Origin: an uncultured Oscillospiraceae bacterium
GTDB lineage: Bacteria; Bacillota; Clostridia; Oscillospirales; Ruminococcaceae
Assembly: GCA_964370565.1 (NCBI GenBank)
Contig: CAYJJR010000001.1
Span: 982 to 64,981, forward strand
Direction: 5' to 3'
Length of the DNA: 64,000 bases
The stretch's first letter is position 1. Each line of letters begins with the position of its first letter. The notes beneath the pieces were generated by a model. It had not been told where the DNA came from. It saw only the letters and a program-made list of their open reading frames with translations, and searched no databases. Below, piece by piece: positions 1-64,000 of this stretch. The position numbers were made by a program, and so were the translations under genes.

Positions 1-1
1 T

Positions 2-94
2 GACCCATTATCTGAAGACTTTACCGATACCGACGCTTATCTGAGTGTATACCAATCGCTTGCCAACAACACACAAAGTATTACGGTATACTAA
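2..94 (+). CDS. C-terminal fragment of an unidentified CDS entering from upstream of the window
   Basis: The frame is open from the window edge (..DPLSEDFTDTDAYLSVYQSLANNTQSITVY*) and stops at TAA 92-94, just upstream of a canonical intrinsic terminator. Too short to name. Confidence 0.3.
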   Translation, partial: DPLSEDFTDTDAYLSVYQSLANNTQSITVY

Positions 95-105
95 AAAGGA
101 AAATC

Positions 106-139
106 AAAACCGCCGATTCAAACGAATCGGCGGTTTTTT
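106..139. terminator. Rho-independent terminator (possibly bidirectional)
   Basis: ccgccgattc (110-119) pairs perfectly with gaatcggcgg (124-133) around a 4-nt loop. An A-run lies 5' and a T6 run 3'. Confidence 0.8.
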
Positions 140-161
140 GTAGAGATGAAAATACAACAGT

Positions 162-479
162 TTAGTTGTTTTTTATTGAATCGCCTTTTAAGAATTTTAT
201 AATTTCCAACTTTGAAATATCGCAATTTAAATCATTTGAGCAACTATAGCAGCAATTTAAATCATTTAAATTTATTCTAGGATCTAATTTTAATTTACAG
301 TACGGACATTTATATTTCCAACTTACTAGAAAATATAGTATTAACACTACAAATAAAAATATATACCATTTGAAATAAAAACAAACAGCTATCATTAATA
401 ATAAGATTGTAGATATATATCTAATACACTTTAGTAAAAACTTTATATTCATTTTATTTAAAATCCTCAATTTTGACAA
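162..479 (-). CDS. Hypothetical small membrane protein with C-terminal Cys-rich (zinc-ribbon-like) tail
   Basis: 105-aa ORF from the track with two hydrophobic segments followed by CPYC...CCYSC. The region is visibly far more AT-rich than its neighbours. No recognisable family. Confidence 0.35.
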   Translation of the reverse strand: MSKLRILNKMNIKFLLKCIRYISTILLLMIAVCFYFKWYIFLFVVLILYFLVSWKYKCPYCKLKLDPRINLNDLNCCYSCSNDLNCDISKLEIIKFLKGDSIKNN

Positions 480-546
480 CGAATACTAACAGAAAAAGAG
501 GTGAAAAAGAAAGTTGCCTCTCTTTGACTTTTTTCCATACATCAAA

Positions 547-596
547 TAGAAATAATCCGTAGGATTATTTCGGGTAGCTCTGCCGTAAGGCAGAGA
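547..596 (-). terminator. Tandem hairpins downstream of the ECF operon
   Basis: On the minus strand, just after the ecfT stop: ctctgcc-ttac-ggcagag, then gaaataatcc-tac-ggattatttc followed by a T-rich tail. Confidence 0.5.
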
Positions 597-1427
597 TTAT
601 ACAAACGGGTTCCAATATCGCCCGCCGTTTATAAAGTTTAATGCTAAAGCGACCAACAAAAGAACAACACAGACGGTAATCGAAAGATAGTCGGGAAATT
701 TAAAACTTCTCGAGCGATACCATGTTCTTTTTTTGTTTTTGCCAAAACCCCTAAGTTCCATTGCGTTTGAAATTATCTCTATTCGGTTTATGCTTGAAAT
801 AATAAGCGGAATAATAAGCGTCGCCGCCATTTTAAGGCGTTTAATGAGTCCCAAACGCTTGGCGCTCATCTCAAGCCCTCTAGCTTGCATAGAAAGCGAT
901 ATATCGGTGTATTCTCTTTGTATGTCCGGGATATATCGTAAAGCCAGCGAAACGGAATACGCTATTTTGTAGTTTACACCTATTTTATTAAGCGACGCCG
1001 CAAACTCACTGGGGTTTGTCGTAGACACAAACAAAAGAACAATCGGAATTGAACAGATATATTTAAGCACTATATTAAGTTGATAAAGAAGCTGTTCAAA
1101 CGTCACATCCCAACGCCCGGGAAGGTCGAGCAATATGTGCTTTGTTCCGTAGATTGTAACCCCGTGTTGCGGAGAAAAAATGAAAACCATGATATTGTTT
1201 ACGATCATAAAAACTATTGTGAAGTTTAAAATAAAGCTAATGTCTGAGTATTTTATCTTTGAAATAGCGAATATCCCAATCGATATAAGTGGCAAAACAA
1301 TTAGAAACCTTGTATCAAACGTTATCATCGAAGCAAACGACAAAACAAGTAAACAAACAAGTTTTGTTGCGCCGGTTAGGTCGTGGACAAATGATTTTCG
1401 ATCGATATAATTAAAAAGATTAACCAT
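597..1427 (-). CDS. ecfT: ECF transporter transmembrane (T) component, EcfT/CbiQ family
   Basis: Polytopic membrane ORF with two Ala-Arg-Gly type coupling motifs (SMQARGLE, AMELRGFG). It is the last gene of an S-A-T operon. The start is moved from the track start (1448) to ATG 1427, which has an AAAGGGG SD-like sequence upstream and overlaps the upstream stop. Confidence 0.85.
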   Translation of the reverse strand: MVNLFNYIDRKSFVHDLTGATKLVCLLVLSFASMITFDTRFLIVLPLISIGIFAISKIKYSDISFILNFTIVFMIVNNIMVFIFSPQHGVTIYGTKHILLDLPGRWDVTFEQLLYQLNIVLKYICSIPIVLLFVSTTNPSEFAASLNKIGVNYKIAYSVSLALRYIPDIQREYTDISLSMQARGLEMSAKRLGLIKRLKMAATLIIPLIISSINRIEIISNAMELRGFGKNKKRTWYRSRSFKFPDYLSITVCVVLLLVALALNFINGGRYWNPFV

Positions 1428-3138
1428 TGTCGCGCCCCTTTCTTTCAAAACTTATAAAACGTTTGACAAAATCTGTTGGGTTATTTATGTTACACTTTAA
1501 CGCAAGTCCGAAAAGAGAAGTTTCTTTCAAGTTTGCGTTTTCAATTATTTCGGGATTTGTCAAAATCTCTGCGGAAGACAGATCTGCTATGAGTTTTCCG
1601 TTTGAAAAAACCGCCGAACGTTTACAATATTCAAGCATAAGATGCATGTCATGGGTAATCATAATTACGGTTGTACCGCGTTTGTTAAGCTCAACCAAAA
1701 ACTCCATGATCTCGGTATAGTGGTGGTAATCTTGCCCGGCGGTGGGTTCGTCAAGGATGATTATGTCCGGCTCAAGTACCATAATCGACGCTATCGTAAC
1801 CCTCTTTTTTTGGCCATATGAAAGGGCGACGACAGGCCACGAACGAAATTCAAAAAGACCACAAGTTTTAAGCGCTTCGTCTACCTTGTGCTCGATAAGT
1901 TTTTGGTCGGTTTCTCCGCGTAGAACAAGACCTAATGCAATTTCATCAAAAATCATAGGCTTAGACAACATCTGGTTAGGGTTTTGCATGACATAACCAA
2001 TCCTGTCGGCGCGCTCTTTAATGCTGTAGTCCGCTAGGTTTTGATCGGACATATAAAGCTGTCCGCTTTGTTGTTTGACAAAACCACAAATAAGTTTAGA
2101 AAACGTTGATTTTCCGGCTCCGTTACGCCCGACTATGCTCATCATCTCGCCTTTGTGAACGTCAAGCGAGATATCTTGGAGTGCGTGTTTGCCGTTAGGA
2201 TAACTGAAATCTATGTTTGAAGCTTTTAAGATAATCGGTTCGGTTTGTGGGGTGTCGCTGTTTGAAACGGCTTCAAACCAATCGGACATTTTTTTTATGT
2301 CGTTGTCCGATAAAACAAGCGCATCTATGTTTTCCGGCTTCATATCGGGGACGATGTTAACCCCGGCATATTTCAAAGCGGTTAGATAAAGAGGTTCTCG
2401 AATTCCTGTTTCTTGTAAAAGCGAAGAGCAAAGAAGCTCGGCGGGGGAACAGTCGGCAACAATTCTGCCGTCGTTCATTAGCACAATTCGGTCGACAGGG
2501 CGATGTAAAACGTCTTCAAGCCGATGTTCGATTATAACTACCGTTGCGTTTCGGCTTTTTTGTATCGTGTCTATGAGTTCAATTGCTTTTTTACCGGTTG
2601 CGGGGTCGAGGTTTGCGAGAGGTTCGTCAAAAAGCAAGATATCAACATCGTCCACCATAACTCCGGCAAGTGAAACGCGTTGTTTTTGGCCGCCCGAAAT
2701 TTCGTGGGGAGCGTGGTTAAGATGTTCAAAAATCGAAACTTCTTTTGCGGCTTTTTCAACAAGTTCAAAAAGTTCATTTTGTGCTATGTTATCGTTTTCG
2801 GGAGAAAAGGCTATGTCTTCGGCGACGGTAAGCCCGATAAACTGTCCGTCGGCGTCTTGAAGGACAGTACCTACCTTTTTTGAAATGGTAAAGATATCTT
2901 TGTCTGCCATGTCTTCGCCGTCTATAAAAAACTTTCCCGTTGTGTCTCCGTAATAAGAATTTGGGATAAGTCCGTTTATACAGTGGGCGAGAGTTGATTT
3001 TCCACATCCGGAAGGACCACAAATAACTATCTTTTCACCTGAATTTATCGTTAGATTTATATCATATAACGTAGGGTCTACCTGTGCGTTATACTTAAAA
3101 CCGAAATTTTCAAATTGAATTTTAGGAGTTTGTTTCAT
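1420..3138 (-). CDS. Fused double ABC ATPase of an ECF transporter (EcfA1-EcfA2 fusion, YkoD-like)
   Basis: 572 aa with two complete cassettes. Walker A motifs are GPSGCGKST and GRNGAGKST, signatures are ISGGQKQR and LSYGQKKR, and Walker B motifs are ILLFDEP and IIILDEP. Confidence 0.9.
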   Translation of the reverse strand: MKQTPKIQFENFGFKYNAQVDPTLYDINLTINSGEKIVICGPSGCGKSTLAHCINGLIPNSYYGDTTGKFFIDGEDMADKDIFTISKKVGTVLQDADGQFIGLTVAEDIAFSPENDNIAQNELFELVEKAAKEVSIFEHLNHAPHEISGGQKQRVSLAGVMVDDVDILLFDEPLANLDPATGKKAIELIDTIQKSRNATVVIIEHRLEDVLHRPVDRIVLMNDGRIVADCSPAELLCSSLLQETGIREPLYLTALKYAGVNIVPDMKPENIDALVLSDNDIKKMSDWFEAVSNSDTPQTEPIILKASNIDFSYPNGKHALQDISLDVHKGEMMSIVGRNGAGKSTFSKLICGFVKQQSGQLYMSDQNLADYSIKERADRIGYVMQNPNQMLSKPMIFDEIALGLVLRGETDQKLIEHKVDEALKTCGLFEFRSWPVVALSYGQKKRVTIASIMVLEPDIIILDEPTAGQDYHHYTEIMEFLVELNKRGTTVIMITHDMHLMLEYCKRSAVFSNGKLIADLSSAEILTNPEIIENANLKETSLFGLALKCNINNPTDFVKRFISFERKGRDNG

Positions 3139-3293
3139 GTTATCACACCATTATAAAAAGTTTCAAACGGCAGGTACATGGCTTGCCATGTCCGCATCTT
3201 TGTCACACGATACCGCAAAAAACCATGTATCCTACCGTTTTGTTTATCGGGGGAAGGTTATATAACACCTTGCCCGACAGTTATAAAAAAAAT

Positions 3294-3845
3294 CTATTTT
3301 CCTTTTTTAAGGCTGCCGCTTTTTGGTTTAACTTGTGCATATGCTATGCAAAGAAGAGTTCCTACGATACAAGATGTGATGATGTTGGAAATTCCAGCAA
3401 CAGCGCCTTGTGTGAAAACTTTGTTTGCGGGTTCCGCAAAGATAAGTATGTCAAGGACAGGAGCTACTAATCCCCAAGCGATGACGTTTGCAATAACCAT
3501 GTAGATGTTAAAACGAATGATGCTTTTTTTGCCGAACTGTTCGCGGGCAATAGCAGTTTTTTTGCTTACTAAACCCATGACAAGTCCGCAGACAGCAGAA
3601 GCTATAACCCAGCTCCACCAAATTCCCCAACCCCATGAGAAATCGATAAGTGCGTGTCCGATAAGTCCAATAAAGAGGCCGGCAATAGGTCCGAAGACAC
3701 AAGCCATAAAACCGAGAAGTCCGTATTGGATGTTGATGGTCGTGTTGGGTACCGGACTTGGAATTGCCACATAGCGTCCCAAAACAAAGAACAATGCCGC
3801 GCCTATGCCGATTGCGACAACAAGGGTGATAGGTGATTTTTTCAT
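3294..3845 (-). CDS. ECF transporter substrate-specific (S) component, UPF0397-like
   Basis: 183-aa polytopic protein. Its N-terminus (MKKSPITLVVAIGIGAALFFVLGRYVAIP..PNT.IN) and the FGP..G...G..GH...D motif resemble, from memory, the UPF0397 S-components found next to fused ECF ATPases. Confidence 0.75.
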   Translation of the reverse strand: MKKSPITLVVAIGIGAALFFVLGRYVAIPSPVPNTTINIQYGLLGFMACVFGPIAGLFIGLIGHALIDFSWGWGIWWSWVIASAVCGLVMGLVSKKTAIAREQFGKKSIIRFNIYMVIANVIAWGLVAPVLDILIFAEPANKVFTQGAVAGISNIITSCIVGTLLCIAYAQVKPKSGSLKKGK

Positions 3846-3929
3846 TTTTTCTCTCCTAATTTTGTAATATATTTCAAAGCGAAACTACACCGCGCAAAAA
3901 CGCTGTGCAAACGCTTACGAAAACATTTT

Positions 3930-4772
3930 CTAGATCTTTGATTTTGAGATTGTAATACGCCAAGAGTTGCCCGTTCCGATGTTATAAGCTTTTGAGAAAG
4001 AACCTTGGTTAATGGCTATCGCGACACAGTCGAGAGAGTTTATGTACATAAGCGGTTCGCCGACATATACGTCTGCGAACGAGCGAGAAAAACGCATGAT
4101 GTTTCGATAGACCGCCCTCGTGTCGTTTTCAATCTTGATCTCGACACGGTCGCCATAGTTAAGGCCGATTGATAAAACGCTTTCACGAGATATGCTTGTC
4201 CAAAGGCTTCCAAAACGAATGTCCAAAACATCAATAGTTCCGCAAGCCTTGTTATCTTTAATAATAGGCTCGACTATCGGGAGCATAATAATTTCGTTCA
4301 TGTCGAAACAAGGGCCTACTTGTTCAAAAGTAATTGCGCCGGCGGCAAGCCTTGCGCCGGTGTATGCGTAAACATCGCGCCCATGGAAAGTGTACGATTC
4401 GCCGGAATTAGGAAGACGGTTGACGTTTTCGTCGATAATACGGGCTTCTTTTATCTTTGCAATTCTTTTTATATGTGTTAAAGTTCCGTTGTCGGGGGTT
4501 ACAATATACCGTCCACATTCGGTTTTAACGACAACGCTACGCCTGTCCGAGCCTACACCCGGGTCGACAACCGAGACAAACACAGTTCCTTGTTGCCAAT
4601 AGCTTAACGTTTGAATAAGTCTATAACTTCCTTCCCACACGTCGTAAGGGGTTATGTCATGAGTTAGGTTATATATCTTTAAATCATCACACACAGAGTT
4701 TGCAACTCCGTACATAGCGGAGACCGCTCCGTCCGCAAGACCAAAGTCGGTTTGTAACACAAGAGGTTTCAT
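3930..4772 (-). CDS. SAM hydrolase / SAM hydroxide adenosyltransferase family protein (DUF62)
   Basis: 280 aa. The N-terminal LVLQTDFGLADGAVSAMYGV matches the LLTDFG..D.YVG.MKGV signature of the DUF62 / fluorinase-chlorinase superfamily. It is the first gene of the ECF operon. Confidence 0.8.
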   Translation of the reverse strand: MKPLVLQTDFGLADGAVSAMYGVANSVCDDLKIYNLTHDITPYDVWEGSYRLIQTLSYWQQGTVFVSVVDPGVGSDRRSVVVKTECGRYIVTPDNGTLTHIKRIAKIKEARIIDENVNRLPNSGESYTFHGRDVYAYTGARLAAGAITFEQVGPCFDMNEIIMLPIVEPIIKDNKACGTIDVLDIRFGSLWTSISRESVLSIGLNYGDRVEIKIENDTRAVYRNIMRFSRSFADVYVGEPLMYINSLDCVAIAINQGSFSKAYNIGTGNSWRITISKSKI

Positions 4773-4812
4773 TTTAAGTTAAGTCCTTTATATATAGAAT
4801 TTTTACCTACCT

Positions 4813-4841
4813 ATTTTACTGAATAAAAGCGATAAAGTCAA
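4813..4841 (-). promoter_or_regulatory. Candidate sigma-A promoter of the DUF62-ECF operon
   Basis: Minus strand reads TTGACT, a 17-nt spacer, then TAAAAT, about 40 nt upstream of the DUF62 start codon. Confidence 0.45.
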
Positions 4842-4910
4842 TCGCTGTCGAAAAAACCTTTAAAACAAATAAAGACAAGCAAAAATGCCTGTCTTTTTTG
4901 GTGATATTCT

Positions 4911-6470
4911 CTAGTTTTGTTCTGATTTTTCTTCGTGGTATTCTTCTTCGCTGTTAACGCTCCAAAGTTCTTTTTTATCCGTTGAACCGTTTTTGATAAG
5001 GTCAACCGCAACAAAACTTGTCAACATTGAATGGTCCATGTTGTTGTAGCGGTGCTGGCCGTTTCTTCCGAGACAGAAAAGGTTTGAAAAACCGTTGAGA
5101 TACTCGCGAACTTTATCAAATTCGGAATATGTTCCGAAATATGCCGGATATGCTTTTTTGATGTTAATTCTAACCGAATCAAGAACGTCTTGTTTGTCGA
5201 TTATGTCAACCTTTGCAAGTTCGTCTATGGCGAATTCGATAAACTCTTTATCGGGGGTGTTCCAAAATTCGTCGCCTTCTGTGCAAAAATATTCCATGCC
5301 TATCCAAACGGTGTTTTCAAAATCCTTAACCATATATGGTGACCAGTTGTTAAATATCTGAAGACGTCCGAGTTTAACGTCGCGTTCTTGCATGTATATC
5401 CAACAATCGGGAACGATGTCGTTCATAGTTTTAATGTCGGTTTTGTTTTTAAGTAAAAGTTTTTTCATCAAAAGCCCAACCGTTATAAAGTCACGATAGG
5501 GGAGGTTTGAACCAATATTTTTAACGTCGCTTGGAACGTCGTTCATGCCTTCGATAAGATCTTTTACAGGCATTGTCGAAAGATAGTAGTCGCCTTTCGC
5601 GGTAGAGGTAGATCCGTTTTGTTCTGAAATTTCGACAGAACTAATCTCGCCGTCTTTTGTGTTTATCTTTTTAACGGCACTGTTCATGTGGATAACGCCG
5701 CCCATCTCCAAAATTTTCTCCGCCATGACTTCATAAAGTTGGCCGGGTCCTTTTTTGGGATAGAAAAATTCTTCGATTAAAGATGTTTCAACTTTTTTTG
5801 AGCGAATGTTAAATAGTTTTTTAAACATCTCACCGACAACTTTTAAAAGAGATATTCCCTTAACACGTTGCGAACCCCATTCGGGGGAGATGTCAGACGG
5901 GTGTACACCCCAAAGTTTTTCCGTGTATCCTTCAAAAAACATAGAGTATAAAGGACGTCCGAAACGGTTAATATAGAAATCTTCAAGAGATTTTTCTTTG
6001 CGTTTAAACACAACGGAAAAAAGATATCCAAAGCCGGATTTTACAGTGTCGACAAACCCCATGTTTATAAATGTTTGTGGTTTCATAGAGATAGGATAGT
6101 CAAAGAATTTTCGTTTAAAGAAAATTCTTGAGACACGGTTTCTTATAAGCATTACGACATCTTGTTTTTCCGGGTCGGCGTCGCTTTCGGCGAGACTTTT
6201 TGTTCGACCTAAAAGTATGTCATCGATAGAGCTTTTTCCTTGTATCGGCATAAGCTCTTTCCAAAGCTCGTTAACCTCGACGTTTTTGGAAAAAAATCTG
6301 TGCCCACCTATGTCTATGCGATTTCCGTTATAGGGAACGGTTCGTGATATTCCGCCTATCATGTCGCTTTCTTCATATATAACGGGTTTGATATCGGTTT
6401 CTTTAAGCAGCTTATATGCAGCCGTAAGCCCCGCGGGTCCTGCGCCGATTATTATAGCTTTTTTTTCCAT
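4911..6470 (-). CDS. NAD(P)/FAD-dependent oxidoreductase (amine-oxidase / UDP-galactopyranose-mutase-like fold)
   Basis: 519 aa with the N-terminal dinucleotide-binding motif [16 protein letters not shown] followed by GG..R motifs typical of this flavoprotein superfamily. The precise activity cannot be called. Confidence 0.7.
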
Positions 6471-6628
6471 ATATTTAAGTGTCCCTTTTCTTTAATTGTG
6501 TTTAATATCAATTATATGACATTTTGATAAAAAATACAATGATTTTATTGTGGGGGATTTATCTAAATCAATTCTTTTTTTTCACTCCCATTGTGGGGGA
6601 TTAGTCGATTTTTGAGGGTTAAAACATG

Positions 6629-6657
6629 TTGATAGTTTTTAAACAAAACTGTATAAT
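6629..6657 (+). promoter_or_regulatory. Candidate sigma-A promoter for the 569-aa membrane protein gene
   Basis: TTGATA (6629-6634), a 17-nt spacer, then TATAAT (6652-6657) with TG two nt upstream (extended -10). Confidence 0.5.
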
Positions 6658-6781
6658 GTTATACAATGCCTTGAAATATAAGATTAAATAGTTAATTGAT
6701 TGCTTTGCAACGGTAATTTACAGTTGAATTTGTTTTATCAAAGGAGCAAAGCCTTACAATTGCGAAAGGATTGTCATAGAT

Positions 6782-8491
6782 ATGAGGTTTAACCTTCAAA
6801 AAGATATAAATAAAAAAACTATGTGGTTTTTTATTTTAGTGTTGGTGACGCTAAAGCTTGTTCTTTTGTTCCCCCAACCGTTAATGCTTGAACCGCAAAG
6901 TTCCCCAATAGACGATACCTTGATGTTTGAAGCGGCAAGGAGTTTAAGTGGCGGAGAGTGGTTTGGAGAATACGATTGGCTGACGATATCGAAAAATATG
7001 TTTTTTGCGCTGTGGCTTAGCGCGCTTAATTTTTTTGGGATACCGTTTTTGCTAGGGGGTAATCTTCTTTGGGGGGCGGCTTGTGTTGCGGTTGTGGTCG
7101 CGTTTTCTCCCGTTGTTAAAAACAATGCTTTAAATGTTGCTTTTTTTGCGGTGATGTGGTTTAACCCTGCCGCTACTGCTTCGTTTAATTCTCGCGTCTA
7201 TCGCGATAACATCTTTCCGTCGCTTTGCACACTGGTTTTTGCCGGAATAATAGGGTTTGCTTTTAGATACCAAAAACCCGTTAAAAAAAACATCTGGTTT
7301 TTAATATACTCGGGGGTTAGTTTTTCGGCGGCATATCTAACGCGCGAGGATGGATTTTGGCTTGTGCCGTTTGTCTTGGTTGCGCTTGCAACGGTCGCTT
7401 TTTTCATCTTGTTTGACAAGAATTTAAACAAGAAAATTTTAAGGGTAGCTTGTCTTGCCATACCGTTTGTGTTGGTCTTTTTGTCCGTTTCAATCTATAG
7501 TTTTGCAAACTATAATGTATACGGAAAATACGTTTCTAACGAGCTTATGAGCGAGGAATTTTCCGACGCCTACGGCGCGATTATCAGAACAAATCCGGAC
7601 AAGACCGAGTTTGTCGTTGTCCCAAAACAAACAAGGGAAGCGCTTTACGACCTTTCCCCAAGTTTTGCAAAACTTGAACCGTTTCTTGAAACGGATTTTT
7701 ATTATGACAGATATGGTTTTGTCGAGATGCAAGAATACAGCCCGCCGGGGCTTCTTTGGGCATTAAGAGAGGCGGCAAGCGAAGCGGGAATGTACCAAAC
7801 TGCAACGATGTCGGCAGAGTATTGGAGAACGGTTGCAGATGAGATAAACGAACTTTGTGATAGCGGAGCTATTCCGTCAAAGGCGTTTGTAAGCGGAACT
7901 TCGATGCCGTTCAGAAGCGACTATGTCGTTCCGCTTTTAGTCGAGTCGGCAAAAAGTTTTGTTGCTTGTGCCATTTTTTATGATACCGATGCCCGTGTTG
8001 ATTTGACGTTTGCCCCCCCGGAACTAATTGCCGAGTGGGAAAGCTATCTTGGCAACAAAGCTGTTTCGATAGCAAAGACAAACACAGCGCTTCCATATTA
8101 CAACCCGTTTCAACAGGTTATGTATTTTGGGCTTGATGTAATTAGATATATCTATATGGTGTTGTCTCCTGTTATGTTAGTGTTTGCTTTTTTATGGTTT
8201 GCGCCGGAATTTAAAAGGCTTAAACTATATTTTAAACAAGGAAATATGCAAGCCGTCACAGTATTGTTTGTCATGTTGGGGGTTTTGCTGTCGATAGTTT
8301 TAAGGGTTGCAATGGTTTCATACCACGAGGTTTCAAGCGCAAACCTTAGTGTATTTATGATGTATCTTTCGTCGGTACATCCGCTTATGCTTATGTTTGG
8401 GTTTGCCGGCAGTTGTTTTTATGTTGCAAACAACAGGGGTGTGTGTAACATGATTAAAGATATAGTTTTAAAAAGAGTGAAAAGAAAATAG
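6782..8491 (+). CDS. Large polytopic membrane protein, function unknown (possibly GT-C-like glycosyltransferase)
   Basis: 569-aa ORF with many hydrophobic helices in the N-terminal about 240 aa, a soluble middle segment and C-terminal helices. The GT-C suggestion rests on architecture only. Confidence 0.6.
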   Translation: MRFNLQKDINKKTMWFFILVLVTLKLVLLFPQPLMLEPQSSPIDDTLMFEAARSLSGGEWFGEYDWLTISKNMFFALWLSALNFFGIPFLLGGNLLWGAACVAVVVAFSPVVKNNALNVAFFAVMWFNPAATASFNSRVYRDNIFPSLCTLVFAGIIGFAFRYQKPVKKNIWFLIYSGVSFSAAYLTREDGFWLVPFVLVALATVAFFILFDKNLNKKILRVACLAIPFVLVFLSVSIYSFANYNVYGKYVSNELMSEEFSDAYGAIIRTNPDKTEFVVVPKQTREALYDLSPSFAKLEPFLETDFYYDRYGFVEMQEYSPPGLLWALREAASEAGMYQTATMSAEYWRTVADEINELCDSGAIPSKAFVSGTSMPFRSDYVVPLLVESAKSFVACAIFYDTDARVDLTFAPPELIAEWESYLGNKAVSIAKTNTALPYYNPFQQVMYFGLDVIRYIYMVLSPVMLVFAFLWFAPEFKRLKLYFKQGNMQAVTVLFVMLGVLLSIVLRVAMVSYHEVSSANLSVFMMYLSSVHPLMLMFGFAGSCFYVANNRGVCNMIKDIVLKRVKRK

Positions 8492-8514
8492 AGAAAGTTG
8501 AAATTAAAATGACA

Positions 8515-8554
8515 AAAGGGTCAACAAGAAACACTTGGTTTCTTGTTGACCCTT
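8515..8554. terminator. Bidirectional intrinsic terminator between convergent genes
   Basis: aaagggtcaacaagaaac-acttg-gtttcttgttgacccttt forms a long perfect stem flanked by A and T residues. Confidence 0.75.
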
Positions 8555-8564
8555 TAGACTGTTG

Positions 8565-9671
8565 CTAGCTGTTTTTTATCTGTATGAATTTTGAAGTCGT
8601 CACAAACTCCCTTAAAAGTACATGATCGGGAGGTTCGTTTTCAAACACTTTTTTTGCACAACTCTCAAACGTCGGAAGATCCCAGATTAGAAGATCTATA
8701 TAGCTGTGATAAAGTCCCGTTGCTCCGCCGATGTTTGTAAATACATTCGGTCCGCAAGCATCGAGAAGTTTTTGATAGATACTTTCTCGGTATTCAAAAA
8801 TTGCGCCGTTGTCTTTTTGTCCTTGCTTTTTCAAAAAAATATGATTGTATCCTAAAAATCCGGCATAGACACCGTTGTTCATATAGGACAAAACGGAATA
8901 GTTTTTTTTGTTTAAGTAGTCGTCAATAAGTTCAAAAAAAGCGGTTGAGCCGACAAAAACATCCTCGCGAAATTTGCAGTTTTCGCTTACATCGGGTTTG
9001 GTCTCATACACCGTATAGTTGAAACTGTCCGAGTTTTCTAGGTTTATGGTATAGTTTTGGTCTATTCCGTATTCCTTTAAAACCGCGGAAAACGCATTAA
9101 GTTTTGTACAAGACATCTTTTTTTGGGGTTTTGAAACAACGTTAAAGTCTTTGATACACTCAGAGGTTATAACCTCGCCTATGCTTGAAGTTAGCATGAC
9201 GCTTAAAACATGGCTGACGGCGTCAAAATCTTTTTTTATAAGCTTATTAAGTTTTTTGCAGTACAAAGCAACGTCGAATTTTTTTTCGCTTTCGGTATAG
9301 TATACGTCGACTTCTGAGGGGGAAACCGAGAGGTCGCGCATTTTTAAAATATAATCTTGGTCGCCTGCTGCGGACCGCCCAATCGAAAAGTTCCATACAT
9401 CTTCTGTTTCTTTTGGTTTAAACTGTACCAAAAAAGCTATTAGCATCAAAACAGAACGGTTGCCATCGGCAGAAAAACAAAGTTCATATCTTTGGTCTTC
9501 AATTTTGAAACATTCAAACATCAAACCATCTATAGGGAAGATTTTACTCAAAAGAGTAAAAATACTTTCATAGTGGTCGCCGCGGTCTACCATATCGCGC
9601 AGGGTGTTTTCGTTTTTTGTAAAATCATCCCAAGCTGTTTTGACTATATTTTTGTAAACTAATTTAGCCAT
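8565..9671 (-). CDS. Hypothetical cytoplasmic protein
   Basis: 368-aa ORF with GGAGGAAAC immediately upstream of the ATG on the minus strand. No transmembrane segment, signal peptide or motif that I recognise. Confidence 0.6.
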   Translation of the reverse strand: MAKLVYKNIVKTAWDDFTKNENTLRDMVDRGDHYESIFTLLSKIFPIDGLMFECFKIEDQRYELCFSADGNRSVLMLIAFLVQFKPKETEDVWNFSIGRSAAGDQDYILKMRDLSVSPSEVDVYYTESEKKFDVALYCKKLNKLIKKDFDAVSHVLSVMLTSSIGEVITSECIKDFNVVSKPQKKMSCTKLNAFSAVLKEYGIDQNYTINLENSDSFNYTVYETKPDVSENCKFREDVFVGSTAFFELIDDYLNKKNYSVLSYMNNGVYAGFLGYNHIFLKKQGQKDNGAIFEYRESIYQKLLDACGPNVFTNIGGATGLYHSYIDLLIWDLPTFESCAKKVFENEPPDHVLLREFVTTSKFIQIKNS

Positions 9672-9848
9672 ACGAGTTTCCTCCTTTTTGAAAAGTGGTT
9701 TAGATTATTATACTTACTAACCGATTAAAAGTCTAGAGGGTTAAAGGGATTACAAGTATTGCTCTCATATGATGAGACTAATACGATTAAGCAAAACGAG
9801 CAACCACAAATGGTCGCCCGTGCTTATCTTTAAATGTTGACACAAAGG

Positions 9849-10541
9849 CTATTTAAGAAGATTACCGATAAGCCCGCCTATAAGATCTGCGGTGTCGTTT
9901 TTGCCGTCGTCCTTGCCATCGGCATTGCCATTGGCGTTACCTCCAAGAAGGCTTCCGACTATGTCGCCTAACATTCCGTTGTCATCTTTTTTTGCGTTGC
10001 TTGAGTTGTCGTCCGAGCCGCCGAGAAGACCGCCGACGATATTCCCGAGCAGACCGCCGGAAGATGAACCGCTTCCCGTTAAAAGTCCGCCGAGCATTGA
10101 AGAAAGATCGTTTCCTTCATCTTTTTTGTTTCCACCTAAAAGGTTAGAAGCGACGAGCGACAAAAGCATTGGCGCAAGATAGGCAAGAACAGACGACACA
10201 TCACTTTTTGAAGCACCGGATTTTTTCGCGATAGTTGCTATGGCGTTGTCTTCGTTTTTGCCGAGAATTTTATGTATTATGTTCTCTCCGTCTTTAACAT
10301 CGATGTTGTCGATATTTCCGGAAATCTTATCGTTGTCTTTTTCGTGTTGCTCTAAAGCTTTTTGAAGCGCGTTAGCGCCCGAAGTTGTGGAGGAGTTTTT
10401 TGTCATTGCCGCAACCAACACAGGAACGGCGGAACTTAAAATGTCCTGAACTTGTCCTTCGCTTGCGTCAACCTTGTTGCTTATTTGTTTTGCGTTGTTT
10501 CCTTTTAAAACGGTGCCGAGTATCGAACCTAAACCTTCCAT
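9849..10541 (-). CDS. DUF937-like protein with Gly/Leu-rich low-complexity C-terminus
   Basis: 230 aa. The N-terminal half (GSILGTVL...QVQDILSSAVPVLVAAMTKN...ALQKALEQH) resembles DUF937. The C-terminal half carries GGLLG/GSLLGG repeats. Confidence 0.55.
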   Translation of the reverse strand: MEGLGSILGTVLKGNNAKQISNKVDASEGQVQDILSSAVPVLVAAMTKNSSTTSGANALQKALEQHEKDNDKISGNIDNIDVKDGENIIHKILGKNEDNAIATIAKKSGASKSDVSSVLAYLAPMLLSLVASNLLGGNKKDEGNDLSSMLGGLLTGSGSSSGGLLGNIVGGLLGGSDDNSSNAKKDDNGMLGDIVGSLLGGNANGNADGKDDGKNDTADLIGGLIGNLLK

Positions 10542-10668
10542 GTATATCTCTCCTGTTAAAAATTTTATGTGTTTAAGTATAGTTTATAGCTTGAGTTATT
10601 GCAACAAAAAGTATAAAAATATTTAAATACGACAGATAAATTTTGTTTTTTAGTTTTTATTAACGTTA

Positions 10669-10697
10669 TTGACGTTTTTAAACTAAAGCAATATAAT
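10669..10697 (+). promoter_or_regulatory. Candidate sigma-A promoter of serC-serA
   Basis: TTGACG (10669-10674), a 17-nt spacer, then TATAAT (10692-10697). Confidence 0.5.
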
Positions 10698-10792
10698 AAT
10701 AGTGGTATTAATACTAATTCATACATTTTGGTCTCGCGAAAAAACTATCGCAAGCGAAAAATTAAACAAAACAAGTTTGGGGATTTAAAAAG

Positions 10793-11878
10793 ATGTCTAG
10801 GGTTTTTAATTTCAGCGCAGGTCCTTCGGTTTTGCCGGAAAAAGTTTTGCAAACGGCACAAAAACAGATGCTTGAATATGGCACGAGCGGTCAATCGGTT
10901 CTAGAGATGAGCCATCGTTCAAAAGAATATCTCTCGATATTCGATGGTGCGATGAATTCGCTTCGGGAGGTTTTTTCAATCCCCGATAACTACAAAGTGT
11001 TGTTTTTGCAAGGCGGCGCGTCGTTACAGTTTAACATGATACCGCTTAACCTTATGACACAGTCGAAAAAAGCGGATTTTGTCGTATCGGGTCTTTGGGC
11101 AAGCAAGGCGCAAAAACAAGCGCTTGCATATGGACAGGCAGTTGAACTGGCGTCAAGTAAAGATAAGACATTTTCCTATATCCCAAAACTCGACAGCTCG
11201 GCGTTTAGTAAAGACGCGGATTATCTTCATATATGTTACAACAACACGATATACGGAACGTCTTTTAAACAAGTTCCCGAAACCGGAAACGTTCCGTTGG
11301 TTGCGGACATGAGCAGCTGTATATTGAGCGAGCCTACAGACATCTCGAAATTCGGGCTTATTTATGCCGGAGCACAAAAAAACATGGGTCCTGCCGGTTT
11401 AACCGTTGTCATAGTTCGCGAGGATCTTTTGGACAGAACTCCCGAAAACGTTCCGCCCATGCTTAACTACAAGGTTCAAGCAGAGAACGACTCGATGTTA
11501 AACACCCCTCCGACATATGCTATATATATCCTTTCGTTAGTTCTCGATTGGATAAAAAACGACATAGGTGGCCTTTCAAACATGAAATCACACAATGAGA
11601 AAAAAGCGGCGATTTTGTATGATTTCGTTGATCAAAGCAAACTTTTCAGCAACGTTGTTGAACCGTCTGATCGCTCGCTTATGAACATAACTTTTGTAAC
11701 GGGCAACGAAGAGATTGACAAAAAGTTTTGCAAACAAGCCGAAAGTAACGGGTTTATTAACCTTAAAGGACATCGTTCAGCCGGTGGTATGAGAGCTTCG
11801 GTTTACAACGCAATGCCTATCGAGGGCGTCAAAGCGCTTGTAGATTTTATGAATAAATTTGAAAAAGAAAACGGATAG
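10793..11878 (+). CDS. serC: Phosphoserine aminotransferase
   Basis: 361 aa. The N-terminal FNFSAGPSVLPEKVL and overall class-V aminotransferase layout are typical of SerC, and serA follows directly. Confidence 0.92.
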   Translation: MSRVFNFSAGPSVLPEKVLQTAQKQMLEYGTSGQSVLEMSHRSKEYLSIFDGAMNSLREVFSIPDNYKVLFLQGGASLQFNMIPLNLMTQSKKADFVVSGLWASKAQKQALAYGQAVELASSKDKTFSYIPKLDSSAFSKDADYLHICYNNTIYGTSFKQVPETGNVPLVADMSSCILSEPTDISKFGLIYAGAQKNMGPAGLTVVIVREDLLDRTPENVPPMLNYKVQAENDSMLNTPPTYAIYILSLVLDWIKNDIGGLSNMKSHNEKKAAILYDFVDQSKLFSNVVEPSDRSLMNITFVTGNEEIDKKFCKQAESNGFINLKGHRSAGGMRASVYNAMPIEGVKALVDFMNKFEKENG

Positions 11879-11889
11879 GATTAAATTTA

Positions 11890-13068
11890 ATGTTTAATAT
11901 TAAAATTCTTAACAATATAAGCAAAAGCGGAATCGAAAGATTACATGAAAATCTATACAACTGTTCCGAACAAACAGATTCGCCCGACGGAATAATTTTA
12001 AGAAGTGCCGATTTAAAAACAGCTCCAATCCCAAAAAATGTTGTAGCAATAGCGCGAGCCGGAGCGGGAGTTAACAATATTCCAATCGAAGAATGTACCG
12101 AAAAAGGCATATGTGTTTTTAACACTCCCGGGGCAAACGCAAACGGAGTTAAAGAACTTGTTATCGGCGCTATGTTTATGGCGGCGAGAAACATGTCCGA
12201 AGCAATTGATTGGATTAAAACAATTTCGGACAAAGGTGACGAAATTCCGAAACTTGTTGAAAAAGGAAAGTCTGCGTTTGTGGGTCCTGAACTTGCCGGA
12301 AAAAACCTCGGCATAATTGGCCTTGGGGCTATTGGTGTCGGTGTTGCAAACGCCGCCGTGGCGCTTGGAATGACGGTTTATGGATATGACCCGTATATCT
12401 CTGTTAACGCCGCTTGGGGTCTTTCGAGGGCGGTTAACCATTCAACCGACATAAACGAAATCTTTAAAAACTGCGATTATATAACAATTCATATACCCGA
12501 AACCGAGGCAACAAGAGGGTTTTACAACAAAGAAAGTCTTTTCAAGATGAAAGACGGGGTTAGGCTTTTGAACTTTGCGCGTGGCGGCCTTGCCAACACA
12601 AAGGATATCTTGGAAGCGGTTAGGGTTGGCAAAATTGCTTGCTATGTAACTGACTTTCCCGACAAAAATCTCGTTAATCAACGTGGTATAATAGCGATAC
12701 CGCATCTTGGCGCATCAACCCCCGAATCGGAGGAAAACTGTGCGTCTATGGCGGCAAGGGAACTTGCAAACTACCTTGAATGTGGTTCTATAGTAAACTC
12801 GGTTAACTTTCCCGACTGTGAACTTTTGCCGCCCGAACACCAAAGAATTACGATAATAAACAAAAATGTTCCGGGAATGCTTGCCGCTATAACCTCGATT
12901 GCGACTAACCTTTCTATAAATATCGACAACCTTGTAAACAAAACGGGTAAAGACAACTCGGTCGCATACACTGTTTTGGATGTCAACACAGATTGTTCGG
13001 GGGAACTGGAAGAGGCACTTAAAGCTGTTGAAGGAGTAATTAGAGTTAGAACAATCGGCGGTCTATAA
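11890..13068 (+). CDS. serA: D-3-phosphoglycerate dehydrogenase
   Basis: 392 aa D-2-hydroxyacid dehydrogenase with an NAD-binding GIIGLGAIGVGVA motif and a C-terminal ACT-like segment. Adjacent to serC. Confidence 0.9.
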   Translation: MFNIKILNNISKSGIERLHENLYNCSEQTDSPDGIILRSADLKTAPIPKNVVAIARAGAGVNNIPIEECTEKGICVFNTPGANANGVKELVIGAMFMAARNMSEAIDWIKTISDKGDEIPKLVEKGKSAFVGPELAGKNLGIIGLGAIGVGVANAAVALGMTVYGYDPYISVNAAWGLSRAVNHSTDINEIFKNCDYITIHIPETEATRGFYNKESLFKMKDGVRLLNFARGGLANTKDILEAVRVGKIACYVTDFPDKNLVNQRGIIAIPHLGASTPESEENCASMAARELANYLECGSIVNSVNFPDCELLPPEHQRITIINKNVPGMLAAITSIATNLSINIDNLVNKTGKDNSVAYTVLDVNTDCSGELEEALKAVEGVIRVRTIGGL

Positions 13069-13079
13069 AATCAATAAAA

Positions 13080-13118
13080 TAGCGAAGCTTTTGCATAGTA
13101 ACGCATAAGCTTCGCTTT
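13080..13118. terminator. Hairpin between convergent serA and a small ORF
   Basis: agcgaagctt...aagcttcgct forms a 10-bp stem followed by ttgg. The loop is rather large. Confidence 0.55.
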
Positions 13119-13122
13119 GGAA

Positions 13123-13326
13123 TTAAAGAGATTTGACAAAATGTTCGGCGGTGTCGACAAATTCGACAAGGTTTGATACTTTGGCTTTGAGAAACTTTTT
13201 TAAGTTGACTTTGGTTTTTCGGTTAATTCCGCTAGCTCCGCCAACGGCAAGGCCGACAACAGAACCAACTGCGGCACCGACCAAAACGTTTCCCATAACC
13301 GTTTTGCTTTTAACACAACATTTCAT
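13123..13326 (-). CDS. Small glycine-zipper membrane protein (hypothetical)
   Basis: MKCCVKSKTVMGNVLVGAAVGSVVGLAVGGASG... The start is chosen at the ATG preceded by AAAGGAA. The track ORF extends to a TTG at 13404. Confidence 0.35.
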   Translation of the reverse strand: MKCCVKSKTVMGNVLVGAAVGSVVGLAVGGASGINRKTKVNLKKFLKAKVSNLVEFVDTAEHFVKSL

Positions 13327-13473
13327 TTTTGAGGTATTCCTTTCGATGTTTTCGGCGATATCTACGCTACGGCATAGTACTACCTTGGAAATAGTGTTAC
13401 CCAAATTTTAATGTTTACTCAAAGATATAACAGCGCACATCTTTAAATTTTTATCAAAAGGAATGTTGGATAG

Positions 13474-14319
13474 ATGAAACAACCAAAGAGAGCTCTTGCA
13501 ATTCACGATATATCTTGTTTTGGAAGATGTTCCTTAACCGTTGCGCTCCCGATAATTTCGGCGGCGGGAATCGAATGTGCGGTTGTTCCAACCGCTTTGC
13601 TTTCGACACACACGGGTGGTTTTGAGGGGTTTACAAAAAAAGATCTTACAAGCGAGATTATGCCGATAGCTAACCATTGGAAATCTCTTGATCTTAACTT
13701 CGACGTCATCTACACAGGGTATCTTGCGTCGGTTCAACAGGTCGAAAAGGTTGTTGAACTTGTAAAGATGTTTAAAACGGAAAATACAATTTTAATCGTC
13801 GACCCCGTTATGGCGGACAACGGAAAGCTGTATTCAAGTTTTGATAAGAAATTTCCGAGCGAAATGAAAAAACTTTGTTCGCTTGCTGATGTAATTATTC
13901 CGAACATAACCGAAGCCTCGCTTCTTGCGGATGTTAAATATAAAAATCTCCCCCACACCGAGAAATACATAAACGAGCTTTTAAAAAATCTTTATGAAAC
14001 GTTTGAAAAACGAATTGTGCTTACCGGAGTTTGTTTTGACAACAATTTTCTCGGAGCCGCGGTTTTGCAAAATGACGAACAGCCAACATACTGTTTCGGA
14101 GAGAGGATAAGCGGAAGCTATCACGGAACGGGGGATATCTTCGCTTCTAGCGTTGTTTGCGGAATAATGTCCGGAAAAAATCTTGTTCAAGCGTCTGAGA
14201 TAGCGGTTGAGTTCACAAGACATTGCATATCTTTAACATATAAAATGGGAACCGACCCGAAATATGGGGTTAGCTTTGAACTTGCTATCCCGAAATTATT
14301 ACAACTTTTAAACGATTAG
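13474..14319 (+). CDS. pdxK: Pyridoxal/pyridoxamine kinase
   Basis: 281 aa ribokinase-fold protein. The N-terminal ALAIHDISCFGRCSLTVALPIISA motif is typical of the PdxK/PdxY family. Confidence 0.85.
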   Translation: MKQPKRALAIHDISCFGRCSLTVALPIISAAGIECAVVPTALLSTHTGGFEGFTKKDLTSEIMPIANHWKSLDLNFDVIYTGYLASVQQVEKVVELVKMFKTENTILIVDPVMADNGKLYSSFDKKFPSEMKKLCSLADVIIPNITEASLLADVKYKNLPHTEKYINELLKNLYETFEKRIVLTGVCFDNNFLGAAVLQNDEQPTYCFGERISGSYHGTGDIFASSVVCGIMSGKNLVQASEIAVEFTRHCISLTYKMGTDPKYGVSFELAIPKLLQLLND

Positions 14320-14328
14320 AGAGATATT

Positions 14329-14826
14329 ATGCCGATAAACATTGTTATTTTTGAACCGCAAATACCCCAAAATACGGGAAACATCGCAAGGACGGCGGCG
14401 GCAACCAACAGTCGGTTACATCTTGTAGGGCCTATGGGTTTTACAATAGACGATAAAAAGCTAAAGCGAGCCGGACTTGATTATTGGTATTTGCTCGATA
14501 TAACATACTATAAAAACACCGAAGAATTTTTTGAAAAGAATAATGGACAGATGTTTTTTTTCTCGACAAAATCTCCTAAATACCACACAGAAGCAGAGTT
14601 TAGCGACGACTGTTATTTAATTTTTGGTCGAGAAGACAAAGGAATTAGCGAGGATATCCTTAATAAGAATGTCGAAAGATGCGTTAGAATTCCGATGTTT
14701 GATCAAGCGAGAAGCCTTAATCTTTCCAACGCTGTCGCAATCGGCGTCTATGAAGCGTTGCGACAAAATGATTACTTTAATCTTAAAACTATAGAAACCA
14801 AGATATTACATAATCCCAAAAGATAG
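14329..14826 (+). CDS. trmL: tRNA (cytidine/uridine-2'-O)-methyltransferase TrmL (SpoU/TrmH family)
   Basis: 165 aa. It has IVIFEPQIPQNTGNIARTAAA, the C-terminal SLNLSNAVAIGVYEALRQ trefoil-knot motifs, and the size typical of TrmL. Confidence 0.85.
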   Translation: MPINIVIFEPQIPQNTGNIARTAAATNSRLHLVGPMGFTIDDKKLKRAGLDYWYLLDITYYKNTEEFFEKNNGQMFFFSTKSPKYHTEAEFSDDCYLIFGREDKGISEDILNKNVERCVRIPMFDQARSLNLSNAVAIGVYEALRQNDYFNLKTIETKILHNPKR

Positions 14827-14843
14827 GAGCGCAAGGGACAAAG

Positions 14844-17057
14844 ATGATTAGCACCAAAAATAATGTTATAACGTCAACTGCCGGGACAAGAACGGTTGGG
14901 GGAAGAAATTCAGAAGTTTCAAAACTGGTTCCTGCCGGTTGTATAATGGCGGGGTTTAGTTCGTTTGATGCTGCGGTTGAGGGACAAAACCCGCTTGAAA
15001 AAGTAATAGGTGACATAGCTTATTTTAAGCTGGATAACGTGTCAAAGGGAGAAAAGATTTTTTCAACACCTTTTGACAAAACCGATTTTGAACAGGTGTC
15101 TCTTCCGCATTTTAAAAAAGACAGCCAACTTAAAAACGACGGCTCAAAGGCGTTGTTCTATGGGGTTGAGTTTGATTTTGACGGAAACAAGATAGGGTAT
15201 AACAGCGTCATAGCGCTTGAAGGTATCTTTGGAGTTGTCGACGTCTACATAAATGATGATCTTGTACAAACTATCGACGACGCGTACTACACAACCGAAA
15301 TTGTTATAACCGATTATGCTAAACGTGGCAAAAACACTCTTGGATTAAAAATATACAAAAGCGACCACCAAGTTATAGACAGGTTAACCGAGGGTTATCT
15401 CGGAATATACAGAAACATAATTTTGTCGTACAAATCGATAACTTCGATAAACGACATAGTAGTTACAACCGAAAAGCAGGGTGTTGACGGGGTTGTTACC
15501 GCCGATATAGTCTATTCGTCATATGCAAAAGAAGACCTCCAATATGGCGGGGAGATAGTTTTGTGTGTGTTGAAAAACGGCGAAACGGTCGCGAAGAAAA
15601 CTGTTGAGTTTAAACCGGCAAACAGGTTTTCTTATTCGTGTGAGCGGATGACTGTTTTGGTTGAAGACGCAAAGATGTGGTCGACTTCGACACCAAATCT
15701 ATATAGACTTATAGTGTCGTTGAAACCAAAACACCAGGCAGTTAGCGACGTTAAAGCGTTGAACTTTGGTTTTTCAAACTATAAAATTAAAGAGATAGAA
15801 CAAAAAAACAAGAAATGTTTGGTGACAACACACAATGATAAACGTTTTGTGTTTAAGGGCGGATACTTTAACCATTCGGATAATTTTGAATGTGATGTAA
15901 ACGCCACCGTTAACCAATTAAGAAAACTTAAAGAAAACGAGTTTAATTCTATAGTTATTGATAACGCAAGCGAACTCATGTTGACTATATGCGACCATAT
16001 AGGGATGTCTGTTGTTGTAAGAATTCCGTTAACCGTTCCGAAGTTTTCGGGGAAAAAAAGCCGTTTGACGGATAAAGCTACTCAACAAGCGCTTAAACGT
16101 GCCGCCGTTGCGGTTACCCAATTTAAAAACCACCCGTCTGTTTCAAGTTGGCTTGTAGACTCGGAAAACGAATTTTTTCACGCAACGCTTGGAAATATGG
16201 TTAAAACTATCGACGATTCAAGAATTATGATTATTAAAAACGATTTTTCGCTTGGGGTAAGCGACGTTGTCGCGGTTGGAACTATAAAACAAAACGAACT
16301 TGCTCGATATGGCGAGAGAAAACTTGTTAATATTTCAAAAGCCGGTGGACGGTTTAAATCAAACAGTTGGATAAGTTATTTTCCGCTTTTAGTGTTAAAT
16401 TTTTCAAAACAGGATATTGTACAAAGTTTTGAAAAGATATCGGGTTCATATAATATGTCGGGGGGATTTATAAGTGTTTTGCCCGTCAACATTTCCGACA
16501 TGGAAATTTGCAAAAGAGCTTTTTCAATGATGATGAGCCCTGCTCCGGAAAACAGGAAAATTAAAAAGAAGATAAAAAGACCAAATGAAAACTTGAGCAT
16601 TGTTGAAAGGATTAGAATCTTCTTTAATATAAACACAAAGAAAAAAAGCGAGCCCCTTAAAATGCAACCTGCAATCGAAATCGAACAAGTAAAACAACAA
16701 GACAACAACCAACAAACGGTTAAAAACGACGTAAAAGTTATGTCGCAAACCGACGCGACGGAAAGAGAAGAACGTCCAAATCAAGACAACCCACAACAGC
16801 TGCTTCAAGACGATATACAAAACGAGGCCGATGAGGGGACAAAAAAAGACGTTGTCGGCGAAAATGATAAACAAGAGCCGGAACAAGATTTAAAAACCGA
16901 ACCAAAACCTGTTCAAGACATTGTAGAGACTATAGAGCAAGCAAACGGATCGGAAAAAATGATTGAGCCAAAACAAAAAACAGACGAACCTCAAAAAGAA
17001 GATACAACAACTTATGAAACTACGGAAGCGGGGGACATTGTAGAAACAGTTGAATAG
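14844..17057 (+). CDS. Glycoside hydrolase family 2-like protein with divergent barrel and acidic/Gln-rich C-terminal tail
   Basis: 737 aa. The N-terminal jelly-roll pattern (ALEGIFGVVDVYINDDLV...GKNTLGLKIY...GIYRNIIL) and NHPSVSSW..SENE resemble GH2. There is no signal peptide, and the last about 170 aa are low complexity. Confidence 0.65.
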   Translation: MISTKNNVITSTAGTRTVGGRNSEVSKLVPAGCIMAGFSSFDAAVEGQNPLEKVIGDIAYFKLDNVSKGEKIFSTPFDKTDFEQVSLPHFKKDSQLKNDGSKALFYGVEFDFDGNKIGYNSVIALEGIFGVVDVYINDDLVQTIDDAYYTTEIVITDYAKRGKNTLGLKIYKSDHQVIDRLTEGYLGIYRNIILSYKSITSINDIVVTTEKQGVDGVVTADIVYSSYAKEDLQYGGEIVLCVLKNGETVAKKTVEFKPANRFSYSCERMTVLVEDAKMWSTSTPNLYRLIVSLKPKHQAVSDVKALNFGFSNYKIKEIEQKNKKCLVTTHNDKRFVFKGGYFNHSDNFECDVNATVNQLRKLKENEFNSIVIDNASELMLTICDHIGMSVVVRIPLTVPKFSGKKSRLTDKATQQALKRAAVAVTQFKNHPSVSSWLVDSENEFFHATLGNMVKTIDDSRIMIIKNDFSLGVSDVVAVGTIKQNELARYGERKLVNISKAGGRFKSNSWISYFPLLVLNFSKQDIVQSFEKISGSYNMSGGFISVLPVNISDMEICKRAFSMMMSPAPENRKIKKKIKRPNENLSIVERIRIFFNINTKKKSEPLKMQPAIEIEQVKQQDNNQQTVKNDVKVMSQTDATEREERPNQDNPQQLLQDDIQNEADEGTKKDVVGENDKQEPEQDLKTEPKPVQDIVETIEQANGSEKMIEPKQKTDEPQKEDTTTYETTEAGDIVETVE

Positions 17058-19392
17058 TAAAAAAAACGGACACTTTTATAAATATAAAAGTTCACTTGAA
17101 AAACAGCGAGAGATAAACGAGAGAGTAAGCTGTATGACGTTAAAGGAAAAAACAAAGCTTTTGTTAAGCGAGGATTTTTCTAAAGTGGGCGGTTGTGAAC
17201 GCGTTGGGATAGCGTCGATTAAATTTAAAAAAAGCGGTTTGGGACAAAACGTCACTAACCAAATATTTTTAGACGGTGGGAGTATGCAAAGACCCACCGC
17301 CTTTTTGTCATGTGCGGCAATCTCGTCAAGCTTCGACAGAAATCTTGCGTTTGATATCGGTCAAGCGGTTGCAAAACAACTTATAAAGCAACAAGTTGAT
17401 GTTGTTATCGTTCCGTCCGCCGGAATAAAAAGAAACGTTTTAAACGGCAACAACTATGAATGTTATTCGGAAGACCCTTTTTTGTCGGGCAACATCTGTG
17501 CGGGGTTAGTTAACGGAATTGAGTCGTTGGGGATTTGTGCCGCTATAAAAGATTTTTTGTCGTGCAGCAGAATAAAAAGAAGATTTACAACAAATTGTAT
17601 AATCGACAAAAAAGCACTAAATGAGATATATATCGAAGCACAAAGAATAGCTGTATTAAACTCGAAACCCTCCTGTGTTATCGTTTCGGGAAACAAAATA
17701 AACGGAGAATATGTAGCGCAAAGCAAAAAATATATCGAAGATTTGAGAAACAAGCTCGGATTTTGCGGTTTAATTGCGAGCGCTAACTGTGGGGTTGAAA
17801 ACAGAGGCGAGTCTATCTCGGCAGGGGTTGACCTTGATATGTCGGGAGAGGCAACAAAAACCGATAAAGAAACAGAAAATCTCGTTAAAAAAGGAACGAT
17901 TAGCGAAAAAACGATTTTAGACTCTGCTTTTGAAGTTGCTATGTTGTCCGACTATGTTAGTTGTTCAAGGTCGGTTGCGGACGATTATGATATCTCGGAA
18001 AATCAATTTCTTTCTCAAAAATCGGTTGAACAAACGGCGGTGCTGTTGAAAAACGAAAGCGAGTTTTTGCCTTTTTCCCAAAACGAAAAGATAGCGATAA
18101 TAGGAAGTTTTGCGGATTACAAAACAGACGAAAAAAAGTCGATGGTTGATGTTCTTTTTGAACAAAATGTGTCGTTTGATTTTGCGAAAGGTTATAACCG
18201 CGACGGAACAACAAACGACAAGCTTATAAACGAAGCAAAGGTTATGGCGAAAAATGCACACAAAACCATAGTGGTTGTTGGGGCTTTTAATCCGTTTGAA
18301 ACAAACGTAAAAAAAGACCGCGAGGATATATCTCTTTCGCAAGGTATGTTAAAGCTGATTAATTCGTTAGCCGCAGAGACAAAAAACATTTTGGTTGTTC
18401 TTACGTCGCATGAACCTGTGCAACTTCCGTTTTTGGATAGAGTTAAAAGTGTTATGGTGGTTGATATATCGGCGTGTAAAGGCGAGACGGCGGCGTTTAA
18501 TTTAATTTTCGGAAACTGTTGTCCGTCGGGCAAGCTTGCGGAAAGTTGGCCCGAAAAACTGTCGCAAATGCCGACGACAATGTTTGTCGAAAAGGATAAA
18601 CATACACAGGAATATCGCGAAGGGATCTATGTCGGATATCGATACTTTCAAAGTGTTGGGCAAAAACCTATGTTTCCGTTTGGGTTTGGGCTTTCATATT
18701 CTGAATTTGAACATAGCGACATGCGACTTGACAGGACGTCAATTGCGGAACTTGAAACGTTGACCGTATCATTTTGCATTAAAAATGTCGGTCGATATGT
18801 CGCCGCAGACGTTGTTCAAATTTACGTTTCAAAAAAAGACGAACAATATATACAGCTTAAGAATTTTGAAAAGATATTTCTTTTGCCAAACGAAAAAAGA
18901 ACAGTCGAATTGAAATTGCCCCGAACAGCGTTTTCAAGATATAACCCGAAAACAGAAGGCTGGCAGGAACAACCCGGAGAATACACCGTCCATCTTGCTT
19001 GCGACGCACAAAATATTTTGATGTCTTGCGACGTTGAAATTTTGGGCAAAAGCGTTTTAGCTATGCCAAACTACTTTGATGCCGAAGATATAAAAACTAT
19101 GGGAGAAAAGGCGTTTTACAATATTGCCGAATTCTCGAAAAAACAATCAAACTATAGAGAGTTTTCCATTAACTCAACGGTATTAGAGTTGTCGCGTTGT
19201 TCAGCGGGAATAGCGTTTAAAAAGATGCTGGAGGATAGCGAAATTTCAAAACATTCTGATTTTGAAAATCTTCCGTTGCGTTGTGTATTGGCGCTTTCAA
19301 AAGGTGAGGTGTCTAAAAAGTCTATTAATGCGTTGGTGAGTTTTTGCAACAAAAACATAAAAGGTACGATAAAAAATTTAATTTTACCTTAA
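17050..19392 (+). CDS. Glycoside hydrolase family 3-like protein (BglX-type architecture)
   Basis: 780 aa with MTLKEKTKLL, GH3 N- and C-terminal domain patterns and a C-terminal Fn3-like segment (LTVSFCIKNVGRYVAADVVQIYV). No signal peptide. The TTG start at 17050 overlaps the upstream stop; ATG 17134 is the alternative. Confidence 0.75.
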   Translation: MNSKKNGHFYKYKSSLEKQREINERVSCMTLKEKTKLLLSEDFSKVGGCERVGIASIKFKKSGLGQNVTNQIFLDGGSMQRPTAFLSCAAISSSFDRNLAFDIGQAVAKQLIKQQVDVVIVPSAGIKRNVLNGNNYECYSEDPFLSGNICAGLVNGIESLGICAAIKDFLSCSRIKRRFTTNCIIDKKALNEIYIEAQRIAVLNSKPSCVIVSGNKINGEYVAQSKKYIEDLRNKLGFCGLIASANCGVENRGESISAGVDLDMSGEATKTDKETENLVKKGTISEKTILDSAFEVAMLSDYVSCSRSVADDYDISENQFLSQKSVEQTAVLLKNESEFLPFSQNEKIAIIGSFADYKTDEKKSMVDVLFEQNVSFDFAKGYNRDGTTNDKLINEAKVMAKNAHKTIVVVGAFNPFETNVKKDREDISLSQGMLKLINSLAAETKNILVVLTSHEPVQLPFLDRVKSVMVVDISACKGETAAFNLIFGNCCPSGKLAESWPEKLSQMPTTMFVEKDKHTQEYREGIYVGYRYFQSVGQKPMFPFGFGLSYSEFEHSDMRLDRTSIAELETLTVSFCIKNVGRYVAADVVQIYVSKKDEQYIQLKNFEKIFLLPNEKRTVELKLPRTAFSRYNPKTEGWQEQPGEYTVHLACDAQNILMSCDVEILGKSVLAMPNYFDAEDIKTMGEKAFYNIAEFSKKQSNYREFSINSTVLELSRCSAGIAFKKMLEDSEISKHSDFENLPLRCVLALSKGEVSKKSINALVSFCNKNIKGTIKNLILP

Positions 19393-19459
19393 TAATAAAA
19401 GATAATATCTATTTGACGATTGCGTTTTGATATTCAAAAAAAGAGGGGAGATTTCAATA

Positions 19460-19987
19460 ATGGTGTTTAGCTTAGTGATGGCACAAAAAGACCTTGAAGC
19501 CGTGGTTGAATTATACGAGTTGTCAAGCGATTATTTTGACTCGACAAAAAATCTTGAAGGATGGAACACAAAAAGATACCCAACCGCAAAACACGCTAAA
19601 AAAGCGTTCGAGCGCAAAGAACTTTTTATAGTACATCTCGACGGACAAGCGGTTGGAACGGTGACATTAAGCGAAGATAGACCGCAAGAATACGCCGAGG
19701 TTAACTTTGAGGCAGACGGCGGGCAAAAGATATTGTACATACTGCTTATATGTGTTTCTCCAAATTTTAGAAAACTTGGAGTAGGGCAAAGAATTATGAA
19801 TTTTGTATCACAATATGCACAACAAAATCAGTTTAAAGCTATTCAAACCGATTGTTCGATCTTTAACGAACCGGTTAAAGCTCTTTATAAAAACTCCGGT
19901 TTTTACGAGGTTGGAATGGTTGATAAACAGCTCGAAAAGAAAAACGGAATTAAATGGTATTGTTGCTTTGAAAAAATCGTTGGATAG
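19460..19987 (+). CDS. GNAT family N-acetyltransferase
   Basis: Acetyl-CoA binding motif V.P.FRKLGVGQRIM. The start is set at ATG 19460, 9 nt after AAGAGGGGAG. The track ORF begins at TTG 19427. Confidence 0.75.
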   Translation: MVFSLVMAQKDLEAVVELYELSSDYFDSTKNLEGWNTKRYPTAKHAKKAFERKELFIVHLDGQAVGTVTLSEDRPQEYAEVNFEADGGQKILYILLICVSPNFRKLGVGQRIMNFVSQYAQQNQFKAIQTDCSIFNEPVKALYKNSGFYEVGMVDKQLEKKNGIKWYCCFEKIVG

Positions 19988-20100
19988 TTTTTATTTTCTT
20001 AAACGAAAAAACAACCGAATAATCCATGTGCAAAGTAAATAATAGTGAAAAAAAGGCGTTTTGTCGTCTCGTGCTTGCATAAAAATAACAGTGAATGCTT

Positions 20101-20150
20101 GAATAATCTGTCGATACTTTGGATTTGTCGGCGGATTATTTGCTTTTTAA
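20101..20150 (+). terminator. Candidate terminator after the GNAT gene
   Basis: aataatctgtcga (20102-20114) pairs with tcggcggattatt (20128-20140) in 13 bp including two G-U pairs, followed by tgcttttt. Confidence 0.4.
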
Positions 20151-20275
20151 ACACGAAAGTTTTAACAAATTTGTAGAAATTTTAATTATTATCTGATATT
20201 ATTATTAATGTTACGATTTGCCCGGTATTGTATAGTAATAATGGTGACAAAGTTTTTTGTCTAAGGAAAGATAGA

Positions 20276-20998
20276 ATGCATAAAAAAATCAATCAAAACA
20301 ACAAAGGATTTTCGCTTGTCGAACTGGTGATAGTTGTCGCGGTTATAGCGGTTATCGCTTTGCTTATATCGTTGCAGTATCTCGAATATGTCGAAAATTC
20401 TCGACAAACGAACGACCTTCAAACAGCCACTCATATTCTAAGGGGGCTTACAACCTCGATAGTCGACCCTAAAAACGGGGTGCTTGCCGGTTATGTCATA
20501 GAGGTTGTTTGGTATACAAGCGCGCCGATAGACGAAGAACATCTATATAGCAGGTTTTATGTTAAAACTCCGTCGCCGTTTAGAAGCTCTGTGTTCACAG
20601 AGGCCGGAATTCCGCCCATGACAAGGAATAACGATATAACGGACGAAATAACGTATGATATAATGGAAACGCTAAATAAGCAAACAAAAACCGACGAAGA
20701 TTTTGGGCTTTATGGTGACATAGGCGAAGCACAGTCTAAACTTGCGAAAGAGGCGAGCCTTGTTATACATATCGATTCGACAACGGGGCGAATGGCGCTT
20801 GCAAGACACATAGACTCCGATTATGACGGAGACGTTAATATTTGGTATGATAGGTTTGGGCTTGATATAATCGAAGCGACAAGGCCGGAAGAAGATATGA
20901 TTACGGTTCAACAACTGCCGGGGCAAGAGCCCGAACAAGAGACTGAACAAGAGACTGAACAAGAGCTCGAACAAGAACCTGAACAAGAACAAGAATAA
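20276..20998 (+). CDS. Prepilin-type N-terminal cleavage/methylation domain protein (type IV pilin-like / pseudopilin)
   Basis: MHKKINQNNKG|FSLVELVIVVAVIAVIAL is a class-III signal with Glu at +5. The start is at ATG 20276 after AAGGAAAG. The C-terminus is a Glu/Gln repeat (QEPEQETEQETEQELEQEPEQEQE). Confidence 0.75.
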   Translation: MHKKINQNNKGFSLVELVIVVAVIAVIALLISLQYLEYVENSRQTNDLQTATHILRGLTTSIVDPKNGVLAGYVIEVVWYTSAPIDEEHLYSRFYVKTPSPFRSSVFTEAGIPPMTRNNDITDEITYDIMETLNKQTKTDEDFGLYGDIGEAQSKLAKEASLVIHIDSTTGRMALARHIDSDYDGDVNIWYDRFGLDIIEATRPEEDMITVQQLPGQEPEQETEQETEQELEQEPEQEQE

Positions 20999-21055
20999 AC
21001 CGGAATTTTCGGTTTTGAAAAACTAAATAATACAAATATAAAGGAGACATAATCA

Positions 21056-21772
21056 ATGGGCACACCACATATAGCTGCAAATAAAGGCGATGTTGCAAAA
21101 TCAATTTTGCTTCCGGGAGATCCGAAAAGGGCAAAATATATAGCGGATAACTTTCTTGAAAACCCCGTTTGTTTTAACGAAGTCAGGGGGATGTTAGGTT
21201 ACACCGGAACGTACAAAGGAAAAAAAATATCGGTCATGGGAACAGGGATGGGAATTCCGTCTATATCAATCTATATCAACGAGCTTATGAGCGAATATGG
21301 TTGTGAAAACCTTATCCGCATAGGAACATGCGGTTCGTTTAAAGCCGAGATTGGCCTTGGTGATGTTGTCATAGCTATGGGAGCTTGTTCCGACGCAGGG
21401 TTCCTTCGCAACACGTTTGCGGGCGATTACTCCGCAATAGCAGATTTCGATCTTTTAAAATCGGCATATGAAAAATCCGTTGCTGCCGGAAAAAAAGTGA
21501 CAGTCGGGAATATACTTTCAAGCGAGATGTTTTACCCGATGTGGGAAAACGAAAAGTTTGATAACTGGGAAAAGTTTGGGGTAATCGGGGTCGAGATGGA
21601 AGCGGCTGCACTTTACACGATATCGAAAAAATTCGGCGCGCGTTCGCTCGCTATCTGCACCGTTTCGGACAACTTCAAGGTTCCGGGAATTCTTACGCCT
21701 GAAGAAAGAGAAACCACACTTAACGATATGATAACGATAGGGCTTGAAACCGCTTGGGAGTTTTCTGAATAA
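21056..21772 (+). CDS. deoD: Purine nucleoside phosphorylase DeoD-type
   Basis: 238 aa. TPHIAANKGDVAKSILLPGDPKRAKYIA...GMGIPS and the ...EMEAAALY motifs are typical of hexameric PNP. Confidence 0.92.
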   Translation: MGTPHIAANKGDVAKSILLPGDPKRAKYIADNFLENPVCFNEVRGMLGYTGTYKGKKISVMGTGMGIPSISIYINELMSEYGCENLIRIGTCGSFKAEIGLGDVVIAMGACSDAGFLRNTFAGDYSAIADFDLLKSAYEKSVAAGKKVTVGNILSSEMFYPMWENEKFDNWEKFGVIGVEMEAAALYTISKKFGARSLAICTVSDNFKVPGILTPEERETTLNDMITIGLETAWEFSE

Positions 21773-22245
21773 TGTGGTTTGATAGATTAATCGGGTTTTT
21801 TGGTTTTAAATCAAGAGAAGCTTTTTGGTCTCTCTTTAAAGAGGGAATACGGTTTTGTATAGTCGGCGTTATTAACACAGTTATATTTTATATAATATAT
21901 CTTTTGTTTTTGTATATTGATGTTAATGTTTACATAAGCTATATAATAGCGTTTGTGGTTGCGACGTTCCATTCTTACATTCTCGGAAACCTTTTTGTTT
22001 TCAAGACAAAACATAAAGAGACCGGCGCCGAAATCTCGGTTGCGGCGGGGGAAGGCCTTTTTAAAGGTAAACGTTTTGTAAAGGTTTATGTTGCATATGG
22101 CTTTACAATAGTTTTAGGGCTTGCTCTAGTTTGGTTTGACGTTAATATTTTAGGATTAACCGAAGAGATAGCCCCCCTTATTAACTTATTTGTAACTACG
22201 CCTGTAAACTTTTTAATTAATAAATTTTGGGCGTACAAAGACTAA
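21772..22245 (+). CDS. GtrA family membrane protein
   Basis: 157 aa with four hydrophobic helices. It has the N-terminal FCIVGVINTVIFYIIY pattern and the C-terminal NFLINKFWAYKD typical of GtrA-like proteins. Its ATG overlaps the deoD stop by 1 nt. Confidence 0.8.
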   Translation: MWFDRLIGFFGFKSREAFWSLFKEGIRFCIVGVINTVIFYIIYLLFLYIDVNVYISYIIAFVVATFHSYILGNLFVFKTKHKETGAEISVAAGEGLFKGKRFVKVYVAYGFTIVLGLALVWFDVNILGLTEEIAPLINLFVTTPVNFLINKFWAYKD

Positions 22246-22255
22246 AAAAAAGTGC

Positions 22256-22284
22256 TTGCAATATTAAAAACGGTATGTTATACT
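22256..22284 (+). promoter_or_regulatory. Candidate sigma-A promoter of the rimP-nusA-infB operon
   Basis: TTGCAA (22256-22261), a 17-nt spacer, then TATACT (22279-22284) with a TGT extended -10. Confidence 0.5.
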
Positions 22285-22366
22285 GTTTGTAGAAGGAAGA
22301 GTGGGTTTGCCCGCTCTTTCATGTTTGTAAAGATAAATTTAAAAGTCAAGATATTTGGAGAAAAGA

Positions 22367-22852
22367 ATGGCAAAAAAAATGAATACGGCGAGTTTGGTTA
22401 GAGAAGCTATTGAACCTATTGCCGTCGAACAAGGATTAATGCTTTGGGATGTGCGGTTTGAAAAAGAAGGTCCCGAATGGTTTTTGAGGGCGTTTATAGA
22501 CAAAGAGGGCGGAGTTGGGCTTGACGATTGTGAAAAGTTTAGCCGAGCTATCGACCCGATTTTAGACCAGCTTGACCCAACTGAACACAGTTATTTTCTT
22601 GAAGTTTCCTCCCCTGGAATTGGGAGAACGTTGACAAACGATAAACACCTTGATGCATATATCGAAAAAGAGGTAGAACTTAAACTTATTCGACCCGACA
22701 ACGAGGGAAAAAAAGAGTTTTTCGGAATGCTTAAAGGATATGATGATAAAGAAATTTCGACTGAGATTGACGGACAGACAAAGGCTTTTGATAAAAAAGC
22801 GTTGGCATATATTAAAGCATCGGAACAAGATCTATTTGGAGGAAAAAAATAA
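22367..22852 (+). CDS. rimP: Ribosome maturation factor RimP
   Basis: Conserved position ahead of nusA, with the LEVSSPGIGRTL motif. The start is set at ATG 22367 after GGAG; the track begins at TTG 22355. Confidence 0.88.
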   Translation: MAKKMNTASLVREAIEPIAVEQGLMLWDVRFEKEGPEWFLRAFIDKEGGVGLDDCEKFSRAIDPILDQLDPTEHSYFLEVSSPGIGRTLTNDKHLDAYIEKEVELKLIRPDNEGKKEFFGMLKGYDDKEISTEIDGQTKAFDKKALAYIKASEQDLFGGKK

Positions 22853-23907
22853 TGAATGCCGAATTTTTTGAAGCGCTGGCACTCCTTGAAAAGGAAAAAG
22901 GAATACCGGCGGAGTATATCATTGAAAAGATAAAAAACGCTATTTTAATAGCAACAAAAAAGGAATATGGAAACGGCGATAACATAGTTGTCGACATCGA
23001 CCCTGAAAAGAAAAACTTTTCAGTATACCTTACAAAAAACATAGTTGAAGAGGTTGAAAATCCCGAGCTTGAGATTACGCTTGAAGACGCTAAAAAGATG
23101 AAGGCGCGTTCAAAACTCGGCGGAGTGCTTGAAATTCCTATTAAAACAAAGGATTTCGGCAGAATTGCGGCACAAACCGCGAAACATGTTATCCATCAAA
23201 ACATACGTGAGGTTGAGCGCAAGATATTGTTTGACGAGATTTCGGAAAAACAAGGCGAGCTTTTGACCGTTACGGTAATGAAGATAGACCACAAAAAAGG
23301 CGCGGCAGTTGTCGAGATTGGGAAAAACGAAGCGATGCTTCCAAAGTCCGAGATGCTCCCCGGTGAGGAGATAAGAGAGGGCGACAGGATAAAAGTATAC
23401 ATCGTAGAGGTTGCCTCGACCGACCATGGACCCAAAATTATGATATCGCGCACCCATTCAAACATAATAAGAAGGATGCTTGAAACCGAGGTTCCCGAAA
23501 TATTCGATGGAACGGTTGAGATTAAAGGAATTGCAAGGGAAGCGGGAGCGAGAACTAAGATAGCGGTTTATTCAAAAGATCCTAACGTAGACCCGAGAGG
23601 GGCGTGTATCGGCCCTCGCGGAAGTCGAATTGCAACGATAGTTGAAGAACTCGGCGGCGAGAAAATCGACGTGGTTCTTTGGAGCGAAAATCCCGACGAG
23701 TTTATCTCGGAAGCGCTTTCGCCCGCAAACGTTAAAAGCGTTGAGGTTATAGACCCCGAAACCAAAGCTTGTAAAGTAACCGTTCCGGACCATCAACTTT
23801 CTCTTGCTATCGGAAACAAAGGACAAAATGCGCGACTTGCGGCGCGTCTTACAGGATTTAAAATAGATATTCGCCCCGAAAGCGGATACTATGGCGAGGA
23901 AGAATAA
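22852..23907 (+). CDS. nusA: Transcription termination/antitermination factor NusA
   Basis: 351 aa with the N-terminal NusA domain, an S1 domain (GELLTVTVMKIDHKKGAAVVEIG) and two KH domains (ACIGPRGSRI, LAIGNKGQNARLA). Confidence 0.95.
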   Translation: MNAEFFEALALLEKEKGIPAEYIIEKIKNAILIATKKEYGNGDNIVVDIDPEKKNFSVYLTKNIVEEVENPELEITLEDAKKMKARSKLGGVLEIPIKTKDFGRIAAQTAKHVIHQNIREVERKILFDEISEKQGELLTVTVMKIDHKKGAAVVEIGKNEAMLPKSEMLPGEEIREGDRIKVYIVEVASTDHGPKIMISRTHSNIIRRMLETEVPEIFDGTVEIKGIAREAGARTKIAVYSKDPNVDPRGACIGPRGSRIATIVEELGGEKIDVVLWSENPDEFISEALSPANVKSVEVIDPETKACKVTVPDHQLSLAIGNKGQNARLAARLTGFKIDIRPESGYYGEEE

Positions 23908-23908
23908 A

Positions 23909-23943
23909 ACACGAAAATATAAATTGAAATTTATATTTTCGTG
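23909..23943 (+). other. AT-rich 15-bp hairpin immediately after the nusA stop
   Basis: cacgaaaatataaat-tgaa-atttatattttcgtg forms a perfect stem. Its 3' arm is the start of the first tandem repeat unit. Confidence 0.7.
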
Positions 23944-24195
23944 TGGCAAATTTGAAGTAAAGCCAAAAATTCAAATTTGCGGCAGGGCGAAGATATAAAG
24001 AAACTAAATTAAAACTAAAGTAAATAGTTTTCGTGTGGCAAATTTGAAGCAAAGCCAAAAATTCAAATTTGCGGCAGGGCGAAGATTTGAAACTAAATTA
24101 AAACTAAATTAAATAGTTTTCGTGTGGCAAATTTGAAGTAAAGCCAAAAATTCAAATTTGCGGCAGGGCGAAGATATAAAGAAACTAAATAAAGA
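23936..24195 (+). repeat. Three tandem 89-92 nt direct repeats in the nusA-ylxR intergenic region
   Basis: Units start at about 23936, 24028 and 24117 (cgtgtggc at 23940, 24032 and 24121). Units 1 and 3 are identical over about 74 nt. Unit 2 differs by one substitution and a short indel. Each unit contains gcaaatttgaa-13 nt-ttcaaatttgc. Confidence 0.92.
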
Positions 24196-24212
24196 AGGCT
24201 TGGGGCAAAAAC

Positions 24213-24482
24213 ATGACGGGCAAAACAAAGAAAGTTCCCGAAAGAATGTGTGTCGGCTGTCGAGCCGGCAAACAAAAACAACAGCTTTTGCGTATAGTGT
24301 GCAACAAAAACGGCAATATATTGGTTGACAAAACCGGAAAAGCCGAGGGCAGGGGCGCATATGTATGCAAGTCAAAGCAATGTCTCGAAAAAGCATTGAA
24401 AAACAAAGGTTTAAACCGTGCTTTTAAAAGAGAGATCCCAAAAGAGATAATGGAAAATCTCGCTTGTGAGATAGAGGATTAA
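24213..24482 (+). CDS. ylxR: YlxR family RNA-binding protein (DUF448)
   Basis: 89 aa with the PERMCVGCRAGKQKQQLLRIV motif and the conserved position between nusA and infB. Confidence 0.85.
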   Translation: MTGKTKKVPERMCVGCRAGKQKQQLLRIVCNKNGNILVDKTGKAEGRGAYVCKSKQCLEKALKNKGLNRAFKREIPKEIMENLACEIED

Positions 24483-24491
24483 TTAAAAGAT

Positions 24492-24803
24492 ATGAAAAAC
24501 AGCTTTAGCAACCCCGTTTGCTCGGCGATTTCGATGTGTCGAAAGGCGGGAAAGCTTGAAATTGGGTTCGACGTGACCGAAACTGCGGTTAAAAAAAAGA
24601 CCGCAAAGCTTGTGGTGATTGCTTTGGACGCGTCGCCGAGAACCGAAAAAAATATACTAATGGCATGTGAACAAAACAACATCCGCACTGTTAAGCTAAA
24701 CGTTACGATGGAACTTATTGAACTGTCTGTCGGAAGAAAGTTTGCGGTTGCGGCGGTATTGGACGAAAACTTTGCGAAACTAATTGAAACAAAAGCCGGA
24801 TAG
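24492..24803 (+). CDS. ylxQ: L7Ae/L30e family RNA-binding protein (YlxQ-like)
   Basis: 103 aa. Its size, position between ylxR and infB, and the ...MCRKAGKLEIGFDVTETAVKKK.AKLVVIALDASP pattern fit the family. Confidence 0.8.
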   Translation: MKNSFSNPVCSAISMCRKAGKLEIGFDVTETAVKKKTAKLVVIALDASPRTEKNILMACEQNNIRTVKLNVTMELIELSVGRKFAVAAVLDENFAKLIETKAG

Positions 24804-24815
24804 GGAGGACGTTAT

Positions 24816-27332
24816 ATGGTAATAAAATATAAGCTAGGAGAGCTTGCGAAGGATTTAAATCTGCCGAACAAGGAGGTTGCGGCAGTCTTTTCGGGGAAGT
24901 TTAAAGACGAAAAGAAGCATACGACTATTTTGTCTGAAGTTGAATTAAACTTTGCGTTTGATGCTTTAAGCAAAAAATTTGAGGTTGAAAGTTTTGACAG
25001 CTTTTTATCTTCGGGACAGAAGAAACAAGAGCCAAAAGTCGTTGAGCCTGTTCAAAAACCGGCGACCCAAAACCCAAGGCCGACAGGGCAACAAGTTCAA
25101 CCGCAAAACAAATCGACAGCACAAAATCAAACAGCACAAAATCAAACGGGACAAAATCAAGGTTGGCAGAAAAAGCCGCCTCAAAGACCCGTGCAACAAA
25201 GTCAAAATCAAAGCCAAAACCAAAGCCAAAATCAAAATCAAAATAGAAACCAAAACCTTAATCAATCTCAAAGGCAAAAGAATAACCCAACAGGCGACAG
25301 AATACGTCCGCTGAAGCCTGAGAAGCAAAATGTTGAAACTGTTTCAAAAGAACGTGTTGTCCATCATATCGACACAAGAGTTTCGGAAGTTAACATAGAT
25401 AAATATAACGAAAAGTATGATCAGATTGCGCAGAATTCTTTTAATAATAAAAAGAACTTCAATCAAACTAACAAGCAAAAGCTCAATCAAAGATCTAAAC
25501 AACGTCGTCAGCAACGCGTTGTCCGTGAGACCGAAGCTGAAAAACTAATGCGTATCCAGCTTGAAAAAGCAAGAAAAGCCCAGCTTAAAGTTTCGATTCC
25601 GGAAGAAATTTCGGTTGGGGAACTTGCTACACGTCTTAAAGTGACGGCAGCAGTAGTTATTAAATACTTAATGGGTGTCGGAATGATGGCATCTATAAGC
25701 GATGTTATCGACTTTGACACAGCAACACTTGTGGCAGAAGAACAAGGCGCAAAGGTTGAAAAGGAAGTTGTTGTGACTATCGAAGAACGTCTTATCGATG
25801 ACACAGAAGACCGTTCGGGCGATCTTGTTGAAAGAAACCCGATAGTCGTTGTTATGGGACACGTCGACCACGGAAAAACTTCGCTTCTTGACTATATTCG
25901 CCAAACAAACGTAATAGCCGGCGAAGCCGGTGGTATTACCCAACATATCGGAGCATATCGCGTTGCGGTTCCGGGAGATAGATTTGTAACGTTCCTCGAT
26001 ACGCCGGGACATGAAGCGTTTACTTCGATGAGGGCAAGGGGAGCCATGGTAACCGATATTGCAATATTGGTTGTTGCGGCGGACGACGGAATTATGCCCC
26101 AGACGGTTGAAGCTATTAACCACGCAAAAGCTGCCGGAGTTTCGGTTATCGTTGCTATCAACAAGATAGACAAAACCGAAGCTAACGTTGAAAAAGTTAA
26201 ACAACAGCTAACCGAACATGAACTTATTCCGGAAGAATGGGGCGGAGACATTGTGTGCGTGCCAGTATCTGCAAAGACGGGCGACGGCGTCCCCGACCTT
26301 TTAGAGATGCTAACTATCGTAAGCGATGTTAAAGAGCTTAAAGCAAACCCCGACCGCCTTGCTAAAGGAACGGTTATCGAAGCGCGTCTTGACAAAGGAC
26401 GCGGAGCGGTAGCGACGCTTCTAGTTCAAAACGGAACGTTGAGAGCCGGGGACGTTGTAATTGCGGGAACGGTCACAGGCAGGGTTAGAACGATGTCGGA
26501 CGACCACGGAATGCCTATCGAGGTTGCGGGTCCGTCTACCCCCGTCGAGATCACGGGATTTTCCGAAGTTCCTGTTGCGGGCGAAGTTTTCAACGCGGTT
26601 GAAGACGAACGTTTAGCACGTGAACTTGCCGACCAAAGAAGAACAGACGAAAAAGAAAAGGTGTTTAATAGCGCGACAAAAGTTACGCTTGACAACCTAT
26701 TTAGCCATATAGAAGAAGGTCAACTAAAAGACCTTAACATAATAGTTAAAGCTGATGTTCAAGGTTCTGCCGAAGCGGTTAAACAAAGTTTGCTTAAACT
26801 TTCAAACGAGGAAGTTAGGGTTAAAGTTATCCACACAGGAGTTGGCGGAATTAATTCGTCCGACATAATGCTAGCGGAGGCTTCGGGCGCTATTGTAGTT
26901 GGGTTTAACGTTCGTCCTGACGTAACCTCTATTGAACAAGCGGAACAAAAAAGCGTTGAGATGCGTATGTATCGTATTATATACGACGCGATTAATGACG
27001 TTAAAGACGCGCTTAAAGGTATGCTTGCGCCCAAGACAAGGGAGGCGGAACGCGGAAGAATTGAGATTCGCGAGGTATACAAGATATCCTCGGTCGGAAC
27101 AGTTGCCGGATGTTACGTTCTTTCGGGTAACGTTTCAAGGGGTGACCTTATCCGCGTAGTTCGCGACGGAATTATTATCCACGATGATAAGGTTGGATCT
27201 TTGAGAAGGTTTAAAGACGATGTTAAAGAGGTAGCCTCGGGATTTGAATGTGGTATAACGCTTGAGAAATTCGCCGATATCAAAAACGGAGACGTTTTTG
27301 AATCGTACGTAATAGAAGAATATAGGGATTAG
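24816..27332 (+). CDS. infB: Translation initiation factor IF-2
   Basis: 838 aa with GTPase motifs GHVDHGKTSLLD, DTPGHEAF and NKIDK and a GGGAGG SD upstream. The N-terminal region is Gln/Asn-rich low complexity. Confidence 0.97.
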   Translation: MVIKYKLGELAKDLNLPNKEVAAVFSGKFKDEKKHTTILSEVELNFAFDALSKKFEVESFDSFLSSGQKKQEPKVVEPVQKPATQNPRPTGQQVQPQNKSTAQNQTAQNQTGQNQGWQKKPPQRPVQQSQNQSQNQSQNQNQNRNQNLNQSQRQKNNPTGDRIRPLKPEKQNVETVSKERVVHHIDTRVSEVNIDKYNEKYDQIAQNSFNNKKNFNQTNKQKLNQRSKQRRQQRVVRETEAEKLMRIQLEKARKAQLKVSIPEEISVGELATRLKVTAAVVIKYLMGVGMMASISDVIDFDTATLVAEEQGAKVEKEVVVTIEERLIDDTEDRSGDLVERNPIVVVMGHVDHGKTSLLDYIRQTNVIAGEAGGITQHIGAYRVAVPGDRFVTFLDTPGHEAFTSMRARGAMVTDIAILVVAADDGIMPQTVEAINHAKAAGVSVIVAINKIDKTEANVEKVKQQLTEHELIPEEWGGDIVCVPVSAKTGDGVPDLLEMLTIVSDVKELKANPDRLAKGTVIEARLDKGRGAVATLLVQNGTLRAGDVVIAGTVTGRVRTMSDDHGMPIEVAGPSTPVEITGFSEVPVAGEVFNAVEDERLARELADQRRTDEKEKVFNSATKVTLDNLFSHIEEGQLKDLNIIVKADVQGSAEAVKQSLLKLSNEEVRVKVIHTGVGGINSSDIMLAEASGAIVVGFNVRPDVTSIEQAEQKSVEMRMYRIIYDAINDVKDALKGMLAPKTREAERGRIEIREVYKISSVGTVAGCYVLSGNVSRGDLIRVVRDGIIIHDDKVGSLRRFKDDVKEVASGFECGITLEKFADIKNGDVFESYVIEEYRD

Positions 27333-27348
27333 ATTTTAAGTGAATAAT

Positions 27349-27381
27349 TACTGCAACACCGCATTTTTCGGTGTTGCAGTT
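27349..27381 (+). terminator. Hairpin between infB and rbfA (attenuator/partial terminator)
   Basis: ctgcaacaccg-catttttc-ggtgttgcag followed by ttgtatt. Confidence 0.5.
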
Positions 27382-27407
27382 GTATTAACAAAAAGGAGGA
27401 AACTTAA

Positions 27408-27761
27408 ATGCCGTCACACAGAATAGACCGATTAAACAAAGATATGAAGCAGGAGCTTTCCTCGCTTATACAAAACATGAAAGATCCGAGAATCGACAGT
27501 TTTCTTTCGGTTATGCGCGTAGAGGTCACAAGCGACCTTTCGTATGCAAAGGTTAATATCGGGTCGATAAAAGGCTATGAAAGCGCTAAAGAGGCGTGTG
27601 CCGTTTTAAAAAAAGCCGCAGGACACCTAAGGACTAATATATCAAAAAATATGAAGATACGAAAAGCGCCGGAACTTATCTTTATTCCGGACGACTCGAC
27701 AGAATATTTTAACAAGATTAGTTCGATACTAGAGGGGCTAAAAGATGAGCAAGACAAATAA
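27408..27761 (+). CDS. rbfA: Ribosome-binding factor A
   Basis: 117 aa. It has R..R....L..ELS.LI....DPR..FLSV..VEVT.DLS.AKV and the conserved position after infB. Confidence 0.9.
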   Translation: MPSHRIDRLNKDMKQELSSLIQNMKDPRIDSFLSVMRVEVTSDLSYAKVNIGSIKGYESAKEACAVLKKAAGHLRTNISKNMKIRKAPELIFIPDDSTEYFNKISSILEGLKDEQDK

Positions 27762-28719
27762 TATATCTATAGAAAAAGTCGCAGAGCTTTTGAAGCAAAA
27801 CGATGAAATTTTGATTTTACCGCACAAAAATCCCGATGGGGATACTTTGGGGTGTGCGTTTGCGTTGCGTGAAGCACTTGAGATTTTAGGCAAAAAAGCG
27901 CTTGTTTCGCCGAGCGGAACGATTCCGTCAAGGTATTGTTACATGACAGAAAAGTTTAGCAAAGACAGCGAAAAAGATTTTAAACAACCGTACATCGTCG
28001 CGGTGGACACAGCGTCGGTGCAGCTTGTTGACGAACAACATAAATCACTTTGCGAAAACGCCGACATTAGCATAGACCACCATCAAAGCAACGAAGGCTT
28101 TGCGAAAAATACATTGGTAGATTCGTCAAGTTCGAGCTGTTGCGAGATAGTTTTCGACGTTATAAAAACCCTTGGTGTAGAAATAAACCACTACATTGCA
28201 AGTTGTATATACACAGGTCTTGCGACAGATACCGGTTGTTTTAAATATCGCAATACGACGATTAAAAGCCACCTTGTCGCGGCCGAGGTCATGGAATACG
28301 GCATAGACATAGCCGAACTTAACCGAATTTTGTTTGAGCAAAAAAGCCGCGCACGACTTGAACTTGAAAAACTTGCAGTAGCAAGCATCGAGTACTATTT
28401 TTCGGACAAAGTCGCTATTATATTTTTAACACGTGAGATGTTTGAACTGTCGGGAGCAAAACCCCACGATGTCGAGGGAATAACCCCAATCCCAAAAATG
28501 ATAGAGGGGGTTGAAGTTGGGGTTACAATTCGCGAACTCGGGGAAGAAACGCTAAAGGTAAGCCTTAGAACCAACAAGATAGATGCCGCGGCTATCTGTC
28601 GTGAGTTTGGGGGCGGAGGACACAAAGGCGCCGCCGGATTTGAGATAAAAGATAAAGATATTTCAAGCTTGAAGATAAAGTTGCTTGCAAAGATTAACGA
28701 CAGTCTCGAAAAACTGTAG
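27745..28719 (+). CDS. nrnA: DHH/DHHA1 family phosphoesterase (NrnA-like oligoribonuclease/pAp phosphatase)
   Basis: 324 aa with the motifs HKNPDGDTLG, DTAS, SIDHHQSN and GGGGHKGAAG. Confidence 0.8.
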   Translation: MSKTNNISIEKVAELLKQNDEILILPHKNPDGDTLGCAFALREALEILGKKALVSPSGTIPSRYCYMTEKFSKDSEKDFKQPYIVAVDTASVQLVDEQHKSLCENADISIDHHQSNEGFAKNTLVDSSSSSCCEIVFDVIKTLGVEINHYIASCIYTGLATDTGCFKYRNTTIKSHLVAAEVMEYGIDIAELNRILFEQKSRARLELEKLAVASIEYYFSDKVAIIFLTREMFELSGAKPHDVEGITPIPKMIEGVEVGVTIRELGEETLKVSLRTNKIDAAAICREFGGGGHKGAAGFEIKDKDISSLKIKLLAKINDSLEKL

Positions 28720-28740
28720 ATTTTTGAATAGCGGAGAACT

Positions 28741-29616
28741 ATGATGAACGGTGTTATAGTTGCATACAAGCCAAAAGATTTTACGTCGTTTGACGTGATA
28801 GCAAAACTTAGAAGAACTTTAGGCACAAAAAGTATAGGACACGGAGGAACGCTCGACCCTATGGCGACGGGGGTTCTTCCTCTTTATATCGGAAAGTCTA
28901 CCAAAGCGGTAGACCTTAACCCGAACAAGACCAAAAGGTATCTTGCGAATTTTAAATTTGGAATTAGAACCGACACGGGAGACATAACGGGCGACGAAAT
29001 CGAAACATCGGACGGTTTTCCGACTAACGACGAACTAATGGACGCAACGCTTGATTTTGTGGGAAACATTTCTCAGCTTCCGCCGATGTATTCGGCGGTT
29101 AAGATAGGCGGAAAAAAGTTATACCAACTTGCGCGAGAGGGAAAGACTGTCGAGCGAAAACCGCGCGAAATCGAGATCTATGGATTTAACATCCTCGATA
29201 TCGACAGGGAAAACAAAGTGGTAACGGCAGACATATCTTGTTCGCAAGGTACATATATAAGAACACTTTGTGAAGATTTTGCACAAAGTTTGAACCACAA
29301 AGCAACACTTTGTTCGCTTGAACGTACCGAGAGCGGTGGTTTTTCGGTTGAACAAAGCTTTACAATAGAGGAAATAACGGCGGCGGTCGAGGGCGAAAGA
29401 GTTGACGAAGTTTTAATGTCGGTTGAAACGGTGTTTAAAAACTATAGAAAACTTGAACTTAATCAAGACTATCAAAAACGTTATTTAAACGGAATGACGT
29501 TGAATTTAAATCAAGATATAAACGACGGTATCTATCGAGTTTACCTTGAAAATTCTTTCCATTCACTTTGCAAAGTTACGGATAAAAAGTTAAAAAAGGT
29601 AAAAAGTTTTGAATAG
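28741..29616 (+). CDS. truB: tRNA pseudouridine(55) synthase
   Basis: 291 aa with GVIVAYKPKDFTSFDV and the catalytic HGGTLDPMATGVLPL motif. Confidence 0.92.
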   Translation: MMNGVIVAYKPKDFTSFDVIAKLRRTLGTKSIGHGGTLDPMATGVLPLYIGKSTKAVDLNPNKTKRYLANFKFGIRTDTGDITGDEIETSDGFPTNDELMDATLDFVGNISQLPPMYSAVKIGGKKLYQLAREGKTVERKPREIEIYGFNILDIDRENKVVTADISCSQGTYIRTLCEDFAQSLNHKATLCSLERTESGGFSVEQSFTIEEITAAVEGERVDEVLMSVETVFKNYRKLELNQDYQKRYLNGMTLNLNQDINDGIYRVYLENSFHSLCKVTDKKLKKVKSFE

Positions 29617-30520
29617 TTTGGAGAATATAACAAAAGAGAACATTAAAAGAGCGGTAGCGGTCGGATATTTTGATGGAGTTCATATAGGACATAAAAAGGT
29701 TATCGGCGAGATGGTTGAGTTTGCTTTACAAAACAACCTAACCCCAACGATACTTACATTTAATTTTGATAAACTTCGACCGGAACTTAAAGGGAAAATA
29801 GATTTAATCTCAAAACAAAAAAGAAACGAAATTTTCAAACAACTTTCGGTAGAACAACATGTCGAGGTTGATTTTAGTAAAGTTACAGACATGACGGAAC
29901 AGGATTTTTTTGATAAATTTCTCTGTGAAAAGGGGCTTTGTGCAGCGGCTGTTTTTGTCGGGGATGACTTTAGGTTTGGCAAAAACCGTTGTGGAGACAT
30001 AAAAAGCCTTGAACAATTTGCCAACAAAAAAGGCATTAAAGTTTTTGGGGTTGAACAGGTTGAATTTGACGGAAAATCTGTGTCGACAACAAGGATTAAA
30101 GCGGCGCTTGAACAAGGCGACATAAAGCTTGCAAACGATATGTTGGGTTACAATTTCGGGTTTTGCGCAACGGTTGTAGAGGGCAAGAAGCTAGGCTCAA
30201 AATTAGGTTTTGCAACCGCAAATCAAAATATGGATAAAACGACGATAATTCCAAAATACGGAGTGTATCTGTCGAGGGTGTTTGTCGATGGCGAGTGGAG
30301 AAAAGCTATTACAAACATAGGAACGCGACCGACATACCACGACACAACAAACGTCGCGGCCGAAACACATATATTGGATTTTAACCGCGAGTTGTATGGC
30401 GAGAAACTTGTTGTTGAACTTTTAGATTTCATAAGAGAAGAAAAGAAATTTGAAACGACAGAGAAACTGAAATGTGAAGTTTTGAAAAATATTGCGTATG
30501 TAAGGGAAATCGAAATATAG
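29609..30520 (+). CDS. ribF: Bifunctional riboflavin kinase / FMN adenylyltransferase
   Basis: 303 aa with VAVGYFDGVHIGH (the nucleotidyltransferase HxGH-like motif) and a C-terminal riboflavin kinase domain (GFATAN...GVY...ITNIGTRPT). The TTG start overlaps the truB stop. Confidence 0.9.
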   Translation: MNSLENITKENIKRAVAVGYFDGVHIGHKKVIGEMVEFALQNNLTPTILTFNFDKLRPELKGKIDLISKQKRNEIFKQLSVEQHVEVDFSKVTDMTEQDFFDKFLCEKGLCAAAVFVGDDFRFGKNRCGDIKSLEQFANKKGIKVFGVEQVEFDGKSVSTTRIKAALEQGDIKLANDMLGYNFGFCATVVEGKKLGSKLGFATANQNMDKTTIIPKYGVYLSRVFVDGEWRKAITNIGTRPTYHDTTNVAAETHILDFNRELYGEKLVVELLDFIREEKKFETTEKLKCEVLKNIAYVREIEI

Positions 30521-30559
30521 TTAAATACAATTATTTTACATGTTTTATTGTAATTTAAG

Positions 30560-30589
30560 TTGCATTTTAAAACGATTATGTGGTAAAAT
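30560..30589 (+). promoter_or_regulatory. Candidate promoter of rpsO
   Basis: TTGCAT (30560-30565), an 18-nt spacer, then TAAAAT (30584-30589) with TGg directly upstream (extended -10). Confidence 0.45.
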
Positions 30590-30618
30590 AAGCTGTAGCG
30601 CAGTTATTTGTCAATAGA

Positions 30619-30675
30619 CTGATGTGTTACACAGTGATGTGTTACACAGTGATGTGTTACACAGTGATGTGTTAT
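30619..30675 (+). repeat. Four tandem copies of a 15-nt unit (CAGTGATGTGTTACA) in the rpsO leader
   Basis: Read directly: ctgatgtgttaca cagtgatgtgttaca cagtgatgtgttaca cagtgatgtgttata. Each full unit contains the palindrome TGTGTTACACA. Confidence 0.9.
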
Positions 30676-30784
30676 ATACCTTTTCCACGGAGTACAGGGC
30701 CAGTGCCGCAAAAGCGGAGTTCATCGTCACCCTTTTTCTGTGAAATCGGTTAATATAAAAAAAGAGATGAAAGGAAAAACAAAA

Positions 30785-31045
30785 ATGCTTCAATCTAAAC
30801 AAGATGTTATAGGCACAAACAAGGTGCATGACAAAGATACAGGTTCGCCCGAAGTTCAAGTAGCACTTCTTACAAACCGTATCAACCACCTTAATGAGCA
30901 TCTTAAAACACACAAGCTTGATCACCATTCGAGAAGAGGTCTTCTTAAAATGGTTGGTCGTCGTCGTAATCTTTTGGCATATCTCCAAAAGAAAGACATC
31001 GAACGCTATCGTGCTTTAATTGCTAAACTCGGACTTAGAAAATAA
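30785..31045 (+). CDS. rpsO: 30S ribosomal protein S15
   Basis: 86 aa from ATG 30785 ([10 protein letters not shown]...[36 protein letters not shown]). The track ORF has a 15-codon GTG extension, which I reject. Confidence 0.93.
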
Positions 31046-31052
31046 AACACTA

Positions 31053-31106
31053 AAAAGAGGGCTTTTCTTTATCTTTATAATGAAGGTTAAGGGTCGCCCT
31101 CTTTTT
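31053..31106 (+). terminator. Candidate rpsO terminator/attenuator
   Basis: aaaagagggc (31053-31062) pairs with gccctcttttt (31096-31106). The loop is long, so the call is only moderately convincing. Confidence 0.4.
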
Positions 31107-31249
31107 AAAACTAATTAACGTAAAAATCCAAACCTTTCGGACATGTGCGTTAGCGGTAAATTGAGCTTTTAACTTGTTGTTAAACGTTGAATTTATTGCT
31201 AATAATTCTGCTCCTTTGGGTTTGGTTAAAAATAAAGGAGATATATTAA

Positions 31250-33358
31250 ATGTTTGAAAATTTTAAAACGTTTGAAACAACCGTTTCAGGCAGACCGTTT
31301 AAGGTCGAAGTTGGTAAGATGGCGGGGCTTGCAAACGGCTCTTGCTTGGTTCGCTTTGGCGAAACTGTAGTTTTATGTGTTGCCACGATGGCGGCAAAAC
31401 CTAGGGATGGAATAGATTTTTTCCCGCTATCGGTAGATTTTGAGGAAAAACTATATTCTGTTGGAAGAATTCCGGGAAGCTTTATAAGACGCGAATCACG
31501 CCCTAGCGAAAAAGCTATCTTAACTTCACGTGTTGTTGACAGACAAATCCGTCCGCTTTTCCCAAGCGACATGAGAAACGACGTTTCGGTCGTTATGTCG
31601 GTTTTGGCGGTGGAACAAGACAACAGCCCCGAAGTTGCCGGAATGATAGGAACTTCAATTGCTCTTTCGATTTCGGATATTCCGTGGCAAGGTCCCCTTG
31701 CGGGCGTTGCGGCAGGGCTTGTGGACGGCGAGATTGTTGTTAACCCCAACCTTGAACAAAGAGAAAAAAGCGACCTTCAACTAACCGTTGCAGCAAGCGA
31801 ACAAAAAGTTGTAATGATCGAAGCCGGCGCAAACCAAGTGGACGAAACTACGATGTTCGACGCTATAGTTAAATGCCACGACGAATGCAAAAACATCATC
31901 ACATTCATAAACTCGATAGTTGCCGAGATAGGAAAACCCAAAAAAGAATTTGAAAGCAAAGTCGTTATCCCGGAACTTTACGAAGCTGTTAAAGAAATAG
32001 CTATCGAAAAAGTTCGTGTTGCAATGGACACAGACGACAAAACGGTTCGTGACGCGGCGCTCGCGCCAATATACGAAGAAGTTCATGCAAAACTCGATGA
32101 AAGTTGGCCCGACAACATCGGAATGATCGAAGAATGTATGTACAAACTTCAAAAATACGTTGTTCGCCGTTGGTTGCTCGACGACAACAAACGTGTGGAC
32201 GGCAGAGGGATTGACGAAGTTCGTCCTCTCGACGCCGAAGTTGGCATGATACCAATAGTTCACGGTAGCGGTATGTTCACAAGGGGTCAAACACAGGTTA
32301 TGACTATCGTAACTCTTGGAATGAACAGCGACGCGCAACTTCTAGACGGTATTGACCTTGACACAGAAAAAAGATATATGCATCAATATAACTTCCCTAG
32401 TTATTCTGTCGGCGAAACACGCCCGAGCAGAGGTCCCGGAAGACGCGAAATAGGCCACGGAGCACTTGCCGAAAAAGCTTTGGTTCCTGTGCTTCCAACT
32501 ATCGAAGAATTCCCGTATGTAATGCGTTTGGTTTCCGAAGTTCTTTCGTCCAACGGTTCGACATCACAAGGCGCAATCTGTGGTTCGACGCTTGCGCTAA
32601 TGGACGCCGGCGTTCCAATAAAAGCTCCTGTTGCAGGAATTTCGTGTGGTCTCATAACCGAGGGCGACAGATTTATGACGATGGTAGATATCCAAGGTGT
32701 TGAAGACTTCTTCGGCGACATGGACTTTAAAGTCGGAGGAACACACAAAGGTATTACAGCAATTCAAATGGACATCAAAACAGACGGTTTGACATACGAA
32801 GTTATCAAAGAAGCTTTGGAAAAATGCCGCACAGCAAGACTTCACATTCTTGACGACGTAATGCTTAAAGAGATAGCAGAGCCCAGAGCCGAGCTTTCAA
32901 AACATGCTCCTAAGATGAAATCTATCAAGATCGAAGTGGACAAGATCTCCGAAGTTATCGGAAAAGGCGGAAAGACTATCCAAAAGATCTGCGCCGAATG
33001 CAACGTTAAGGTTGATGTACAAGAAGACGGAACTGTTTTCGTCTCGAGCATCGATAGCGAAGATGTTGAAAGAGCGTTGACAATCATCGAAACTATCGTA
33101 AAAGAACCCGAAATAGGTTCGATGTTCTACGGTAAAGTAACAAGAATTCTTCCTATTGGCGCAATGGTTGAAATTGCTCCGGGAAAAGAAGGGCTTGTTC
33201 ACATAAGCAAACTTGACAACAAACGTGTCGAAAAGACCGAAGATATCGTGGCAATAGGCGACGTTATCCCTGTTAAGATTATAAAAATTGACGACAGAGG
33301 AAGGCTTGACCTTTCGAGAAAAGACGCACTGGCTGCAATTAATGCGAAAACGGAATAG
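31250..33358 (+). CDS. pnp: Polyribonucleotide nucleotidyltransferase (PNPase)
   Basis: 702 aa with two RNase PH domains and C-terminal KH (ISEVIGKGGKTIQKI) and S1 (GKVTRILPIGAMVEIAPGKEGLVHIS) domains. Confidence 0.96.
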   Translation: MFENFKTFETTVSGRPFKVEVGKMAGLANGSCLVRFGETVVLCVATMAAKPRDGIDFFPLSVDFEEKLYSVGRIPGSFIRRESRPSEKAILTSRVVDRQIRPLFPSDMRNDVSVVMSVLAVEQDNSPEVAGMIGTSIALSISDIPWQGPLAGVAAGLVDGEIVVNPNLEQREKSDLQLTVAASEQKVVMIEAGANQVDETTMFDAIVKCHDECKNIITFINSIVAEIGKPKKEFESKVVIPELYEAVKEIAIEKVRVAMDTDDKTVRDAALAPIYEEVHAKLDESWPDNIGMIEECMYKLQKYVVRRWLLDDNKRVDGRGIDEVRPLDAEVGMIPIVHGSGMFTRGQTQVMTIVTLGMNSDAQLLDGIDLDTEKRYMHQYNFPSYSVGETRPSRGPGRREIGHGALAEKALVPVLPTIEEFPYVMRLVSEVLSSNGSTSQGAICGSTLALMDAGVPIKAPVAGISCGLITEGDRFMTMVDIQGVEDFFGDMDFKVGGTHKGITAIQMDIKTDGLTYEVIKEALEKCRTARLHILDDVMLKEIAEPRAELSKHAPKMKSIKIEVDKISEVIGKGGKTIQKICAECNVKVDVQEDGTVFVSSIDSEDVERALTIIETIVKEPEIGSMFYGKVTRILPIGAMVEIAPGKEGLVHISKLDNKRVEKTEDIVAIGDVIPVKIIKIDDRGRLDLSRKDALAAINAKTE

Positions 33359-33414
33359 GTTTTTTAATGCGTAATTCGTAATGCGTAATTCGTAATTTAC
33401 GTCGTTCTGGGGAG

Positions 33415-33446
33415 CGATCTTGCGCCACTTGCATGGCGAGATTTTG
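33415..33446 (+). terminator. Candidate pnp terminator
   Basis: gatct-tg-cgcca-cttgca-tggcg-agatt followed by ttg. The stem is bulged and the T-run short. Confidence 0.35.
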
Positions 33447-33569
33447 ATACATTGTTTTCAAGATTTAATTGCTTACAGATATAATACGAAAAAGTATTCT
33501 TTTCTGACAAAAGGAACGCTACAGGACAACGTGCAAGAAAATCACACTTACCCAGATATAACAAAATAA

Positions 33570-33643
33570 TGTAGGGACAGGGCTTGCCCCTGTCCGATTA
33601 AGAGAGATTTTTTTAATCGGACAACCGCAAGGGTTGTCCCTAC
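33570..33643 (+). repeat. Compound palindrome with four GGACA/TGTCC segments
   Basis: gtagggacaggg-cttg-cccctgtcc gattaa-gagagattttt-ttaatc ggacaacc-gcaag-ggttgtccctac. Three local hairpins are possible, or alternative long-range pairings. Confidence 0.8.
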
Positions 33644-33685
33644 AATTTATTTTATAAAAAAATTCTTTACAACAAAGGAGATATT

Positions 33686-34375
33686 ATGCCTAAAACAGCA
33701 GTCATAACCGGAGCTTCCGACGGGCTTGGAAAACAACTCGCGATAATGCTTTATGAAAAGGGCTATAACCTTGCCTTGTGTGGTCGAAACAAAGACAAGA
33801 TGCTAGACGTTGTACAAGGATTTGACAAACAAAGGGTGTACACCGAGTGTTTTGATATGTTGTCCGAAAGCGATATTAAAAAGTTTTGTAACAATGTCAA
33901 ACAACGTGGGGATATCGATATATTGATAAACAACGCCGGATTTAATCCGAAAAAATCCTCCGTTTTGGACATCGACATACAAGATGTCAGAAACATGTTA
34001 GAGGTTAACTGTATAAGCCATGTTTTGATGATAAAAGAATTGTTGCCTGTTTTTCTTGCAAAAAAAAGCGGACAGATTATAAATGTGCTTTCAAGTTGTT
34101 GCCTTTTCAACAACCCGACAATGTCGGGCTACACCGCAAGCAAAAACGCCATGAAAAGCTTTAACGATATACTGTCAAAAGAGGTTAAAGACCAAGGAAT
34201 AAAGGTTCTTGGGGTATACCCCGGAGGAATAGACACCGCTTTTCGCGAGGTATCAAGGCCCGATTACATGAGCGCAAAAACCGTTGCAAAAGCTATTATC
34301 AACGCTATTGAACTGCCGGACGACGGATATATGCAAGAGTTGGTGCTGCGCCCGCCTTGCGAAAACAACTATTAA
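33686..34375 (+). CDS. SDR family oxidoreductase
   Basis: 229 aa with the TGASDGLG cofactor motif, NNAG, and the catalytic YTASKNAMKS (YxxxK). Confidence 0.82.
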   Translation: MPKTAVITGASDGLGKQLAIMLYEKGYNLALCGRNKDKMLDVVQGFDKQRVYTECFDMLSESDIKKFCNNVKQRGDIDILINNAGFNPKKSSVLDIDIQDVRNMLEVNCISHVLMIKELLPVFLAKKSGQIINVLSSCCLFNNPTMSGYTASKNAMKSFNDILSKEVKDQGIKVLGVYPGGIDTAFREVSRPDYMSAKTVAKAIINAIELPDDGYMQELVLRPPCENNY

Positions 34376-34407
34376 GTAAATTGTAAAAAAATAAAAGGAA
34401 ATGTATT

Positions 34408-35409
34408 TTGTTAATACTTGGAATTGAAAGTTCTTGTGACGAAACGGCTGTCGCCGTGGTCGAGGACGGACTTATAGTCAAATCAAATATAATTGCCTCA
34501 CAGATACAACGCCACAGGATTTTTGGCGGCGTAGTTCCCGAAGTTGCAAGCAGGCTTCACATCGAGGCGATCTCCCACGTTTGCGACGAAGCGTTAAAGA
34601 CGGCGGGCGTAACGCTCGACGAGATCGACGCAATAGCGGTTACCTTTGCGCCGGGGCTAATTGGCGCGTTGCTTGCAGGGGTTAGTTTTGCGAAAGGCTT
34701 AAGTTTTGCTACGGGCAAACCGCTTATCCCTGTCCATCACCTTCGCGGACACATAGCGTCACTGTATCTTACACATCATGAACTCAAACCGCCGTTTGTC
34801 GCAATGGTGGCGTCGGGTGGACACAGCCATTTAATCTTGGCGAAAGACTACACCGAGTTTGAGATACTCGGAAAAGCGGTGGATGATGCCGCCGGCGAGG
34901 CGTTTGACAAAGTTGCAAGGACGCTAGGGCTTCCGTACCCGGGTGGCGCAGAGATAGCAAGGCTTGCAAAAAACGGAGACAAAGAAAAATTTAAACTTCC
35001 GACACCAACCGTTGGAAACAACCAACTGGACGTTAGCTTTTCGGGACTCAAAACTGCCGTGTTAAACATAGTTAATTCCGCAAACATGAAGGGTGAAACA
35101 CTTGACATCGAGTCGCTTTCCGCCTCGTTCCAACACAAAGTCGTGACGATGCTTGCAACAAGGCTTGTAACAGCGGCGAAAGAGAGAAATGTTTCTGCCG
35201 CCATTTGCGGTGGTGTTTCGGTTAATGACGAGTTCCAAGCTATCGCACAAAGTCTTTGTGACAGCGAGGGTATAAAGCTTTTTATTCCACACAAAAGTTT
35301 TTGCGGAGACAACGCCGCGATGATAGCCGCACAAGGATATTTTGAATATCAAAATAAAAACATAGCGAAAAGCAACCAAAATGCATTTGCGAGGTTGGAG
35401 ATATCCTAA
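34408..35409 (+). CDS. tsaD: tRNA N6-adenosine threonylcarbamoyltransferase
   Basis: 333 aa with LILGIESSCDETAVAVV, HH.RGH and the GGVSVN motifs. TTG start, 7 nt after AAAGGAA. Confidence 0.93.
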   Translation: MLILGIESSCDETAVAVVEDGLIVKSNIIASQIQRHRIFGGVVPEVASRLHIEAISHVCDEALKTAGVTLDEIDAIAVTFAPGLIGALLAGVSFAKGLSFATGKPLIPVHHLRGHIASLYLTHHELKPPFVAMVASGGHSHLILAKDYTEFEILGKAVDDAAGEAFDKVARTLGLPYPGGAEIARLAKNGDKEKFKLPTPTVGNNQLDVSFSGLKTAVLNIVNSANMKGETLDIESLSASFQHKVVTMLATRLVTAAKERNVSAAICGGVSVNDEFQAIAQSLCDSEGIKLFIPHKSFCGDNAAMIAAQGYFEYQNKNIAKSNQNAFARLEIS

Positions 35410-35456
35410 CCAATCGCTAAAAAATCTGTTATAAATAATAGAATTAAAATTATCTC

Positions 35457-35503
35457 AAGAGAACAAACAAAATTTTACATTTTAAGTTTTGTTCTCTTTT
35501 TTT
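35457..35503 (+). terminator. Rho-independent terminator of tsaD
   Basis: aagagaacaaa...tttgttctctt forms an 11-bp stem followed by a T-run to 35503. Confidence 0.7.
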
Positions 35504-35588
35504 CGTGGTTTCATGCCAAGATTAGATAGTTTTCAACAGGTTTTGAACAGGCTTTTCAACAATTTTTTATTAAATATTGAATAAAATC

Positions 35589-35617
35589 TTGAAATTTCAA
35601 AAAAGATTAGCTATAAT
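35589..35617 (+). promoter_or_regulatory. Candidate sigma-A promoter of the giant protein gene
   Basis: TTGAAA (35589-35594), a 17-nt spacer, then TATAAT (35612-35617). Confidence 0.55.
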
Positions 35618-35708
35618 GTAATGTATATCAATATATAAATTTATGTCTTTTTCTAAAGAATACATGCTGAATAATGCTATTTCGAGTAGAGCAAAGGAGA
35701 AAAGAAGA

Positions 35709-38700
35709 ATGAACAAAAGGCTGAACAAGATAGGTGTTATGTTTATAATGCTGGCGGTTGTCGTGATGATTTTTGCGACAACGGCTTTGGCGAACACGGT
35801 GACGGAAGAAATAATAATAAACAAAACATACCCGGGATCTAACGATGTTATTTTAAATTCCCATACGTATGTTAGCTTTTCTGCAACTGTTTTGCCGGCG
35901 ACCGCGACAGACAAAACAGTCAACTGGATTTCAACCGACCCTAATGTTCTTCAACTTCGTGCCGGTTCGGCAAACCCTAGCACTGCTGCGGTTTTTGATG
36001 TTAAAGGACCTGGGGCAACTACGATAATTGCTATGTCTAAAGCCGGAGCTGATACCGTTATTGAAACATATCAAGTTAACGTGGTTGACACAACGATAAC
36101 GGCGGGAAGATATGTTGCTTCTGTTGAACTATTTACCGATTCCACGCTTTCAAATCCAATAACGAACAAAGAGATTTTGGATGATTATTACAGAAAAAGT
36201 TCTGGTGATGATAGCTTTTCTATAGTTTTGAGAGCAAAGTATTCAGATGGAACATCGCTTACATATAACGAAATTGCTCAACTTTTCACTTTTTACTCTA
36301 CCAATTCTTCTAAAATCTATTTCGAGGGATTTACACCGGATTCTAATCCGCTTAATGTAGGGCGTGCAATAGCTCACTTTAGCGTAGAAGATGTTAATGT
36401 CCAGTCAGCATCTTCTTTGTTGTACACATATATATATGATGGATATAATCGTGTTGGACTACAGTTTACTCGCAACGTGGTTGCTCCGTTGACACTAGCT
36501 AAACAAGCAACCGTATCAGGCGACGGACTTTCCGCGACCTATCAGTTTACCCAGGTTCCTTCGCTTATTAATAGCAGTTCCCAATTAGTAAAATCGGCTT
36601 CTAATTTTGCTGCTTCAGATTTTAAAGTTCAATATGAAAGCGCACCAAATGTTTTTGAAGATGATACACATAAAACGGTAACCAACGTTGAGTGGAATTC
36701 TTCTTCAAAAAGCCTTGTATTTACTTTCAATGAAAAGCTTGATGCTGGATTTGACTACCAAGTTGTACCAAAAGCCGGAACCAATGGAATAAACTATGGT
36801 TTTCTTGCCGGCGCATCGTATGTTTATATTGATCATTCTGCCGAACCGAGTTGGTTATCTTTTTCGGCTCCGGGAAATGTAACAGCTTCCAATATAGAGA
36901 TAATTCCTTCAGCCCAATCTGTATATTCTTCAACAGATAACAACAGAATAATGTATGCAACCACAGGAATATCCGGAATATTTACAATTACTGCTAAATC
37001 AGACCTTGCGCCTTCGGCACAGTTTAATATTACAAATTTAGGAACACTTCCAAGTGGAATTTTGTTTTATAGTACCGGCGACGGAAAAACAGCGACTCTT
37101 TACACTTCCAAAAATCTCGCCGCCGGAACATATTATATAGATGTACGTGCACAATATATAGGTGACATGTCGGTCTATGTCGACAAGCGCTTGGAGCTTC
37201 GCGTCGGAGCGCAAGGCACGTTTAGCGTTTCAACCATCACGCTTACAAAATCGACAAGCACAATCCCGGTTATTCAAACAAGTTCACCCGTTCCGGCGGT
37301 TAACGCCGACACTCTCGCGGCAACATATAAATTCTATGGCGGCGCAAGCGTGGACAAGATTGTTCAATCCGTCATAAGCTTAGACGGAACAAAAACGCCG
37401 TATACAGAGACTTTTGAAAATGCGACCCTCACCGAAACAATGAAAAATCAGCTCGCGTCGTCCGCTGGGCTTGTTTTGCCGTACAAAATCGGAACACAAA
37501 CAGGTGGAACACTTGGCAAACTCGACCTTGGCACATATATAATGCGCGTCGAACTGTTCGCCGGCGAAACATCGATTGGCATAACCGAGGTTAGGTTCTC
37601 GGTTGACACGTCGTTTGAGATGTTCGACATAAAATATTCGTCAGGTGCGGGGATAAGGGTTGAAAAACCAAATGCCACTGCCACAGACCTGCCCTTGCAA
37701 ACTTTAACCTACAACGCAACGACCGGCAAATATCAAACTTCCGGAGGTGACGGCGTTGACCGTCGCTCCGCCAACCAATATCAAGAAACCGTTAAAACAG
37801 CCCCCGGTGACACGCTCTTTTTCCAAGTTGCGGTCGACGGATTTAACGTGGGCGACAGAATTAAATTCTATATCGACGACTTTGTTTTCGGTGCAAACAA
37901 AGGCGGTGGATTAACCGCGCAAACAGTCGAGGTTCAAGAAACCGGTTCAGGGTATGCTTTTGTCAAAATCCCGTTCACGATTAGCGACACGACCTATCTT
38001 GGAACGCATGTTGTTCAAATTAAGATGGCGAAAACCCTCGACGGAACAGATACATACGACCATGCAATTAACCTTAAATACGACCTTGAAAGCGAATATC
38101 TAACGACCGAGGTCGAGATATATGACGAGCTTAAAAATGCCACAGGAAAACGTGAGATAAAAATTGACAGCGACTTGCACATTACAAGGACGCTCTTTAT
38201 TCCCGAGGATAGAATTTTGACGCTTGTGACGGGCAACACGCTCACAATAGACCCGTTGCGCCACGTAACGGTTTATGGCGAAATCCGCATGGCGGACAAT
38301 GCGCTCAATGCCGGAGGAAACCTTGTCGTTACCGGCAAAGTTGCGCTCGAAGACACAAGTTTAGACCCTGCAGTAGAAGCAAGATACTATTACTATGCAT
38401 CTACCGATGCCTCTGACAACCCGCATCTTTTGATAACCGACGGCTCTAACGTAACAATGAATGGCACACTTGTGGATGGTTACACAAACATGTTGACCGG
38501 CAGCGCGACGATGAAAACGGCAACAATTACAAGATATAATTTTGTAACAGGTGCAGTTTCAGTTCCTGATGCATTGATAGATTTGGTTACAATCGACGCT
38601 AACGACAGCTTTATCCTTGCGCAAGACGGCTCGCAAGTAACGTTGGATTCCGGAAACAGCTTAACCCTTGTTGAGGGCGCAAAACTGACAGTTGGTAAAG

Positions 38701-41700
38701 ATAGCCAATTCATCAACGAAGGCGTTTTAACCACAAACCGCGCAAGCGTCACCAGTAACGGCGATTTGATAACGAGGTTTAATACAGGAACTGCTCAATT
38801 AATATTTAGCGATGTTTCAGCTGAACCGTATATCTCAAGCGATACAGACGATAGGAATAACGAAACAACTCAATTTTTCCTTGGTGGAGCGACTCCGGCT
38901 GACACTGCAGTATATGACAGTGGAGCCAGAACTTTGCCCTATTCGATATCTAATGGTGCGGTTGCTATCTCGGGAACAGACTACAGCAACTTTGACTACA
39001 AAATTTTCGGAAATGTACATATGTATAAAGACCTAAATATAAGGGTTGGTCAAGAACTTTTAATCGAACAAGATTCGTTGCTTTGGATACGTAGCGACGG
39101 CGTAGCAAGTTCAACCGGCTACACCCTTAAACTAGACGGCGAGCTCCACAACAAGGGCGCTTTGTGGGTGGACGGACGTGCATATGGCGACGGAAAATAT
39201 ATCGAATATCTAGACAGCGTCTTAGCCGGAGATGGTTCTATCGAGCTTAACGGAGCGGAAAATGTCCTTGGTGTTATCACGGGCGACGTTAAACTGCAAA
39301 AGAACTCAAGTGGCGGATATATAATAACTATTCCCGAAAACGGAACCGCAAACATAGTTGCCAACTTCAAGATGAACTCGAACGACGACCTGATTGTTGC
39401 CGCCGGAGCAACGCTCACCGTCAACAGCGGAGTGACGTTCGAGGTGGACGGACGTGTGGCTATCGAGCCTTCTAAGATAGATGGAGGATTTAGCTATTCT
39501 TCCGGAACGTTCACCAACAACGGAACGACAACATTTGGGTTTGAGAACACAGGAAATGCAAGTGCTACACTAATGTTTTTCTCTAACCTTGGAACGATGA
39601 ACGGAACGTTTGGGGTAAAATCATCGAATGCACTTAATGCACTAACTATACCAAATGCAGCAGTTAGCTGGCATCCGACAAACGTCGGAAACGACGGAAT
39701 ATCCCCCAACTGCGCAATTGTTCTTACGGGCTCTAACAACACTTTCAGCACCGCAGGAAACTGGGATCTTTCCTATCGCGTTTCAGAGGGTGTCTACGCA
39801 AGCAAAAATATTACCTTTACGGGCACGGGCGACACAACAATTATTTTGACAGGAGCTGTAGGAACTTCACTTGTTTCAACGATGGATAGCCCAACAACAT
39901 CAGCTGATATTAGCAAGCAAACTGCAAAAATCTCTAACATAAGTTTTAGTGGAATTAAATTCTACGGAGGTAGTGCAAGCTATTTATTTGATGTTAGAAA
40001 TGGTGCTTCCTCTTCAGACCTTAGCTTTAAGAATTGTGAATTCTCAACTTTCGGTAGTACAATATTGAGTTTTGGTAAAACTGCTTTGGGAACCGATAAT
40101 GTAACAGGTTTTGAAGTTGCGAATTGTGTATTTAGCGGAACAGGTATTTGGACGAATAAGCTTACAAATTCAAGCATTACAGGAAATACATTTAATAACA
40201 TTCCAAACAACGGATTTGGAATTAACCTTAGTTTCCAAGGCTTGAAAAATTCAAGCGGCACAGACCTCTATATCTCGGGAATTGAACTGAAAGACAATGA
40301 TTTCACAGGTGTTACAGGAGGAACCAACACTACAGGCATATACCTTGGCGGAGAGGCGGGCACTTACATCGGCGAAGTCGAGATAAGCGGAAGTACGTTC
40401 ACAGAGCTTACAACAGGTGTTAACGTCGTAACCCCGATTGTTACAACAAAAACCAACGACCAAATAACGCTTAAAGATCTATTGATAACAACAAGCACGT
40501 TCACAGATTGCGATACAGCAATTTTTGCAGTGAATGCCGATGAAAAGGTTTCAACCGGTGCAAATGCACCAAATGCCTTAACCCCCAACAACCTGCTTGG
40601 AACTATAACTTATGTAAAATGCACGACAAAAGTCAGAGACGACAACAACGTATTCACGTTCCTAGTTACAAGCGAACAAACGCTTAACGATGCGCTTTCG
40701 ATGTCGATAAGCAACATCTCGATGGCGAATAGCTTCGCTATTTCGGGGTCGGTTAATATAGCCAACAAAAACCTAACCGTTCCGTCCGGAATGACGTTGA
40801 CCGTCAACTCAAGCGCGACGCTTCGAACTTCGGGCACGGCACAAGTTAACGTTATAGGAACGATTGCAAACAACGGTGTTCTAAACGTCGGAGGAACTTC
40901 GTTTGGAGGAACCGGACGCGTTAACACCCTTACAACCGGAAGGGTAGACGGAACAAAACCGATTACCATGACGACCGAAACGGTGGGCGGAACTTCGGTT
41001 CGCGGAACTATCGACGGCATATTCTTCGGTGATGTTACGGTGCAAAAGAACACCTCGACCGGAACGTTCGCAATTGGTGTTAAGGAGGACGGCTACGCAA
41101 CGGCAAACGCAAACTACACCTTGCCGGTCGGAAGCAAACTTGTCGGCGGTACTACAACCGGTGGAGATAGCGAATTCTATATAAGCGGAAGCTCTACCAT
41201 AACGGTGTTGGGCGAGGTTGTGGAACAATATAACCACAATTCGCTCCACGGCAACGGAACACTTTCGTTCGCCCCGGGGTCGAAATTGACGAGGACTATC
41301 CCAGCGGGATCGCCTGCACCTCCAGCAAATACTATACAAGCTTCAATAGTCATAGGCGACGGCGGATATCTCGAATTCGACCGTGACATAACTTCAACAA
41401 GGCTTAACAGAAAAGGCGACAACGACGCGGGCTACAGCTATATTTTGGCAAGCGGAAAGATGACGGTCAATGCAGACTCGACATCTACGTCTATTCCATA
41501 CCTTGTCGATGAAAACAATTCGCTTCAAGTTTCCACCGGTGCAAACATAACCGTACCAAGTGATAACACGTTTATCGCAAGCACCAATGGACTTGTTTTC
41601 GCAAACCAAACCGGTTACGGAACACTTATCGGTGTCGACAGGAACTCGAATGCTAATCTATATCTAAATTCAAGCTTTGGCTCGATTACAGGTCCGGATG

Positions 41701-43829
41701 CTTCTGTTACTCCACCAACAACATACGTCTGGGCGGTAGACAAATGGGCGTCAATAGCAACGGTGGCAGGACAAGATGCAACTCCAGCCGGCATCGGAGC
41801 AGCGTTCGCAGGCGGCGCCGAAACGGTCTACTTTGAGCCGACAACTTCAACCACCACAGGCGACCTCTCTGTTCCGGCAGGTAGAAACCTTGTCATTGCA
41901 GAAGGTGAAAAGCTTGTTGTCAGTGCAGGACACACGTTGTATATCAACGGCGATGTCAAGCTTGAAACAAACGCCAATATTACCGGTGCTGCAGGCTCCA
42001 AAATGGAGATTGCGACAGGAAAATCCGTTGTACTTAACGGAGTTACCTACGGCGCTGGAGACTATGTTTGGGATACAACAGATAGTGTTTGGGTAAACAA
42101 TGTCTACGACCAACAATCTTTGACCGCCGCCCTTAAAAACACAACGGTTAAAGTTTCAAGAGCGACTCAATCGTTTGACGTGACAGTTGCGACAACTGTG
42201 CCCAACGGATATGAAATAAGGGTAGACAATACTTTTTCACTTAGAGTAAAAGAAAACATTACATTTACCGTTGCAACTGGTGGAAAGGTTACAGATACGG
42301 ATGGTGTTAATGCCCTAACTGGAGCAACGCATACCTCGCGATTAGTCGTTCAAACCGGCGCGGAAATGGTGCTTAATAATTCGGCAACTGGAACACTAAC
42401 CCCGGGCGTAAACTACGCTTGGAACACTGTACAATCGGCAGACAAATGGACAGCATCTGCTTCGACGGCAGCTGAACTCAAGAAATATCTTGACGCCGCC
42501 GAAGAGGTCATAGCGGTTGCAAACTTTAGCATAACCAACGGAACAACGGTTGGAACAAACCTCTATATCCCGGATGGAATAACGCTTTCCGTGCCTAGCG
42601 GAGGAACGTTGTATGTAGACTCGAAAGATGGTTCAACCAATGATTTGGTTAAAATTAACACAGGTCTAAACGCCGGCAAGATAATTGGCGTTAACACAAG
42701 TTCCAAACTTACAGTTACGGGAACGACTGCAACTCATATCGGCTACGGCGAGGAAGTCGGAAGCTACGCGTGGGTCGGCTCGGGCGCGACTGCAAAATGG
42801 ATGAAGGTGGTCTCGACGTGGAAAGAGGTGGACGATGCACCGGCAACAGATGACATCTACTTCAATCCGTCATTAGCAAATACACCGGTAACCTCTGCAG
42901 CTACTCCAATTGAAGCAAATGTTACGATAGCAACAGGCAAGACTATCACAATATCTTCAGGCGTAAAGCTAACAATAACAGGCGATATAACCCTTGAGGG
43001 TAGCGCAAGAATTATCGGAAGCGATTCAAGTTCTGAGTTGTCATTAACAACAGGAACATATCCGAACTTAACTTCCGGAAGAAACTACGCTTGGTATTCC
43101 AATGCATGGTACAGGCTTTATAATGTAAACGGACTTGGAACGTCTGTTCCATATGGCAGCATTGCTATTGTGGATGGCGGAGATTTAGCGGCTGACACAT
43201 CAGTTGCCGGAACACTTGTTATCCAAAAAGGAGACACCTTGACTATTCCGGCAACAACAACCCTTGAAGTTACGGGATATTTGGTAGATGGTCAAGTAAT
43301 GAGCGCTAATATAACCTCGAGACTACGGCTTTCAAGAACCTATACTCCACAAACAGGAACAGCCTTGGGTGCCGGATGGTATATAGGTGGAACAGCTACC
43401 GGTAGTTGGGCAAAAACCCAGGCAGTGGCAGTTCATGTAGGAGCAAATACTAATTCATATTTTGAGAGTTCAACCGCAACTATCGTGGGAAGTTTTGATA
43501 TTTATAGTGATACTAACGCAGGCGGTTATTATACTGGAGCAAATGTCGGCACGCTTCACATAGCTCCAAGCCCCGGAACAGAGATGGTTTTGAATGGAAC
43601 AATTTCAATATTTGATTCAACAGATGGGATTAATCAGATTAAAATTTATGATGATAATGCTACATCGGCAAATGCAAATACAGGTACTTATCTCCAAGCG
43701 GATAATCCGGATATGAAATTAAAAGGATATAATGAAAACGCACAGATAGTTATTTATGATGTTCTTCATCAAATAACGGCTACTTACAAATGGGATCCAC
43801 CTACAGCAAAATGGACAGTGAGTCCATAA
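35709..43829 (+). CDS. Giant (2,706 aa) secreted Thr/Ser/Gly/Asn-rich repeat protein with Ig-like (Big_2-like) and parallel beta-helix-like regions; putative surface protein/adhesin
   Basis: One uninterrupted ORF. The start is set at ATG 35709 after AGGAGA; the track ORF begins 22 codons earlier. Signal peptide is MNKRLNKIGVMFIMLAVVVMIFATTALA|NT. The Big_2-like segment reads SATVLPATATDKTVNWISTDPNVLQL. The gene has its own promoter and terminator. Confidence 0.85.
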   Translation: MNKRLNKIGVMFIMLAVVVMIFATTALANTVTEEIIINKTYPGSNDVILNSHTYVSFSATVLPATATDKTVNWISTDPNVLQLRAGSANPSTAAVFDVKGPGATTIIAMSKAGADTVIETYQVNVVDTTITAGRYVASVELFTDSTLSNPITNKEILDDYYRKSSGDDSFSIVLRAKYSDGTSLTYNEIAQLFTFYSTNSSKIYFEGFTPDSNPLNVGRAIAHFSVEDVNVQSASSLLYTYIYDGYNRVGLQFTRNVVAPLTLAKQATVSGDGLSATYQFTQVPSLINSSSQLVKSASNFAASDFKVQYESAPNVFEDDTHKTVTNVEWNSSSKSLVFTFNEKLDAGFDYQVVPKAGTNGINYGFLAGASYVYIDHSAEPSWLSFSAPGNVTASNIEIIPSAQSVYSSTDNNRIMYATTGISGIFTITAKSDLAPSAQFNITNLGTLPSGILFYSTGDGKTATLYTSKNLAAGTYYIDVRAQYIGDMSVYVDKRLELRVGAQGTFSVSTITLTKSTSTIPVIQTSSPVPAVNADTLAATYKFYGGASVDKIVQSVISLDGTKTPYTETFENATLTETMKNQLASSAGLVLPYKIGTQTGGTLGKLDLGTYIMRVELFAGETSIGITEVRFSVDTSFEMFDIKYSSGAGIRVEKPNATATDLPLQTLTYNATTGKYQTSGGDGVDRRSANQYQETVKTAPGDTLFFQVAVDGFNVGDRIKFYIDDFVFGANKGGGLTAQTVEVQETGSGYAFVKIPFTISDTTYLGTHVVQIKMAKTLDGTDTYDHAINLKYDLESEYLTTEVEIYDELKNATGKREIKIDSDLHITRTLFIPEDRILTLVTGNTLTIDPLRHVTVYGEIRMADNALNAGGNLVVTGKVALEDTSLDPAVEARYYYYASTDASDNPHLLITDGSNVTMNGTLVDGYTNMLTGSATMKTATITRYNFVTGAVSVPDALIDLVTIDANDSFILAQDGSQVTLDSGNSLTLVEGAKLTVGKDSQFINEGVLTTNRASVTSNGDLITRFNTGTAQLIFSDVSAEPYISSDTDDRNNETTQFFLGGATPADTAVYDSGARTLPYSISNGAVAISGTDYSNFDYKIFGNVHMYKDLNIRVGQELLIEQDSLLWIRSDGVASSTGYTLKLDGELHNKGALWVDGRAYGDGKYIEYLDSVLAGDGSIELNGAENVLGVITGDVKLQKNSSGGYIITIPENGTANIVANFKMNSNDDLIVAAGATLTVNSGVTFEVDGRVAIEPSKIDGGFSYSSGTFTNNGTTTFGFENTGNASATLMFFSNLGTMNGTFGVKSSNALNALTIPNAAVSWHPTNVGNDGISPNCAIVLTGSNNTFSTAGNWDLSYRVSEGVYASKNITFTGTGDTTIILTGAVGTSLVSTMDSPTTSADISKQTAKISNISFSGIKFYGGSASYLFDVRNGASSSDLSFKNCEFSTFGSTILSFGKTALGTDNVTGFEVANCVFSGTGIWTNKLTNSSITGNTFNNIPNNGFGINLSFQGLKNSSGTDLYISGIELKDNDFTGVTGGTNTTGIYLGGEAGTYIGEVEISGSTFTELTTGVNVVTPIVTTKTNDQITLKDLLITTSTFTDCDTAIFAVNADEKVSTGANAPNALTPNNLLGTITYVKCTTKVRDDNNVFTFLVTSEQTLNDALSMSISNISMANSFAISGSVNIANKNLTVPSGMTLTVNSSATLRTSGTAQVNVIGTIANNGVLNVGGTSFGGTGRVNTLTTGRVDGTKPITMTTETVGGTSVRGTIDGIFFGDVTVQKNTSTGTFAIGVKEDGYATANANYTLPVGSKLVGGTTTGGDSEFYISGSSTITVLGEVVEQYNHNSLHGNGTLSFAPGSKLTRTIPAGSPAPPANTIQASIVIGDGGYLEFDRDITSTRLNRKGDNDAGYSYILASGKMTVNADSTSTSIPYLVDENNSLQVSTGANITVPSDNTFIASTNGLVFANQTGYGTLIGVDRNSNANLYLNSSFGSITGPDASVTPPTTYVWAVDKWASIATVAGQDATPAGIGAAFAGGAETVYFEPTTSTTTGDLSVPAGRNLVIAEGEKLVVSAGHTLYINGDVKLETNANITGAAGSKMEIATGKSVVLNGVTYGAGDYVWDTTDSVWVNNVYDQQSLTAALKNTTVKVSRATQSFDVTVATTVPNGYEIRVDNTFSLRVKENITFTVATGGKVTDTDGVNALTGATHTSRLVVQTGAEMVLNNSATGTLTPGVNYAWNTVQSADKWTASASTAAELKKYLDAAEEVIAVANFSITNGTTVGTNLYIPDGITLSVPSGGTLYVDSKDGSTNDLVKINTGLNAGKIIGVNTSSKLTVTGTTATHIGYGEEVGSYAWVGSGATAKWMKVVSTWKEVDDAPATDDIYFNPSLANTPVTSAATPIEANVTIATGKTITISSGVKLTITGDITLEGSARIIGSDSSSELSLTTGTYPNLTSGRNYAWYSNAWYRLYNVNGLGTSVPYGSIAIVDGGDLAADTSVAGTLVIQKGDTLTIPATTTLEVTGYLVDGQVMSANITSRLRLSRTYTPQTGTALGAGWYIGGTATGSWAKTQAVAVHVGANTNSYFESSTATIVGSFDIYSDTNAGGYYTGANVGTLHIAPSPGTEMVLNGTISIFDSTDGINQIKIYDDNATSANANTGTYLQADNPDMKLKGYNENAQIVIYDVLHQITATYKWDPPTAKWTVSP

Positions 43830-43848
43830 TCCCCAAATTTTAGATTAA

Positions 43849-43879
43849 CCCCCTCGCCCTTAAAAGCGAGGGGGTTTTA
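43849..43879 (+). terminator. Rho-independent terminator of the giant gene
   Basis: ccccctcgc-ccttaaaa-gcgaggggg followed by tttta. Confidence 0.8.
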
Positions 43880-43985
43880 CCTTTGCAAAAAAACCTGTAG
43901 AAAAACTTCGGTTTATTATGCTATAATATAACCATAGCGCAACTAATTTCTACCATGAAAAACCACCGAAAAGGAGACCTTGAAC

Positions 43986-45872
43986 ATGAAAGGATATATG
44001 AACAAGATAGCTCTTGTGGATCTTTCGACACAGCTTGTTTCCGACTACTTTGTTTCGGACAAAGACCGAAAACTCTTTTTGGGCGGCAAAAGCCTTGCGG
44101 CAAAGATTATATACGACAATATTGTGGACAAGATAGACCCGTTTTCGGCGGAAAACCTTGTCGTTATAACAACCTCTCCGTTGACAGGGTCGACCGCGCC
44201 TTGTTCCTCGCGTTTTAATGTCTCGACAATATCTCCGTTAACCGGGCTTTTGACGTCAAGTAACTGTGGCGGAAATTTCGGCATATTTCTTAAAAAGGCG
44301 GGTTTTGACGGACTTGTTATAAAAGGCAAAGCGCAAAGCCCTGTTTTGCTTGAGGTTACAAACGACACAATAGTTTTTAAAGATGCCGCGAACCTTTGGG
44401 GCAAAAAGACGGGCGAAACGGAACAACTTATAGGTGGGAAAAATAATGGGAAGTTTGTTATAGGCCCTGCGGGGGAAAACCTTGTGCTGTATGCCGGCGT
44501 TTTTTCCAACGAACGTGCCGCCGGAAGGGGCGGTGTCGGCGCGGTTTTCGGAAGCAAAAACCTTAAAGGACTTGTTGCCGAGGGAACAAATTCCGTTGCT
44601 TTTCATGATAAAGAAAAGTTTAAAAAATTAAATAAAAAATGGATTTCAATACTTAAAAAACATCCGTTGACGGGTGGACAGCTTCCGACTTATGGAACGG
44701 CGGGGCTTGTTACCCCGATGAATTTCAGAAATCTTCTTGCGACGAAAAACTATAAATACGGAAGCTATGACAAGTTCGAGGACATAAGCGGCGAGACGCT
44801 GACCGAAAAACATCTTGTCAAAAACAAAGGTTGTATGTCGTGTCCAATCCATTGCGCGCGGGTTGTCACGGTTCACGGCAAACAGGTTAAAGGTCCCGAA
44901 GTTGAGACAATTACCCTTTTTGGAAGCAACATGTTAAACAACAACATGAAAGCAATTTTGCACATAAACCACCTTGCGGACGAATACGGGCTTGATACGA
45001 TAAGTATGGGGTCGACAATTGCATTTGCAATGGAGCTTAACGAAAAAGGTTTGTGGAACTCGGGGTTGAACTTTGGCGACATGACAAACATAGAAAGAAC
45101 TATCGAAAACATAGCCTATCGTAAAGGGATAGGCGACCTTTTGGCGGACGGAACAAAACGTCTTGCGGACAAGTTTGGCGGCAAGGAATACGCGATTAAC
45201 GTCAAGGGTATGGAACTTGCGGCGTATGAACCGCGCGGAGCACAGGGAATGGGTTTAAGCTATGCGACGGCAAACAGGGGCGGTTGCCACCTCAACGGCG
45301 GTTACATGGTCGTGCTCGAGGGGTTGGGGCTTGATCTCTCGGGTAAAACCACCAAAGGCAAGGCGGCATTCTCGATATTTTTTCAAGACCTTATGGAGGC
45401 GGTGTCGTCGGGGGGAAGTTGCCTTTTCACGACATATGCCGTGCTTCCGGGATATTTGATTTCAAACCCAAACGCGTTTATCTCGAAAACAGTAAACAAA
45501 ATTGCGCCGTTTTTTGGCGGAGTGATAGCGCTTGCGCACAAATTTCCGTGGATATTATCGCTTAACATACCGGCTATGATCCCACATTCGGTTATGATTA
45601 ACCACCTAACCGGAATGAAGTTAACAATCGGTTCGCTTAAAAAAACAGGCGAGAGAGGGTATAACCTCGAGAGGATTATAAATTTAAGGCTTGGAATGAC
45701 GGGGGAACAGGACACGTTGCCAAAACGTTTGATTAAAGATCTTCAAAGACAGGACGATAAAACAAGCGTTGTAAAACTTTCCGAAATGCTGCCGCAATAC
45801 TACGCCATAAGAGGTTGGGACAAAAACGGAGTTCCAACACAAAAGACTCTTAAAAAGTTGGGGTTAGAATGA
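43986..45872 (+). CDS. aor: Aldehyde:ferredoxin oxidoreductase (tungsten/molybdopterin AOR family)
   Basis: About 628 aa. It has the N-terminal MKGYMNKIALVDLS...GG..LAAKI pattern, the [4Fe-4S] Cys motif region KGCMSCPIHCAR and AOR-family length. ATG 43986 lies 8 nt after AGGAGA. Confidence 0.88.
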   Translation: MKGYMNKIALVDLSTQLVSDYFVSDKDRKLFLGGKSLAAKIIYDNIVDKIDPFSAENLVVITTSPLTGSTAPCSSRFNVSTISPLTGLLTSSNCGGNFGIFLKKAGFDGLVIKGKAQSPVLLEVTNDTIVFKDAANLWGKKTGETEQLIGGKNNGKFVIGPAGENLVLYAGVFSNERAAGRGGVGAVFGSKNLKGLVAEGTNSVAFHDKEKFKKLNKKWISILKKHPLTGGQLPTYGTAGLVTPMNFRNLLATKNYKYGSYDKFEDISGETLTEKHLVKNKGCMSCPIHCARVVTVHGKQVKGPEVETITLFGSNMLNNNMKAILHINHLADEYGLDTISMGSTIAFAMELNEKGLWNSGLNFGDMTNIERTIENIAYRKGIGDLLADGTKRLADKFGGKEYAINVKGMELAAYEPRGAQGMGLSYATANRGGCHLNGGYMVVLEGLGLDLSGKTTKGKAAFSIFFQDLMEAVSSGGSCLFTTYAVLPGYLISNPNAFISKTVNKIAPFFGGVIALAHKFPWILSLNIPAMIPHSVMINHLTGMKLTIGSLKKTGERGYNLERIINLRLGMTGEQDTLPKRLIKDLQRQDDKTSVVKLSEMLPQYYAIRGWDKNGVPTQKTLKKLGLE

Positions 45873-46117
45873 TTAATGTTAAGTTCTACGGTTTGATAAG
45901 AGAACAGCTTAAAATTAAAGAGATGCAAAGCGAAGCGGTTAACCTTAACGAACTGTTTTTAGAGATATCGGAAAAAACAGGTTTAATGACGCCGAAAGAG
46001 CTTAAAAAATCCATAATATTTATAGACAAAAAACCACTCTCGGAATTTGGGGGATTTAGGACAAAGCTTAATCAAGACTGTGAAATAGCGTTGTTGTCCC
46101 CTGCGAGCGGAGGGTGA
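45869..46117 (+). CDS. MoaD/ThiS family sulfur-carrier-like protein
   Basis: 82 aa ending in ...LLSPASGG*, the C-terminal Gly-Gly typical of the family. Its start overlaps the aor stop. Confidence 0.75.
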   Translation: MINVKFYGLIREQLKIKEMQSEAVNLNELFLEISEKTGLMTPKELKKSIIFIDKKPLSEFGGFRTKLNQDCEIALLSPASGG

Positions 46118-46201
46118 ATTGAATTAGGAATGAAGGTGTCGGCAAGGCCGACAAATTTCAATAGTTTCCACCTGTAATATATATTTGGAGGAATATAATA
46201 A

Positions 46202-47410
46202 ATGAATACATTAACAAAATGCTACGCGAGAACGTTTCAATTTGTGTTAAAAATTGGTGCGTATTTTCTTCCGTGGCGTGTGCCACAAATTTTTTCGGGA
46301 GAAACTTGCGTCGGGGAATTTGTCGATAAGATAGAAAACCTCGGGCATAAAAATCTTTTGCTTGTTAGCGACCAAACGATTACAAAACTTGGGCTATACA
46401 ACGAAATTGTTGAAAAACTAAGAAATAAAAATATAACTGTTTTTATATATGACAAAACCGTTCCAAATCCCACCGTTAAAAATGTTGAGGATGCGCTTTT
46501 GATATATAAAGATAACGGTTGTAGCGGTATCATTGGATTTGGTGGTGGCAGTTCAATAGACTGTGCAAAGATTGTTGGCGCAAGGGTGGCGCGGCCTTCA
46601 AAAACAATCGTGCAGATGAAAGGACTTTTTAAAGTGCTTAAACGTCTTCCCGACCTTTTTGCTGTCCCGACAACGGCGGGAACCGGAAGCGAAACCACCG
46701 TTGCGGCGGTAGTTGTGGACGATGAAACACGCAACAAATTCGCGATTAACGATATACCTATAATTCCGCGGTATGCACTGTTAGATCCTAAGATAACGGT
46801 AGGGCTGCCGAAAATCATTACCGCAACGACGGGTATGGACGCCCTCACCCACGCCGTAGAAGCGTATATAGGCAACAGCAACACCGCAAAAACCGAACAA
46901 TATGCAGTTGATGCGACAAAACTTATCTTTGAGAACCTTAAAACAGCATTCGATACACCTAATAATCTAAATGCAAGAAAAAACATGTTGACAGCTTCTT
47001 TTTACGGTGGAGCGGCATTCACTAGGGGGTATGTCGGAAACATTCATGCAGTGTCACATGCGTTAAGTGGAAAATACGGAACTCCGCATGGGCTTGCAAA
47101 CGCCGTTGCCCTTCCCGTTGTGCTTGAATATTATGGGGAAGCGGTATATAAAAAACTTGCAAGCTTGTCCGATAGAGCAGGTCTTTGTGACATGACGTTA
47201 AGCGACAAACAAAAGGCAGAAAAATTTATATTAGATATAAAAGAGATGAACAGTTATTTCGGAATTCCGACAAAGATAGAAGATTTAAAGAGTGAAGATA
47301 TTCCGGCGCTTGTCGAGCATGCATATAAAGAAGCCGTTCCGCTTTATCCTGTGCCAAAACTTTTAGACCGAAATGATGTTGAAAAAATATATAAATTATT
47401 ATCAAATTGA
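46202..47410 (+). CDS. Iron-containing (group III) alcohol dehydrogenase
   Basis: 402 aa with GFGGGSSIDCAK and the His-rich metal motifs (DALTHAVEAY, HAVSHAL...HG.ANA). Confidence 0.88.
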   Translation: MNTLTKCYARTFQFVLKIGAYFLPWRVPQIFSGETCVGEFVDKIENLGHKNLLLVSDQTITKLGLYNEIVEKLRNKNITVFIYDKTVPNPTVKNVEDALLIYKDNGCSGIIGFGGGSSIDCAKIVGARVARPSKTIVQMKGLFKVLKRLPDLFAVPTTAGTGSETTVAAVVVDDETRNKFAINDIPIIPRYALLDPKITVGLPKIITATTGMDALTHAVEAYIGNSNTAKTEQYAVDATKLIFENLKTAFDTPNNLNARKNMLTASFYGGAAFTRGYVGNIHAVSHALSGKYGTPHGLANAVALPVVLEYYGEAVYKKLASLSDRAGLCDMTLSDKQKAEKFILDIKEMNSYFGIPTKIEDLKSEDIPALVEHAYKEAVPLYPVPKLLDRNDVEKIYKLLSN

Positions 47411-47439
47411 AAACTAATAAATATTTCGACGTTATATTA

Positions 47440-47469
47440 TTGACTTTTTAGCATAAAACAAGGTACAAT
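47440..47469 (+). promoter_or_regulatory. Candidate promoter of the DUF1292 gene
   Basis: TTGACT (47440-47445), an 18-nt spacer, then TACAAT (47464-47469). Confidence 0.4.
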
Positions 47470-47503
47470 ATATTTAACGAAAATAAAGAACAGGATAGAT
47501 GAT

Positions 47504-47839
47504 ATGAATAAAGAAATAGAGAACACAAACGACGAAGCAATGGAAGAGGATATGCAAGCCGATTTAATAGTGTTAACCGACGAAGAGGGAAACGAACATC
47601 AATTTGAACTTGTCGATACCATCGAACATGGCGGCGAAACTTATGTGGCGTTGTTTGCTGACCTTCCTCCTGAAGAGATGTTGGAAGACGACGGAAACCT
47701 TGTAATAATGAAGATTGTTGCGGAAGAAGGCGGCGAGGAAATTCTTGAACTTATTGAAGACGACGAAGAGTTTGAAGAGATAAGCGAGATATTTATGGAA
47801 CGTCTTTCGGATTTATTTGAATTTGATGACGAAGAATAA
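47504..47839 (+). CDS. DUF1292 family acidic protein
   Basis: 111 aa and highly acidic. The core LTDEEGNEHQFELVDTIEHGGETYVAL matches the DUF1292 pattern. Confidence 0.75.
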   Translation: MNKEIENTNDEAMEEDMQADLIVLTDEEGNEHQFELVDTIEHGGETYVALFADLPPEEMLEDDGNLVIMKIVAEEGGEEILELIEDDEEFEEISEIFMERLSDLFEFDDEE

Positions 47840-47867
47840 AAAAACATAAAAAGCATAAAATGATAAT

Positions 47868-48055
47868 AGCCCTGCTTTGTTCGATATGTTGCAACTATTT
47901 TTAATCCTACAAGATTAGAATAGGGAGTATTTCTCCATTGGTGGACTGCAGACCTCCCCACGGGAAGAAGGGAGCGAGAAACCACTGGGAAAGCGTACCC
48001 ACCGTCATTGAAGGACGGGTTCTAAACCGGTTGCAGACGGCAAAGCGGGGATATT
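47868..48055 (+). ncRNA. ssrS: Probable 6S RNA (ends approximate)
   Basis: A GC-rich island without a credible ORF sits in an AT-rich spacer. A 10-bp closing stem, ccctgctttg (47870-47879) with caaagcgggg (48041-48050), encloses about 180 nt. TGATAAT, a -10-like element, lies at 47861-47867. Internal small hairpins are present. From memory, the B. subtilis 6S-1 gene bsrA lies next to yrvM (=tcdA), and tcdA is the next gene here. Confidence 0.5.
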
Positions 48056-48077
48056 TGTTTTTTTATAAAATGATTAA

Positions 48078-48122
48078 CCCTCGGTTTTGTGTTATTGACA
48101 AAATTGAGGGCGTTTATTTTTA
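48078..48122 (+). terminator. Intrinsic terminator downstream of the putative 6S RNA
   Basis: ccctcggtttt (48078-48088) pairs with aaaattgaggg (48100-48110) in 11 bp including two G-U pairs, followed by cgtttattttta. Confidence 0.5.
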
Positions 48123-48212
48123 TATATTAAATTTTAATCGGTTTGCGTTTTGCTTTTGAAACAGTATTAATAAAACACACAATATATGTAAATTTAAAGG
48201 ACACTGTAATTA

Positions 48213-48914
48213 ATGGAAGGTAGATGGCTTGCGCGCGAGAAAATTTTAATCGGAGAAGATGCAATTAGATTGCTTGAAAATTCCGTTGTTGCGATTATTG
48301 GGCTTGGCGGTGTTGGAGGGGCGGCGGCAGAGGCGGTTACAAGAGCCGGAGTCGGACATGTTGTTGCGGTTGATTATGACACCGTCGATATAACAAACCT
48401 TAACCGCCAGATAATGACGACGATTAACGATGTCGGAAAGGTTAAAACCGAAGTGGTAAAAACGAGGCTTTTATCAATAAACCCGGATGTTCAAGTGACA
48501 GATCTTAATATAAAAATTGATGCACAAACTATCGATAAACTATTTGATTGTAAGCCTGATTTTATAATTGATGCTATAGACATGGTGTCGTCAAAACTTT
48601 TGCTTATTGAACAAGCGAAAAAGAAAAACGTTCCAATCATAAGTTCAATGGGAACGGGCAACAGGTTGTCGCCGTTGGATTTTAAAATCGGAACTATTGC
48701 GCAAACGTCGGGATGTGGGTGTAAACTTGCCCGAGTTATGCGATTGGAGCTTAAAAAGCGAAATATCTTTGACACGCCGGTGGTGTATTCTTCTGCTAAA
48801 GTTTTGGACAAAAAAGAGGATACAACAACCATTGGTTCTGTTTCGTTTGTTCCTCCGGTTGCGGGTTATATTCTTGCGAGTTATGTAATAAACTGTTTGA
48901 TTTCAACAAAATGA
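48213..48914 (+). CDS. tcdA: ThiF/E1-like family protein, most likely tRNA threonylcarbamoyladenosine dehydratase
   Basis: 233 aa with the Rossmann motif VVAIIGLGGVGGAAAEAVTRAGVG..V.VDYDTVDITNLNRQ. The short single-domain length fits the TcdA/YrvM type rather than MoeB/ThiF. Confidence 0.7.
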   Translation: MEGRWLAREKILIGEDAIRLLENSVVAIIGLGGVGGAAAEAVTRAGVGHVVAVDYDTVDITNLNRQIMTTINDVGKVKTEVVKTRLLSINPDVQVTDLNIKIDAQTIDKLFDCKPDFIIDAIDMVSSKLLLIEQAKKKNVPIISSMGTGNRLSPLDFKIGTIAQTSGCGCKLARVMRLELKKRNIFDTPVVYSSAKVLDKKEDTTTIGSVSFVPPVAGYILASYVINCLISTK

Positions 48915-49257
48915 TATCTTATTAAAAATAATTAATATATAAAAAATTATGATTGTGTAACCTAAATGTAATATTTATCGCTGTTAGGATATTTGATTTA
49001 TTAATAAGTTCATGCTAAAATTTAAAGTGAATAGGTTTTTTGCAACTATGCCGATTTGAATGTAGATTAATAAAGATATATCGGTTTGTATAAAATAGAT
49101 TTTTGATTAAATGTCAAGAGCGTTTTGCAAAATTATGTAAGCAACAAAACTTGTGGTGATTATTGTGTTTTAGGGTGAAAAAAATGTTTTGAATTTGTCG
49201 TTTTATCTTTGTAAGGCAATAAACACAAAATCAAAAAGAGAAAGGATTTTTAGTTAA

Positions 49258-50355
49258 ATGAAAAAACTATTTGCAATTTTAATGGTTATCATGTTGTTGT
49301 CGGGGGTGGTTATAGGTTGCGCGCCGGAAGTTCCCGTCGAAACAGAAGTTATACAAGAAACGTCGATTAACGCCGGGGTATTCTATTATAGTTATGATGA
49401 CGCATATATTGCCTCTGTCAGAGAAAGTCTTGATGAAAAACTCGAAACGGCGGGTATCGGATTTACAAACTATGACGGAACTACCAACCAAAAAACGCAA
49501 ACAGAACAGATAGAAACAGCGATTATAAACGGCGCAAATCTTCTTATCGTTAATCTTGTTGAAAATTCATCGGTGGATACAGCACAAAATATTGTTAACT
49601 TGGCTAAAGATAACGAGATTCCAATTGTCTTTTTTAATCGGGAAATATCTTCCGACGTTGTAAACAGCTATGATATGTGCGCTTTTGTCGGAACAAACAC
49701 ACAAGAAGCCGGACAGATGCAAGGTGATCTTATTGGCGATTATTTGATTGAAAACTATGACGCGACAGACCTTAATGGCGATGGAACTATATCGTATGTT
49801 TTGTTTAAAGGTCAAGAAGGAAACCCAGAAGCCGATTTGCGAACAAAATTCAGTGTGCAAAATGCGAACGAAAAACTAGAAGCGGCGGATAAACCCTCTC
49901 TTGAGTTCTTTGAACAAGGAAGTACAGAAAAGTACTATGTCGACCAAAACGGAGCTTGGTCGGCGCAGGCCGCAACCAACTATATGAGCACTTTTTTAAT
50001 TCAATATTCACAAGAAAACGGAAACATGATTGAACTTGTTATATCAAACAATGATGATATGGCAAAGGGCGCTATTGATGCACTTAACGAGGTTGGCTAC
50101 AATACAGGCGAACAAGATTCTGTAACAATCCCTGTTTTCGGAGTAGACGCGACCGAAGCGGCCCAACAACTTATTGCACAAGGTAAAATGGTTGGGACGA
50201 TAAAACAAGACGCCGTAGCTATGGCAGAATCGGTTGCAACATTTGCGAGAAATTTAAATGACGGCGAGGATTTTAAAGCAAACTTACATGATTTAAATGT
50301 AGACGAAAACGTAACAAAGGTTCGTGTTCCGTATAGTGTGTATACAGGAAATTAA
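49258..50355 (+). CDS. Sugar (galactose/glucose, MglB-like) ABC transporter substrate-binding lipoprotein
   Basis: 365 aa with the lipobox LLSGVVIGC and a periplasmic-binding-protein type I pattern. No permease or ATPase gene is adjacent. Confidence 0.75.
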   Translation: MKKLFAILMVIMLLSGVVIGCAPEVPVETEVIQETSINAGVFYYSYDDAYIASVRESLDEKLETAGIGFTNYDGTTNQKTQTEQIETAIINGANLLIVNLVENSSVDTAQNIVNLAKDNEIPIVFFNREISSDVVNSYDMCAFVGTNTQEAGQMQGDLIGDYLIENYDATDLNGDGTISYVLFKGQEGNPEADLRTKFSVQNANEKLEAADKPSLEFFEQGSTEKYYVDQNGAWSAQAATNYMSTFLIQYSQENGNMIELVISNNDDMAKGAIDALNEVGYNTGEQDSVTIPVFGVDATEAAQQLIAQGKMVGTIKQDAVAMAESVATFARNLNDGEDFKANLHDLNVDENVTKVRVPYSVYTGN

Positions 50356-50380
50356 AGGGTCAATATTTAACCGGAAAAGC

Positions 50381-50411
50381 ATGGGCAAACAAGTTGTTTG
50401 CCCATTTTTTT
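50381..50411 (+). terminator. Rho-independent terminator of the binding-protein gene
   Basis: atgggcaaac-aagtt-gtttgcccat followed by a T7 run. Confidence 0.85.
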
Positions 50412-50656
50412 GCGCCGAATAGGCATGACAAAACCCCCGGTTGAACCGAGGGTCGATAAAAAACCTTATAGAAGAAAAAACCTTTGATGTTAAAATAAAA
50501 ATGGACTGGCAACCATAATAAAAGAACAAAGGAGGATTTGTCTATGAAAGACATAAATAGTTTATCATATTTACAATTGCGATGCAAATATCGCATAGTG
50601 TCCAGACCGGTGTACGAGTAGTTCAATGATACTTGAGCCTTAGTATTTCTTTGAAC

Positions 50657-51880
50657 CTATGATGCTTGAAGCGTAACCGGAACAACCATCATTTTGTTGT
50701 CACGGATAATCTGGATTTCGACGATGTCGCCGGGCGTTTTTGTTGCAAGATATGATGTCAAGTCAACGATGTATTCGATTACGTTTCCGTCTATGCTCAC
50801 AACGTAATCGCCGATTTCGAGGCCGGCTTTTTCGGCGGCAGAGCCGTTTTCTATTACATAGAGATAGACGCCGTATTTTGTTACGTCGTATTGATAGGCG
50901 GTTTCGTCGTCCCAAATTTCAATGACTTGAACGCCAAGCACAGCTTTGTTTGTGCTGGTGCCGTTTTCGAGGATATCTTGTGCGAGTTCTCTTGCGTGGT
51001 TAATCGGTATTGCAAAACCTATGCCCTCGATAGCATATCCGCCGGATTTTGCGGTCACTATTGCGATAAGTTCGCCGTTCATGTTAAATAGCCCTCCGCC
51101 CGAGTTGCCAAGGTTTACGGCGGCTGTGGTTTGTATCAGAGTGAATTGTTGGTTGTCGATAGCAACCTCTCTCGCAAGACCGCTTATTATTCCTTCAGAA
51201 ACCGAGCCGCCAAACTCTCCGAGAGAGTTTCCGACAGCAATAACGTCTTCGCCAACAACCAACGTGTCCGAGTCTCCGTAGACTGCGGGGGAAAGCCCTG
51301 TTTCGTCTATCTTTATAACAGCGATGTCGTTAGCTTCGTCGCCACCGATTAATTCGGCCGAGTATTCGGTTCCGTCATAGAGCTTAACAATAAGGTCGCT
51401 TCCGCCACCTGCGACATGCATGTTTGTTATTATATATCCGTCTTCGCTTATTATAACGCCGCTACCCGCGCCAACCGGCACAGTTTGGTTGAAAAATCCT
51501 CCCGTTACAGATTGTTCGATAGAAATTTCCACAACGCTAGGTGACGTAATCTGTGACACTTCGGCTATCGTGCCTTTTGAAGAAAGCGAGACGGGGGATT
51601 GTTGATCTGCCGTTTCGTACAAGACGACGCTTGCGGAGTTTGAAAATATCGTGACAGCAAGAAAGGCGCCAATAAATCCGCTTAAAAGTGAAACAGAGAT
51701 AAAGCCGAATATAAGCCATCCTTTTTTTTGCCCTTTTTTCTTTCGCGCTTTGTAGGATAAATATTCCTGTTCATATGGAGTTAGGGGTGGGGAACTTTCG
51801 GCGGTATATTCGACAGAAGATGTCGAAACCGATTCGCTTGTGCTATCTAACTCGGTTTGATTATTGTTAATGTCATTCAT
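50657..51880 (-). CDS. htrA: HtrA/DegP family serine protease with PDZ domain
   Basis: 407 aa with an N-terminal membrane anchor, the catalytic triad contexts ITNMHVAGG, NDIAVIKID and GNSGGGLFN, and a C-terminal PDZ domain. Confidence 0.88.
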   Translation of the reverse strand: MNDINNNQTELDSTSESVSTSSVEYTAESSPPLTPYEQEYLSYKARKKKGQKKGWLIFGFISVSLLSGFIGAFLAVTIFSNSASVVLYETADQQSPVSLSSKGTIAEVSQITSPSVVEISIEQSVTGGFFNQTVPVGAGSGVIISEDGYIITNMHVAGGGSDLIVKLYDGTEYSAELIGGDEANDIAVIKIDETGLSPAVYGDSDTLVVGEDVIAVGNSLGEFGGSVSEGIISGLAREVAIDNQQFTLIQTTAAVNLGNSGGGLFNMNGELIAIVTAKSGGYAIEGIGFAIPINHARELAQDILENGTSTNKAVLGVQVIEIWDDETAYQYDVTKYGVYLYVIENGSAAEKAGLEIGDYVVSIDGNVIEYIVDLTSYLATKTPGDIVEIQIIRDNKMMVVPVTLQAS

Positions 51881-52042
51881 ATAATTAAAATCCTCCTAAA
51901 GATATTATATTCTGTTAATATGAATTGTATATGAAACTTTTTGCAAAAAAAACAACAAATTGATTGATTTCTATGTTGCTTTTATTCTATAATAACATTA
52001 ACTGAAAATTTTGCAAATAATTTTTTTGATGAGGGCGTTTAA

Positions 52043-53353
52043 ATGGATATCTACAACAAAGTAAAACAATTTACCAAAAGTCTTGAGATGCATTCGGATT
52101 TTATCGACATCGAAAGGGATAGCGATAGCTTTAAAGATCAAATGATCAAAAGCCTTGAAAAAGAGGGAGGATCTTCTTTAAAGATGTTACCAACCTATCT
52201 GACCGCGGACGGAGAGATACCTATTAACGAAAGCGTTATTGTGGTAGACGCCGGCGGAACAAACTTTAGGGTTGCGGCGGTACATTTCGATGAACAATAC
52301 AAAATTGTTGAAGAATACTTCGAACAATATAAAATGCCGGGCATTGAAAAAGCGATAACAATGGACGAGTTTTACCAAATAGCGGCGGACAGGCTTATGC
52401 CGGCTATCGACAAAAGCGACAAGATTGCATTTTGCTTTTCATATGCGGCAGAGATTTTGGAAAACAAAGACGGAAGAGTTATAGACCTTGCGAAAGAGGT
52501 TACGATATCTCAATCGAGCGGTAAACTTATCTGTGAGGGGATTAAACAAGAGCTTATCAAGCGTGGTAAAACGGGGAAAAGTTTTATCCTTATCAACGAT
52601 ACAGTCTCAACCATGATTGGCGGCAAGGTTATGAACATGAACATGCAGTTTGAGACATATATAGGAATGATTTTGGGAACGGGAAGCAACACTTGCTATA
52701 TTGAAAAAACCAAAAATATCAACAAGATTAACAAGAATATTTCTTTGCCCGAAAACATTGCGGTCAACATCGAAAGCGGATACTACGACGGGGTTCACCA
52801 AGGTGTCATAGACAAACAACGTGATGCGCGTTCCAAAAATCCCGGCGTTGCGAAATATGAAAAGATGATAGCTGGAGCATATCAGGGAATGAATATATAC
52901 AGAACGGTTGAAAAAGCGACGGAGCAAGGGTTGTTTTCAAATGAATTTGTCGAGCGTTTTAAAGACGTTGAACCGTTTACTTTAAAAGAAGTCGACGATT
53001 TTTGTTTTGCGCCTACAAGGGAAAATAAACTTGCAATGCTCACGGCAGGAAGCAACAGCGACCGCCAAACGCTTTATTATATAATCGACAGCGACTACGA
53101 ACGCGCGGCAAAGCTTGCGACGTTTGTTATTGCCGGAATACTAAAGCAAACAGGATACGGGACAGACCCGACTATGCCGGTTTGTATATGTGCCGACGGG
53201 ACGACGTTTTATAAATCTAAACTGTTCAGAGGCAAGTTTAATTATTACATAAAAGATTATATCGAACACGATATGCGACGTTATGTAGAGTTTGTTAAAG
53301 CAGAGAAAGCGACACTTATTGGAACGGCGGTTGCCGGGCTTTTGAACTGTTAG
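52043..53353 (+). CDS. Hexokinase family protein
   Basis: 436 aa with the LKMLPTYL and VVDAGGTNFRVAAV motifs typical of the eukaryote-type hexokinase fold (ASKHA superfamily). Confidence 0.72.
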   Translation: MDIYNKVKQFTKSLEMHSDFIDIERDSDSFKDQMIKSLEKEGGSSLKMLPTYLTADGEIPINESVIVVDAGGTNFRVAAVHFDEQYKIVEEYFEQYKMPGIEKAITMDEFYQIAADRLMPAIDKSDKIAFCFSYAAEILENKDGRVIDLAKEVTISQSSGKLICEGIKQELIKRGKTGKSFILINDTVSTMIGGKVMNMNMQFETYIGMILGTGSNTCYIEKTKNINKINKNISLPENIAVNIESGYYDGVHQGVIDKQRDARSKNPGVAKYEKMIAGAYQGMNIYRTVEKATEQGLFSNEFVERFKDVEPFTLKEVDDFCFAPTRENKLAMLTAGSNSDRQTLYYIIDSDYERAAKLATFVIAGILKQTGYGTDPTMPVCICADGTTFYKSKLFRGKFNYYIKDYIEHDMRRYVEFVKAEKATLIGTAVAGLLNC

Positions 53354-53502
53354 TTAATAATTAATTCATTAAAAGAGGTTATAATAGAAATAAGCTTCAC
53401 CTACGGTGAAGCTATTGGAAATACTCGTTGCCTTGTTTCACTTGGCATTTTGCATCGATGGTGCAAAAACGCAGTATTTCTTGTGTTTCAAGCTACAGCT
53501 AA

Positions 53503-53540
53503 TAGAAATAATCCGCAGGATTATTTCTATTTCTATTTAT
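53503..53540 (+). terminator. Hairpin plus T-rich tract after the hexokinase gene
   Basis: tagaaataatcc-gca-ggattatttcta followed by tttctatttat. A second hairpin, agcttcacc-tac-ggtgaagct, lies at 53393-53413. Confidence 0.45.
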
Positions 53541-53557
53541 CTGGTAAGATTAACTTG

Positions 53558-54586
53558 ATGGAGAACTTAATGATTTTATTTTTAAAAAAAATTACGATAA
53601 CCGCAACGGTTGTGTTGGTGGTTTTGCTGGCTTTTGGTTGTTCGTCGACCGAAAAAAGCCCTCTCGACGACAATGCGTTTGTATTTTCTGTTGGAGAGCG
53701 CGAGGTTTATGCGGACGAATTTATCTACTACTTGCTACCATATAAAGACATATATCAAGAGAATAACCCCGATATTCTAACCGATGATTACGCGAGACAA
53801 CAGTTATTTAAAGTCTTAATAGATAATATAAAGCAAACCGCCGCGCTATTGGATTGGGCGAGGGACCATGATATTAAACTTGATGATACAGATTACGACG
53901 AAATCCAAGACGAGATACAGCTATTAGTTGAGCAAGCCGGAAATGAAACGTTGTTTGAAACTCGACTCGCTAGCGATTATATGACACTTGAGGTTTTAAC
54001 AACTAACTTTAAAGATCAAAAGTTAGGGCAGAAAATACGAGAATATATCCTGTCCGACGAGTCTCCATATAGCTTTACCGAGCAACAAAAAAGCGAGTTT
54101 ATTGAAAGCCGAAATGTTTTAGCTGTTCAGTTTATCTTTATCTCATACGAAACGACAGCGGGACTTATTGAGTATCCTAGCAGCATACAAAAAAGTGACG
54201 ATAAAAAACAAACGGTTGAATTAATATATCAACGATATCTCGACGGCGAAGACTTTACAAAACTTGTAGAGGAATATTCAAATGACGGGCTTATGGTTAA
54301 CTCTCCCGAGGGATACACCTATTATCGAGATCAAGAACTTTTTCTTGACAGCTTTGTGGGGCAGGCGGTAAACGATCTTGAGGTTGGGGAAGTGTCCGAA
54401 ATTTTGGAAAACGACGGAGGGTTTTATATAGTTAAGAGAACCGAACCGATACCGTCACAGGTTAAAGAGATGATGTCAAACGAAAAATTGTTGGAAGAAA
54501 CGCAAAAATACATCGAACAAAACGAAGTTGTTTACAGCGAAGATTTTGATTTAATAACGTTTGAAGATATCTATTTTAGATATTAA
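53558..54586 (+). CDS. PpiC/parvulin-type peptidyl-prolyl isomerase lipoprotein (PrsA-like)
   Basis: The start is set at ATG 53558 (MENLMILFLKK...LLAFGCSS lipobox). The C-terminal parvulin pattern is ..EEYSNDG....PEGYTYYRDQ...FVGQAVNDLEVGEVSEILENDGGFYIVKR. The track ORF has a 36-codon extension. Confidence 0.72.
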   Translation: MENLMILFLKKITITATVVLVVLLAFGCSSTEKSPLDDNAFVFSVGEREVYADEFIYYLLPYKDIYQENNPDILTDDYARQQLFKVLIDNIKQTAALLDWARDHDIKLDDTDYDEIQDEIQLLVEQAGNETLFETRLASDYMTLEVLTTNFKDQKLGQKIREYILSDESPYSFTEQQKSEFIESRNVLAVQFIFISYETTAGLIEYPSSIQKSDDKKQTVELIYQRYLDGEDFTKLVEEYSNDGLMVNSPEGYTYYRDQELFLDSFVGQAVNDLEVGEVSEILENDGGFYIVKRTEPIPSQVKEMMSNEKLLEETQKYIEQNEVVYSEDFDLITFEDIYFRY

Positions 54587-54596
54587 AAACAAATTT

Positions 54597-54622
54597 AGGA
54601 GCGAACAAGTTTGTTCGCTCCT
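54597..54622. terminator. Bidirectional terminator between convergent genes
   Basis: aggagcgaacaa-gt-ttgttcgctcct forms a perfect 12-bp stem. Confidence 0.7.
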
Positions 54623-54626
54623 TTGC

Positions 54627-55307
54627 TTAAATGATTATCTTTTTTGCTTTTATAAAATGTATAGGCAACCCTTTTTCGCGAAAATTCCGTTCGTGTTCCG
54701 ACATCGGATGTTGTGGGTCAAAAGGTGCATCGTAGTCTTTGATTAAAATTTCAAACCCTGCTTTTTCAAAATACTCGAAACTTTCCTCGAAAAGAGGTTT
54801 GTCGTCGGTTTTAAAATAGATAATACCGTCGTCCTTTAAAAATTCGCGGTATTTATTCAGTTGGCGAAAGTGGGTGAGACGTCTTTTTTTGTGTTGGTTT
54901 TTGGGCCAAGGATTACAAAAATTGATATAAATGGTGTCTATGCTGTCTTCCTTTGAAAATATGTCCTCGATTCGACAGATTTCGTATGAAAATATAACGA
55001 CATTGTCTATTGGTTTTTGAGCGCTTTCAAACTGATTTTCAATAGTTAGTTTCGCAAGATAGAGCATCTCGCTTTTTATGTCGATTGCGATATAGTTGGT
55101 GTCGAAGTTAGCGAGCGCAAGCGGAGCGACAAGTTCCCCCTTTCCACACCCAAGTTCCAAGGCGGTTTTTTTGTTTTTGTTGTTAAAAACTTCGTTCCAT
55201 CTTCCGCGAAGTTCGGTTGGATCTTTTATAAAAAAAGCCGTTTTATCTAGCTCGGGACGCGCTAATGGGTTGTGACGAATTCTCACGGTATTTATAATCT
55301 CCTTCAA
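54627..55307 (-). CDS. trmB: tRNA (guanine46-N7)-methyltransferase
   Basis: 226 aa with the SAM-binding motif LELGCGKGE and FPDPWPK-like NFCNPWPKNQHKKRRL. The start is uncertain (a GTG at 55286 is possible), and the 5' end overlaps the upstream ORF. Confidence 0.85.
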   Translation of the reverse strand: MKEIINTVRIRHNPLARPELDKTAFFIKDPTELRGRWNEVFNNKNKKTALELGCGKGELVAPLALANFDTNYIAIDIKSEMLYLAKLTIENQFESAQKPIDNVVIFSYEICRIEDIFSKEDSIDTIYINFCNPWPKNQHKKRRLTHFRQLNKYREFLKDDGIIYFKTDDKPLFEESFEYFEKAGFEILIKDYDAPFDPQHPMSEHERNFREKGLPIHFIKAKKIII

Positions 55308-56238
55308 ACAGCTTTATGTGATCGTTTTTAAGTAGCAATCCTTTTTTCTTTGCTTTTGCCAATATGACGGCAACTAACAAGACAACCACAGCTCCAACTA
55401 TATTTTGCGACCAAAAAGCGTAAGCAACGTCTTGACCCAAAGCTATCGATGAGGAAATTTGTTCAACTATCCCGACGATATCGACCGCGAAACCTTCCTG
55501 TCTCCATTTGTCGGCAAGTAAAAAACCGAACGAAGCGAAGTTTGCCGCAACTACACATAAAACAGGGAAAAGAGTCACCGCAAAAAATCTTTCGATACTG
55601 GGTTTTCCGCCAAAAACAACATATCCCAAATGCGCAAGCAACGCAATAGATAGCGAAGACAATAGGATTGGAAAATCCCTTAAAGCGAAATCAAACCAGA
55701 GATAGCCTCCGATAAGCGAAAACAACAACGCCCCGATATACCCGGAAAAAGAGTTTTTGACGTACTTAACCTCACCTTTTGAGATGGGGACGGTAATCTT
55801 GGTTGCACATTGTTTGTCGCATACGTGCGCAAAACCGTCTATAGCTATGATGGCATAGTTATTAAGCGGTTCCGCACAGTTTGTGCATTTCTCGAAACTA
55901 TTAAACTCATAGTGCGCAAACTCTTTTACAAAGCTATAAAAGAACCCCAAAACATTGGTGAACGTTTTTTCTGTTTTTTCAAAGTCGAGTTTTAACCCGG
56001 TGGAACTTATCTGCAAATTAAGAATATTAAATTTTTCGGAATGTTTTTGACAAAAATCCGCGATGTAATCGGAACATCTTTCGGGATAGTCAACCATACA
56101 GATGTCGATACAAAGCGTTATAGAGGTTTTGTCCTCATAGACCGACACAAGTATATTTTGATTTGCCCCGTAAAGATAATCCTCAAACGTTTTAAGTTCA
56201 AGGTCATCCGCTATTATCTTTAAATCTTTAGAAATCAT
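55243..56238 (-). CDS. Hypothetical protein: N-terminal soluble domain with Cys cluster plus C-terminal membrane domain
   Basis: 331 aa. It has CTNCAEPL...HVCDKQC (zinc-ribbon-like) followed by about five hydrophobic helices. No recognisable family. Confidence 0.55.
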   Translation of the reverse strand: MISKDLKIIADDLELKTFEDYLYGANQNILVSVYEDKTSITLCIDICMVDYPERCSDYIADFCQKHSEKFNILNLQISSTGLKLDFEKTEKTFTNVLGFFYSFVKEFAHYEFNSFEKCTNCAEPLNNYAIIAIDGFAHVCDKQCATKITVPISKGEVKYVKNSFSGYIGALLFSLIGGYLWFDFALRDFPILLSSLSIALLAHLGYVVFGGKPSIERFFAVTLFPVLCVVAANFASFGFLLADKWRQEGFAVDIVGIVEQISSSIALGQDVAYAFWSQNIVGAVVVLLVAVILAKAKKKGLLLKNDHIKLFEGDYKYRENSSQPISASRAR

Positions 56239-56391
56239 TGTTGATTTTACCTATTCGTTTTATTTTATAAGCTCAACTTTCAAAAAGAGCCTATATGATT
56301 TATATCAATAGAATAAAGGTTGTAGAATAAAAAAACTAATTTTTATTCTCTAACCAAAATAAATCACAAATTCAAAAAAACAGATGTTGAT

Positions 56392-56910
56392 TTATTTTTC
56401 GCTTTTTGTGTCAACTTCGTCTTTTTTCGGTTGTTCGGCCGAAGGGTCTTTGGAGGGCTGTTGAACAATCGGTTCTTTTGCTTCGTTTTTTTCTTTTTTT
56501 GCGTCTTTTTTGCTTTTTTCGTCAACGACTTTTTTTGATTGTTGCGTATGTTCGGTCTTTGCGTCTAAAACAGGGAACTCGGGTTTTTTCGCCATGTTTT
56601 CGTCTATAAGGCGGTTACATCTTCTGATGAACCCGGCAACAACTAAGAGAACAGTTATAAATCCCAAAGCAGGTATCGTTATCGGGATTAGATATCCCGG
56701 CAAAAATTCAACTAAAATGCTTCGCACGATTTGGTCGGAAGGATATCCCATAGACAGAAACTGTATAATCTCTTGGACATACGGAACCACTATGACGGTT
56801 ATCTGGAAGATATACATAGCGAGGATTAATATCGCAACAAAGTACAACATGCCACAGGAAAATTTATTTTTTTTCATATTTATGCCTATTCCTTTCTTAG
56901 TTTTGTGCAA
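56392..56910 (-). CDS. Hypothetical membrane protein with Lys/Glu-rich C-terminal tail
   Basis: 172-aa ORF with two or three hydrophobic helices followed by KKVVDEKSKKDAKKEKNEAKE... The start may be at the internal MKKNKF. Confidence 0.5.
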   Translation of the reverse strand: MHKTKKGIGINMKKNKFSCGMLYFVAILILAMYIFQITVIVVPYVQEIIQFLSMGYPSDQIVRSILVEFLPGYLIPITIPALGFITVLLVVAGFIRRCNRLIDENMAKKPEFPVLDAKTEHTQQSKKVVDEKSKKDAKKEKNEAKEPIVQQPSKDPSAEQPKKDEVDTKSEK

Positions 56911-57201
56911 CTTTTTACATAAATTATAAAAGTTAAAAAGTTATGCCCGTCATATTTGGCATAAAGCACAAAACGGTGTTTGAAAAATCTTGTTTTTCAA
57001 ACTTTTTACCTCTTTTTTTGTAGAACTAAATAATTATATGGTGGACTTGAATAAGTTCTGTTGGACTTAAGTATAAGTCTACTATATACTTTTAAAGTTA
57101 ATTATAATAAAAATAATGTAATTTTTCAATAAAAATAATCGAATAGGGCAAGATTAATACAATATGTTTGAAACGAAAATTTAAAATATTGATTTTAACA
57201 A

Positions 57202-57230
57202 TTGCCGAAACGTAATAATTTGTTTATAAT
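57202..57230 (+). promoter_or_regulatory. Candidate promoter of the radical SAM gene pair
   Basis: TTGCCG (57202-57207), a 17-nt spacer, then TATAAT (57225-57230). Confidence 0.4.
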
Positions 57231-57269
57231 AGTCATATAAATATTTTTGGAAGTTGATTTACACATAAC

Positions 57270-59111
57270 ATGAATTATTCTCGCGAAAAAGCTTTGCGTG
57301 AGGTTCAAAAGCCGGGGCGATACATAGGGCTTGAGCCAAACGCCGTGTACAAAAACAAAGATGATGTCGATTTAAGGTTTGCGTTTTGTTTTCCCGATAC
57401 GTATGAAGTCGGCATGTCGCACCTTGGAATGAAGATATTGTACAGTCTTCTAAACGCTCAACAAAATATCTGGTGCGAGCGTGTTTTTGCTCCGTGGTTT
57501 GATATGAAGGAAGCTATGGAAAGACACGAAGTTCCGCTTTATGCGCTTGAAAGCAAAGACGGACTTGACAAGTTTGATGTTGTCGGGTTTACTTTGCAGT
57601 TTGAACTTTCGTACACAACGATTTTATATATGCTTGACCTTGCCGGAATTCCGCTTAAAAGTTCGGCAAGAAAAGAAACATTTCCGCTTATAGTCGCGGG
57701 GGGACCTTGTGCATGTAACCCCGAACCCATTGCCGAGTTTGTTGATATATTTATGCTTGGAGAAGGGGAAGAAGTTATACTTGAACTTTCAAACCTCATT
57801 ATAAAAGCGAAAAAAGCCGGATATACAAAACGTAAACTTTTAATAGAAGCATCTAAGATTAAAGGCGTTTATGTTCCGAGTCTTTATAAAATTGAATATA
57901 ACGAGGACGGAACGGTTTGTTCGATAACTTCAAAAAACAAAGCGCCGCTTCCTGTTCAAAAGCGAATTATAAGCGACATGAATACGGCATTTTTTCCGAA
58001 TGAATTTGTTGTGCCTATGATTGAAGTCATACAAGACAGGGTAACTACCGAAGTTTTAAGGGGCTGCATACGAGGATGTCGTTTTTGTCAAGCGGGGTAT
58101 ATCTATCGTCCGTTCAGGCCGAAGGGCTACGACGTAATCGACCGCCAAGCCAAAACGCTTTGCGAGAACACAGGATACGACGAGATTTCGTTAACCTCGC
58201 TTTCAACCAGCGACCATCCCGAGATAAACGAAATGCTCGATAGTTTACTTGACTGGACGGTTGAGAGAAAAATTAATCTTTCGCTTCCGTCGCTTAGGAT
58301 AGACACGTTGACCGACGAGTTAATCGAAAAGACGACCAAGGTTAGAAAAAGCGGGCTTACAATAGCCCCCGAAGCCGGAACGCAAAGATTGCGCGACGCT
58401 ATTAACAAAAATCTTACCGAACAAGAGATATTAGATGGTTGCAAAACCGCGTTTATGTCGGGGTTTTGTACAGTAAAGCTGTATTTTATGATAGGTCTTC
58501 CAACCGAAACCGAGCAAGATATAATAGGCATTGCGACGCTAGCGCAAAAGATAGTCGATCTTTTTTATTCGCTGTCTGAACGCCCAAAAGGAAAATCGGT
58601 GTCGGTTAATATAAGCCTTGCTTGTTTTGTTCCGAAACCGTTTACTCCGTTTGAGTTCTTTAAACAAAACACGGCACAAGAGTTTGAACAAAAACAACGA
58701 TTAATAAAAGAACACGCAAAAAGCAGAAAGATTTCGGTTAAGTGGCATGATGCTAAGACAAGTATAATCGAAGCGGTGTTGGCGCGCGGAGACAGAAGGC
58801 TTGGAAAAGTGTTGTTAAACGTATATAAAGACGGCGGAATCTTTGAAAGTTGGGACGAAGGTTTTTCGTATGAACGTTGGGAAAAAGCTTTGAAAAAAGC
58901 TAAACTCGACAAAGATTTCTACGCGTCAAGAGAACGCGAGTTCGATGAAACTATGCCGTGGGATATATTTGACTATGGCGTAGACAAAAAATATTTGATA
59001 TCTGAATACAAAAAAGCCAAAGCCGCAAAAGCAACAAACAGTTGTCACGAGGGATGTTCGGCATGTGGTATCGAAAAAATTTCGGGGAGGAAATGTTTTG
59101 CACACGATTAG
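57270..59111 (+). CDS. B12-binding-domain radical SAM protein (TIGR03960-like)
   Basis: 613 aa with the radical SAM cluster motif CIRGCRFCQAG and an N-terminal B12-binding-like domain. It is followed by the usual DUF2344 partner. Confidence 0.82.
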   Translation: MNYSREKALREVQKPGRYIGLEPNAVYKNKDDVDLRFAFCFPDTYEVGMSHLGMKILYSLLNAQQNIWCERVFAPWFDMKEAMERHEVPLYALESKDGLDKFDVVGFTLQFELSYTTILYMLDLAGIPLKSSARKETFPLIVAGGPCACNPEPIAEFVDIFMLGEGEEVILELSNLIIKAKKAGYTKRKLLIEASKIKGVYVPSLYKIEYNEDGTVCSITSKNKAPLPVQKRIISDMNTAFFPNEFVVPMIEVIQDRVTTEVLRGCIRGCRFCQAGYIYRPFRPKGYDVIDRQAKTLCENTGYDEISLTSLSTSDHPEINEMLDSLLDWTVERKINLSLPSLRIDTLTDELIEKTTKVRKSGLTIAPEAGTQRLRDAINKNLTEQEILDGCKTAFMSGFCTVKLYFMIGLPTETEQDIIGIATLAQKIVDLFYSLSERPKGKSVSVNISLACFVPKPFTPFEFFKQNTAQEFEQKQRLIKEHAKSRKISVKWHDAKTSIIEAVLARGDRRLGKVLLNVYKDGGIFESWDEGFSYERWEKALKKAKLDKDFYASREREFDETMPWDIFDYGVDKKYLISEYKKAKAAKATNSCHEGCSACGIEKISGRKCFAHD

Positions 59112-59760
59112 ATTAAAGTTTAGCAAAGTTTTTGACGCAAGATATCTTTCCCACCTCGATCTTGTGCGCGTTTTTTCAAGGGCTTTAACACGCGCTAAGA
59201 TAAACGCATGGTACACAGAAGGGTTTAACTCCCATTTATACATGATGTTCCCTTTGCCGCTTTCTTTGGGGTCTGAAAGCATATATGAAACTCTCGACAT
59301 AAAGGTTGAAGACGACACGGATTTTTCGTATTTCCCCGATAGAATAAACTGTTTTTTGCCGTTTGGCATAGAGGTTTTCGATTGCAGAAAAGCCGTTATG
59401 AAACCAACCGAGATAGCGTTTGCGCGGTATTTTATAGACATTTTTGATCAAGAACTTTCTAACAAAGAGATGATAGAAGCTCTTGAACAGGTTTGTTTAA
59501 GCGAAAAGATAATTGTAACCAAAAAAAGCAAGGCGAAAAATATGATTGAAGTAGATATCAAACCACAGATAAACAGCTTTAAGATAATCGAACAAGGAGA
59601 CAAAGTTGTTTTTGATTTAATCTGTGAAGCGGGAACACAAAAGAATTTAAATCCGACTTTGTTGTTAAATGTGTTTTTTGAAAAAATAGGAAAGACGCCG
59701 GATTTTTATCTTATAAAAAGAACTCAAGTTTTGACAAATCAATTTAAAAATTTTGAATAA
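59098..59760 (+). CDS. Radical SAM-associated protein (TIGR03936 / DUF2344-like)
   Basis: IRLKFSKVFDARYLSHLDLVRVFSRALTRAKI matches the DUF2344 N-terminus. The start is placed at TTG 59098 after GGGGAGGA; the track starts at GTG 59065. Confidence 0.72.
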   Translation: MHTIRLKFSKVFDARYLSHLDLVRVFSRALTRAKINAWYTEGFNSHLYMMFPLPLSLGSESIYETLDIKVEDDTDFSYFPDRINCFLPFGIEVFDCRKAVMKPTEIAFARYFIDIFDQELSNKEMIEALEQVCLSEKIIVTKKSKAKNMIEVDIKPQINSFKIIEQGDKVVFDLICEAGTQKNLNPTLLLNVFFEKIGKTPDFYLIKRTQVLTNQFKNFE

Positions 59761-59903
59761 AGATGGTTTTGGCAAATAATTTTAGAAAAAAATAAAAAAA
59801 ATGACATAAAACGATGTTTGATGTTGACAACAACGACAAATATATATATAATAATAAAAGTTGTAAATCTACGGCAGGTAAGCGGCCTTAAGGAGGGTAG
59901 AAG

Positions 59904-60080
59904 TTGTCGGAAGTTAGGGTTAAAGAAAACGAGAGTCTTGATAGTGCTCTCAGACGTTTTAAACGCCAATGTGCAAGATCCGGAGTCCTCGCAGAGGTTC
60001 GTAAGCGTGAGCACTATGAAAAACCTTCGGTTAAGCGCAAGAAAAAATCCGAAGCGGCTAGAAAACGTAAATTTAAATAA
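59904..60080 (+). CDS. rpsU: 30S ribosomal protein S21
   Basis: Not in the ORF track because it is 58 aa with a TTG start. AAGGAGGG lies 6 nt upstream. Translation: (M)[57 protein letters not shown]. Confidence 0.9.
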
Positions 60081-60151
60081 CCTCTTTGGTTGTTTAATCG
60101 TCGCGTGTTAATCAAATAGGTTAACAAACGGCAGAAATTATGAATTAAAAA

Positions 60152-60181
60152 ACGACGAAGCGAAAAGCTTTGTCGTTTTTT
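60152..60181 (+). terminator. Rho-independent terminator of rpsU
   Basis: acgacgaagc-gaaaa-gctttgtcgt (one G-U pair) followed by a T5 run. Confidence 0.75.
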
Positions 60182-60251
60182 GTATGCCTAGTTTGCCTAG
60201 GTTGCCTAGGCATAGATTTTTTTGATTTTTAATAATATATTGCGAAAAACG

Positions 60252-60282
60252 AGTTGTTTTTAAAAACAACTTGATGTACAAT
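60252..60282 (+). promoter_or_regulatory. Candidate promoter overlapped by a perfect 20-bp palindrome (operator-like)
   Basis: The palindrome agttgtttttaaaaacaact (60252-60271) overlaps TTGTTT (60254-60259), a 17-nt spacer and TACAAT (60277-60282). Confidence 0.4.
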
Positions 60283-60313
60283 ATAGATATACAAAAATCA
60301 TGGAGTGCTTTTT

Positions 60314-60691
60314 ATGAACACCGAAAACTTTTCGCCACACATAACGGTAAGGCTTAAAAATCAAAATGTTTTTTTCGGTCCCGGTATCTATAATTTGATG
60401 GTAGAGATATCAAAAACCGGTTCTGTTCGCGAGGCAGCAAAAAGTATGGAGCTTTCGTACTCAAAGGCTTGGAAGATATTAAACGCCGCGGAAAGCGAAA
60501 TTGAAACGAAGCTTGTTGTTCGCAAACATGGCGGAAAAGACGGAGGGAAAGCAAGCCTTTCGGACGAGGGGAAACGGCTTTTGGAAAGATACGCCGAGTT
60601 TGAACTGGCGGTGAAGCAAAGGGCAGTTGAGGAATATGCTCGGATATTTGATGGTTTTAATAGCAATTCATTAAAAAATGGGGACAAGTAG
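60314..60691 (+). CDS. ModE N-terminal-domain-like winged-helix regulator (LysR-type HTH only)
   Basis: GPGIYNLMVEISKTGSVREAAKSMELSYSKAWKILNAAE...GGKDGGKASLSDEGKRLLERY resembles the ModE/molybdate-regulator HTH domain. No Mop domain is present. The start is set at ATG 60314. Confidence 0.7.
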   Translation: MNTENFSPHITVRLKNQNVFFGPGIYNLMVEISKTGSVREAAKSMELSYSKAWKILNAAESEIETKLVVRKHGGKDGGKASLSDEGKRLLERYAEFELAVKQRAVEEYARIFDGFNSNSLKNGDK

Positions 60692-61285
60692 ATGAATATA
60701 TTTCTCGAGGGGTCAAAAGGAATTGGTAAGACAACGCTCATTAAACAAGCGTTGAAAGCAAGCAAAAAAAAATCAACAGGGTTTTTAAGCGTTCGTTTGG
60801 TGGATAAAAACGGCGAAAGCGTTGGGTTTTGTTTAGAGCGGTTTACAGAGGATTGCGAGACGGTGAGGGTTGTTGAAAGTGTTGACGTTAAAACCAAAGG
60901 GTTGTTTATGTCGGGAGATCCCAAAAACAGGGTAGTTAAACTAGAGGCGTTTTGCGAAATTAGCGAGATAGTGGGCGACTATTCGGGATACGACATTTTT
61001 GTTATGGACGAAATAGGAGGGTTGGAGCTGTTGTCGCCTGTGTTTGTTGAATATATCAAAACTGTTTTGAGTAGCAACATGTTTTGCATAGGGACGTACA
61101 AAAGCAAAGATAACTTTAAACACATGAAAACAAACGTGGAGGTAGACCTTGCAGACAATCCGGGAGAGCATTTTAAAAAACAACTTATTGAAAAATATAA
61201 TGCAGAGATTTTAACCGTTACGGAACAAAACAAACAAGAGATATTAAAAAAAATAATATATAATTTAAAAAAGGGATGGTCATAA
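60692..61285 (+). CDS. P-loop NTPase (THEP1/NTPase-1-like)
   Basis: 197 aa with Walker A FLEGSKGIGKTT and Walker B-like IFVMDEIG. Confidence 0.65.
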   Translation: MNIFLEGSKGIGKTTLIKQALKASKKKSTGFLSVRLVDKNGESVGFCLERFTEDCETVRVVESVDVKTKGLFMSGDPKNRVVKLEAFCEISEIVGDYSGYDIFVMDEIGGLELLSPVFVEYIKTVLSSNMFCIGTYKSKDNFKHMKTNVEVDLADNPGEHFKKQLIEKYNAEILTVTEQNKQEILKKIIYNLKKGWS

Positions 61286-61287
61286 AA

Positions 61288-62346
61288 ATGAAAAAACTTA
61301 AATTGATTTCGCTGATACTCACCGTTGTGCTGCTTGTAGCTTGTGCTTCAACGACTGAAACGGAACAAACCACAGGACAAGAAGACGAAGTGCAAACGGA
61401 ACAAACCACAGGACAAGAACCGTTTGTTTCTATAACCGACCACGCGGGCAGAGAGGTGACGCTTTTTCAAAAACCCGAGAGGATTGTGAGCGGTTATTAC
61501 ATAACGTCGTCGATACTTATTGGTCTTGGTGCACAGGACAAAATTGTCGGCATCGAAAACATGGCGGACACAAGACCTGTATACGCTCTAACCGCGCCCG
61601 AGCTTCTCGAGGTTCCGGGGGTTGGAACGGCGAAAGAATTCAACATAGAGGGCACAGCGGCGCTTAAACCCGATGTTGTTATTGTTCCGCTTAAACTTCA
61701 AGATGCCGCCGAAACGTTGACGGAACTTGGCATACCGACTATATGCGTTAACCCTGAAAACAAACAGCTTTTAAACGAAACTATCGAGATGTTGGGGGCT
61801 ATTACAGACAGTGTCGAACGTGCAAACGAACTTATAGATGTTTCGGAAAATGCGCTTTTGGAACTTTCAAAGCTTCTTGAAGAAACACAAGCTCCAACCG
61901 TTTATCTTGGCGGTAATAGCGATCTTTTGTCAACAGCGGGGGCGTTGATGTATCAAAACGACCTTATTACAAACGCAGGGGCAACAAACGTTGCACAAGA
62001 AATCGAGGATACATATTGGGCGACAATATCATATGAACAGCTTTTGGCGTTTGATCCCGATTACATAATAATTGCTCCTGCCGCAAAATATACGGTTGAA
62101 CAAGTGATGGAGGACAGTGCGATATCCGAACTAACGGCGATTAAAAACGGCAATGTATATAAAATGCCAAATGTTTTTGAAGCATGGGACAGCCCTGTCC
62201 CGTCGTCCTATCTCGGAAGCCTTTGGATTGCAAGCGTGATACATCAAGACGTTTACACAGCAAACGACTTTGAACAACATGTTTTGTCGTTCTATCAAGA
62301 TTTCTATAATTACCAAGGCGAAACAGAACTGTCCCTTGTGTCATGA
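61288..62346 (+). CDS. ABC transporter substrate-binding lipoprotein, cluster A/FecB-BtuF type
   Basis: Lipobox LLVACAST and a periplasmic binding protein type 2 pattern (RIVSGYYITSSILIGLG...KPDVVIVP). It is followed by a FecCD permease. The start is set at ATG 61288. Confidence 0.78.
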   Translation: MKKLKLISLILTVVLLVACASTTETEQTTGQEDEVQTEQTTGQEPFVSITDHAGREVTLFQKPERIVSGYYITSSILIGLGAQDKIVGIENMADTRPVYALTAPELLEVPGVGTAKEFNIEGTAALKPDVVIVPLKLQDAAETLTELGIPTICVNPENKQLLNETIEMLGAITDSVERANELIDVSENALLELSKLLEETQAPTVYLGGNSDLLSTAGALMYQNDLITNAGATNVAQEIEDTYWATISYEQLLAFDPDYIIIAPAAKYTVEQVMEDSAISELTAIKNGNVYKMPNVFEAWDSPVPSSYLGSLWIASVIHQDVYTANDFEQHVLSFYQDFYNYQGETELSLVS

Positions 62347-63311
62347 AAAAGAATAAGTTTTACAGTAGTATAATGATTTTGTTTTTTTGCGGAATAGTAA
62401 TCTCTCTTTTTGTGGGGCAATATCCGCTTACTGTACAAAATATATTAAACAGCGAAACGGTTGATTTTGGAGTGTTTTTTAATCTTAGAGTTTCGCGGAC
62501 GATAATGGCAGTCTTATCGGGGTTTGGACTTGCCGTTTCGGGCTATATATACCAAACACTTTTTAAAAACCCGATAGCCTCACCAGATATTATAGGGGTG
62601 TCGTCCGGCGCTTGCGCCGGAGCGGGATTTTCGATAATCTTTCTCGGAGCGGGGACGTTAACGGTGGCTGTTGGGGCTTTTTTGGGTGGAACGATTGCGA
62701 CGTTTGTTGCGCTCTCGCTTGTAGCGTTGTCAAAAGGAAACAGGATTTCAACATTTGTTATATCGGGTATAGCGATTAACGCTGTTGCTAACGCTATTTT
62801 GATGTTGCTTAAAATGACCGCAGACCCGGAACAGGAGCTTGCGGCGCTGGAGTTTTGGACGATGGGTTCGCTTGCGGCAGTAACGCTTCAAAAGGTTTTG
62901 CCGATTGTTCCGGTTGTTGTGGTTTGTTGTTTCGTTTTAGCTCTTTTACATCGCCAGATAACGCTTTTGTCGTTGAACTCGGACGAAGCAAAAATGCTTG
63001 GAGTGTCGGTTGTTAAACTTCGAGGAGCGGTTCTTTTGATAACAACGTTGATAGTCGGCGGTGTCGTTAGCATAACGGGGCTTATAACGTTTGTCGGGCT
63101 TATTGCTCCGCACATAACAAGGCTTGTAACAAAATCACATTCCCTTAAAACAATGTTGTTTTCGGGGTTTCTCGGCAGCGTTATAATGCTTTTTTCCGAT
63201 ACAATAGCGCGAAGCATAAGCAACACCGAGATACCGATTAGCATAATAACGTCGCTTATCGGCGCGCCGTTTCTCGCGTTACTTGTTTTAAGAGGGGGAA
63301 AGGTGGAATGA
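62343..63311 (+). CDS. FecCD/BtuC family ABC transporter permease (type II importer)
   Basis: 322 aa polytopic protein with GVSSGA...G and the C-terminal TSLIGAPFLALLV motif typical of the FecCD family. Confidence 0.88.
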   Translation: MKKNKFYSSIMILFFCGIVISLFVGQYPLTVQNILNSETVDFGVFFNLRVSRTIMAVLSGFGLAVSGYIYQTLFKNPIASPDIIGVSSGACAGAGFSIIFLGAGTLTVAVGAFLGGTIATFVALSLVALSKGNRISTFVISGIAINAVANAILMLLKMTADPEQELAALEFWTMGSLAAVTLQKVLPIVPVVVVCCFVLALLHRQITLLSLNSDEAKMLGVSVVKLRGAVLLITTLIVGGVVSITGLITFVGLIAPHITRLVTKSHSLKTMLFSGFLGSVIMLFSDTIARSISNTEIPISIITSLIGAPFLALLVLRGGKVE

Positions 63312-64000
63312 GCGTATTAAAAGTGTCTAATCTGTGCGCCGGGTATGGTAGCGACGATGTTATAAAAGATATATCATTTTCGCTTGGAAAAGGGGAACTT
63401 TGTGCGCTTCTCGGCCCCAACGCCGGGGGAAAAACGACCCTTATAAAAGCGGTTTGTTCACTTATACAGACTGACGGAGTAAGCACCGTTAACCAAAGTA
63501 ACATATCGGAATTGTCCGAAAAACTTCGTTCAAGGTTAATCGCGTACATTCCGCAAAAATGTTCGGTTGATGTTTCGGTTACATGTATCGAAGTTGTGCT
63601 TATGGGTTTTTCGCCGTGGCTTAGTTTGTTTCAAAACCCAAGCGATAATCAAAAAATACGCGCAAAACAAGCGCTCGACAAAGTCGGGCTTTTAAATCAA
63701 AGCAACACCGCTTTTTTAAATCTTAGCGAAGGACAAAAACAGCTTGTTATAATAGCGCGTGCGTTGGTTCAAGACACGCCGGTTATACTGTTTGACGAGC
63801 CGGACAGCGCGCTTGATTTTTCCAACAAACATAAGATTATGGCGATTATAAAAGAGGTTGTCGGTGGAGAAAAAACGGCGCTAATCTCGCTTCATGACCC
63901 TAACATTGCGTTAAGATATTGTTCAAGGGTAATTTGTATAAAAGACGGAAAAAAGGTTTGCGATGTAAACCTTTCTAGGGCAACAAACGACGAGATTAAA
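63308..64000 (+). CDS. ABC transporter ATP-binding protein (partial, runs off the window end)
   Basis: Walker A GPNAGGKTT, signature LSEGQKQL and Walker B ILFDEP. The ATG overlaps the permease stop. Confidence 0.88.
   Translation, partial: MSVLKVSNLCAGYGSDDVIKDISFSLGKGELCALLGPNAGGKTTLIKAVCSLIQTDGVSTVNQSNISELSEKLRSRLIAYIPQKCSVDVSVTCIEVVLMGFSPWLSLFQNPSDNQKIRAKQALDKVGLLNQSNTAFLNLSEGQKQLVIIARALVQDTPVILFDEPDSALDFSNKHKIMAIIKEVVGGEKTALISLHDPNIALRYCSRVICIKDGKKVCDVNLSRATNDEIK

Follow-up and report, generated by a model that had tools for sequence, protein, structure and literature searches.

The window analysed here, a 64,000-nucleotide stretch of DNA from an uncultured Oscillospiraceae bacterium, carries between tsaD and aor a single gene of 8.1 kb, and this locus raises the question of what is done by an exported 282-kDa protein that has no curated domain, yet is under selection and evolves several-fold faster than its neighbours. 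On the + strand the reading frame is open without a stop over 35643..43829, and the coding sequence was assigned to 35709..43829 (2,706 aa plus stop) because the ATG at 35709 bears a Shine-Dalgarno sequence (GGAG at 35696-35699, with a spacer of 9 nt). An in-frame alternative upstream, the ATG at 35643, was rejected, as it has no Shine-Dalgarno sequence and is absent from the orthologue at locus L001. The gene and its signals are as follows.

35589..35617, + strand: sigma-70-type promoter TTGAAA-17-TATAAT, 11/12 matches, the best in the region
35693..35699, + strand: Shine-Dalgarno sequence AAAGGAG, read from the sequence, 9 nt before the ATG at 35709
35709..43829, + strand: coding sequence of the giant protein, with intact orthologues 57% and 64% identical and a dN/dS of 0.21
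35709..35792, + strand: Sec-type signal peptide, aa 1-28, a hydrophobic segment and AXA-type site with predicted cleavage at ALA/N (the slash marks the cut)
43847..43876, + strand: intrinsic terminator hairpin, an 11-bp stem with 8 G-C pairs, then a T-rich tail

Each of the elements that the earlier note had read at this gene, namely an uninterrupted 8.1-kb ORF with its own promoter, Shine-Dalgarno sequence, AXA signal peptide and terminator, was found again, and at all three loci at which the gene occurs the promoter has kept its -10 hexamer in full and its -35 hexamer for the most part. The N-terminus reads MNKRLNK, followed by 21 hydrophobic residues and ALA/N; this is the only transmembrane-like or hydrophobic segment of the whole protein, and both orthologues have an AXA-type site with small residues at -1/-3 (ALA/N, VFA/S). 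The mature form has 2,678 aa, a mass of 282 kDa and a pI of 4.6. Counting bore out the described dominance of Thr, Ser, Gly, Asn, Ala and Val (56%) and the scarcity of charged residues (D+E+K+R 15%); there are five cysteines. Read from its sequence, this is a stand-alone, monocistronic gene for a protein predicted to be Sec-exported and extracellular. The higher GC content that had been noted for the gene holds, trivially, against the intergenic DNA, whereas at 44.6% the gene equals its coding neighbours (41-48%).

Upstream of the promoter lies a further element, which was detected as an array by TRF.

35529..35561, + strand: three direct repeats with an 11-nt period (TTTTCAACAGG / TTTTGAACAGG / CTTTTCAACAA)

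The triple repeat stands 28-60 nt upstream of the -35 hexamer and is identical in the orthologous loci L003 and L001, the remaining intergenic DNA having diverged in L001. It is its own sole exact match within the window and occurs once per orthologous locus. Its position and conservation suggest a candidate binding site for a transcription activator. Transcription would start from the near-consensus promoter, probably modulated by a transcription factor sitting on three helically phased repeats, for which the simplest candidate would be a response regulator of the OmpR/PhoB type. No response-regulator gene lies within the window.

Whether such a gene belongs to the lineage was addressed with its orthologues. 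The earlier note had proposed looking at close relatives between tsaD and aor, and the gene is present in two related MAGs, with products 64% and 57% identical to the window protein (2,710 and 2,734 aa) and in both cases positioned after adh_short-tsaD, as in the window. Three genomes in all carry it, each a draft or metagenome assembly; the ORF is complete from start to stop in two of the three, and in the third it is intact across the 2,551 codons fetched. The small number and draft quality of the carriers is the one point in favour of a non-functional ORF, be it a chance reading frame, a misassembly of repeats or a decaying pseudogene. A chance ORF of 8.1 kb is vanishingly unlikely, however, the ORFs are intact at 57-64% identity with a dN/dS of 0.21, the promoter, Shine-Dalgarno sequence and cis element are conserved, and collapse of repeats in assembly is unlikely, as no DNA repeat in the gene exceeds 26 nt. 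We give this explanation practically no credence, since the orthologue comparison refutes it, and the disruption of the ORF at its repeats that had been contemplated before is made unlikely by the same evidence.

By the substitution analysis, this is a real gene under purifying selection. The overall dN/dS of 0.21 falls to 0.11-0.16 in conserved blocks and rises to 0.39-0.43 at aa 151-450, and the dN of 0.29 exceeds that of the neighbours pnp, ribF, adh and tsaD (0.002-0.07) 4- to 100-fold. Identity to the L003 orthologue, taken per 100 aa over the fetched part of that gene, ranges from 35% to 91%, with the maximum at aa 701-800, the best-conserved part of the protein; at aa 2601-2700 identity to L001 goes down to 33%, and over the last six residues to 16%. 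Codon usage is native, its relative codon frequencies correlating at r = 0.915 with those of six conserved window genes, most of them housekeeping. The same position in three genomes, native codons and a dN/dS of 0.21 together indicate a lineage-specific, fast-evolving, core-like gene and not a strain-specific insertion, which overturns its description as the one clearly accessory locus of the window.

The surroundings of the gene give little away. Its neighbours are adh_short-tsaD upstream and aor-ThiS-FeADH downstream, and in agreement with the earlier note there is next to it no gene for secretion, a sortase, glycosylation or a chaperone; a sortase gene is absent from the entire window. Of the general genes for secretion quality control, HtrA (at 50657) and a PrsA-like foldase (at 53450) come nearest, at a distance of 7-10 kb. 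The absence of an anchor also stood up to pattern searches and Pfam scans. Pattern search found no C-terminal LPXTG or lipobox, and the protein has no C-terminal transmembrane segment; the single LPxT[GASN] match, at aa 62, falls within an Ig-like domain, and there is no sortase-anchored LPXTG (MSCRAMM-type) architecture. Full-length and tiled scans with Pfam gave no match to SLH, choline-binding (CW_binding_1), CWB2, WxL or GW/SH3b domains, and neither SLH nor any recognised wall-binding domain was found in the window protein or its two orthologues.

Searches for known families were equally sparing. No match to Pfam, NCBIfam or PADLOC passes threshold over the whole length of the protein; the earlier note had held that the domains past the first ~150 aa could not be assigned, and the profile scans agree, leaving no room for coverage of the whole length by well-known Pfam families. 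The most permissive Pfam scan used a maximum E of 10, at which the HMMER filters drop most matches above about 0.1. IMG/VR holds no relative, and PHROGs gave weak N-terminal matches only, the best being an Ig-domain family (E 7.6e-5). The N-terminal to central part of the chain, upstream of its last modules, was divided as follows.

35805..36089, + strand: Ig-like, Big_2-like domain, aa ~33-127, from sub-threshold Pfam Big_2 and phrog_215
36090..37628, + strand: beta-rich region, aa ~128-640, without a family match, containing the stretch of highest dN/dS in the protein
37776..38093, + strand: beta-sandwich with CBM-like features, aa ~690-795, from sub-threshold CBM_6, the best-conserved part
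38115..39698, + strand: beta-rich region, aa ~803-1330, read as beta-helix, from an all-beta AF2 model of low confidence and module-like units
39906..40658, + strand: PbH1-type right-handed parallel beta-helix repeats, aa ~1400-1650, from a pattern scan

The Ig, CBM and PbH1 assignments all fall below curated thresholds and are used here as likenesses. Big_2 (PF02368) matched aa 47-118 with 18.3 bits (E 2.3e-3) when the first 420 aa were scanned alone, below its gathering score of 22.8, and did not match in the full-length Pfam scan; phrog_215, "structural protein with Ig domain", matched at E 7.6e-5. The Big_2-like segment that had been seen near the N-terminus thus survives as an Ig-like domain, while its membership in Big_2 stays below the Pfam threshold. 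The region at aa ~128-640 probably comprises several Ig-like sandwiches, given weak PDB profile matches (E 0.05) to the Ig folds of filamin and antibodies. In the next segment CBM_6 (PF03422) matched aa 713-776 with 15.6 bits (E 0.02) over profile positions 57-111 only, without reaching its gathering score of 28.9, and Foldseek gave weak matches to Ig and CBM sandwiches from a low-confidence model.

At aa 1438-1598 the pattern scan found at least five coils of the xxIxNCxF type, among the PbH1-type coils being LSFKNCEF, FEVANCVF, IELKDNDF, VEISGSTF and LLITTSTF. This PbH1 region holds four of the five cysteines of the protein, with the fifth, C1335, just upstream, and it overlaps the only stretch (aa ~1409-1609) to which the large AF2 model assigned a pLDDT of 50-84; that model, of 1,200 aa, is all-beta throughout at a pLDDT of 42.8. 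A PDB profile search of the region returned an LH3 beta-helix protein (E 0.066-0.23), and the Pfam models Beta_helix and NosD do not match the window protein. Foldseek matches of the large model were weak, all with E > 1e-3, and included Hbp, pertactin, the HK620 tailspike, PL6 lyases, and Ig and CBM sandwiches, so that the fold resemblances go to right-handed beta-helix adhesins, tailspikes and lyases, none of them significantly.

Such resemblances bear on whether the protein is an enzyme, that is, a secreted polysaccharide-active beta-helix lyase or hydrolase whose CBM-like sandwich targets the substrate and whose modules are spacers or binding units. The cysteine-bearing PbH1-type coils, the sub-threshold CBM_6 in the best-conserved block and the weak fold matches to PL6 alginate lyases, pectate lyase and tailspikes would all suit an enzyme, as would the NosD and Pectate_lyase_5 matches in two module-bearing relatives (see below) and the presence of GH2 and GH3 genes elsewhere in the window. 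Even so, neither Pfam nor NCBIfam reported a catalytic family, the permissive scan included, a PDB sequence search gave no lyase or hydrolase match, and no catalytic residues can be named. The PbH1 block is no better conserved (52-64% identity) than the remainder, and about 90% of the protein lies outside it. We therefore regard an enzyme as improbable, although the PbH1 section may yet have a catalytic role.

Downstream of the PbH1 region, a module of ~110 residues recurs to the end of the chain.

40674..41267, + strand: module-like units at aa 1656-1744 (21.3 bits with an HMM built from foreign modules) and about 1777-1853 (found via an iterated in-family HMM only)
41388..41747, + strand: module 1, aa 1894-2013, ending in YVWAVDKW, 22.3 bits
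41760..42098, + strand: module 2, aa 2018-2130, ending in YVWDTTDSVW, 52.8 bits
42111..42449, + strand: module 3, aa 2135-2247, ending in YAWNTVQSADKW, 37.0 bits
42450..42800, + strand: module 4, aa 2248-2364, ending in YAWVGSGATAKW, from profile analysis, the module chosen for AF2
42810..43109, + strand: module 5, aa 2368-2467, ending in YAWYSNAW, 36.4 bits
43122..43415, + strand: module 6, aa 2472-2569, ending in GWYIGGTATGSW, 31.7 bits
43422..43814, + strand: module 7, aa 2572-2702, divergent, ending in YKWDPPTAKW 4 residues before the stop, from profile analysis

Profile analysis recovered the seven tandem modules that the earlier note had placed at the C-terminus, but these are not the only copies, as at least three more lie upstream (aa about 803-901, 1205-1274 and 1656-1744). 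An HMM built only from foreign sequences (55 modules from 42 foreign proteins) scored the window protein at 229 bits, compared with a maximum of 4.1 bits over 200 shuffles, and matched nine separate domains at 21-53 bits. For the first two upstream units the scores were 24.2 and 27.6 bits, where shuffled sequences reached 10.6 at most, and partial module-like units lie at aa 976-1010 and 1098-1152. The modules are 16-29% identical to one another. Module 7 is the least conserved part of the protein, and the foreign-module HMM matches its C-terminal motif only (aa 2670-2703, 0.6 bits).

The AF2 model of module 4, from an alignment of 49 sequences, has a pLDDT of 82.5 and a pTM of 0.76 and shows a helix at the N-terminus and, after it, some eight short strands. 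We read the module from this model as a capped mini beta-helix, in which an amphipathic helix would cap about two coils of strands of the xTLTVxxG type and the unit would be closed by a hairpin with a Y-x-W...W aromatic motif, a motif distinct from that of WxL domains. Neither PDB nor BFVD contains a significant fold match to the model; the IcsA autochaperone, Hbp and pertactin are among the top weak fold matches of the module and the large model taken together, all of them with E > 1e-3, and PDB 5ny0 is a further weak match of the module (E 8.4).

The divergent end of the chain and certain phage matches could also point to a device for delivery or competition, be it a polymorphic toxin, a contact-dependent effector or a domesticated protein resembling a phage tail fibre, with the variable C-terminus as its active or receptor-binding tip. 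The C-terminal ~150 aa are indeed the least conserved, and the module profile weakly matched the crAss001 tail fibre gp22 (whole-sequence E 2.6e-5) and a gp5/VgrG-like spike beta-helix (E 3.4e-4). Per domain, however, the gp22 match has an E of 3.5-500, and that to the spike is marginal in one stretch only (E 5e-4); both look like shared beta-helix periodicity. The window protein does have this periodicity and a variable distal end in common with phage tailspikes and tail fibres (HK620 tailspike, crAss001 gp22), but unlike them it has a Sec signal, no phage context and no relative in IMG/VR, and nothing indicates trimers. The region contains no toxin, immunity or phage genes, PADLOC found nothing and PHROGs matched weakly at the N-terminus only, and the C-terminus is itself a module of the same family with no separate toxin domain. 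A delivery device is accordingly a very remote prospect.

Giant surface proteins of established systems can also be set beside the window protein. The passengers of autotransporter and two-partner (TPS) systems (pertactin, Hbp, IcsA, FHA) are likewise very long, rich in G, T, S, N and V, and read as single-chain right-handed beta-helix fibres projecting from the cell. Unlike these, the window protein has no beta-barrel translocator or TPS domain, for which type V secretion models in Pfam gave no match, and no TpsB-like neighbour. The host appears to be a monoderm member of the Clostridia, judging from its Clostridia-like gene content, so that the export route and anchoring must differ from those of autotransporters and TPS proteins. 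Type I-secreted giant adhesins (LapA, SiiE, MpIBP) resemble the window protein in their very large size, Ig-like repeats, ligand-binding domains near one end, low cysteine content and acidic pI. In these adhesins a Sec signal at the N-terminus is missing, RTX repeats are present and a T1SS signal ends the chain, while an ABC transporter, a membrane-fusion protein and TolC are encoded close by. The window gene shows no such hallmark: HemolysinCabind is unmatched, T1SS genes are not adjacent and a Sec signal is present instead; the repeats of these adhesins are, moreover, near-identical in DNA, in contrast to the divergent modules and repeat-poor DNA of the window gene.

The binding region of the Limosilactobacillus reuteri SRRP (PDB 5ny0) also belongs to a secreted, acidic, Thr/Ser-rich surface protein, and the working part of both proteins is read as a pectate-lyase-like right-handed beta-helix. 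In SRRP this fold serves adhesion, not catalysis. The window protein differs in lacking serine-rich repeats, an LPXTG anchor and accessory SecA2/Y2 genes, and in having its beta-helix split into many small capped units; the fold match to 5ny0 is not significant.

Out of 1.84 billion, the module profile matched 131 protein clusters at E<=1e-3, and 16 of these reach E<=1e-10. The members, from Bacillota, Spirochaetota and Bacteroidota, are secreted proteins or lipoproteins; those with names come from MAGs of Spirochaetaceae and Bacteroidales, the window lineage adding Bacillota as the third phylum, and every named one is called "hypothetical protein". Simple pattern heuristics gave a signal-peptide-like N-terminus for 85 of the 131, a lipobox-like motif for 33 and the terminal [YF]xW..W motif for 34. 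Domains co-occurring in 50 module-bearing proteins were SLH (six), G8 (four), Flg_new (three), and LRR_5, fn3, NosD and Pectate_lyase_5 (one each). As the module itself has no Pfam, NCBIfam or PADLOC family and no significant PHROG, PDB or BFVD match, the family defined by these profiles is unannotated in Pfam, NCBIfam and PADLOC and by the names of its members, in keeping with the earlier suspicion of an undescribed repeat family.

A further comparison is with SLH-anchored S-layer-associated proteins of Bacillota. Distant proteins with the ~110-aa module, among them P0006, P0016 and P0060, carry SLH at the N-terminus and are stand-alone, Sec-dependent surface proteins, from which the window protein and both its orthologues differ in having no SLH. 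Two SLH-bearing relatives likewise have genes that stand alone with no partners, and in one case the neighbours are housekeeping genes. Where relatives carry SLH or are lipoproteins, the anchor lies at the N-terminus and the module is distal, an arrangement that speaks for the module as the exposed working part and against it as the anchor.

These relatives raise the alternative of an S-layer or other self-assembling coat or sheath protein, abundant and held to the wall by a non-canonical interaction. The composition of the window protein would fit (pI 4.6, 56% T/S/G/N/A/V, almost no cysteine), as would its monocistronic gene with near-consensus promoter, Shine-Dalgarno sequence and strong terminator, the SLH domains in distant module-bearing proteins, and divergence among close relatives much faster than that of its neighbours, which is common for S-layer genes. 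Yet S-layer proteins are usually of roughly 40-200 kDa, a range that 282 kDa exceeds; SLH, CWB2 and other wall-binding domains are missing, a string of capped beta-helices, as modelled, suggests a rod and not a lattice, and the genome-typical codon usage gives no sign of extreme expression. We consider a coat protein unlikely.

The explanation towards which we lean, with moderate confidence, is a non-enzymatic surface fibre or adhesin, long and almost wholly beta, whose fibre shape, binding and surface retention we infer; in function it is probably a fast-evolving surface adhesin, as far as can be judged from sequence. Indirect support comes from the SLH, Flg_new, G8, LRR_5 and fn3 surface-protein domains of distant module proteins. 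The picture of a beta-helix fibre draws on sequence patterns and non-significant fold matches, with a confident model for one module only. In this protein, signal peptidase would cleave at ALA/N, and the mature chain would begin with an array of Ig-like sandwiches, made up of the Big_2-like domain, some 500 residues without assignment and the well-conserved CBM-like sandwich. A long right-handed beta-helix section including the PbH1-type coils would follow, and then a string of about ten to twelve ~110-residue modules, the last seven of which form the tandem C-terminal array. Ligand binding would fall to the CBM-like sandwich and the variable terminal modules, with glycans as the probable ligands, whether on host mucus, on particles or on other cells, and the fast mosaic divergence would fit an exposed protein pressed by host immunity, phages or competitors. 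As there is no known wall or membrane anchor, retention at the cell is unexplained and the protein may simply be released.

A further and more tentative proposal concerns the module, which may be a previously undescribed cross-phylum extracellular domain family with a function of its own, the window protein being its largest known array at about 10-12 copies. Taken jointly with that proposal, and no less tentatively, the function would be that of a new glycan- or surface-binding unit, or of a C-terminal folding, release or retention element of Sec-exported surface proteins.

Giant beta-solenoid surface proteins are well known, and no new kind of system is at hand here. The surface proteins with which uncultured gut Clostridia meet mucus, dietary particles, phages and neighbouring cells are almost wholly uncharacterised. 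The conserved triple repeat, a putative operator, would offer a handle on the regulator, and hence the signal, controlling so costly a protein. With the structure and ligand of the module defined, more than 100 "hypothetical" surface proteins would gain a name and a function that can be tested, and the module would be a new building block for the catalogue of bacterial adhesin domains.

The giant gene lies in a reading frame that is free of stop codons (35643..43829, +), in accord with the uninterrupted 8.1-kb ORF of the earlier note, and that offers two candidate starts. The public record (P0001, 2,728 aa) begins at ATG 35643, which lacks a Shine-Dalgarno site; the 22 codons that it adds (35643–35708) are not kept in the orthologue at locus L001, which belongs to a MAG labelled 'uncultured Faecalibacterium sp.' ATG 35709 has a ribosome-binding site nine bases upstream (GGAG, 35696–35699) and yields a protein of 2,706 aa; judged from these signals, it is likely the true start. 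The promoter and terminator attributed to the gene, like the Shine-Dalgarno site, were recovered by consensus scan and direct reading: TTGAAA-17-TATAAT (35589–35617) is the top promoter-like site of the region, with 11/12 matches, and an 11-bp, G+C-rich terminator hairpin spans 43847–43876. Rfam gave no match at the locus, 5′ UTR included.

A direct repeat with an 11-nt period occurs in three copies, TTTTCAACAGG, TTTTGAACAGG and CTTTTCAACAA (35529–35561), 28–60 nt upstream of the −35 hexamer. The 33-nt block has no second exact copy in the window, occurs once per orthologous locus, and is identical in L001 and in L003, the locus of a third orthologue in another related MAG, while the surrounding L001 intergenic DNA is largely different. 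Direct repeats in helical phase at about −70 to −90 typically mark activator sites, as with response regulators of the OmpR/PhoB family, and by analogy the triple repeat may be the site of a presumed regulator. The window contains no response-regulator genes.

Upstream of the giant gene are ribF, pnp, a short-chain dehydrogenase gene and tsaD, and downstream are genes for an aldehyde:ferredoxin oxidoreductase, a ThiS-like protein and an Fe-alcohol dehydrogenase. Annotation of these neighbours agreed with the earlier reading that the giant gene has no secretion, sortase, glycosylation or chaperone gene beside it. At a distance of 7–10 kb downstream are an HtrA-type protease (Trypsin_2 and PDZ; 50657–51880, −) and a PrsA/SurA-like peptidyl-prolyl isomerase (53450–54586, +), which act generally in the quality control of secreted proteins and could plausibly assist the giant protein, though not adjacent to its gene.

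A search of 5.8 billion proteins returned the giant protein itself and one relative, P0002 (2,710 aa), with an identity of 54% in the best local alignment and 57% over the full length; its gene lies directly 3′ of adh_short-tsaD. The MAG of P0002 (L001/L002) was also the sole source of a relative in a scan of genome contigs, and metagenome and viral contigs scanned with the most conserved block contained none. The L003 copy, reached through a near-identical PNPase, occupies the same position; it is called as 2,734 aa from an upstream ATG and is 64% identical over the 2,551 codons compared. Orthologues thus follow tsaD in two other MAGs.

Divergence of the giant gene and its upstream neighbours between the window and L003
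PNPase: amino-acid identity 99.7%, dN 0.002, dS 0.43, dN/dS 0.005
ribF: dN 0.058, dS 0.57, dN/dS 0.10
adh_short: amino-acid identity 88%, dN 0.071, dS 0.95, dN/dS 0.075
TsaD: amino-acid identity 90%, dN 0.061, dS 0.83, dN/dS 0.073
Giant gene: amino-acid identity 64%, dN 0.29, dS 1.3, dN/dS 0.21

Along the giant gene, dN/dS is 0.11–0.16 at aa 601–900, aa 1651–1800 and in some other 150-codon windows and peaks at 0.39–0.43 at aa 151–450, while the identity per 100 aa spans 35% to 91% in a mosaic pattern. From these values, the gene is real and constrained, yet its protein-level change is 4–100 times that of its neighbours. That the frame is not a gene at all is next to inconceivable given the orthologues at the same position, the overall dN/dS of 0.21 and the lack of any DNA repeat longer than 26 nt. 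Codon usage correlates with that of six window genes that are conserved and mostly housekeeping (r = 0.915); such native usage, combined with the lack of long DNA repeats, makes recent horizontal acquisition and misassembly of repeats unlikely, and the former was rejected on GC content and conserved synteny as well as codon usage. The gene is indeed richer in G+C than intergenic DNA (44.6% vs 24%), a difference that is trivial, as coding neighbours are at 41–48%. The description of the gene as a clearly accessory locus did not hold, since it has the same position in three genomes and native codon usage; its sequence and context indicate a lineage-specific, position-conserved gene rather than an accessory island.

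Synteny with L001 is lost directly 3′ of the giant gene, so that the gene marks a rearrangement boundary: window 43830–45872 carries aor, the ThiS-like gene, Fe-ADH, DUF1292 and a ThiF-like gene, and L001 10952–14700 carries DUF1858, TrmK, NFACT and rplS. The upstream flank has diverged unevenly from L003 (window 31250–35409 vs L003 10001–14221), with PNPase 99.7% identical (dS 0.43) and the adjacent dehydrogenase and tsaD 88–90% identical (dS 0.83–0.95), which suggests recombination mosaicism between the two genomes. Between infB and rbfA, L003 has an insertion of ~0.6 kb (5501–6179) that is absent at window 27333–27392 and contains DUF4160 and a 96-aa gene, possibly a toxin-antitoxin-like pair.

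The N-terminus of the giant protein, MNKRLNK followed by 21 hydrophobic residues and ALA|N, is its sole hydrophobic segment, and the small residues at −1/−3 are retained in both orthologues (ALA|N, VFA|S), in keeping with the cleavable signal peptide proposed earlier. The mature protein has a computed mass of 282 kDa and pI of 4.6. The compositional bias noticed by eye was confirmed (T+S+G+N+A+V 56%, D+E+K+R 15%), and there are five cysteines. We found no C-terminal LPXTG or lipobox by pattern search, no C-terminal membrane segment, and no SLH, choline-binding, CWB2 or WxL domain by Pfam, which upholds the statement that no anchor is recognisable; the protein does not qualify as a member of the LPXTG, SLH, T5SS, T1SS/RTX or wall-binding-repeat families. 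Elsewhere in the window, a 256-aa ORF (20228–20998, +) has a prokaryotic N-terminal methylation motif (N_methyl, E 4e-7), which makes its product type IV pilin-like or pseudopilin-like and a possible further surface structure of the organism.

Regions of the giant protein
aa 1–28: predicted signal peptide
aa ~33–127: Ig-like, Big_2-like domain (sub-threshold Big_2, PHROG Ig match)
aa ~128–640: no family match, probably Ig-like sandwiches; includes the stretch of highest dN/dS
aa ~690–795: CBM-like sandwich; most conserved part
aa ~803–1330: β-rich region with module-like units, read as β-helix
aa ~1400–1650: PbH1-type coils; four of the five Cys (the fifth, C1335, is just upstream)
aa ~1656–1853: module-like units
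aa 1894–2702: seven modules in tandem, with four residues left between the last one and the stop

At full length, the protein had no match in Pfam or NCBIfam, and when Pfam was rescanned with ten overlapping tiles of 420 aa, all matches were sub-threshold, among them CBM_6 at aa 713–776 (E 0.02). The Big_2-like Ig segment claimed near the N-terminus stands as a similarity (aa 47–118) and falls short of the Pfam threshold (18.3 vs 22.8 bits); the Ig, CBM and PbH1 parts all score under curated thresholds. The earlier view that the domains beyond the first ~150 aa are not assignable was sustained for curated families. The best of the PHROG matches, all weak and N-terminal, was to an Ig-domain family (aa 55–126, E 7.6e-5), and PADLOC had no match to the protein, so phage-structural and defence readings were dropped. 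Marginal matches to PDB sequence profiles were to the LH3 β-helix protein (aa ~1443–1521, E 0.066–0.23) and, across the first 640 aa, to filamin/antibody Ig folds (E 0.05). Pfam matches were also lacking for three other ORFs of the window, at E ≤ 0.01 for 6782–8491 (+, 569 aa) and 8565–9671 (−, 368 aa) and at E ≤ 1e-5 for 55243–56238 (−, 331 aa).

Self-BLASTP found no internal repeats at E < 1e-3; the modules, at 16–29% identity between copies, are too diverged for it, and profile methods were needed. When the sequence was cut at the recurrent Y-x-W...W motif, units of ~100–135 aa aligned on a common pattern, in which a helix-like 'xxLxxAL' is followed by (I/V)PxGxTLTVxxGxTLxVxG, an 'xSSxL' strand and GxYxW...W. 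An iterated profile placed the first half of the module also at aa ~811–863, 971–1015, 1201–1254, 1659–1718 and 1777–1853. As the converse of the database search described below, an HMM built solely from 55 foreign modules gave the giant protein 229 bits, whereas 200 shuffles reached 4.1 bits at most. It delineated nine domains of 21–53 bits (aa 803–901, 1205–1274, 1656–1744 and all of the C-terminal units except the divergent seventh). Profile analysis confirmed the seven C-terminal modules of the earlier note. Each copy is far nearer its orthologous copy than its sisters (50–55% for module 4), which points to ancient duplications with no concerted evolution.

AlphaFold2 predicted module 4 (aa 2250–2364) confidently from a 49-sequence alignment (pLDDT 82.5, pTM 0.76), as an N-terminal helix, about eight short strands and, at the Y-x-W motif, one more short strand that closes the chain. 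From the 7–8-residue strand spacing in the secondary-structure string, we read the module as a small, two-coil right-handed β-helix with an N-terminal helix cap and a C-terminal aromatic cap. Foldseek gave no significant match to this model (best E 2.4 in the PDB and 0.22 in BFVD); the weak PDB fold matches are nearly all right-handed β-helices, including the CAP C-terminal domain, pectate lyase, PL6 lyases, tailspikes, the IcsA autochaperone and L. reuteri SRRP. For aa 630–1829, modelled from a two-sequence alignment, the prediction was all-β but poor (pLDDT 42.8; 50–84 only in the PbH1 stretch, aa ~1409–1609), and its Foldseek matches (Hbp, pertactin, HK620 tailspike, PL6 lyases and Ig/CBM sandwiches; all E > 1e-3) are for that reason merely suggestive. 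Lyases recur in both sets of weak matches, and that the protein is a β-helix polysaccharide enzyme seems to us improbable. The module profile touched the crAss001 tail fibre gp22 weakly (per-domain E 3.5–500) and a gp5/VgrG-type spike in one marginal stretch (E 5e-4); homology to either was set aside on the per-domain E-values, and we take the matches to reflect shared β-helix periodicity. A toxin or phage-fibre-like device is accordingly a very remote prospect: these profile matches are mostly insignificant per domain, no relative was found among the viral contigs scanned, and the PHROG and PADLOC results weigh against it as well.

A 14-module profile, run exhaustively against 1.84 billion cluster representatives, matched 131 proteins at E ≤ 1e-3, 16 at E ≤ 1e-10 and 2 at E ≤ 1e-30. 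Judged by simple pattern heuristics, a signal-peptide-like N-terminus occurs in 85 of the 131 and a lipobox-like motif in 33, and the chain closes with [YF]xW..W in 34. The few named members, from Spirochaetaceae and Bacteroidales MAGs, are each called 'hypothetical protein', and a broad literature search on giant genes turned up none on this family. In the 50 proteins scanned with Pfam, the module itself was blank, and the domains found elsewhere were SLH (6), G8 (4), Flg_new (3) and one each of LRR_5, fn3, NosD and Pectate_lyase_5. The genes of two SLH-bearing members likewise stand alone and have no partner genes; one has a housekeeping neighbourhood (dnaA-dnaN-recF to one side and, farther off, gyrB), and the other is flanked by transposase fragments. 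That the giant protein, which has no SLH domain of its own, is an S-layer or coat protein is as improbable as the enzyme reading. Eight members (P0019, P0024, P0061, P0064, P0070, P0081, P0104 and P0129; 147 to ~770 aa, some fragment-like, one from a Spirochaetaceae MAG) share the order lipobox at or near the start, W[YF]xGLG motif and one module, and seem to form a separate family of small lipoproteins based on this module.

In the module-bearing relatives, the N-terminal end carries the anchor (SLH or lipid), with the modules placed distally, which argues that the modules would be the working part rather than a wall anchor. On balance, we lean towards the giant protein being an exported, fibre-like, non-enzymatic surface protein, in which the CBM-like sandwich and the variable end modules would bind ligands and the fast, mosaic divergence would reflect surface exposure. 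Its working would resemble that of right-handed β-solenoid adhesins, such as SRRP binding regions, the passengers of autotransporters and TpsA proteins, and tailspike-like fibres. Giant β-solenoid surface proteins are already known, and one more is unsurprising to specialists. What is new is the main building block, an unannotated, cross-phyla module without a significant structural match in the PDB or BFVD, of which the AlphaFold DB or InterPro may have an equivalent, and a protein of 2,706 aa that is under selection while carrying no curated domain.
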